DNA from: a virus
Lineage: Duplodnaviria > Caudoviricetes
Reading direction: 5' to 3' (one strand)
Length of the DNA: 27,331 nucleotides
Virus record (IMG/VR): IMGVR_UViG_3300011441_000031
Location: 1 to 27,331 of that record
Part shown: positions 1 through 27,331 of the stretch, piece by piece
How the letters are laid out: every line of letters starts with the position of its first letter
Numbering within the stretch: the stretch's first letter is position 1
Position numbers and translations under genes: made by a program
The notes under the pieces: generated by a model
Told to the model about the DNA's origin: nothing
Database searches by the model: none
Seen by the model: only the letters and a program-made list of their open reading frames with translations

Positions 1-1
1 C

Positions 2-127
2 AAGCAGGTACTCCACCAGCGGGCAACAGAGCAAGGCCGGCCAGGCTACGCACACAAGCTCATAGACACCTGGGACCCGCCAACAGGTCAGGTCGAGCGC
101 CCCAGCCAAGCGCCAGGGGACTGGTAA
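2..127 (+). CDS. 3' end of an upstream gene (partial), possibly the HNH/AAA-type gene that commonly precedes terminase
   Basis: Frame 2 is open from the window edge: KQVLHQRATEQGRPGYAHKLIDTWDPPTGQVERPSQAPGDW, TAA at 125-127. Product guessed from position only. Confidence 0.45.
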   Translation, partial: KQVLHQRATEQGRPGYAHKLIDTWDPPTGQVERPSQAPGDW

Positions 128-251
128 AGGTACAAGGGGATCCAAAACCACTAATCCGGACATACGGCGGACCCGAATGATCCTTCCTCTCGTTTTTTTA
201 CACGGCTCGATATGTCCCATTGGCCTGGCCATGTAGGCGGGGTGGGTTGGC
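128..251. other. Candidate cos / packaging-initiation interval
   Basis: Non-coding gap directly upstream of terS; T7 run at 193-199; 7-bp inverted repeat GGACATA (158-164) / TATGTCC (211-217). HK97-like cos phages place cos here. The cut site cannot be read from sequence. Confidence 0.4.
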
Positions 252-593
252 ATGAAATGTCCAAGTTGTGACTTCATCGCCAAGTCTCCAGCCGGGCTCG
301 CAACGCACCGCCGCCTTATGGACCCGCAAGATTCGGCCGGCGGGTGCAACGTCAGGGCCGCTGACGTCACTCTAGCTGAGTTGCGGCGCATGGGCCGGCT
401 GGAGCAGATCGACGCTGCCCGGGTGCAGGCGTTGCGTTCTATTGCGGAGTCGCTGGACCTGAACCCGTTCAACTCGCAGATGTGGCGCGAGTACCGGGAG
501 GCGTTGGGGGAGTTGACCCGCGATGACTCTGACGATGACACGGTCGACGGGCTCTACGACCAGTTGTCCACCCAGGCACGCAACCCGTCGTAG
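252..593 (+). CDS. terS: Terminase small subunit with an N-terminal C2H2-like zinc finger
   Basis: 113 aa, overlaps the start of TerL; helical body with acidic tail; N-terminus CPSC...LATHRR. Confidence 0.7.
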   Translation: MKCPSCDFIAKSPAGLATHRRLMDPQDSAGGCNVRAADVTLAELRRMGRLEQIDAARVQALRSIAESLDLNPFNSQMWREYREALGELTRDDSDDDTVDGLYDQLSTQARNPS

Positions 594-3408
594 GTTCGAG
601 CGGGAGACGTTCGGGCCGGAGTTGGCGGCGGTGGGCGAGAAGCTGGGCCAGCCGTTCATGCCGTGGCAGAGTTTGGTGGCCGACGTCGGTGGGGAGATCA
701 ACCCTGAGACGGGTTTGCCGGCGTATCGCGAGGTGCGGGTAACGGTTCCGAGACAGTCCGGGAAGTCGCTGAGCGTCGATACCGAGGTCTTCACGGCCAA
801 CCGGGGCTGGGTCACGATGGGCTCGATCCGGGTCGGGGACGAGATATATGACGCGTACGGCCAGCCGACGCTCGTAACGGCCGCGACTGACGTCATGTAC
901 AACCACTCGTGCTACCGGATTCGGTTCTCTGACGGGACCGAGATCGTCGCGGACGCCGATCACCTGTGGCTTACGTGGGATCTTCGCGCACGAAAGGCGT
1001 ACGACCACTACCGAGGGGCCAGCGACCCACTGTGGCCATACGACTGGACATCGTGGACGTCCGAGTTCGCATCGACGGTGAAGTACGACCGCGGCGAGCG
1101 AACTCGGATGCGCGACATGCGCGCGGCTGGGCTCACTGCGGCCGAGATCGGGAAGGTCTTCGGGCGTAGCGCGGACGCGATCATGCAGCAGTGGAACCGG
1201 CCCGACGTCCCTGGGGCGTCTATGGTAAAGATCGCGCCTGTCACGACCGCACATCTCGCGCAGACCGTCCGGGTACGCGGGTACTCGAACCACGCAATCC
1301 CTGCCGCGGGCGCACTGGACATGAAGCCGGCCGAGCTGCCCATTGATCCCTACGTGCTGGGCTACCTCTTAGGCGATGGGGACACACGGGCCACTGGTCG
1401 GGTGGCGTGTGATCCGCGGGATCGGGATTGGCTGTCTGTCGAATTCCGCCGTGCAGGATTCATGACGCGACGGCCGTCGCGTGACCCTGGGCACTTCTTC
1501 GTCCTGGGCATCGGGTCGATCTGGCGCGGTCTCGGGCTTGATGGTGGGAAGTTCATCCCGGACGTCTTCCTGCGGGGCTCGCGGGAGCAGCGCATCGCAC
1601 TTGCTCAAGGTCTCGTTGACTCTGACGGCACCGTTGACAAGAAGGGTTCGTACTGGTTCGACAACACGAACCGGGCATTGGTTGATGGGTTCGTTGAACT
1701 AGTAACGGGCCTCGGGTGCATTCCTCGTATTTACCACCGTGCCGGGCGGGTAGTGAAGGGCCGTCTCAGCGCGGAGAGCTGGTCAGTGCTCGTTTCAACC
1801 GAGGTAGACCTTGCCCGCATCCCACGTAAGGCCGATAGGGCGCGCAGGCGTTGGAACCGCGAGCAGATCACGCGGTTCATTGTCGCCGTCGAGCCGGTCG
1901 AGAGCGTACCCGTCCGGTGTATTGCGGTAGACAGCGACTCGCGGACTTATCTCGCTGGCCGAGGTCTGATCCCGACACACAACACGACCCTGTTCCTATC
2001 CTGGCAGATCAATCGATGCGTGTCGCGTCGGTGGTCGCACCCGCAGCGGTCGGTGTTCACCGCGCAGACGGGCAAGGATGCGCGGGACAAGTGGATTGAC
2101 GAGCTGTTTCCGCTGATCCGCCAGTCGCAGTTGAAGAGTCTCGTCGCGGTGAAGGGCTCGCGGCTGGAGATCAACGAGGGGATGGGCAACGAGTCGATCC
2201 GGTTCAAGACCGGTTCGCGCATCCGGCTGTTGTCGACTGCAACGACGTCGGGTCACAGCAAGACGTTGCATCAGGCGGTCATGGACGAGGTGTGGCACGA
2301 CACTGACGACCGCCGCGAGCAGGGCCTGCGGCCGGCGATGATCACGATAGACGATGCGCAGCTGCTGGTGTGCTCGACAGCCGGGACTGAAACGTCGGTG
2401 GTGTTGAACCGCAAGGTGGAGACGGGCCGGGCCGCGGTCCTGGCCGACACGGGTACCGGGGTGGCGTACTTCGAGTGGTCGGCGCCGGACGGTTGGGACC
2501 CCTTCGACGAAGAGTCGTACTACACGTTCATGCCGGCGCTGTGCCCTTACCCGCCGTGCCGTTGCGCCGGCCAGGAACAGAACTGGCATCACACGATCAC
2601 GTCGCTTGACGCCATCCGGGACGAGCGGGAAGAGATGGGGCTGGCGGGCTTCCGCCGCGCCTATGGCAACGTCGCGGCCGGCCCGCAGACCAAACCATGC
2701 TGGCTGGCGATCAAAGAGCAGGACTGGCTCGACGCGGAAGACCCAACCACACCGGCCAAACAGGGTCTGTCGCTGTCGCTGTACGTCAACCCCGAGTCGA
2801 CCTACTCGGCGATCTGCGCCGCGTGGGACCGCGACGACGGGGATATGCATACCGCGGTGTTCCACCACGACGCGGGTGTGGGTTGGACGATCCCGCGGAT
2901 GGTCGAACTGTGCATCAAGTGGAAGCCCAGCCGGGTGGTTGTTGACCCGGCCGGCGCGGTTGGTGCGAAGCTGGCCGAGTTGGAGACCGAGCTGAAACCG
3001 CTTGGTCTCGAGGTGACGCCAATGAAGGCGCGGGACGTGGCCGCGGCGTACGGCATGTTCCGCAACGGCATCACGGCCGAGCCAGATCCAGACCTACCGG
3101 CTGAGAATGATGCACCAAATGATGAGGCGCCGGCTGAGATTGTGCGGCGGCGGCTTCGGGTACGGCCGATGCCCGTGGACCCACCCAACGACCCGGCAAA
3201 CACGCCGTTGGCGTTGGCCGCGAAGAATGGGACTACCCGGTTCGTCGGCGGCGGTAAGGCGTGGGAGTGGAAGTCCGACACGGACCTGTCCACGTTGATG
3301 GCCGCGACGAACGCGGTATGGGGTCTCGTCACGTGTCCGGCCGAGGCACTGCCGGTGACGATCGAGGGCCGACTGTTCGGCGACAAAACGTGGAAGTCGC
3401 AAATATGA
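523..3408 (+). CDS. terL: Terminase large subunit, intein-containing precursor
   Basis: MPWQ adenine-binding motif; Walker A VTVPRQSGK/TT split by the intein; Walker B QAVMDEVW; coupling motif CSTAG; YFEWSAP; C-terminal nuclease region. GGGGAG lies upstream of ATG 523. Confidence 0.95.
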   Translation: MTLTMTRSTGSTTSCPPRHATRRRFERETFGPELAAVGEKLGQPFMPWQSLVADVGGEINPETGLPAYREVRVTVPRQSGKSLSVDTEVFTANRGWVTMGSIRVGDEIYDAYGQPTLVTAATDVMYNHSCYRIRFSDGTEIVADADHLWLTWDLRARKAYDHYRGASDPLWPYDWTSWTSEFASTVKYDRGERTRMRDMRAAGLTAAEIGKVFGRSADAIMQQWNRPDVPGASMVKIAPVTTAHLAQTVRVRGYSNHAIPAAGALDMKPAELPIDPYVLGYLLGDGDTRATGRVACDPRDRDWLSVEFRRAGFMTRRPSRDPGHFFVLGIGSIWRGLGLDGGKFIPDVFLRGSREQRIALAQGLVDSDGTVDKKGSYWFDNTNRALVDGFVELVTGLGCIPRIYHRAGRVVKGRLSAESWSVLVSTEVDLARIPRKADRARRRWNREQITRFIVAVEPVESVPVRCIAVDSDSRTYLAGRGLIPTHNTTLFLSWQINRCVSRRWSHPQRSVFTAQTGKDARDKWIDELFPLIRQSQLKSLVAVKGSRLEINEGMGNESIRFKTGSRIRLLSTATTSGHSKTLHQAVMDEVWHDTDDRREQGLRPAMITIDDAQLLVCSTAGTETSVVLNRKVETGRAAVLADTGTGVAYFEWSAPDGWDPFDEESYYTFMPALCPYPPCRCAGQEQNWHHTITSLDAIRDEREEMGLAGFRRAYGNVAAGPQTKPCWLAIKEQDWLDAEDPTTPAKQGLSLSLYVNPESTYSAICAAWDRDDGDMHTAVFHHDAGVGWTIPRMVELCIKWKPSRVVVDPAGAVGAKLAELETELKPLGLEVTPMKARDVAAAYGMFRNGITAEPDPDLPAENDAPNDEAPAEIVRRRLRVRPMPVDPPNDPANTPLALAAKNGTTRFVGGGKAWEWKSDTDLSTLMAATNAVWGLVTCPAEALPVTIEGRLFGDKTWKSQI
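766..1983 (+). mobile_element. Intein (406 aa) with LAGLIDADG homing endonuclease
   Basis: Block A SLSVDTEVFT after GK; block B ADADHLW; LAGLIDADG motifs YVLGYLLGDG and LAQGLVDSDG; block F VRCIAVDS; block G IPTHN followed by Thr+1. Removal restores PRQSGKTT. Confidence 0.95.
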
Positions 3409-3410
3409 AG

Positions 3411-3565
3411 CCTCTGCGCTGGCGTTGTTTGGGTTCGCCATCCTCGGTGTCGCGACGACCAGCCCAAACGGAGAGTACCTCACCGCTCGCGGGTTCGGTC
3501 AGAACCTGCTCGCCGCCGGGGTACTTCGTCGAGGCAGTTTACTCCAGCGGCGGTGCAGAAAGAGG
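3411..3565 (+). ncRNA. Candidate structured RNA element between terL and the next gene
   Basis: Nested stems: 3417-3422/3544-3549, 3427-3435/3461-3469, 3473-3481/3518-3526, 3489-3496/3502-3509. CCTCT (3411-3415) can pair with AGAGG (3561-3565, the downstream RBS). Confidence 0.4.
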
Positions 3566-3571
3566 TGGCCA

Positions 3572-3820
3572 GTGGCTGACACGATGGTTCTGCCCACCTA
3601 CTCGGACCGGGCGGACCGGGTAGCCCGTCACGCCGCAGAGGTGTCGCCGTCCCGCGCGGCGCGCAACATGGCGTTGTTTCTGCCGTGGCTGCTCGGGTTC
3701 ATGGTCTTCTGGTCGTGGTCATGGATCGTGTATGTGGGCAGCTGGATCGGCTTCGGCTTCCGTGAGGGCTTCGACCTGGGACGAACAGTTAAGGCGAAGC
3801 TCAGTCCGCGTGGCAGCTGA
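3572..3820 (+). CDS. Small membrane protein between TerL and portal
   Basis: GTG 3572 with GAGG 6 nt upstream; 82 aa with hydrophobic Trp-rich segment LFLPWLLGFMVFWSWSWIVYVGSWIGFG; stop overlaps the portal ATG. Confidence 0.7.
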   Translation: MADTMVLPTYSDRADRVARHAAEVSPSRAARNMALFLPWLLGFMVFWSWSWIVYVGSWIGFGFREGFDLGRTVKAKLSPRGS

Positions 3821-5316
3821 TGGACCTGTTCGGGCGGGTCGCGGCACGGCGCAGTAAGGCGCTGGAGCGCCGGCAGCGTTCGTGGCCGGTCGGTAAGGGT
3901 ACCGTCGCGCCGTGGGAGGCGTCGTGGGGCCATGACGATTCGCAGTTTTCGCCTGAATCCTACGGAGACTTTTTAGCGACTTCGAACGAGATCCACAGTG
4001 CGGCCATGCTGCGCGCACGGCTCATGTCTTCTCTGAGGCTGAATCTGTACAAGGGTTGGGACGAAGAGAAGAAGGCGATGCCGCAGCACCCGGCGGCGCA
4101 GCTGCTCAACTACGTCAATCCGCATTGGACGATGCGACGGTTAGCGCGCATGGATGAGTTGTCCATGTGTGTGTGGGGCGAGTCGTTCTGGGCGATTGAG
4201 ACGCAGCGGGGTAAGCCGACGGAGATCTGGTGGTGCAAGCCGTCGAGGATGAAGCCGGTGCCGCACGAGTCCAAGTACATTGCGGGCTGGCTGTATGAGC
4301 CGCAGTACGGCGGGCCGGTCATCCCGTTCCAGCCGGAAGAGGTCATCTGGTTCCGTTACCCCAACCCGTTGGACGAGTTCTCGGCGTTGAGTCCGGTGGT
4401 TGCGGCCCGACTGGCCGCAGAGGCCGCCAGTGCGATGATGACCAGCAACAAGGCCATGTTCGCCAACGGCCTTCAGGTGGCCGGTCTAGTAGTGCCGACC
4501 CGGCCAGATCAGGTGTTCTCCGAGGGCCAGGCCGAGGACCTGGAGGAATACCTGCGTCACAAGCTGTCCGGACCGGACAAGGCACACCGGTGGGCGGTGA
4601 TGCGCTACGAGGCCGCGTTCAAGCAGCTTTCGATCAGTCCGAAGGACGCCGAGTTCGTCAGCGGGCTTGGCCTGACGCTGCGGCAGGTGTGCAACGCCTA
4701 CGGCATCCCGGTGCCGCTGATGAACGATATGAGCTCGGCCACGCTGGCGAACGTGGGCGAGCTGACCAAAGCATTCTGGGCGCACACCTTGGTGCCGGAT
4801 TCGCAGCTACGCGCGGACGAGATTGTGGAACAGTTCCTGCCGCGTTTTGGCAAGAGCGGACCGAACTACGCCGAGTACGACTATGGCAAGGTCCCTGCCC
4901 TTCAGGAAGCTGCGTCGGAGACGTGGGCACGGGACGCGCAGCAGATGGACCGGGGCGCACTGACGATCAACGAGTGGCGGGCGAAGAACGGCATGGGGCC
5001 GGTCCCGTGGGGCGACACGGCGTGGCTGCCGCTGAACAAGGGCATGGTCACGGTCGGCGAAGACGGCGCCATCACGATCCAGCTACCGCAAGGCGCCGGC
5101 GGTCCGGACATGGCCGCGGAAGGCGACGGTACCGGCGGCGGGATTGACGAGGCCGCGGCCGACATTCTCAAGGCCATCGGCGGCCTACCAGACGACGAAC
5201 GGAACCCGGTCAACGCACCACCGGCACCACGGTTCGTGATCCCGAAACCGGCCGAGTTGGACCACATGGCCGCGCGGCGACTGCTGGCCGCGTTTGCCAC
5301 CAACGGGCACCGCTAA
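3820..5316 (+). CDS. Portal protein, HK97 family
   Basis: HPAAQLLNYVNPHWT, EEVIWFRYPNPLDEFSALSP, VCNAYGIPVPLM, GALTINEWRAKNGMGPVPWGD; position after TerL. Confidence 0.95.
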   Translation: MDLFGRVAARRSKALERRQRSWPVGKGTVAPWEASWGHDDSQFSPESYGDFLATSNEIHSAAMLRARLMSSLRLNLYKGWDEEKKAMPQHPAAQLLNYVNPHWTMRRLARMDELSMCVWGESFWAIETQRGKPTEIWWCKPSRMKPVPHESKYIAGWLYEPQYGGPVIPFQPEEVIWFRYPNPLDEFSALSPVVAARLAAEAASAMMTSNKAMFANGLQVAGLVVPTRPDQVFSEGQAEDLEEYLRHKLSGPDKAHRWAVMRYEAAFKQLSISPKDAEFVSGLGLTLRQVCNAYGIPVPLMNDMSSATLANVGELTKAFWAHTLVPDSQLRADEIVEQFLPRFGKSGPNYAEYDYGKVPALQEAASETWARDAQQMDRGALTINEWRAKNGMGPVPWGDTAWLPLNKGMVTVGEDGAITIQLPQGAGGPDMAAEGDGTGGGIDEAAADILKAIGGLPDDERNPVNAPPAPRFVIPKPAELDHMAARRLLAAFATNGHR

Positions 5317-5330
5317 GCCGGGGGGTGGTC

Positions 5331-8300
5331 ATGTCGCTGACCGCCGCAGCTGACGAGATCGACCAACTGTTCGCCGGCTTCACCCGCAAGCGTGTCCCCG
5401 GCGTGCCCGGTGATCCGGAGCACCTGAAACTCCACCCGCACAGTCCGCAGACGGGCAAGTTCGTGGAGACCCCGGACGTCGTTGCCGCGTTGGTTGATGC
5501 GATCAAGAAGAAGCTGACGGACAAGCCGGCAAAGAAGACCGCACCGAAGGCGACCAAGGCCGCCGCACCCCGTGCGCCCCGTGCGCCTAAAGCCGTCAAG
5601 GCCGCGCCGGCCAAGAAGGCCACCCCGGCGAAGGCTCCCACGAAGAAGGCGGTCTCGACCAAGAAGGCCGTATTGTCGAAGGCTCTACCCGACGGCACTG
5701 CGAAACGCGGCGATCTCGTGGTCGTTGAGACAACGGACTCGTACGCCGATGGCGGCCACCTAAACGGCGTTCCGGCGTTCCGGGTGGCGAAGGTCGTCAG
5801 TGTCACAAAAGACGGCAAGGTCAAGGCGTTCGTAACGGGAGATGACCCACCGCGGCGGGTAGAGCACCTACCGCGGGATCACAAGCTCCACGTGGTCTCG
5901 GCAGACCACATCGATGTAGATGCGGCGCTGGTGACAGCACGGGATAACCCGTGGCCGCATGCACCTGAGCACAAGGGCAAGGCATACGACTCGCTCGACG
6001 AGGTAAGGGAGGCGCTGCGCCCGCATCTGAAGGTGAAGGAGCGTGGTTCTTCACCCAAGTCGGTGCTCAGTCCGCCTACCGGCAGGTTCGAATTGGCTGA
6101 GGACCGCGGCCAAAGCGGTGACGGTAGGGCGCCGGGTGGCCAGTGGGGCCGCTACGGTGCTGCCGGTGTGCTCGTCCGGTCCACCGACGGCGACGAACCA
6201 CGGTTCCTGCTGCTGAAGACCGGCGCCTGGGTCGACGCCGGCGGTAAGTGGCAGCTTCCCGGCGGGGCGTTGGACGAGCACGAAAACCCCTACCAGGGCG
6301 TGGCGCGGGAAGCGCACGAAGAGATCGGCGTACCCGAGGACGTGGTCAAGTCCCTACGTCCGGTCGGCGAGCACGTCTACCAGCCGGACCCGGACTGGCG
6401 TTACACCACGATCGCCGCGGATGTGGATACGCCGTTTGAGGTGCGGATCGACGGCGACGAAACCACCGACGCGAAGTGGTTCACCGTAGCCGAGATTGAC
6501 CAGATGCTCGACGACGATGTGATCCAGAAGTCGCTGAAGAAGACCCTGCGCTCGATTATCGATTCGTACCCGAAGGCCAAGCCGGCCAAGAAGCCGCGCG
6601 CGCCGAAGGCCAAAGCGGCGAAGGCGGCCGGCAAGGCCGACGTTCGGGGACTCGCGGGCGTCAACGGTGGTCTTCTCGACGCGGACGCGGCGGACGGGTT
6701 CCAGCGGCGTCTTGACGGCGGCGAGTCACACAGCGCAGTGGCCGACGACATTGAGCGGTACGCCGCCAACGATGGCCTGCCTGCGCAACACGCCTGGGGC
6801 AGGATCGCGGCACGACTACGTGCCAACGACCCGAACCCGCCGGCCGCTGATGTGCAGGCGGGCCGGATTCGCCAGGCGAAGCTTGACTCGGCCCGGGAAG
6901 TCGCTGGCGTGCTCACCGAGCTGGACGAGCTACACGCCAGCAAGGCGTCACCGCGGGCGCTGGAACATCGGTTGCGGGCGCGCGCAAGGCAGGACAGTCT
7001 CCCGCAGGACATGACCGACGCGTTGATCGCGGCGGGTATCTCGGGCGATCGGAAGCAGATCGACAAGGCCATTGACCGTCTCGCCGCCGAACACGGTCTG
7101 ACCCGGATCAGTGCGCGCGCAGGCAGCGTTGAGCCGTTCGACCCGCGTACGCATGAGATGCTCGGCGACTCGACACGGGTGCCGGGCGGTGCCGTGCTAA
7201 TCGTTCGTCCCGGCTACGCGGTCGATGTGGACGGCGAGCGGGTCCAGGTGAGCCGCGCGGCGGTGCTACCGGCAACACCCGAACAGGCTGCCGCGGCCGT
7301 ACCGGTGAAGAAGGCCGTGAAGGCAGCAACCAAGACGGCAGCCAAGACGAAGGTGGAAGGCGGCGGCCGGGATCTGCTGGCGCTGGGCAGTGGGCCACTG
7401 GCTACGAAGCTGGTCAAGCAGGCCGGAGTCAGCGGGCTCGCGCCGGGGCAACGGCCACAGGGACCACACGGCGACGAGTTGTTGCACCACATCGCGTTGG
7501 AGCAAGGCTGGACCGACCGACCACGGCAGGTGGATCACGCCGAGTTTGACCGGCTGATCGCCGACGGACGGCCGGAACTGTTCCGGGGCGTGGAGACCCG
7601 CGCCGAGGTGGATCGGCTGGTCACGGGCGAGCCGTACTTCGGTGACTCGGTGTACGGGTCCGGCATCAACGCGACGTCGGACCGGCCAGATGCGTTGATG
7701 TACGGCGACCACGTGGTCCGGATGACGTTCGCGCCGGACACGCGGATTGTGGATCTGGACGAGGTGCAGGCCGACCAGGCCCGGTTCTGGTCGGCGAGGA
7801 CTCAAAGCGCCGATCAGCGGTTGGTGTTCGGCGGCGACTCCAGCCGGTTCGCCGCGGCGCGCGGTATCGACGTGATCCGGATCCGCAGGCAGGACGACGG
7901 CGAAGTGCTCGACGTTACCGAAGATCCAGCGTGGCTGGATGCGATCGCCGGCACGATGGGCTACCTTTCTGCGGCGGAACTACCCGATGGTGTCATCGCC
8001 GAGTTGCAACGCATGCGTGGCGAGCACTACTTGGTACTCAACCGGGGAGTGCTGGTGGTGGATACCGAACCGGCCGGTCTCGTAACCGCGCGCGAAGTGC
8101 CTTCCAGTCGATCCGCGCAGTCGAGCTTCACCCGCGCGGACGAGCCGCACACCGGCGCGATGGTTGCGCTCGTCCCCACCGCCGAAGACGCGAAGCGTCT
8201 TGCTGTTGACGACGGCCTGCCGGTTAATGAGCTGCACTGCACCCTGTTCTATCTTGGCGACGCCACCGACTTCCCGGCCGAGCCGCGTAAGCACCTGGTC

Positions 8301-11300
8301 GAGCTGGTCCGTGGCTACTTCACCGACGCCGTACTGGTTGAGGCCGACGGGTTCGCGCTGTCGCTGTTCAACCCGGGCGGCGACGAACCGTGCATCACGC
8401 TCGGTGTGTCCGGTGAAGGTGTTGAGAACGCGCGGCGCCGGGTGCTGGCCGCGGTCGAGGACTACGGCGCGGACCTACCCGAGCAACACCAGCCTTGGCA
8501 CGCGCATCTCACACTTGCGTACACCGATGATCTGGCCATGGTTGGTGAGTTGGTTGGCCGTACCGGGCCGGTGACCTTTGATCGGGTGCGAGTCGCGTTC
8601 GGTGGCGGATACGAGGACATCCCGCTCGGTAGCGAATCGAACGAGCCGCTGACTGACACGGACCGCGCCGCCTTCGATCTAGCTACCCGCATCGCCTCGC
8701 GGGCCGGGTTCAAGCCAAACCAGCCGCGTGACCCCGGTGGTGAGGGCGGCGGCCAGTGGATCCACATCGGCGGCAAGCTGTTCGAACTTCTTGACGGCGT
8801 CATGTCGGCGCTGCTACGTGACGACGGCACGGTAGAGCTGGCCCTTGACCCGGACGGGGACCGCCAACAGGTGCACTTCCCCGCATCCGACGGGACACTA
8901 TTGGCCGACGTGCTCGGTGATGCGGCGCACGGACCGTCCGACTTGGACGAACGCGACACGGTCAAGGTCGGCACGGACGGCGGCGACGTGTCGGTCACGT
9001 CCGGCGACGGCCGGGTAGTGCTCGGCTTCGACACCGACGACGGTCCGGCCACAGTCACCATGTCACCCGAGCAGGCCGACGAGGTCGCCGGCACACTGCG
9101 GGACTTCGCCGACCAAGCCACCCCGGCCACGGTCGCGTCGCGGGTCGTGTCCGAAGATCTGACGGTCAGCCTTGGCGCGGATGACCGGTTGCGGGTCACG
9201 TTGGGCTCGTCGGCCACCCCCGAACCGGTGGCGCTGACCGGCGCACAGGGCGTCGGGATCGTGGACGGCTTGGCCGAGTTCAAAACCTACAAGCCGACCG
9301 TCGCACCTAAGCCGAAGTGGTTCGGCAAGAAGGTCAAGCCCGACCCGAACGCCGACGATCTGGCCATTGTGGCGAGCCTGCGGGTCGACTCGACGACGGA
9401 CATGGACCTGTACGCCGACGGTTCCGTGTCGATCGCCGCACGTCTTGATGGTGGCGGTTCGACGGACGTGTACGTGCCGGCGCAGGACGTTGACGCGATG
9501 ATCGCCGCACTGAAGGAACTACTCGGCATGGCCCGAGATTGGCGCTCGCTGATCCGAGCAGGGTTTGACGTCCACCAGCCGCGCGACCCGGTAGGGCGCT
9601 GGGTCGACATGCCCCTGTCGTGGGCCGAGTTGATTGAGCGGTTCGGGGATCTGGTCGACGAACGCAACGTCGGCGACTACCACATCGGCGCCCACGAGGG
9701 CGGCCGGGTCGTGCTCAGCTTCGACGCGGACACCCCTGGTCGTCGTACGGTACTACGGGATCTCACCCCCGACGAGGCCCGCGCAGTGGGTGACGACCTA
9801 GACGAGATGGTGTTCGACGCCGCGAACGTCGAGATCGACGACGACGACCCACCGGCGAGCATGAACGATCTTGTCGACGACACCAGCACCGCGCTGCGAC
9901 CCAAGCCGATGACGGTGGGCTACGACTACACGGGCGACATTCACCTCTTCGCCGGTGATGACGATGACGCTGACGAGGTGGCGACCCTCAGCCAGGACGA
10001 GGCAACTGACCTCGCCAACGCATTGCGCGAGTCAGCGGACGGGGCTGATCTGGCCATCGAACGCCGCGACGACCGCGAAGAGGCCGAGCGCCACCGGCGG
10101 GAAAAGGAACGGGAAGCCGCCGATCTGGCCGCTGAACGAGAAGAGGACGAGCGGCTTCGACTCGAAGAGGAACGGGTGGCAGCCGGGGAGACCGAGAGGC
10201 TACGCGCCGAAGAGGAGCGTGAAGCCGCCGAAAGCTGGTGGGAGGACGTTCTCGTTCCGGTCGGTGGTAACCGGTTGGGTATGCAAAGCCCCACTGTTGT
10301 CGAGGTTGAGGACGTTGCGGGTGGTTGGGGCAGCACAACAGTTCCCGTCGAGGATCTCCCTTCGCTGGCCGCCGCGATCCGCGATCTCCGGCGGCAGAGT
10401 GACGGCCTGCCCGAGTTCGTTGGTGAGGACGAAGACGGCGAGGAGATCGGGCCCGAGGTCGTCGCCGAGCGCAAGGTGTCGGATCGCCTGACCCTGAGTC
10501 TGCTCGAAGACGGCAACATGACTCTCCTCACAACCGACCCTGACATCACATGGGAGATCTCGGTCTGGCAGGACAACGCCTCGGAGTTGGCGGATGCGTT
10601 GGAACGACTACTCGCTCGGATACGCGCTACGCCGCAACGCGGCTGGCGGGCCGGTTTCAAGCCGGGTCAGCCGCGGGTACCGTCGCACCCCGGCATGCCG
10701 AATCCGAGTGGCGGCGAGTGGGTCAAGCTGCTCTCCGGCGGGCCGCTGGAAAGCCTGCTGTCCAAGCGCGGCGTCCGGGACATCGCCAAGGCGCTGGATC
10801 TGTGGGCGTCCGGCGGTGGCGACGACAAGCCGCTGGCCGGGTTCTCCGACGGCCAACTGCGCCGGGCCGCACGGGCACAGGGGATCCCGCACGGCGGGGA
10901 TCGGGAAGCGGTGGAGGAGCGGATTCTCGACGAGGTCCGCCGGGTCGTGTCAGCGCGCCGGGCGGGGCACCGGGACCGGCCGAGCTACTCGTTCGGCCGG
11001 GGGGTGGATCGGCCGCAAGCCCGCGACCGGGACGGCCGGCTACGCGACGTCGAGATCCACCAGACGCCGGGCGGCGTGTCGGTGGTGCTGCTCGACTCCC
11101 GCGGCCAGCGCGTCTCCACCGCCGTGGCGGTGAAGGACTTCACCCAACTGCGGGCGTGGGCGAAGCGAAACAAGCTGCGCAACCTGGCCGGCTGGATCGA
11201 CAAGTACCACCCCACTACCCGCGGCGCCAAAGCACGCCGGCAGCGGCGCATCAACGAGACGGTAGACCAGCTCCGCGCGGCACTCACGTACGACGCGGCC

Positions 11301-12719
11301 CGAGCGCAACTGGACGGGATGGAACCGGCCGAGGTTACGGACATCTTCACCCAACTCGGCGGCCGGCTGGATCACCTGCCCAAGGCACCCAGCGGGCGAA
11401 TCAACCAGCGCAGCGCCATCGGCGCGCTGCTGGCCGGCTGGCCGGAGTTTGCCAGAGCGGGGGAGCTTGATCCGGGAGACGTTGCTGTTGCTGATGCGGC
11501 GGAGTTGTCCATACCCGAGCTGTTCGACGACGGGCCTGCGCAGGGGGTTCCGGCGCCGCCGGACGCGTGGGGTGGCCTGCTGGACTGGTTGGATGTGACC
11601 GACGACGAGCGGGCCCGGGACGACGGGCTCACTCGCGACGCCGCGTTCGAGGCGCTTCACCCGCGTTACAAGAAGCCTCACCCGAAGGCCGGCAAATTCA
11701 TGTCGAAGGCCGACATTGCCATGGCCATTGCCGACGCGCTCACCGGGAAAGTACACGCCGGTGAAGCGAAACCGGCAACGAAGAAGCCTGCCAGACCCCG
11801 CGTGCCCCACGCGTCGAAAGCTGTCAAGGCCACGCCGGTACCTGCAAAGAAAGCAGCGCAGGCGGCGGAAGAACGCGCCGCGGCGCGCGCCCACGTTGGG
11901 GGCATCATCGCCGAGTTGGAACGTTCTCATCCGGATCTTCGCGAAGAGGACAGGGCCGTGATTGGTGCGATCCACGCGGCCCTGGACCGGCAGGCTGAGT
12001 TGGTGCCACGTACGGTGATGCACCTGCACGGAGTGGGCTTCCTCCCCGAGAGCGGCTTCGGCTCATACCAGCCGGCTTACAACTTTGGCACGAGCCCGAT
12101 GATCCCGGATGAGAAACGGTACGGGCCCGGTCAGCAGATCTGGCTGAACCGCAAGTGGGTCACGCACCGCCGCTTCCCCGACCACGATGCGACACGGCGC
12201 TATCGCGCGGAACTCGAAGAGAAATTCGTCGAGGTGGTACGCAAGGGGTGGTTTCCGGGATCCGCAGGCGCCGATGACCCGATGACGTACGTGGTCAGTC
12301 ACGAGACGGGACACCACCTACAGCGGATGTTGGCCTTCACCGTGCCCGCCTACGGACTTGGGGGGAGGGAACACGTCGAGGAACGCTTCCGGCCGGCCGT
12401 GCTGCGTCCGTTGTTGACCGCGTTGGACACCCACATGGGCACGACGTTCATGGCGGACCTCGACTCGCGAGGCACCTATCGGGAACGGGCCGGGCTCGTA
12501 GTCTCTATGGACTACCTCGATGGCGTAGCGAAGAAACATGGCAGGAAGTTGACGAAGGATGTCTCCGGCTACGGCGGGTCGGGCAAGTTCGACGAACTGC
12601 TCGGGGAGGTCTGGGGCCGCTACAGCATGGAGGGCGACACCGCCCCGGACCCGATCCGCCAGGTCGCTATGATACTCCAGCGGCTCGCCGAACAGGCCGC
12701 GAAGAAGTGGACGCCATGA
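5331..12719 (+). CDS. Giant polyvalent protein (2462 aa): Lys/Ala/Pro linkers, Nudix, GrpE-like, ART-like, 2H phosphoesterase, acidic repeats, basic HeH-like module, C-terminal zincin
   Basis: ATG 5331 after a G-rich RBS. Nudix box GALDEHENPYQGVAREAHEEIGV (6264-6332); FDPRTHE...RPGY (7095-7265); LFRG...YGSG...VLNR (7470-8060); HCTL and HLTL (8235, 8505); HETGH (12300-12314) with VSGYG...ELLGE. Confidence 0.85.
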   Translation: MSLTAAADEIDQLFAGFTRKRVPGVPGDPEHLKLHPHSPQTGKFVETPDVVAALVDAIKKKLTDKPAKKTAPKATKAAAPRAPRAPKAVKAAPAKKATPAKAPTKKAVSTKKAVLSKALPDGTAKRGDLVVVETTDSYADGGHLNGVPAFRVAKVVSVTKDGKVKAFVTGDDPPRRVEHLPRDHKLHVVSADHIDVDAALVTARDNPWPHAPEHKGKAYDSLDEVREALRPHLKVKERGSSPKSVLSPPTGRFELAEDRGQSGDGRAPGGQWGRYGAAGVLVRSTDGDEPRFLLLKTGAWVDAGGKWQLPGGALDEHENPYQGVAREAHEEIGVPEDVVKSLRPVGEHVYQPDPDWRYTTIAADVDTPFEVRIDGDETTDAKWFTVAEIDQMLDDDVIQKSLKKTLRSIIDSYPKAKPAKKPRAPKAKAAKAAGKADVRGLAGVNGGLLDADAADGFQRRLDGGESHSAVADDIERYAANDGLPAQHAWGRIAARLRANDPNPPAADVQAGRIRQAKLDSAREVAGVLTELDELHASKASPRALEHRLRARARQDSLPQDMTDALIAAGISGDRKQIDKAIDRLAAEHGLTRISARAGSVEPFDPRTHEMLGDSTRVPGGAVLIVRPGYAVDVDGERVQVSRAAVLPATPEQAAAAVPVKKAVKAATKTAAKTKVEGGGRDLLALGSGPLATKLVKQAGVSGLAPGQRPQGPHGDELLHHIALEQGWTDRPRQVDHAEFDRLIADGRPELFRGVETRAEVDRLVTGEPYFGDSVYGSGINATSDRPDALMYGDHVVRMTFAPDTRIVDLDEVQADQARFWSARTQSADQRLVFGGDSSRFAAARGIDVIRIRRQDDGEVLDVTEDPAWLDAIAGTMGYLSAAELPDGVIAELQRMRGEHYLVLNRGVLVVDTEPAGLVTAREVPSSRSAQSSFTRADEPHTGAMVALVPTAEDAKRLAVDDGLPVNELHCTLFYLGDATDFPAEPRKHLVELVRGYFTDAVLVEADGFALSLFNPGGDEPCITLGVSGEGVENARRRVLAAVEDYGADLPEQHQPWHAHLTLAYTDDLAMVGELVGRTGPVTFDRVRVAFGGGYEDIPLGSESNEPLTDTDRAAFDLATRIASRAGFKPNQPRDPGGEGGGQWIHIGGKLFELLDGVMSALLRDDGTVELALDPDGDRQQVHFPASDGTLLADVLGDAAHGPSDLDERDTVKVGTDGGDVSVTSGDGRVVLGFDTDDGPATVTMSPEQADEVAGTLRDFADQATPATVASRVVSEDLTVSLGADDRLRVTLGSSATPEPVALTGAQGVGIVDGLAEFKTYKPTVAPKPKWFGKKVKPDPNADDLAIVASLRVDSTTDMDLYADGSVSIAARLDGGGSTDVYVPAQDVDAMIAALKELLGMARDWRSLIRAGFDVHQPRDPVGRWVDMPLSWAELIERFGDLVDERNVGDYHIGAHEGGRVVLSFDADTPGRRTVLRDLTPDEARAVGDDLDEMVFDAANVEIDDDDPPASMNDLVDDTSTALRPKPMTVGYDYTGDIHLFAGDDDDADEVATLSQDEATDLANALRESADGADLAIERRDDREEAERHRREKEREAADLAAEREEDERLRLEEERVAAGETERLRAEEEREAAESWWEDVLVPVGGNRLGMQSPTVVEVEDVAGGWGSTTVPVEDLPSLAAAIRDLRRQSDGLPEFVGEDEDGEEIGPEVVAERKVSDRLTLSLLEDGNMTLLTTDPDITWEISVWQDNASELADALERLLARIRATPQRGWRAGFKPGQPRVPSHPGMPNPSGGEWVKLLSGGPLESLLSKRGVRDIAKALDLWASGGGDDKPLAGFSDGQLRRAARAQGIPHGGDREAVEERILDEVRRVVSARRAGHRDRPSYSFGRGVDRPQARDRDGRLRDVEIHQTPGGVSVVLLDSRGQRVSTAVAVKDFTQLRAWAKRNKLRNLAGWIDKYHPTTRGAKARRQRRINETVDQLRAALTYDAARAQLDGMEPAEVTDIFTQLGGRLDHLPKAPSGRINQRSAIGALLAGWPEFARAGELDPGDVAVADAAELSIPELFDDGPAQGVPAPPDAWGGLLDWLDVTDDERARDDGLTRDAAFEALHPRYKKPHPKAGKFMSKADIAMAIADALTGKVHAGEAKPATKKPARPRVPHASKAVKATPVPAKKAAQAAEERAAARAHVGGIIAELERSHPDLREEDRAVIGAIHAALDRQAELVPRTVMHLHGVGFLPESGFGSYQPAYNFGTSPMIPDEKRYGPGQQIWLNRKWVTHRRFPDHDATRRYRAELEEKFVEVVRKGWFPGSAGADDPMTYVVSHETGHHLQRMLAFTVPAYGLGGREHVEERFRPAVLRPLLTALDTHMGTTFMADLDSRGTYRERAGLVVSMDYLDGVAKKHGRKLTKDVSGYGGSGKFDELLGEVWGRYSMEGDTAPDPIRQVAMILQRLAEQAAKKWTP
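11706..11752 (+). repeat. Direct repeat B, copy 1 (copy 2 at 13228-13274)
   Basis: 47 nt with 1 mismatch, encoding KADIAMxIADALTGKV, in frame in both genes; weaker similarity extends over 11658-11785 / 13180-13306. Confidence 0.9.
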
Positions 12720-12997
12720 CCACCACCGGCCCGTACCTGTGTCTGGCGTGCACCAGACCAGCCGGGATGCGCGACGACACCTGCACGGCGTACCCCGATG
12801 GCATACCCAGGGAGATACTCGCTGGTGGAGACCATCGGGGACCGCGGGGCGACGAACGTAACGGGCTGGTGTTCATGAAGCGGGGCGACCCGTCGGCGGA
12901 TATGGTGTTCGCCGCCTGGCGGTCTTTGGCCGGCGGCGAAGGGCCACGATCGTCATCTGCGGAGGTACCGCCAGTTGAACAAGGTGCCGCTTCGTGA
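12716..12997 (+). CDS. Small Cys/His protein, putative partner or immunity protein of the upstream zincin
   Basis: ATGA overlap with the giant gene; CLAC...CTAYPDGIPREILAGGDH pattern, a type I associate with phage head-associated metallopeptidase genes. Function inferred. Confidence 0.7.
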   Translation: MTTTGPYLCLACTRPAGMRDDTCTAYPDGIPREILAGGDHRGPRGDERNGLVFMKRGDPSADMVFAAWRSLAGGEGPRSSSAEVPPVEQGAAS

Positions 12998-13140
12998 CCA
13001 CCACCGTCTTGTACTCACCTAACGACGGTGTTGGGGGTTGGGCGTCAACTTTGGCCCAAACCGCCGACGATGAGGTGCAAGACGTGTCGGTCCGGGCGCT
13101 GCTCGACGGGATCGACGTGGTACTTGGACTCGCCGATGGG
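12994..13140 (+). repeat. Direct repeat A, copy 1 (copy 2 at 15892-16038)
   Basis: 147 nt, 15 mismatches counted by hand (10 synonymous); encodes a 49-aa N-terminal leader, 45/49 identical. Confidence 0.95.
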
Positions 13141-14268
13141 GCGAGTTTCGTACGCGGCGCCGTTTTCGATCCCGCTAAGCATCCGCGCTACCCGAAAGGC
13201 CACCCCAAGGGCGGCAAGTTCATGACCAAGGCCGACATTGCCATGACCATTGCCGACGCGCTCACCGGGAAAGTGGCTGCCGGCGAGGTAAAACCTGCGA
13301 AGAAGCCGCGCGTGCCCCGTGCGCCGAAGGCCGCCAAGGCAGCATCGGCCAAGGCACCGGCGAAGAAGGTTGCCACACCGGCCGAGACGCTACCACGCCG
13401 CCGGCCGAAAGGGCCCAAGAAGGCCAAGAGGCCTAAGGGCGGCACCGAAGTGCCGGCCGCGGCGAAGGCGTACCACCGCAACCTTGACGGCGTCGAAGAC
13501 CTCGCCGAGCACGTCGAGTCCGGATCAATCCGCGATCGGCGGATACCACTGACCAGTAGTGGAGCGTCGGGCGCGACAGTCGAACGGGTTGAGTTCGCTG
13601 ACGGGTCCATGGCAGTAGCCAAAACATATGCCGGTTTTGAGCCGTCACGGTTCACCGTCAAACATCAGGCCGACGCCGAGCACCTGTCGTCCTTGCTGGC
13701 ACGGGCGTTGGGCGTCTCGTCGCCTGGCGTGTACCGTCGCGAGTTCGGCGAGACGTGGCAAGAGTACGTTCCGCACCCGTCAGCGGATGAGGTACGGATG
13801 TCCCTGATGGGCGACGTAGACGAAGTAGAACGGCTTTATCGCCGGGCGAGTCGATCAGATGCCGGGCGTCGGCTTGGGCTGCTCGACCTCATGACACTCA
13901 ACTTCGATCGACACGAGGGCAACTGGCTTGTCGGTGATCACGGCCGGCCGGTGGCCATTGATCACCAGTTTTCGTTCGATCCGGACTTGGTCGACCGCGA
14001 AGCCTTCGCGTACGCAGCTGTCCGTAGTCCGTTCACCGACCGGTATATGGACCGTACGTTTGGCCCGATCGGCGCAAACGGCCTGAACGCGTACGAGTGG
14101 AACGAAAGCAATCCGCTCACGCGAGACGATGTGGACGAGTTGCGCCGTCGGCTGGAGGCGTTGAGGCCGGACTTCGCCCACCGCGGTCGGGAGAACTGGC
14201 TCAACTACGCGCTCCGGATACTCGACGCGTTGGAGCCCCACGCACGCGGGAAGAGGTCGATCTTGTGA
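12994..14268 (+). CDS. Leader + HPR motif + basic linker + HipA/PI3-PI4-kinase-like domain
   Basis: GTGA overlap; Gly-rich loop SSGASG, AVAK, DAEHL, catalytic NFDRHEGNWL (13906-13923), metal-binding AIDHQFSF. Confidence 0.85.
   Translation: MTTTVLYSPNDGVGGWASTLAQTADDEVQDVSVRALLDGIDVVLGLADGASFVRGAVFDPAKHPRYPKGHPKGGKFMTKADIAMTIADALTGKVAAGEVKPAKKPRVPRAPKAAKAASAKAPAKKVATPAETLPRRRPKGPKKAKRPKGGTEVPAAAKAYHRNLDGVEDLAEHVESGSIRDRRIPLTSSGASGATVERVEFADGSMAVAKTYAGFEPSRFTVKHQADAEHLSSLLARALGVSSPGVYRREFGETWQEYVPHPSADEVRMSLMGDVDEVERLYRRASRSDAGRRLGLLDLMTLNFDRHEGNWLVGDHGRPVAIDHQFSFDPDLVDREAFAYAAVRSPFTDRYMDRTFGPIGANGLNAYEWNESNPLTRDDVDELRRRLEALRPDFAHRGRENWLNYALRILDALEPHARGKRSIL
13228..13274 (+). repeat. Direct repeat B, copy 2
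   Basis: 46/47 identical to 11706-11752. Confidence 0.9.
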
Positions 14269-15734
14269 AGACCCTTGCCGTGGTCAGTGTTGACACCGAC
14301 ACCGAAGTATCTCGGATCGTCCTGTCCGACGACGGCGCGGTTACCTACTCGGGCGGCGGCTCGGGTAAAGGCGTACACCAGCAAGCGATGCGGGTCGGTG
14401 GTCTCGGCGCGGTCGAAGCGTTCGACCTGCTGGCCGAGCAGGGGTGGTCCAACGGCAAGCTGCGAATCGTCGAGGCCCCACTCGACGACGAACGGGCGTG
14501 GTGGTCGGCCTTCGAGCGCGAGCTGAGCGGTGCGGATCTGGCCGACTTCAACGCCAAGCATCCGCGTGGTCTGGGCGGGAAGTTCGCCAAGAAGCTCGCG
14601 GAGAGCATCGCCGAAGCACTCGGCGATATGGTCGATGCGGGCAAGGCCAAGCCGCCGCGGAAACCGCGTGCACCGAAGGCGAAGAAGACCGCTAAGGGCT
14701 TGGACGAGGTACACACTGAGGCGGACCTACACGCACTCACTGTGGTGCAGCTGCGCGAGTTGGCCAAGTTGCGTGGTGTCAAAGTGCCGGCGCGAGCGTC
14801 ACGGGCCGAACTGGTCGACGCACTGAAGCCACCACCGCCGAAACCAACCCCGCTTCCGACGCTGACAGGTCGCCACCACACGTGGTGGCTTGACCGTGGC
14901 GACACCGAACCTGACCGGCCGGTTCCGGTACGGGACTTGCAGATCGGCGAGGGTCGTGACGGCACACCCGTCGTCATCCGCAGCGGGTCGCTGCATCGGC
15001 GCGGCGGAGTGGTGGTACTGGTCGACCACGACGGCTTGAGCGACATGGTGTCCGAGGACAAAGTGGTGCGGGAGTTCTTCGATCAACACCGCGAGTTCGA
15101 AACCGCAACGTCGCAAGCCGGCAAATACCAGCGCGGCTACGCCTGGGTTGCGCAGTCCAACCCGGACGACGCCTACTTCGCAACCAGCTACGGCCTGCCC
15201 GACATGGTCTCTTTCGCCACCGCCGGTAACGGGACCACGACGGTGTGGGGTCAACGAGATCCCGTCTTCGGGCCGGGCGGCCACCGGTACATACTGCGGC
15301 ACGAATTCGGCCACAACGTCGGTAGGGGTGTGCTCGCACAATCAGGGTTGGCGCAACTACACGACGGATCTGTGGCGTGGGCCGCTGCGGCGCGGCACGA
15401 CGGCGCAGGCTACCGGCTCAGTAGCGTGGACGACTACGAGGCTTGGGGTGGACTTCCGAAGCCTGAGCTTTACCCCGATCCCTACCGCCAGTTTCCCGAC
15501 GGCGTGACGGACTACGGCCGGAGCAGCCAAGCCGAGGACTTCGCCGAGTCGGTGATGCTGTACCTAAATGAGCAGCGGATCGGCAACGGTCGCCTGGCGC
15601 CGGGAGCGCCGTGGACCGCAATCTATTTCCGGGATCTCTTCCCGGCGCGGGCCGCGCTGCTGGACCGGATCTTCCCCGACGTGGCAGTCAGACAGCAGAA
15701 CCTGCGTCGGTCACTGACGGACGCTCGATCGTGA
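14265..15734 (+). CDS. Small WSNG domain + HPR motif + Rho-N/HeH-like domain + anthrax-lethal-factor-like zincin
   Basis: GTG 14265 overlaps the kinase stop, GAGG RBS at 14253-14256. LTVVQLRELAKLRGVKVPARASRAELVDAL; NPDDAYFA; HEFGH (15300-15314); VTDYGRSSQAEDFAE; FPARAALL. Confidence 0.85.
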   Translation: MKTLAVVSVDTDTEVSRIVLSDDGAVTYSGGGSGKGVHQQAMRVGGLGAVEAFDLLAEQGWSNGKLRIVEAPLDDERAWWSAFERELSGADLADFNAKHPRGLGGKFAKKLAESIAEALGDMVDAGKAKPPRKPRAPKAKKTAKGLDEVHTEADLHALTVVQLRELAKLRGVKVPARASRAELVDALKPPPPKPTPLPTLTGRHHTWWLDRGDTEPDRPVPVRDLQIGEGRDGTPVVIRSGSLHRRGGVVVLVDHDGLSDMVSEDKVVREFFDQHREFETATSQAGKYQRGYAWVAQSNPDDAYFATSYGLPDMVSFATAGNGTTTVWGQRDPVFGPGGHRYILRHEFGHNVGRGVLAQSGLAQLHDGSVAWAAAARHDGAGYRLSSVDDYEAWGGLPKPELYPDPYRQFPDGVTDYGRSSQAEDFAESVMLYLNEQRIGNGRLAPGAPWTAIYFRDLFPARAALLDRIFPDVAVRQQNLRRSLTDARS

Positions 15735-15861
15735 ACATCGTTGACGTCGTCTGGCCGTCCGCGTCGGCTTCTACGATCTCGCCACGTACCGCCTTGTCAC
15801 GGTCGTCGGTGACCTTGCCGTCGGCGTCAACGAGGATCAGCGTCCCTGTGGGTTCGGTCAT
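15688..15861 (-). CDS. Small acidic protein (57 aa), putative immunity partner of the adjacent zincin; the only credible minus-strand gene
   Basis: MTEPTGTLILVDADGKVTDDRDKAVRGEIVEADADGQTTSTMF; fills the gap between two + genes; internal DADG duplication; typical high-GC codon use on the minus strand. Confidence 0.65.
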   Translation of the reverse strand: MTEPTGTLILVDADGKVTDDRDKAVRGEIVEADADGQTTSTMFTIERPSVTDAGSAV

Positions 15862-15891
15862 GCCTACCAGTGTCCCACGGGAGGCGACCAC

Positions 15892-16038
15892 GTGACCACC
15901 ACCGTCTTGTACTCACCTAACGACGGCGTTGGGGGATGGGCGTCAGCTCTGGCCCAAACCCTCAACGACGAGGTGCAAGACGCGTCAGTACGGGCGCTGC
16001 TCGACGGGATCGACGTGGTACTTGGGCTCGCGGACGGC
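15892..16038 (+). repeat. Direct repeat A, copy 2
   Basis: About 90% identical to 12994-13140. Confidence 0.95.
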
Positions 16039-16785
16039 TTCACCCGCGACGAAGCGGAATCCGACGGCGAGGACATGGTCCGCTACGTGCGAGACCTGCT
16101 GGCCCGCGTAGACATCCACCCCGGCGGCGAAGAGCTTCACCACTGGTGGACCAAGACACCCGAAGGACTCGCCGAATGGGCTGTTGGCCACGCACACCCG
16201 TGGACCACGTTGTACGAAAAACTGCTAGCCCACATGAACGGCAACGAGCTGCTGGCTAAGAAAACCGCGAGCGCTTGGTACATCGAGGTCTTTCATCACA
16301 CCCCGAACCAAAAGCACGGCCGGGCCGGTTTCAAGAAGGACCAGCTACGAGATCCGCTCACCGGCGAGTGGATTGATGCGCCGCATGGGACCATGAACGA
16401 CGTGGCCAAGTGGCTTGAGGGCCTTACGGCCGATGACGTCGAGCGAGCCGTCTCGGCCCGACACCCCGCCGTTCAGCTATCCGTCGCACGCACGGGCGGT
16501 GGGGATCTAAGACTCAGTCTGATCCGTACCTCGCCGGACAGGCGGGGCGAGGGCAAGGCAAAAGCGGCGATGGCGGACCTACTCGACGCCGCTGACCATC
16601 TAGGCGTGAGGATGACCTTGACGGCCGAGCCACTAGCGGGCGACGAAACGACCAGCAAGTCTCGCCTCGTTGGTTGGTACAAGTCGCTCGGGTTTGTCGA
16701 AAACAAGGGTCGTCATAAGGACTACGGACTCAGCGACGCCATGTATCGCGAGCCTCGGCCAAGGACCGCGAACCCGACGACCTAA
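15892..16785 (+). CDS. Leader + Trp/His-rich small domain + motif + GNAT acetyltransferase
   Basis: GGAGG RBS before the GTG; acetyl-CoA motif A RRGEGKA; MTLTAEP; motif B RLVGWYKSLGF. Confidence 0.85.
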   Translation: MTTTVLYSPNDGVGGWASALAQTLNDEVQDASVRALLDGIDVVLGLADGFTRDEAESDGEDMVRYVRDLLARVDIHPGGEELHHWWTKTPEGLAEWAVGHAHPWTTLYEKLLAHMNGNELLAKKTASAWYIEVFHHTPNQKHGRAGFKKDQLRDPLTGEWIDAPHGTMNDVAKWLEGLTADDVERAVSARHPAVQLSVARTGGGDLRLSLIRTSPDRRGEGKAKAAMADLLDAADHLGVRMTLTAEPLAGDETTSKSRLVGWYKSLGFVENKGRHKDYGLSDAMYREPRPRTANPTT

Positions 16786-16854
16786 CGTCACGGGGAAGAT
16801 TGCGGGCGTCCCCGAAGGAACGCCCGCCCATACCTGACCCCACCGTAAACCGTC

Positions 16855-16883
16855 AACCCCGTCGTCTTGCTCGACGGGGTTTT
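16855..16883 (+). terminator. Putative intrinsic terminator after the accessory block
   Basis: AACCCCGTCG-7 nt-CGACGGGGTT followed by a short T run; a second hairpin lies at 16802-16827. Confidence 0.55.
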
Positions 16884-16886
16884 ATC

Positions 16887-17612
16887 ATGCCCGGAGTTGT
16901 CTCGGCCGTGACGCAGGTTGCCGAAGTTCAGATGTGCAAGACGTGCAATGAGCTCAAACCGGTCGGGCGCTTTAGTGTCAAGGGTGGCCGGTGGGTGCAC
17001 CGGACCTGCAAGGACTGCTGTAATCGCCAAGCGTCCGAGCGTCGTAGATCGTCCGAAGGAAGGAAAGAGCGCCTACTCGAACTCCGGCGTTACCGCGAGA
17101 CCGATAGAGGCCGAGAAGTACACGAGGCCGCTAGGCGCAAGTACGCCGCGAAACGGTTGGCCGAGGGACCGAGCATTACGCGTGACAGTCGGGTCTGTAG
17201 TCGTTGCCGATGTCACTTGCCAATCGAGCTGTTTACGGCGAACCGGTCCTCAGCCGATGGTCATGACAGTTATTGCAAGCACTGCCGGCTAGAGGTCAAC
17301 CGGGAGTACCGGGCTAGGCATCCGGAGCGCATCCGTGAGCGGGTCCGGGCCAAGATGCTGAAGGCGAACTACGGCCTGACGCCGGCCGCGTACGACGTGA
17401 TGCTCGCAGACCAAGGCGGCCAATGTGCCGTTTGTGGCGCAACGGACCCACGCACCCAGGCGGGCGTGTTCTGCGTCGACCACTGCCACACGACGGGAGT
17501 TGTACGGGGCCTGCTGTGCAGTGCCTGCAACAGCGGCCTTGGCCACTTCAGTGATGACCCAGATGTCCTTCGTGCGGCAGCCAGTTACATCGAAGCCGCC
17601 CGCAGTCGCTGA
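16887..17612 (+). CDS. Endonuclease VII-family His-Me nuclease with N-terminal zinc ribbons (probable homing endonuclease)
   Basis: YGLT...MLADQGGQCAVC...VDHCHTTGVVRGLLCSACNSGLGHFSDD. Start uncertain. Confidence 0.9.
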   Translation: MPGVVSAVTQVAEVQMCKTCNELKPVGRFSVKGGRWVHRTCKDCCNRQASERRRSSEGRKERLLELRRYRETDRGREVHEAARRKYAAKRLAEGPSITRDSRVCSRCRCHLPIELFTANRSSADGHDSYCKHCRLEVNREYRARHPERIRERVRAKMLKANYGLTPAAYDVMLADQGGQCAVCGATDPRTQAGVFCVDHCHTTGVVRGLLCSACNSGLGHFSDDPDVLRAAASYIEAARSR

Positions 17613-17675
17613 CACAGTCGGCGCCGTCATCCCCGTACGCATTTTGCACCCACCCACCGAGGAGGGGGTTCCCGC

Positions 17676-18887
17676 ATGCAACCGACAGCAAATCCAGTAC
17701 CGCAGTTCACCAGGGCATTCGTGGAGGCGGGAGGAAATCGTCTCGCCGACCTACCGGCCGGCGCAGCCATATCGTTCGTGGCGTCGACTTCTGGACTTAA
17801 GCGTGACGGTCTAAGTCTGCGCGCGAGTGGTTGGCGGGTGGACAACTTCCACCGGGCCGGCGGGCCGGTGTTGTGGTGCCATGATCATCAACGTCCGCCG
17901 ATCGGCAAAGCTGCCGCGACGACCGGCACGCACCTTAGAGCGAGCGTGTCCTTCGACCAAGAAGACGAGTTCGCCCGCGCCGTTGAATCCAAGATCAAAA
18001 GGGGCTATTTGGGTGCCTGCTCTGTGGGGTGGGACTTCGTCGATTCATCCGGTAGTCGGCTCGACCACAACCGGCACTCCCCTTCGTGGCTGGCCGAAAA
18101 CAGTCTCTATGACCTGACGGAAGTCTCGATAGTCCCCATCGGCGCCGATCCATTGGCCATGGCCGAACGCCAACGCCGCGCGCTCGGCACGCTCGGCCGG
18201 GAACTGGTCCAGCTCTACGACGACCAGGAACGGGCCGACTCCGACGTCACCGCAGATGAACTGTTTCCCGCCGTCGTCGAGTGGTGCCGCCGCCACGGCG
18301 TGGACCTGGGCGAGTACGCCGACCTGTCCAACGTGCGGCAGTGGGGCGACGGCGAAGACGGCGAGGGAACCGAGGCCGAGCCGGCACGCAACACCCGCGG
18401 CGCCATCCCATCCCACAAGAACACATCCACTGACATGGACGGTGCGTGGGACGCCGACGCCGAACTAGCCAAGGCCGACGGTGCTGCGCAACTCATGCGC
18501 ATGCATGCCTGGCGCGACTACGACGGCGAGCCGGACGCCAAGTCGACCTACAAATTGCCGCACCACCACGCCGACGGAACCCTGTCGTGGCGCGGTGTCG
18601 CCGCAGCCATGGGCCGGCTCAGCCAGACCGACATCAGCGACGAAGACAAGGCCGGCGTGTACCGCCACCTGACGGCGCATTACCGCCAACTCGGCAAGGA
18701 CGAACCCGACCTGCGCGCCACCCTGTCCGGCTACATCCGCGCCGCCGACCTGGAACTCACCCGTTCGGCTACCGAACCCACCAACGACCCGGCATCGGCC
18801 GGGGAAAACGTCCCACCCGCATCCGCGGGCGTGGATCACCAAGCTGCGCGGTTAGTCCTCGCGGCGTTCGCTCTAAAGGAGAAATAG
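17676..18887 (+). CDS. Prohead (capsid maturation) protease, HK97/S78 type, with C-terminal accessory domain
   Basis: FVAST, PVLWCHD (His), PPIGK, GACSVGW (Ser), LTEVSIVPIGADP (Glu); directly upstream of the capsid gene. Confidence 0.92.
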   Translation: MQPTANPVPQFTRAFVEAGGNRLADLPAGAAISFVASTSGLKRDGLSLRASGWRVDNFHRAGGPVLWCHDHQRPPIGKAAATTGTHLRASVSFDQEDEFARAVESKIKRGYLGACSVGWDFVDSSGSRLDHNRHSPSWLAENSLYDLTEVSIVPIGADPLAMAERQRRALGTLGRELVQLYDDQERADSDVTADELFPAVVEWCRRHGVDLGEYADLSNVRQWGDGEDGEGTEAEPARNTRGAIPSHKNTSTDMDGAWDADAELAKADGAAQLMRMHAWRDYDGEPDAKSTYKLPHHHADGTLSWRGVAAAMGRLSQTDISDEDKAGVYRHLTAHYRQLGKDEPDLRATLSGYIRAADLELTRSATEPTNDPASAGENVPPASAGVDHQAARLVLAAFALKEK

Positions 18888-20375
18888 ATGAGCGACACAA
18901 CGACGCTCACCCGCGAGGACTTCGATGTTGTCGCGACCGAGATTCGGGGCAAGCTCGACGCGCTTGACACCGGCCAGCAGGAAGCGCTGTCCGACGTACG
19001 GCTCAACGAGCTGATCCGCACCAACCTGGAGACCTTCCTGGCATCCGAGGGTGCCGGCGAGATCGTCCGCAAGATGCGATTCTCTGCACCGGCAACCGAG
19101 CTGGTCGGCACCAAGTACGCCCGGCTCGGGCTCGACGTGGCCGACGTCGAGATGCTGCACGACATCCTTCAGTCCGCACAGATCGCGCGGATCTCGCGCG
19201 GTCCGTCCGAGGAACTGACCCGCACCTTCGAGGCTATTTCGGCCGGCCGGTACTGGTCGACCGCGATGGCCCGGGCCGAGGACGAACGCCATCTCACCGA
19301 GATGCGGCGCGCCGGGCGGCTCGACAATGTCGGGTACGAGCGGGCACTTCGTGCGATGGACACTGCGGAGACCGGCTACGGCCTTCAGCTGATCGGCGCC
19401 CAGTACGTCGGCGACCTGTGGGAGTCCGCACGCAAGGACTCGCGCATCTTCAGCCTGCTCGACTCGATCGAGCTGACCGAGGCCACCACCTACATCCCGG
19501 TCGAGGCGGACCTGCCCGAGATGCTGTTCGTGGGTGAGTCAACGTCGTCCACGGCGTCGGACTACACCACGAGCCCGGTCGGATCGAACCGCGTCCAGAT
19601 GACACCATCGAAGTTCATCATTCACATGATGTACTCGGGCGAAATGGAGGAGGATTCGATCATCCCCTATCTGCCTTATCTGCGTCGGCAGGCCGGGCTG
19701 TCCATGCAGCACTACTCCGATTCCGCCGTCCTCAATGGAGACACCACCAACGCCGGCACCGGCAACATCAACCTCGACGACGCCGACCCGGCCGACTCGA
19801 AGCATTACCTGGCTTTCGATGGTCTCCGTCACGCCTGGATCGTGGACAACACCAACAACAAGATCGACGCCGGCGGAGCAGTCTCGCTCGACCTGCTCCG
19901 CCGGCTCCCGGGCCTGATGGTGGACGACACCTACCTGATGGACTGGGGTCACCCAGCCATCGCCAGCGATCTGGTGTACATCTCCGACCCGCGCACCGCG
20001 GACCGGATCGCGCTCCTGGACGAACTGGTGACGGTCGATAAGTACGGTAGTAACGCAACCGTACTCACCGGCGAGGTCGCGCGCATCGGCATGAACCCGC
20101 TGATCGTCTCGATGGCCATGAGCCGCACCGAGGCCGACGGCAAGCTGTCCACCACCGGATCGAACAACGTGAAAGGCCAGGTCATGGCCTTCAACAAGCG
20201 GGGGTACAAGGCAGGCTGGCGCAGGCGAGTTGTCATGGAATCTGAACGTTTGCCCGGCCGTGACCAGACAAGGTTGATCTGGTCGCTTAGGCTCGGTTTT
20301 GCCCGATTCACCCCAACCGGTTCCGCCTCGGCGATTGAGAGTGCTGCCGGTCTATACGATATTCTGCTCCCCTGA
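18888..20375 (+). CDS. Major capsid protein, HK97 fold, with N-terminal delta domain
   Basis: AAGGAG RBS; helical first ~155 aa, then ALR/AMDTAETGYG; SGEMEEDSIIP; AVLNGD; FDGLR. Confidence 0.92.
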   Translation: MSDTTTLTREDFDVVATEIRGKLDALDTGQQEALSDVRLNELIRTNLETFLASEGAGEIVRKMRFSAPATELVGTKYARLGLDVADVEMLHDILQSAQIARISRGPSEELTRTFEAISAGRYWSTAMARAEDERHLTEMRRAGRLDNVGYERALRAMDTAETGYGLQLIGAQYVGDLWESARKDSRIFSLLDSIELTEATTYIPVEADLPEMLFVGESTSSTASDYTTSPVGSNRVQMTPSKFIIHMMYSGEMEEDSIIPYLPYLRRQAGLSMQHYSDSAVLNGDTTNAGTGNINLDDADPADSKHYLAFDGLRHAWIVDNTNNKIDAGGAVSLDLLRRLPGLMVDDTYLMDWGHPAIASDLVYISDPRTADRIALLDELVTVDKYGSNATVLTGEVARIGMNPLIVSMAMSRTEADGKLSTTGSNNVKGQVMAFNKRGYKAGWRRRVVMESERLPGRDQTRLIWSLRLGFARFTPTGSASAIESAAGLYDILLP

Positions 20376-20400
20376 CCCCGTTTTCGTCGTACGCCTTCAG

Positions 20401-20467
20401 TAGAATTGAGGCGTAGACATAGGTGGCCCCAGCGATGCTCGCGGCATCCTGGGGCCTGGCCGGGAGG
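20401..20467 (+). promoter_or_regulatory. Candidate promoter and leader hairpin of the HNH gene
   Basis: TAGAAT at 20401-20406; hairpin 20425-20456 (GGCCCCAG/CTGGGGCC plus GATGC/GCATC); GGAGG at 20463-20467. Confidence 0.45.
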
Positions 20468-20476
20468 AACCCCGAC

Positions 20477-21595
20477 GTGGAGCAGACTACCAAGACCTGT
20501 ACGAGATGCCAGACCTGCAAGCCGCTGTCCGAGTTCTATCGTCGGACCAGGAGCCACGACGGGCACGCGTCAGCGTGCAAGTCCTGTGACGAGCGCCGAC
20601 GGAGACGATACCGGGAGATTCTTCGTGAGACGGGTCCGCTGTCTCTAGCGGTGTTACGTAAGCCCGACGAACGAGGTTGTGGTGTCGCTGGATGTGAGCG
20701 GCGCCATTATGGCCATGGATGGTGCGCGCTGCACTGCTGGCGATGGAAGGAGCACGGCGACCCACTGGTCGTGCGTTCGGTAGCGGACAACAGCGGCACT
20801 TGTCTGGTAGCCGACTGTAACGTGAAGGCAACCAGCCGGGGCTGGTGTAACGTTCACTATCAACGTTGGTATGTCTACGGTGACCCAATGGCGCCGGTGC
20901 GGCAACTTTTGCTAAACGGCGGCTCCTGTTCGATCGAGGACTGCGCACTCAGCCCCCGGAGCCGCACGTCCAAGTGGTGCGAGAAGCACTACATGCGCTG
21001 GTATCGGCAAGGCGACCCGACGCGGGTTGTAGTCGACACGGCCCGCTATCAGGTCTGCCAGCATTGCGGCACTTACTCGGCGGGTCGCAAGGCTTGCTCT
21101 AGTAGGTGTGCCGCCCGGATCGTGAGAGGGACACTGCTAATCACGGCATGCCAGGTTTGCGGCGAGTCGTTTCCGACGAAGAACACACGCAATACATGTT
21201 CCCCGGCGTGTAAGCGGGAAGGCAACCGCCGCAGGGGCGTGATATACCATCAGAACGCCATGGAGACCAGCCCTGGCTACCGTGATTCCCTTCGCCGGGC
21301 GACGCTTCGACGTAGGGCGCGGATGAAGGCTGCGTTTGTCGAAGACTTCTCCCCATTTGAGATTCACGGACGAGACGGTTGGATCTGCGGGATCTGCCAC
21401 GAGCTGATTGACCCAACGGTTCTGTGGCCGAATCGTTGGAGTGCGACCATCGACCACGTCGTCCCGTTGGCGCTGGGTGGGGTACATCATCCAGACAACG
21501 CACAGTCGGCACATCTCACCTGTAATTGCAGTAAGCGAGACCGACTGGGTGTTCGTACAACCCGGCGAGTCATTCAAACCGCCATCCCGGCATAG
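20477..21595 (+). CDS. HNH endonuclease with multiple zinc-binding repeats
   Basis: GTG 9 nt after GGAGG; three C-x4-C...WC-x2-H..RW...GDP repeats; C-terminal RDGWICGIC...TIDHVVPLALGG.H..DN...AHLTCN. Confidence 0.9.
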   Translation: MEQTTKTCTRCQTCKPLSEFYRRTRSHDGHASACKSCDERRRRRYREILRETGPLSLAVLRKPDERGCGVAGCERRHYGHGWCALHCWRWKEHGDPLVVRSVADNSGTCLVADCNVKATSRGWCNVHYQRWYVYGDPMAPVRQLLLNGGSCSIEDCALSPRSRTSKWCEKHYMRWYRQGDPTRVVVDTARYQVCQHCGTYSAGRKACSSRCAARIVRGTLLITACQVCGESFPTKNTRNTCSPACKREGNRRRGVIYHQNAMETSPGYRDSLRRATLRRRARMKAAFVEDFSPFEIHGRDGWICGICHELIDPTVLWPNRWSATIDHVVPLALGGVHHPDNAQSAHLTCNCSKRDRLGVRTTRRVIQTAIPA

Positions 21596-21616
21596 TTCCA
21601 CCCCCCGCACCACCCC

Positions 21617-21645
21617 AAAAGGCCCGCCCATCCGGCGGGCCTTTT
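21617..21645 (+). terminator. Intrinsic terminator, possibly bidirectional
   Basis: AAAAGGCCCGCC-CATCC-GGCGGGCCTTTT. Confidence 0.8.
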
Positions 21646-21694
21646 CCATGTCCGTTCCGCGCCTGAGGGCGCTTGTCGCCTTGAGGAGTTCCGT

Positions 21695-22135
21695 ATGAGC
21701 CTTACCCAGCAACGCCAGATCGGCAACGCCTACCCAATGGAGCGGTTCCGGTTCACCCGCGACGGTGTGGCGGCTTCGTTGTCCAACGTCCAGCTTTCGG
21801 CGACGGGGCATGCCGAGACCACGCCCACGTACTGGGTGACGGGTTACGTGATGCCGTGGGCGGGCACGGTCGTGGGTATCGACTGCCAGTTGTCGGCGGC
21901 GGCAACCACTGGGTCGTTGACGATTGGGCCGACGATCGGCGGCACCGAGCAGGCCGACCCGACCTTGTCCATCACCGTTGCCACGGAGGGTTACGACATC
22001 GCGCCGCGCGGATTGGTGAGTGTGGCTGCGGGTGATCTGCTCGGCGCGGAGATCACCACGAGCGCCGATTGGGACGGCACGGTTTCGGACCTGTTGGTGC
22101 ACGTGTGGGTGATCTTCGAGGTCAGTGGTATCTGA
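21695..22135 (+). CDS. Beta-rich virion protein, probable capsid decoration, paralog 1
   Basis: GAGGAG RBS; Thr/Ala/Gly-rich; position after capsid; aligns with 22247-22684. Confidence 0.6.
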   Translation: MSLTQQRQIGNAYPMERFRFTRDGVAASLSNVQLSATGHAETTPTYWVTGYVMPWAGTVVGIDCQLSAAATTGSLTIGPTIGGTEQADPTLSITVATEGYDIAPRGLVSVAAGDLLGAEITTSADWDGTVSDLLVHVWVIFEVSGI

Positions 22136-22142
22136 GTTCTAC

Positions 22143-22168
22143 GCGCAGCGGGTTCCTGCTGCGTTTTT
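22143..22168 (+). terminator. Intrinsic terminator-like hairpin
   Basis: 9-bp stem 22143-22151/22156-22164 followed by a T run; two more hairpins at about 22170-22189 and 22197-22223. Confidence 0.6.
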
Positions 22169-22246
22169 CGGCCGAGCGGTGCTCGGGCCAACCCTAGAGC
22201 CACCGACGTTATGTCGGTGGCTCGTTGTATTGGAGGACATTCCATA

Positions 22247-22684
22247 ATGGCACGAGCAACGATCATTGAGCGGAACATCGCCAAGGGGCAGCTTGTCCCG
22301 TACATCTTCGGCCAGGACGCGGTGGCCGACTCGCAGACCGCCGTGGCGATGAACATCATGGAGGCCACTGCGGTTGTGCTGACGTGCACCGAGTACGTCA
22401 TCCCGTGGGACTTCGAGATTGTCGGTATCGCGATCGTCACCGGCGATGCCCGTACCGCCGGAACGTTGACGGTGGACGCCACCATCGACGGGACCGTCAC
22501 CGGATTGCAGGCAGTACTCAACGCAACCGATACTCTGCGGGACTACACCACCCAGGCGCGGGGTAGTGACGCGGCGTTGGCGGGTGCGCGGATCGGCGTC
22601 AAGCTGACCACGGCTTCGTGGACGCCGACAACTGCGGACATCGTCGTTGTGGTGTATGCGATCGTCTCGATCGAAGGTATCTGA
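22247..22684 (+). CDS. Beta-rich virion protein, probable capsid decoration, paralog 2
   Basis: GGAGG at 22232-22236; YVIPW..IVGI and GTLTVDATIDGT match paralog 1; both end in GI. Confidence 0.6.
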   Translation: MARATIIERNIAKGQLVPYIFGQDAVADSQTAVAMNIMEATAVVLTCTEYVIPWDFEIVGIAIVTGDARTAGTLTVDATIDGTVTGLQAVLNATDTLRDYTTQARGSDAALAGARIGVKLTTASWTPTTADIVVVVYAIVSIEGI

Positions 22685-22686
22685 TC

Positions 22687-22950
22687 GTGGCCCGCTACGT
22701 GGTGAAGCGCCGGTACGGTTCGCGCCGGGACGGCCAGCAGTACGGTCCGTGGATTGCGGGCACTGAGGTGGAGATGTCGGAGTCTGACGCCGACTGGGTG
22801 AACCGGGACAGCCCGGGCGTGCTGGAGCTGATCGTCGTGGTCGAGCCCGAGGTGGTCGAAGTCGAGCCACCGGAGGACGTCGAGTTGCCGAAGGCGCCGG
22901 CCAAGAACCGGATGCGTACCGGTGGCCCGACCCGGGCGGTGGACTTCTAG
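22687..22950 (+). CDS. Small hypothetical head-region protein
   Basis: GTG 2 nt after the previous stop; stop overlaps the next start. Confidence 0.65.
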   Translation: MARYVVKRRYGSRRDGQQYGPWIAGTEVEMSESDADWVNRDSPGVLELIVVVEPEVVEVEPPEDVELPKAPAKNRMRTGGPTRAVDF

Positions 22951-23186
22951 TGGCCGTCGTGCTGGAGGGTGACGTGCAGACCGTGCGTCACCCTGACGGC
23001 CGAATGGAGGTCACCCAGGCACCGCCCCGGACCCGGATTGCGTTGGCGCTGCTGCTGTGCGCCGACCCGGCGGTGGTGCGGTTGTCCGGTTCGGACACGA
23101 TCGTTTTCGCCGGCCAGGTGTCGTACCGGGTGACCGGTTGGGACGGGTTCAGCCGGGCGTTGCTGGCGGATCGGGTCGAGTCGTGA
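22950..23186 (+). CDS. Hypothetical protein
   Basis: Coupled to both neighbours; 78 aa. Confidence 0.6.
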   Translation: MAVVLEGDVQTVRHPDGRMEVTQAPPRTRIALALLLCADPAVVRLSGSDTIVFAGQVSYRVTGWDGFSRALLADRVES

Positions 23187-23566
23187 GCGCCACGTCAAGT
23201 CCACAGTCGGCGCAGCAGACCGTGTTCACGTCGGCGGCCCGGACCGCTACGGAGGCGTCGACTACGTTCGCGAATCTGGGCTTCCGCGGACTGGACCTGG
23301 TCATCGACTGCACGGCCAGCGCGGATACCCCGTCGGTGGTGTTCACGATCCAGGGCTATTCGCCGTTGGGTGACGACTACTACACCATTCTGGCCAGCGC
23401 GGCCGTGACCGGCGCAGCGACAACGGTACTGCGGGTGTATCCGGGCTTGACCATAGCGGCGAACCTGGTGGCCAACTTCGTCCTACCGGCGCTCTGGCGA
23501 GTCAACGCCACGCACGCAGACGGTGACAGCATTACGTATTCAGTCAACGCCTTGCTTCATCCGTAA
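23183..23566 (+). CDS. Beta-rich virion structural protein
   Basis: GTGA overlap; Thr/Ala-rich, FRGLDLVIDCT...FTIQG...LRVYPGL. Confidence 0.6.
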   Translation: MSATSSPQSAQQTVFTSAARTATEASTTFANLGFRGLDLVIDCTASADTPSVVFTIQGYSPLGDDYYTILASAAVTGAATTVLRVYPGLTIAANLVANFVLPALWRVNATHADGDSITYSVNALLHP

Positions 23567-23625
23567 CCGCTAGCCGCACCGTTCCTTAGCCGCTGACCGC
23601 GGCCACCTTCGCACGTGCACGGGGG

Positions 23626-24258
23626 GTGGCCGGGTTGGCAGTGACGAATGGATTCTGCACACTGGCGGAGCTGCGCACACAGCTTGACGACACCACTAGC
23701 GCCTTGAGTACGGAGCTGCTGGAACGGGCCATCAACACCTCATCCCAGGCGATCAGAGAATACTGCGGGCGAAAGTTCTGGCTCGACGCATCGGTGACGG
23801 CCCGCTACTACACCACGGATCTGACCGGCCTGGCTTGGGTTGACGACATCGGCACCACCACTGGACTGCTGGTGGATACGGACACGTCCAGTGACGGGTC
23901 GTGGGCGACGAGCTGGACCATCAACACCGACTTCGTACTCCATCCGCGCAACGCCGCCGCCGCGGCGAACACGGCTTACGCGTATACCCGGATCAAGGCG
24001 ATCGGCACGAAGGCGTTCATGACGTCGACGCTTCGGGACACACTGCGGGTGACCGCAAAGTTCGGCTGGTCAGAGGTACCGGTAGATATTACTGAGGCGT
24101 GTCTACTGAAGGCGTCGTCGCTGTTCGAGCGCCGCAAGTCTCCGCTGGGGATGGCGTCGGGGATCTCCGAGTTCGGGGTGGTACGGATTTCCCGCAGCGA
24201 CCCGGATGTGATCGCGTTGCTTCAGCCATACATCCGGGTCGGCGTCGGGGCGGTGTGA
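23626..24258 (+). CDS. Head-to-tail adaptor (SPP1 gp15 / HK97 gp6-like)
   Basis: FCTLAELR...LLERAI..SSQAIREYCGRKF; VTAKFGWSEVPVDITEACL; DPDVIALLQPY. Confidence 0.85.
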   Translation: MAGLAVTNGFCTLAELRTQLDDTTSALSTELLERAINTSSQAIREYCGRKFWLDASVTARYYTTDLTGLAWVDDIGTTTGLLVDTDTSSDGSWATSWTINTDFVLHPRNAAAAANTAYAYTRIKAIGTKAFMTSTLRDTLRVTAKFGWSEVPVDITEACLLKASSLFERRKSPLGMASGISEFGVVRISRSDPDVIALLQPYIRVGVGAV

Positions 24259-24259
24259 C

Positions 24260-24682
24260 GTGGCCACGTTGGGCGCGATCCGGACCGGGCTGAAGACCAC
24301 GATCGAAGCGGCGATCACTGGACTGAAGGTCTACCCGACGATCGAGAGCGTCAACGTCGTGCCGGCCGTGGTGGTGGTTCCGGTCGACGCCGACTTCGTG
24401 GTGGCAATGGGTCGGGGTGTGGACACGTACAAGTTCACCCTGCTTGTGATGGTCAACCCTAGTGATGAGGCGATCGCGCAGACGTCGCTGGACAACTACC
24501 TGTCCGGCGCCGGGACGAAAAGCATCCGCCAAGCCATCTTCAACGCCCGCACCCTTGGCCTGACCGGCGTGGACGCACACGTCACCGGCTGGTCCGGCTA
24601 CGGCGCCAAGTACGAATCCGCCGGCATCCAACACATCGGTGCGCAACTGGCGCTCACCGTCCACAACCCCGGCACTGCCTGA
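24260..24682 (+). CDS. Tail terminator / head-tail joining protein
   Basis: IRTGLKTTI...LKVY...PAVVV pattern; size and position. Confidence 0.65.
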   Translation: MATLGAIRTGLKTTIEAAITGLKVYPTIESVNVVPAVVVVPVDADFVVAMGRGVDTYKFTLLVMVNPSDEAIAQTSLDNYLSGAGTKSIRQAIFNARTLGLTGVDAHVTGWSGYGAKYESAGIQHIGAQLALTVHNPGTA

Positions 24683-24698
24683 GAAGAAGGAGCAACCA

Positions 24699-24956
24699 AT
24701 GGCACTGTTGCGCTGCAAGGTGGTCGGGGCGATACCGATCCGCGACGCGATCACCAAAGCCGCGATCCTGACCGGCGGAGAGGTCGTCCTGGATGACTCG
24801 CCGGGCGGGTGGAAGGGCGGCCAGAAGCGGGGCGTCGGCCAGGACGGCGGGAAGCTTGCCGGCACCCTGATCGCGCCGTTGGTTGAGGCCGGCTGCATCG
24901 AGGTGCTCGGTCCGTACGTCGAGCCGGCGGCGAAGCCGGCCAAGGCCGAGGGCTGA
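24699..24956 (+). CDS. Small hypothetical protein
   Basis: AAGGAG RBS; 85 aa; fills the gap between neighbours. Confidence 0.65.
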   Translation: MALLRCKVVGAIPIRDAITKAAILTGGEVVLDDSPGGWKGGQKRGVGQDGGKLAGTLIAPLVEAGCIEVLGPYVEPAAKPAKAEG

Positions 24957-24958
24957 CC

Positions 24959-25693
24959 ATGGGCGTCCTGGCGCTGACCACCGCCTACGCGTATGTGGGC
25001 GCGCGGGATTTCAGCGGCGACATCAACCAGTGGCTGCTGGGTGCTGAGGCTACGACGCCGGAGTGCACCAGTTTCCGCTCGGCTGGTTGGCGCGAGTACA
25101 AGATGGGTGTCAAGACGTCGGCGTTCGCGATGTCCGGGCACTACCAGTCCGCGACGGCCGACGCGGTCGACCCGCATGTGTTCGACAACCTGGGCGTGGC
25201 GTCACAGGTCATCACGACCGGGCCGGAGGAGACCGAAGCCACACCGGCTTTCTTCCACCGGGGCATGCAGGCCGACGTGAACCTGTTCGGCGCGCACGGC
25301 GAGATCAACCCGTTCTCGGTGACCGCGGCCGGCGACGACGGCCCGACGGGCATTGTCCGCGGCCAACTCGCCGTGAAGATGACAACCGTCACCACCACCG
25401 GCGCCAAGGGCACCGCGCTCAACCTTGGTCTGATCGGCGCTGGCCAGTACCTGTACGCGACGTTGCATCTGCTCGGCACAGCCGGATCGTCCATCACCGC
25501 GGTGGTGGAGACCGATGAGGACAACACCTTTGCATCGGCGACAACTCGGATCACCTTCGGGCCGCTGACCGCAGTCGGCGGGAACTGGGGCACCCGAGTA
25601 GCCGGAGCTATTGCTTCAGACGACTGGCAAAGATTAAACATTACGGCTATCACGGGTACCTGGGTGATCGCCTGCGCGATCGGGATCCAGTGA
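24959..25693 (+). CDS. Tail-tube-like protein with C-terminal beta-sandwich extension
   Basis: N-terminal region aligns with 25990-26403 (VLAL...Y...S...AE...T...W.E...G.K). Confidence 0.65.
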   Translation: MGVLALTTAYAYVGARDFSGDINQWLLGAEATTPECTSFRSAGWREYKMGVKTSAFAMSGHYQSATADAVDPHVFDNLGVASQVITTGPEETEATPAFFHRGMQADVNLFGAHGEINPFSVTAAGDDGPTGIVRGQLAVKMTTVTTTGAKGTALNLGLIGAGQYLYATLHLLGTAGSSITAVVETDEDNTFASATTRITFGPLTAVGGNWGTRVAGAIASDDWQRLNITAITGTWVIACAIGIQ

Positions 25694-25989
25694 GCGACGA
25701 CTGGGTGTTGATACGTACCAACGTGGTGCAGCTCGAAGGCGAGCAAAAACAGTGGGCGTTGGATCTGGTCCGCCGACTCGGCCACGACCCCAAGGACCTG
25801 CGGCCGGAGCTGTGCGTCTCCACCGGGCCGGAAGGTCTGCGCCTGCACCTGTCCCGCTACCTGCGCGACGGGTCCGGCGCGCAGGTGCCTGACCACAACC
25901 TGAACGTCATGGCCACCACGCCCGTGGTTGTCGTGCTTGAACTGACCGATCTGCCGCCTGAGCTGCGGCCCGCAACCGTGGAGGCTTAG
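25690..25989 (+). CDS. Hypothetical protein
   Basis: GTGA overlap; abuts the next ATG. Confidence 0.6.
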   Translation: MSDDWVLIRTNVVQLEGEQKQWALDLVRRLGHDPKDLRPELCVSTGPEGLRLHLSRYLRDGSGAQVPDHNLNVMATTPVVVVLELTDLPPELRPATVEA

Positions 25990-26403
25990 ATGGCCGTACT
26001 TGCACTCGTCAATGAATATGTGCTCTTCAATGCCGTTGAGTTGTCCGATCACACGAAGAGTTGCACCATCACGGCCGAGTCTGCGGCGCTGGACTCGACC
26101 GCGATGGGCGACACGTGGGTGGAGAACACCGGCGGCCTGAAGTCCGGCACGACAACCCTGGAGGCGCTGGACGACTTCGCGGCGGGCTCGGTGGACGCGA
26201 CGATCTGGGCCGCGTTCAACGCGAACGTGGCGGTCGCCATGGCCGTCCGGCCGGTCAATACCACCATCGCCACGACCAACCCGGAGTACCAGTTCAACAT
26301 CCTGCCAAACCAGTGGAACATCGGCGGCTCGGTAGGCGAACTCGCGATGAAGAATCTGACTTATCCGATTACTGGCGCCATCACCCGCGATGTAACTCCG
26401 TGA
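25990..26403 (+). CDS. Major tail tube protein
   Basis: GGAGG RBS; LDSTAMGDTWVENTGGLKSG; TNPEY; GGSVGELA; YPITGAITR. Confidence 0.8.
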   Translation: MAVLALVNEYVLFNAVELSDHTKSCTITAESAALDSTAMGDTWVENTGGLKSGTTTLEALDDFAAGSVDATIWAAFNANVAVAMAVRPVNTTIATTNPEYQFNILPNQWNIGGSVGELAMKNLTYPITGAITRDVTP

Positions 26404-26870
26404 CCACCGTCACGGTTGCGGTCAGCGGTACGCGGGAGTTCGAACGGCTCGCTAAGCAGCTGCTTAAGGTCGACCGCAAGGATCTGGAGGAAGAGGTCCG
26501 GCAAGGCCAGAAGCACGCGTTCGCCGGGTTGGAGCCGTTGGTGAAGGCGTCTGCCGCGGCGGTCCTACCGAAGCGTGGCGGCTACGCGCCGCTGATGGCC
26601 GCTGATGTGCGGGTGGACGTGCGGGCGCAACTCAAAGGCGCGGTGGCAGTCCGGGCGGTCATCTACGCGCGGGGCAAGATCCAGCACCGCGATGTGCGGG
26701 CAGTCAACGCCGGCCTGTTGCGGCACCCGACGTTCGGCAACCGGTCGGCGAAGGGCTGGAAAACCCAGCGGATCACCCCCGGCTTCGCTGACGCCGCGGT
26801 GGACCAGCTGTCGGACGATGCGTTCCGGGAATCAGCCGAAGCAGTGCAGCGGGTCCTGTCGCGAATATGA
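26400..26870 (+). CDS. Neck / tail-completion protein (HK97 gp10-like)
   Basis: GTGA overlap; VSGTREFERLAKQL, LRHPTFGNR..W..Q...PGF. Confidence 0.65.
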   Translation: MTTVTVAVSGTREFERLAKQLLKVDRKDLEEEVRQGQKHAFAGLEPLVKASAAAVLPKRGGYAPLMAADVRVDVRAQLKGAVAVRAVIYARGKIQHRDVRAVNAGLLRHPTFGNRSAKGWKTQRITPGFADAAVDQLSDDAFRESAEAVQRVLSRI

Positions 26871-26871
26871 A

Positions 26872-26925
26872 GCCTTCGCGCTGGCATCTCGGTCTCATCA
26901 TAGACCGACATGCCAGCGCGAAGGC
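26872..26925 (+). repeat. Long hairpin before the tail assembly chaperone
   Basis: 16-bp perfect stem (26872-26887/26910-26925), C-C mismatch, 7-bp stem, 6-nt loop; no U tract. Confidence 0.9.
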
Positions 26926-26959
26926 AACCAAGACTCTAACCGGGAGAAGTGAGTAAGTC

Positions 26960-27331
26960 ATGCCGTCGTTGCGGTTGAGTGATGCGGACCGGGCCCGGCT
27001 CGGGATCGAGACCGAGTGGCTGCCGTTGGACGCGATGAGCGTCACCAACAAGGAAGCCATCATGCTGCGGTCCTTCGGCTACAACACGCCGACTCTGTGG
27101 CGGCTGGCGCTGCAAGGCGGCGCCGACGGCGAGGCCGACATCGACTACCAAGCGTGGACGTTTCTGGTATGGCTGGCGTTGCGCCGCAACCAGATCCACA
27201 CCGATCTGGGCATGTTCGAGTTCGACTTCGAGCTGCTGCAATCCCGGTCCGACTCGACTGATCCCGTGGTGGTCGAAGAGACAGACCCGGGAAAAGACTC
27301 AGAGACCGGGCCGAGCAGGAGCAGCGAGCCC
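26960..27331 (+). CDS. Tail assembly chaperone (partial, runs off the window; not in the ORF track)
   Basis: MPSLRLSDADRARLG...FLVWLALRRN...DPGKDS; position after the tail tube; slippery site present. Confidence 0.8.
   Translation, partial: MPSLRLSDADRARLGIETEWLPLDAMSVTNKEAIMLRSFGYNTPTLWRLALQGGADGEADIDYQAWTFLVWLALRRNQIHTDLGMFEFDFELLQSRSDSTDPVVVEETDPGKDSETGPSRSSEP
27289..27295 (+). other. -1 programmed ribosomal frameshift site G GGA AAA
   Basis: X XXY YYZ heptamer in the correct phase (CCG GGA AAA); the -1 frame stays open to the window end. Confidence 0.8.

Follow-up and report, generated by a model that had tools for sequence, protein, structure and literature searches.

A C-terminal helix common to the portal and prohead protease of an HK97-type phage head module, and its possible role in head assembly

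The window (the whole stretch of DNA analysed, 27,331 bases) is a linear virus record whose + strand carries a siphophage-like operon for head and tail, in the order terminase, HK97-family portal, about 12 kb of cargo-like genes, S78 prohead protease and major capsid protein (MCP). A PF04860 portal and an S78 prohead protease both lie upstream of the MCP, as in the HK97-type head module, and the features concerned are the following:

3820-5316, + strand: HK97-family portal, 498 aa, with no MuF fusion (PF04860, E 2.8e-55)
17676-18887, + strand: HK97-type (S78) prohead protease, 403 aa (PF04586, 24.9 bits against a cut-off of 21)
18888-20375, + strand: MCP with an HK97 fold, from a structure model and Foldseek
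18888-19352, + strand: MCP delta domain, residues 1-155, all-helical by structure prediction

The nearest solved chain to the portal is the portal 8cez_A. The MCP has no Pfam or PHROG match, and the best Foldseek matches of its model are the DT57C, P4/P2, T5 and HK97 capsids (E 7e-12 to 4e-10), the fold being nearest to T5-like capsids. The Arg/Ala boundary at the end of the delta domain is conserved, with A156 in 51/51 and R155 in 39/51 aligned sequences, and R155/A156 is the predicted site at which the delta domain is likely cut. Named portal homologs have Actinomycetota as their sources, and from these source names we infer an actinobacterial host group for the phage family. The terminase large subunit (523-3408, 961 aa) has an internal LAGLIDADG domain that is likely an intein, and the protease-capsid pair is flanked by Endonuclease VII and HNH genes (16800-17612 and 20423-21595), which are likely homing endonucleases. 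An unnamed accessory domain of ~105 aa is inserted within the protease at about 18396-18710; its structural look-alikes occur stand-alone and also on S78, ClpP, MuF and Mu-like protease proteins.

The portal and the protease, at the two ends of the cargo-like region, finish in similar peptides, both read from the sequence; a further motif, found by homolog comparison, follows the portal copy:

5257-5298, + strand: portal tail helix LDHMAARRLLAAFA, residues 480-493; 18.3 bits on the protease-tail profile
18831-18872, + strand: protease tail helix VDHQAARLVLAAFA, residues 386-399; 24.9 bits on the protease-tail profile
5302-5307, + strand: terminal Asn-Gly motif of the portal, after the helix

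A preliminary description of this DNA had reported the 14-residue likeness, and it is real, with 10/14 positions identical; the flexible linker said to precede each peptide is also there, as a Pro/Ala/acidic stretch in both proteins that is disordered in the portal model. The peptides had been placed at the extreme C-terminus, and they do lie near the C-termini but are not terminal, with 5 (portal) and 4 (protease) residues remaining before the stops; an ssrA-like degron reading was dropped for this reason. In the portal structure model the peptide forms an isolated helix (residues 482-491, pLDDT about 69), and the stretch just before it, residues 465-480, has pLDDT<50. The consensus of the 12-14-residue helix is D-x-x-A-A-R-x-L-L-A-A-F, with a modest hydrophobic moment of 0.28-0.32. 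The Asn-Gly motif occurs within the last 25 aa of 111/119 portal homologs, as compared with 0/21 protease homologs. A second helix in the portal tail, at residues 442-453 (5143-5178; predicted 444-454), is weakly motif-like, at 4.3 and 7.9 bits.

The best 14-mer score between the two tails is 49, which is reached by 0/10,000 shuffles of the tails and by 0/500 shuffles of the whole proteins. The DNA coding for the peptides is identical at 28/42 bases, and identical codons are used at four of the ten shared residues, where codon usage predicts 4.5, the other six differing synonymously. Because codon identity is no higher than codon usage predicts, the likeness is kept at the protein level, and on this comparison we reject recent duplication at the DNA level as its origin.

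We collected 129 loci, of which 87 have a complete portal and protease; removal of duplicates left 66, comprising 34 with a MuF-less portal (window included) and 32 with a MuF-fused portal. The preliminary description had proposed looking for joint conservation of the two tails in related phages, and homologs do indeed share the tails. In a pair test, portal and protease tails match at p<=0.05 in 12/34 MuF-less loci, 11 of them on the helix, and in 1/32 loci with MuF-fused portals. A protease-tail profile whose training set was the 33 tails from outside the window, run over 7,968 positions in 19 ORFs of the window, puts the protease and the portal in its first two places (24.9 and 18.3 bits), and the third-best position reaches only 5.6 bits. 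Among 119 portal homologs, the best match to this profile falls <=40 aa from the C-terminus in 92, and scores of >=8 bits are found in 64 tails as against five bodies. The reverse profile, built from portal tails with the protease profile as its seed, accepts 29/34 MuF-less protease tails versus 3/32 tails of the MuF lineage.

The helix is kept less regularly on the portal than on the protease, and its portal copy is not universal: it reaches >=8 bits in only 14/34 MuF-less loci, and among held-out loci the helix is found in 2/15 portals versus 9/15 proteases, with 0/9 portals and 0/9 proteases in held-out MuF loci. Most of the 32 MuF-fused portals show nothing better than shuffled sequence when scanned with a profile of MuF-lineage protease tails; two MuF-fused portals (L002 and L026) end in an amphipathic-looking helix after MuF, without significance in the pair test. 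Searching viral contigs with a degenerate DNA form of the motif gave 0 matches. In an MCP tree (FastTree, midpoint root) the MuF-less phages do not form one clade, and we therefore draw no order of events. Long MCP relatives (69/150 matches at >=600 aa; eight of the 12 checked have an S78 match) are too distant to inform, with four scattered helix-profile matches at >=8 bits.

Such a pattern might in principle come from convergence, the helices being generic terminal amphipathic helices of Ala-rich, GC-rich proteins that serve membrane contact or have no shared function. MuF-lineage protease tails are amphipathic helices of a different sequence, and many portals have no clear copy, as convergence would allow. 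However, composition-preserving shuffles fail to reach the match, matches of >=11 bits on the opposite strand and outside portal and protease number only two among 389,200 windows, and the protease tail scores at most 24 against the capsid tail, so that we hold convergence to be the least probable of the readings weighed here.

Six loci with the same portal family carry a ClpP-type protease (PF00574) that is unrelated to the S78 enzyme of the window. The helix ends 6/6 of these complete ClpP-type proteases, four at p<=0.01 and two at p 0.07-0.08, a count that is not blind since the four strongest were first spotted by score, although ClpP tails were absent from the profile training. Held-out loci supply another two ClpP tails, at 15.6 and 5.5 bits, and the portals beside ClpP keep the helix, at 10 bits in L086 and 15 bits in L128. 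Judged by these sequences, the tail helix survives a swap of the HK97-type for the ClpP-type protease and is carried on three unrelated folds. With three such folds carrying the helix and the capsid protein family as the constant partner, the pattern argues against the protease as receptor. In one relative (P0124), a ClpP protease is fused in front of an S78-type protease homologous to that of the window, with the same terminal helix.

The same observations bear on whether the helix could be a substrate tag, an exosite ligand read by the protease that marks portal and cargo tails for clipping. A Lys or Arg lies <=6 residues before the helix in 42/63 portals, and an F-x-R follows it in the cargo of the relative L132, as a clipping tag might predict; but S78 and ClpP proteases both carry the helix, so that two unrelated folds would need the same exosite, and the portals beside ClpP retain it. 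We regard this explanation as very unlikely.

How an assembling head takes up its single portal and its few dozen protease copies is not well understood, since contacts with the scaffold are mobile and seldom visible in maps. C-terminal prohead targeting was reportedly shown for HK97 gp4 by Duda, Oh and Hendrix in 2013, and the last segment of gp4, behind an acidic linker, looks amphipathic. For SPN3US gp245, the C-terminus of the protease has been proposed to target it to the prohead (PMC7411985, PMC5694885). These two proteases likewise end in a short segment after a linker, and their head modules include a cleaved N-terminal scaffold domain, as is predicted here; the difference is that in the phage family of the window the helix is found at the end of the portal too, and at the start of cargo proteins. 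The HK97 portal (gp3) contains no copy of the gp4 tail by sequence comparison, and HK97 gp3, gp4 and gp5 give no match to the helix profile (at most 1.0 bit). A candidate 'ILG' motif common to the HK97 portal and protease was discarded, having no literature support and corresponding to no shared peptide in the sequences. In HK97, as PMC10275583 describes, the portal touches the capsid precursor chiefly at the scaffold domain and binds that domain through a charged groove between its wing domains; contact with the delta domain would thus be common to HK97 and to what we propose here, made by the wing groove in the one and by a tethered C-terminal helix in the other. The tail appears to be of a known kind, the terminal prohead-targeting peptide, and what appears new is one helix on portal, protease and the cargo of relatives. 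A literature search, with Duda 2013 and supplements outside its reach, returned no report of a peptide common to portal and protease C-termini.

Between the portal and protease genes lie cargo-like ORFs in which the preliminary description had seen looser echoes of the helix preceding Arg sites:

5325-12719, + strand: 2464-aa multidomain cargo-like protein with NUDIX and 2H phosphoesterase domains (domain matches)
5358-5381, + strand: IDQLFAGF followed by TR, N-terminal in the 2464-aa protein; 5.4 bits, rank 32 on the portal-tail profile
12993-13139, + strand: 49-aa leader of a 424-aa ORF (12994-14268), with SVRALLDGI at 13087-13113
14265-15734, + strand: cargo-like ORF, likely with a GTG start at 14265
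14490-14513, + strand: ERAWWSAF-ER in the ORF 14265-15734; negative on both profiles
15891-16037, + strand: duplicate leader of a 297-aa ORF (15892-16785), with SVRALLDGI at 15985-16011 and F-T-R at 16039

All four strings named as echoes are present, but all are negative on the protease-tail profile. SVRALLDGI is modestly supported, its copies ranking 4 and 5 of 7,968 on the portal-tail profile, but the two leaders are one 147-nt duplication with 90% DNA identity; shuffles give p 0.006-0.046 for the string and do not control for ordinary amphipathic helices. In the 424-aa ORF it precedes an F-V-R site, which is followed by a repeat at 13165 (described below). IDQLFAGF-TR and ERAWWSAF-ER are in register with the helix-F-x-R arrangement of the relative L132, with weak or negative profile scores, and are supported by position only. 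YVRDLLARV, at 16084, fared worse: it aligns within a conserved domain, away from the motif, and sits after, not before, its nearest F-x-R site, and a looser portal-tail profile together with the alignment to a non-motif part of the domain rules it out as an echo of the helix. Across the window, F-[TVEI]-R sites are mildly enriched, with six in 4,631 head and cargo residues versus three in 3,415 others. Outside the window, no homolog of the 49-aa leader was seen among the loci examined, and searching with the 297-aa ORF recovered nothing but proteins of the window.

Mimicry of the tail by cargo, weak in the window, is clearer in two relatives whose leaders copy the protease tail. In L132, a 324-aa gene starts with a copy of that phage's own two-helix protease tail (37% over 46 residues); its leader helix scores 13.4 bits (p 0.001) and an Arg stands directly after it, and the giant protein of the same locus has a borderline helix copy (10.2 bits, p 0.059). 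In L131, the same contig as L088, the leader of a 532-aa gene aligns to its own protease tail (39% over 51 residues; 8.7 bits, p 0.013), and the 2194-aa giant has no helix copy by profile. Two other loci, L094 and L118, have cargo domains fused in front of the protease, and the fused domain of L094 is homologous to residues 1411-1575 of the giant protein in the window.

Capsid-targeting peptides on cargo have precedents in T4 IPI-III/Alt and P1 DarB, which carry N-terminal capsid-targeting sequences tested by experiment, as described in PMC7411985 and PMC9024508. There too a short peptide is common to unrelated head proteins and is proposed to load them. The T4 and P1 tags are N-terminal, whereas the helix here is C-terminal on portal and protease and apparently takes the leader position only in cargo; the T4 tag is removed by the protease, and here Arg sites flank the helix in many cases and are weakly enriched. 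The 2464-aa ORF fits the phage polyvalent proteins, which are large and multidomain (2H, NUDIX), lie among head genes and are thought to be packaged (Iyer et al. 2017, PMC5512222), since it combines NUDIX and 2H in one large protein beside head genes; its packaging is predicted. Fusion with MuF and with the portal is a recognised means of loading polyvalent proteins (PMC5512222), and in the parts of that account drawn on here no loading peptide copied from a protease tail is seen.

The docking partner was approached through covariation, using partial Mantel tests whose p-values are inflated since the loci are related: once similarity in MCP and portal core is controlled for, the helices of portal and protease still vary together (partial rho 0.31, p 0.0025, n 21 after three portal fragments were dropped), and the portal helix co-varies with delta residues 1-155 (0.33, p 0.002), as the portal core does not (-0.11). 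The portal helix tracks mature MCP residues 291-345 equally well, and the protease helix tracks the same residues (0.32, p 0.002, n 40 with one mis-registered row dropped) and shows no correlation with delta in these tests (p 0.11 and 0.55). The signal is split between delta and MCP 291-345, and delta is not singled out.

That both helices co-vary with MCP 291-345 would suit docking at the inward-facing side of the mature HK97-fold domain, in the manner of the C-terminal helices of free scaffolding proteins, and the P22 and T7 scaffold-binding domains are described as lying near the spine helix and N-arm (PMC10275583). Yet the MCP spine segment 259-290 has no covariation signal with the helices, the delta domain itself occupies that surface in the fused-scaffold phages described (PMC10275583, PMC12749128), and the 291-345 signal may reflect only fine-scale ancestry; we consider inner-face docking unlikely. 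Covariation of the portal and protease helices with each other, and the second upstream helix of several proteases and cargo leaders, could instead point to portal, protease and cargo helices bundling together in a mixed inner core, with no capsid-protein receptor. A single short Ala-rich helix with a hydrophobic moment of 0.28-0.32 would be a poor self-oligomeriser, however, and such a core would still need a link to the shell, which leaves bundling a decidedly unlikely arrangement.

The reading we prefer, at roughly even odds (about 0.5), is that the tail helix is a common means of docking on the capsid precursor, most likely on its delta domain, during head assembly. The preliminary description had already inferred an amphipathic docking helix for the capsid delta/scaffold domain that cargo proteins mimic, and the findings support this in part. 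Behind it stand the shared sequence, its conservation, its presence on two unrelated protease folds and the cargo-leader copies in two relatives, all at the level of sequence comparison. On its flexible linker, the helix would dock portal and protease onto the capsid precursor, its small hydrophobic face perhaps seated in a helical groove on the delta domain. With twelve such copies tethered to it, the portal could help to collect capsid subunits around itself, the same site would draw the protease inside, and cargo may reuse it by means of a copied leader. The protease would then cut at Arg sites, namely capsid R155/A156 and the F-x-R after cargo leaders, and cutting would remove the delta domain and free the cargo. 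A bolder version, to which we lean rather less than to its contrary, makes the portable 12-residue helix a universal head address in this phage family, which tethers the portal to the capsid scaffold and so nucleates assembly, loads any protease that the phage has taken up and smuggles in effectors bearing a duplicated tag; cargo would then be a competitor of portal and protease for a single receptor site.

Were the helix shared by all three, deleting or swapping this one peptide would probe recruitment of the portal and the loading of both protease and cargo at once. Shared docking, if true, would also account for the trading of one protease type for another and for the gain of new packaged effectors through duplication of a tail; the helix could then serve as a small tag with which proteins are loaded into the heads of actinobacterial phages.

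The cargo genes of the window also contain a repeat distinct from the tail helix, F-x-P-xx-(H/Q)PR...G-x-W/F, in seven copies:

8709, 9564, 10656 and 11646, + strand: F-x-P-xx-(H/Q)PR repeats in the 2464-aa protein
13165, 14547 (in the ORF 14265-15734) and 16330, + strand: F-x-P-xx-(H/Q)PR repeats in further cargo genes

The repeat is often right after R-A-G, is also present in L088, L094, L118 and L132, and would, from its position, become a new N-terminus after cleavage; Lys/Ala/Pro-rich repeats come after several of its copies. By eye, the cargo region (5325-16785) includes segments that we take to be GrpE-like, ADP-ribosyltransferase-like, an HExxH metallopeptidase and GNAT-like, and the 424-aa ORF has a weak PI3/4-kinase-like Pfam match. 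In the relative represented by L088 and L131, the cargo (L088:2817-3857 and L131:2473-9057) includes a Zeta-toxin/AAA_33 protein as well as a helicase-methylase giant carrying SAP domains.

Follow-up and report, generated by a model that had tools for sequence, protein, structure and literature searches.

What is the function of a short peptide motif that recurs at the joints of the cargo proteins encoded in a phage head operon? The question is raised by a stretch of 27,331 nucleotides from a tailed virus (Caudoviricetes; record IMGVR_UViG_3300011441_000031), here called the window. With a GC content of 62–70%, the window covers a phage head-tail operon whose head part is actinophage-like; the host is probably actinobacterial, since two homologues of the capsid protein bear names from Micromonosporaceae bins. 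It encodes a terminase with a LAGLIDADG intein (523–3408), an HK97-type portal (3820..5316, + strand), an HK97-type prohead protease of the Peptidase_S78 family (17676..18887, +) and a major capsid protein (18888..20375, +). An Endo VII gene (16800–17612) and an HNH gene (20423–21595) are inserted in the operon, and a near-perfect inverted repeat of 24 nt with a 6-nt loop (26872–26925) lies between tail genes.

Four cargo genes, all on the + strand, are placed between the gene for the portal and that for the protease. The first (5325..12719) encodes a polyprotein of 2464 aa with a Nudix domain (6159–6512) and a 2H phosphoesterase domain (8127–8633), both above the Pfam cut-off, and a zincin-like HExxH motif (12300–12314). 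The second (12994..14268) is kinase-like (PF00454, E 4e-5, under the cut-off), and its leader is 90% alike over 147 nt to that of the fourth gene. The third (14265..15734) likely starts at 14265, overlapping the upstream stop codon, and encodes a small helical element and a HExxH motif (15300–15314). The fourth (15892..16785) joins a phrog_6439-like element, a copy of the motif and a GNAT-like domain (phrog_10691, E 2e-22; the Pfam GNAT match is weak). The phrog_6439 element, small and Trp/His-rich (16126–16323), recurs without the motif in other head operons (L002, at the C-terminus, L033, L063 and L071). Acidic modules at 8760–10600 consist of about seven tandem beta-strand and helix repeats, which may resemble PC4/SsgA-like folds; no family and no homologue was found for them. 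Homologues of cargo residues 1120–1620 among shorter proteins were likewise sought and none was found, and an ESM Atlas search with two cargo segments gave no usable match. A weak Diphtheria_T Pfam match (E 0.015) was taken as chance. The cargo cassette is accessory in its lineage because tagged cargo is absent or rare in related loci: none was found in 70 capsid-related loci, many of them short, apart from two incidental matches, and one of 26 protease-related loci carries it. In the closest relative, whose capsid is 75% identical, a ClpP-like gene takes its place.

The original prediction was that eight copies of the motif, hereafter the tag, mark the starts of cargo modules. Seven strict copies are present, with the first aromatic residue at 8709, 9564, 10656, 11646, 13165, 14547 and 16330, and no further match to the pattern was found in the six frames of the window. 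Shuffled proteins gave 0.004 matches on average and at most one (2000 shuffles), a null that is post hoc because the pattern was derived from the finding. The eighth copy (5424..5462, +), near the N-terminus of the 2464-aa polyprotein and 12 residues past an F-T-R site (5379), is degenerate, having neither the aromatic nor the Arg. Judged from its sequence, it is nevertheless a paralogue of the others, because it shares a downstream helix and a Lys/Ala-rich tail with the copies at 11646, 13165 and 14547. Two more degenerate and weak tag-like stretches lie upstream of the Nudix domain (6069..6146, +).

The eight copies, all on the + strand, fall into two subfamilies of four. The Gln-type tags are each preceded by R-A-G: those at 8709..8759 and 10656..10721 have a long loop, that at 9564..9602 is nearest to the family consensus and is modelled as a small hairpin, and that at 16330..16371, in which the core reads QLRD, heads the GNAT-like module. 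The other His-type tags are found at 11646..11699 (preceded by L-T-R-D-A-A, heading the zincin-like module), at 13165..13221 (preceded by F-V-R, heading the kinase-like module) and at 14547..14585 (10 residues past F-E-R, heading the module with the HExxH motif). Each of the four His-type tags is succeeded by a Lys/Ala-rich, histone-like tail. By an independent 18-position profile, the copies at 9564, 13165 and 14547 rank first to third in the window and that at 8709 sixth; those at 10656, 11646 and 16330, with longer loops or QLRD, fall outside its top 25. Both variants recur elsewhere, eight-residue loops in 44 of 702 copies and DQLRD in 12 of 150 proteins.

The tag belongs to a large family with the pattern [FWY]-x(3-4)-[HQ]P-[RH]D-xx-G-[RKQE]-[FW], followed by a Gly-rich linker; once variants are included, the invariant core is [RH]-D-x-x-G-[RKQE]-[FW]. 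A profile built from 115 sequences recovered the family widely, with 4,737 protein clusters at E ≤ 0.001 and 842 at 1e-10. The best match is a protein of 7,334 residues with 22 tag stretches, the maximum per protein. Exact DNA patterns for HPRDxxGRF and QPRDxxGRW occur in viral contigs at about 370 and about 400 stretches, respectively (estimates from the matches listed), and a complete scan with a scrambled control pattern gave 66 matches against the ~370. Among the matches listed, an aromatic residue that was not part of the query occupies position −5 in the His-type (69 of 103) and position −4 in the Gln-type (59 of 104), against a background of 6.3% (215 de-duplicated of 250 matches listed, 29 in short ORFs being dropped). 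Gly makes up 28% of the eight residues after the tag, compared with 9%, and the median spacing between tags is 256 residues. Hosts belong to at least 8 bacterial phyla among the first 80 of 128 genome loci, and gp13 of the archaeal virus HHTV-1 has a full tag, its gene lying between the terminase and MuF genes.

An AlphaFold2 model of the tag is a small hairpin with an Arg-Trp bridge (pLDDT 88 over residues 11–20, pTM 0.32). Foldseek with the 33-residue tag model gave no match at E ≤ 0.001, a PHROGs search with 57 tag peptides returned only tag-containing families (best E 6e-4), and none of three tblastn queries of cultured phages yielded an informative match. The PDB sequence search with the tag profile gave one weak match only (E 0.04), the baseplate hub gp113 of phage 7-7-1 (PDB 9RKU; L282:3903-5267), in which a QPRD..GRF core and Gly linker form an inserted loop with no upstream aromatic; the accessible part of PMC12796354 does not mention the motif in gp113. 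A QPRD..GRW core without the aromatic occurs in acidic proteins of 250–370 residues (L157, L181, L186, L081 and similar), which are possibly scaffolds, one having a weak 'virion structural' PHROG match. The same core without the aromatic is also found in neck-like proteins (L358, L382). In L193 and related alphaproteobacterial loci, tagged cargo genes are followed by small genes, which suggests toxin-immunity-like pairs in prophage head operons.

If the tag marks module starts, it should avoid the interior of domains, and this is what was found: none of 77 tags lies inside a Pfam domain stretch, where 10.2 were expected (18 polyproteins with Pfam hits among 30 scanned), and no Pfam family covers the tags themselves in these 30 polyproteins. 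Domains of the GNAT, ART and Zeta-like types mostly begin about 20–85 residues from a tag, and MuF, LPD1, InPase and ART-PolyVal domains are present in other tagged polyproteins. Not every module is tagged, however. MuF, InPase and 2H domains mostly have no preceding tag, and in the window the 2H domain is preceded by an F-T-R-A site only. Thus, the position at module starts is borne out statistically, but the window is not tagged throughout.

Tagged loci are also enriched in head operons, less securely so. A portal gene lies within 8 kb of 15 of 23 sampled motif loci and of 4 of 20 control loci (p 0.005), in a test limited to ORFs of at least 280 residues and the first 420 residues of each, with motif loci drawn from 58 full-length ones and controls from 21, one duplicate being dropped. 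Without four out-of-frame matches the count is 13 of 19, and with one lineage collapsed it is 7 of 13, at which p rises to 0.065. The portals near tagged loci belong to four PHROG families.

The residues before the tag carry a second signal. Within a protein, the residues at −1 to −4 agree among copies at frequencies of 0.54, 0.42, 0.27 and 0.20, against 0.19, 0.12, 0.09 and 0.08 (147 polyproteins), and agreement is near background from −7 outward. It holds unchanged in the pairs with unrelated flanks, which are 1151 of 1314. In 33 multi-copy contigs, the −1 and −2 residues agree within the genome (p 0.0007 and 0.0013). The dominant residue before the tag in 140 proteins is Lys (75), Asp (9), Glu (9), Asn (5), Arg (4) or Gln (1), and is mixed in 37. 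Its class tracks the protease clade (0.59 versus 0.31, p 1e-4, in 27 loci with shared ancestry not removed); for example, Lys is found in 15 of 16 copies in one clade, Asp in 4 of 4 in another, and Asn in 6 of 9 in a third. In the window, Arg is found at −2 to −4 of 6 of the 7 strict copies, compared with 24 of 86 other Phe residues (p 0.0025). The motif [FY]-x-R-A is common to the N-terminus of the window protease (F-T-R-A at 17706) and to the capsid protein, whose predicted maturation region reads Y-E-R-A-x-R-A-M-D-T (19335–19364); there Tyr150 is conserved in 73 of 76, Arg152 in 58, Arg155 in 52 and Ala156 in 75. By sequence statistics, cargo joints, capsid protein and protease share a genome-specific P1–P4 motif, the mark of a prohead-protease substrate.

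Because the one to four residues before the tag are shared within a protein and vary between phages with the protease clade, the protease of each phage likely cuts just before the tag; the tag would therefore stay on the product. The original prediction had the tag exposed by cleavage, and the footprint of such a site supports this, but cleavage is not required, since 41 of 250 matches listed lie within 16 residues of a start codon and in cluster H mycobacteriophages the tag stands at a natural N-terminus. In 114 complete ORFs among the matches listed, 55 tags fall within the first 60 residues, where 16.6 were expected.

An amphipathic helix of the type A-R-x-[LV]-L-x-A-F is distinct from the tag. 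It ends the portal and the protease in the window (5260–5295 and 18834–18869) and in a relative, and it precedes F-x-R sites in cargo leaders of the window (5352–5381, 13090–13116, 14490–14519 and 15988–16014) and of L002; it also occurs in L506. By analogy, this helix is a likelier candidate for the packaging signal than the tag. In 2013, Duda and colleagues reportedly described a C-terminal encapsidation tail of the HK97 protease. That tail is likely the counterpart of the helix on portal and protease tails and cargo leaders, and is distinct from the tag motif.

Based on these observations, the following mechanism is proposed. Cargo genes between portal and protease encode proteins with tags between domains, each followed by a Gly-rich or Lys/Ala-rich linker, as is seen in the sequence. 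The precursors would, fairly probably, enter the prohead by means of the separate helix (A-R-x-L-L-x-A-F type), which is also on the portal and protease tails. Very probably, the protease would then cut at sites of the [FY]-x-R/A type, so that 0–4 residues would separate the tag from the N-terminus thus created (R|A or RA|). The partner of the tag may then be DNA, the sole component common to all carrier viruses, a step to which we give somewhat less than an even chance. DNA is proposed because the tag does not vary with the portal, the capsid, the protease or the domain of the host: one tag is found with four portal families, several protease clades, at least 8 bacterial host phyla and an archaeal virus. 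Our best guess, held tentatively, is that the tag binds packaged DNA, so that a freed enzyme would be kept in the head and carried out with the genome.

A core of the form R-D-x-K-G-R-F also heads DUF5681/terminase-type and HNH/NUMOD nuclease proteins. Among 51 core-bearing proteins, a set from which six near-duplicates were dropped and whose search pattern selects for the terminase/nuclease family, Pfam hits were to DUF5681 (14), homing nucleases (9) and a gp3-type family (1), with 23 of the 25 proteins with hits so accounted for. The arms of DUF5681 (PF18932) and NUMOD/HNH proteins share the R-D-x-x-G-R-F core with the tag; in contrast to it, they are basic, continue with x-K-G and G-N-P/G-R-P, and mostly lack the upstream aromatic-x-[HQ]P (17.5% aromatic). 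No DUF5681 Pfam match was found in tagged cargo. These arms presumably bind DNA, an assumption that here draws on two terminase fusions and the nuclease domains.

Several observations count against the proposed mechanism. The net charge of the tag (core ±7 residues) is −1.6 on average and positive in 14% of 672, in a sample whose query profile was seeded with acidic copies, whereas the terminase/nuclease-type core has +3.5. Gln or Glu takes the second basic position in 64 of 646 copies. T4 ejects CTS-GFP fusions without a retained tag, according to the accessible part of PMC9026906, and proteins whose tag is naturally N-terminal must reach the prohead by some route, one that the tag could provide. 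Protease clade and cargo also share ancestry. Virion evidence was found for no tag-bearing protein; only a tag-swapped orthologue, Patience gp18, has it.

Alternatively, the tag may dock on a protein surface in the head, such as the inner capsid face or the portal, much as cargo-loading peptides of encapsulins do, retaining the modules and placing them for ejection. The conserved positions (Asp, Gly, Phe/Trp, Pro) look structural and aromatic, the tag has an acidic net charge, and a small hairpin is predicted; that each released module has one tag, and that the tag also stands at natural N-termini, fits as well. Yet the same tag accompanies the four portal families and unrelated capsids, that of the archaeal virus included, without drifting to match them, whereas the cut site beside it changes along with the protease. 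We regard docking as unlikely, though likelier than the other rivals. Of the roles originally offered (ejection, DNA tethering, packaging), DNA tethering is narrowly preferred over an ejection signal that docks on protein. That the tag is purely a packaging signal, which recruits precursors into the prohead and does nothing once the head has matured, is improbable. In its favour are the natural N-terminal copies and, as described below, the exchange of the tag on a virion protein for a different N-terminal tag that several proteins share. However, in contrast to the T4 CTS, the tag comes after the predicted cut, as many as 22 copies in one chain would be redundant for packaging, and the separate helix, which precedes cut sites and ends the portal and protease, is the better candidate.

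Slightly more improbable still is that the tag serves the protease as a prime-side recognition element (exosite), or caps the new N-terminus against proteolysis. Most internal copies do lie 0–4 residues past a predicted cut; however, the cut motif occurs with no tag beside it in the capsid protein, the protease and the 2H module, the tag stays constant while P1 varies among K, R, D, E, N and A, and natural N-terminal copies have no site. Most copies had been said to differ at the DNA level with selection on the peptide; conservation of the peptide across phyla and domains agrees with this, although those at 11646 and 13165 have duplicated recently (80% over 126 nt) and the Gln-type copies are 71–77% alike over 35 nt. 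Such DNA identity of 70–80% could point to a recombination scar or a neutral linker for module shuffling, but this is very improbable given the peptide conservation, the unqueried aromatic and the scarcity of scrambled matches.

Returning to DNA tethering, a natural tag swap is seen between cluster H mycobacteriophages and phage Patience. In cluster H, the tag is found at the natural N-terminus of a basic protein, Predator gp14, and a variant stands at the natural start of Barnyard gp16 and DrLupo gp18. The 'head maturation protease' label on the Predator gp14 family (phrog_12708) is doubtful, because these proteins are very basic and headed by the tag. Patience gp18 is an orthologue of Predator gp14 (50% identity, E 1e-50) in which a strongly basic helix, common to seven virion proteins (gp11-15, gp17 and gp18), takes the place of the tag. 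All seven are particle proteins in the accessible part of PMC4324244, with 233 spectra for gp18 (Table S1); the 30-min spectral counts given there do not separate injected from adsorbed proteins. The basic-helix tag (L471:6881-11075, L469:6149-7016, L472, L473), which swaps with the QPR tag on orthologues, also stands at the N-terminus of cluster H proteins between portal and MuF, and Predator carries both tags. It was not found in 150 polyproteins. It is carried by Patience gp15, for which a role in outer decoration or as a minor coat protein has been proposed (PMC7150772, as far as accessible).

More tentatively still, tailed viruses of bacteria and archaea may share a portable DNA-hitchhiking tag of 13–20 residues that is retained and interchangeable with the basic-helix tag. 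Together with a packaging helix and a genome-specific cut site, it would be the third part of a code that turns any enzyme into an injected effector. If so, the injected arsenal and protease specificity of thousands of phages could be read from sequence, and the tag could be a delivery handle for reporter proteins. Except in a few model phages, it is an open question how head-internal proteins stay in the capsid once it has matured and how they exit together with the genome; a short tag that is both shared and retained brings this question within reach of tests in cultured viruses (Predator, Barnyard, Patience, Gilgamesh, Hendrix and HHTV-1). Whether or not its partner is known, the tag shows where modules join and where cuts are predicted in thousands of unannotated polyproteins, and therefore lists candidate injected counter-defence enzymes.

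The cargo of the window resembles polyvalent proteins (Iyer et al. 2017, PMC5512222), large multidomain proteins encoded in portal-terminase head operons and predicted to be packaged and injected. Domains described in polyvalent and other head-packaged fusions include zincin-like peptidase, kinase, GNAT, 2H, Nudix, ART, InPase and MuF (PMC5512222, PMC9503650), with Nudix/2H/ART fusions in PMC9503650. The 2464-aa protein likewise joins conflict-type domains (Nudix and 2H above cut-off, and the HExxH motif) and is likewise encoded in such an operon; none of the named LPD/MuF/PBECR domains is found in the window cargo. The accessible parts of these two papers describe neither a repeated joint motif nor prohead-protease cutting at joints. 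No description of the motif, six literal spellings included, was found in a full-text literature search in which subscription journals were thinly covered, and the supplements of PMC5512222 may name it.

Closer in mechanism are the T4 proteins IPI-III and Alt, whose capsid targeting sequence (CTS) is cut by gp21 (PMC9026906), and the SPN3US gp245 substrates, head-internal cargo matured by the prohead protease (PMC10052503). As far as the accessible parts of these sources go, both systems have head-internal cargo that is matured by a protease at a short genome-wide motif, as is predicted for the window, and the T4 and SPN3US cargo is ejected. The T4 CTS, however, is a removed propeptide, found only in T4-like phages and on separate small proteins. 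In contrast, the tag of the window lies on the retained side, C-terminal of the predicted sites, is repeated in polyproteins and is common to unrelated viruses; it is a widespread, apparently unnamed element of a known kind of system, protease-matured head cargo.
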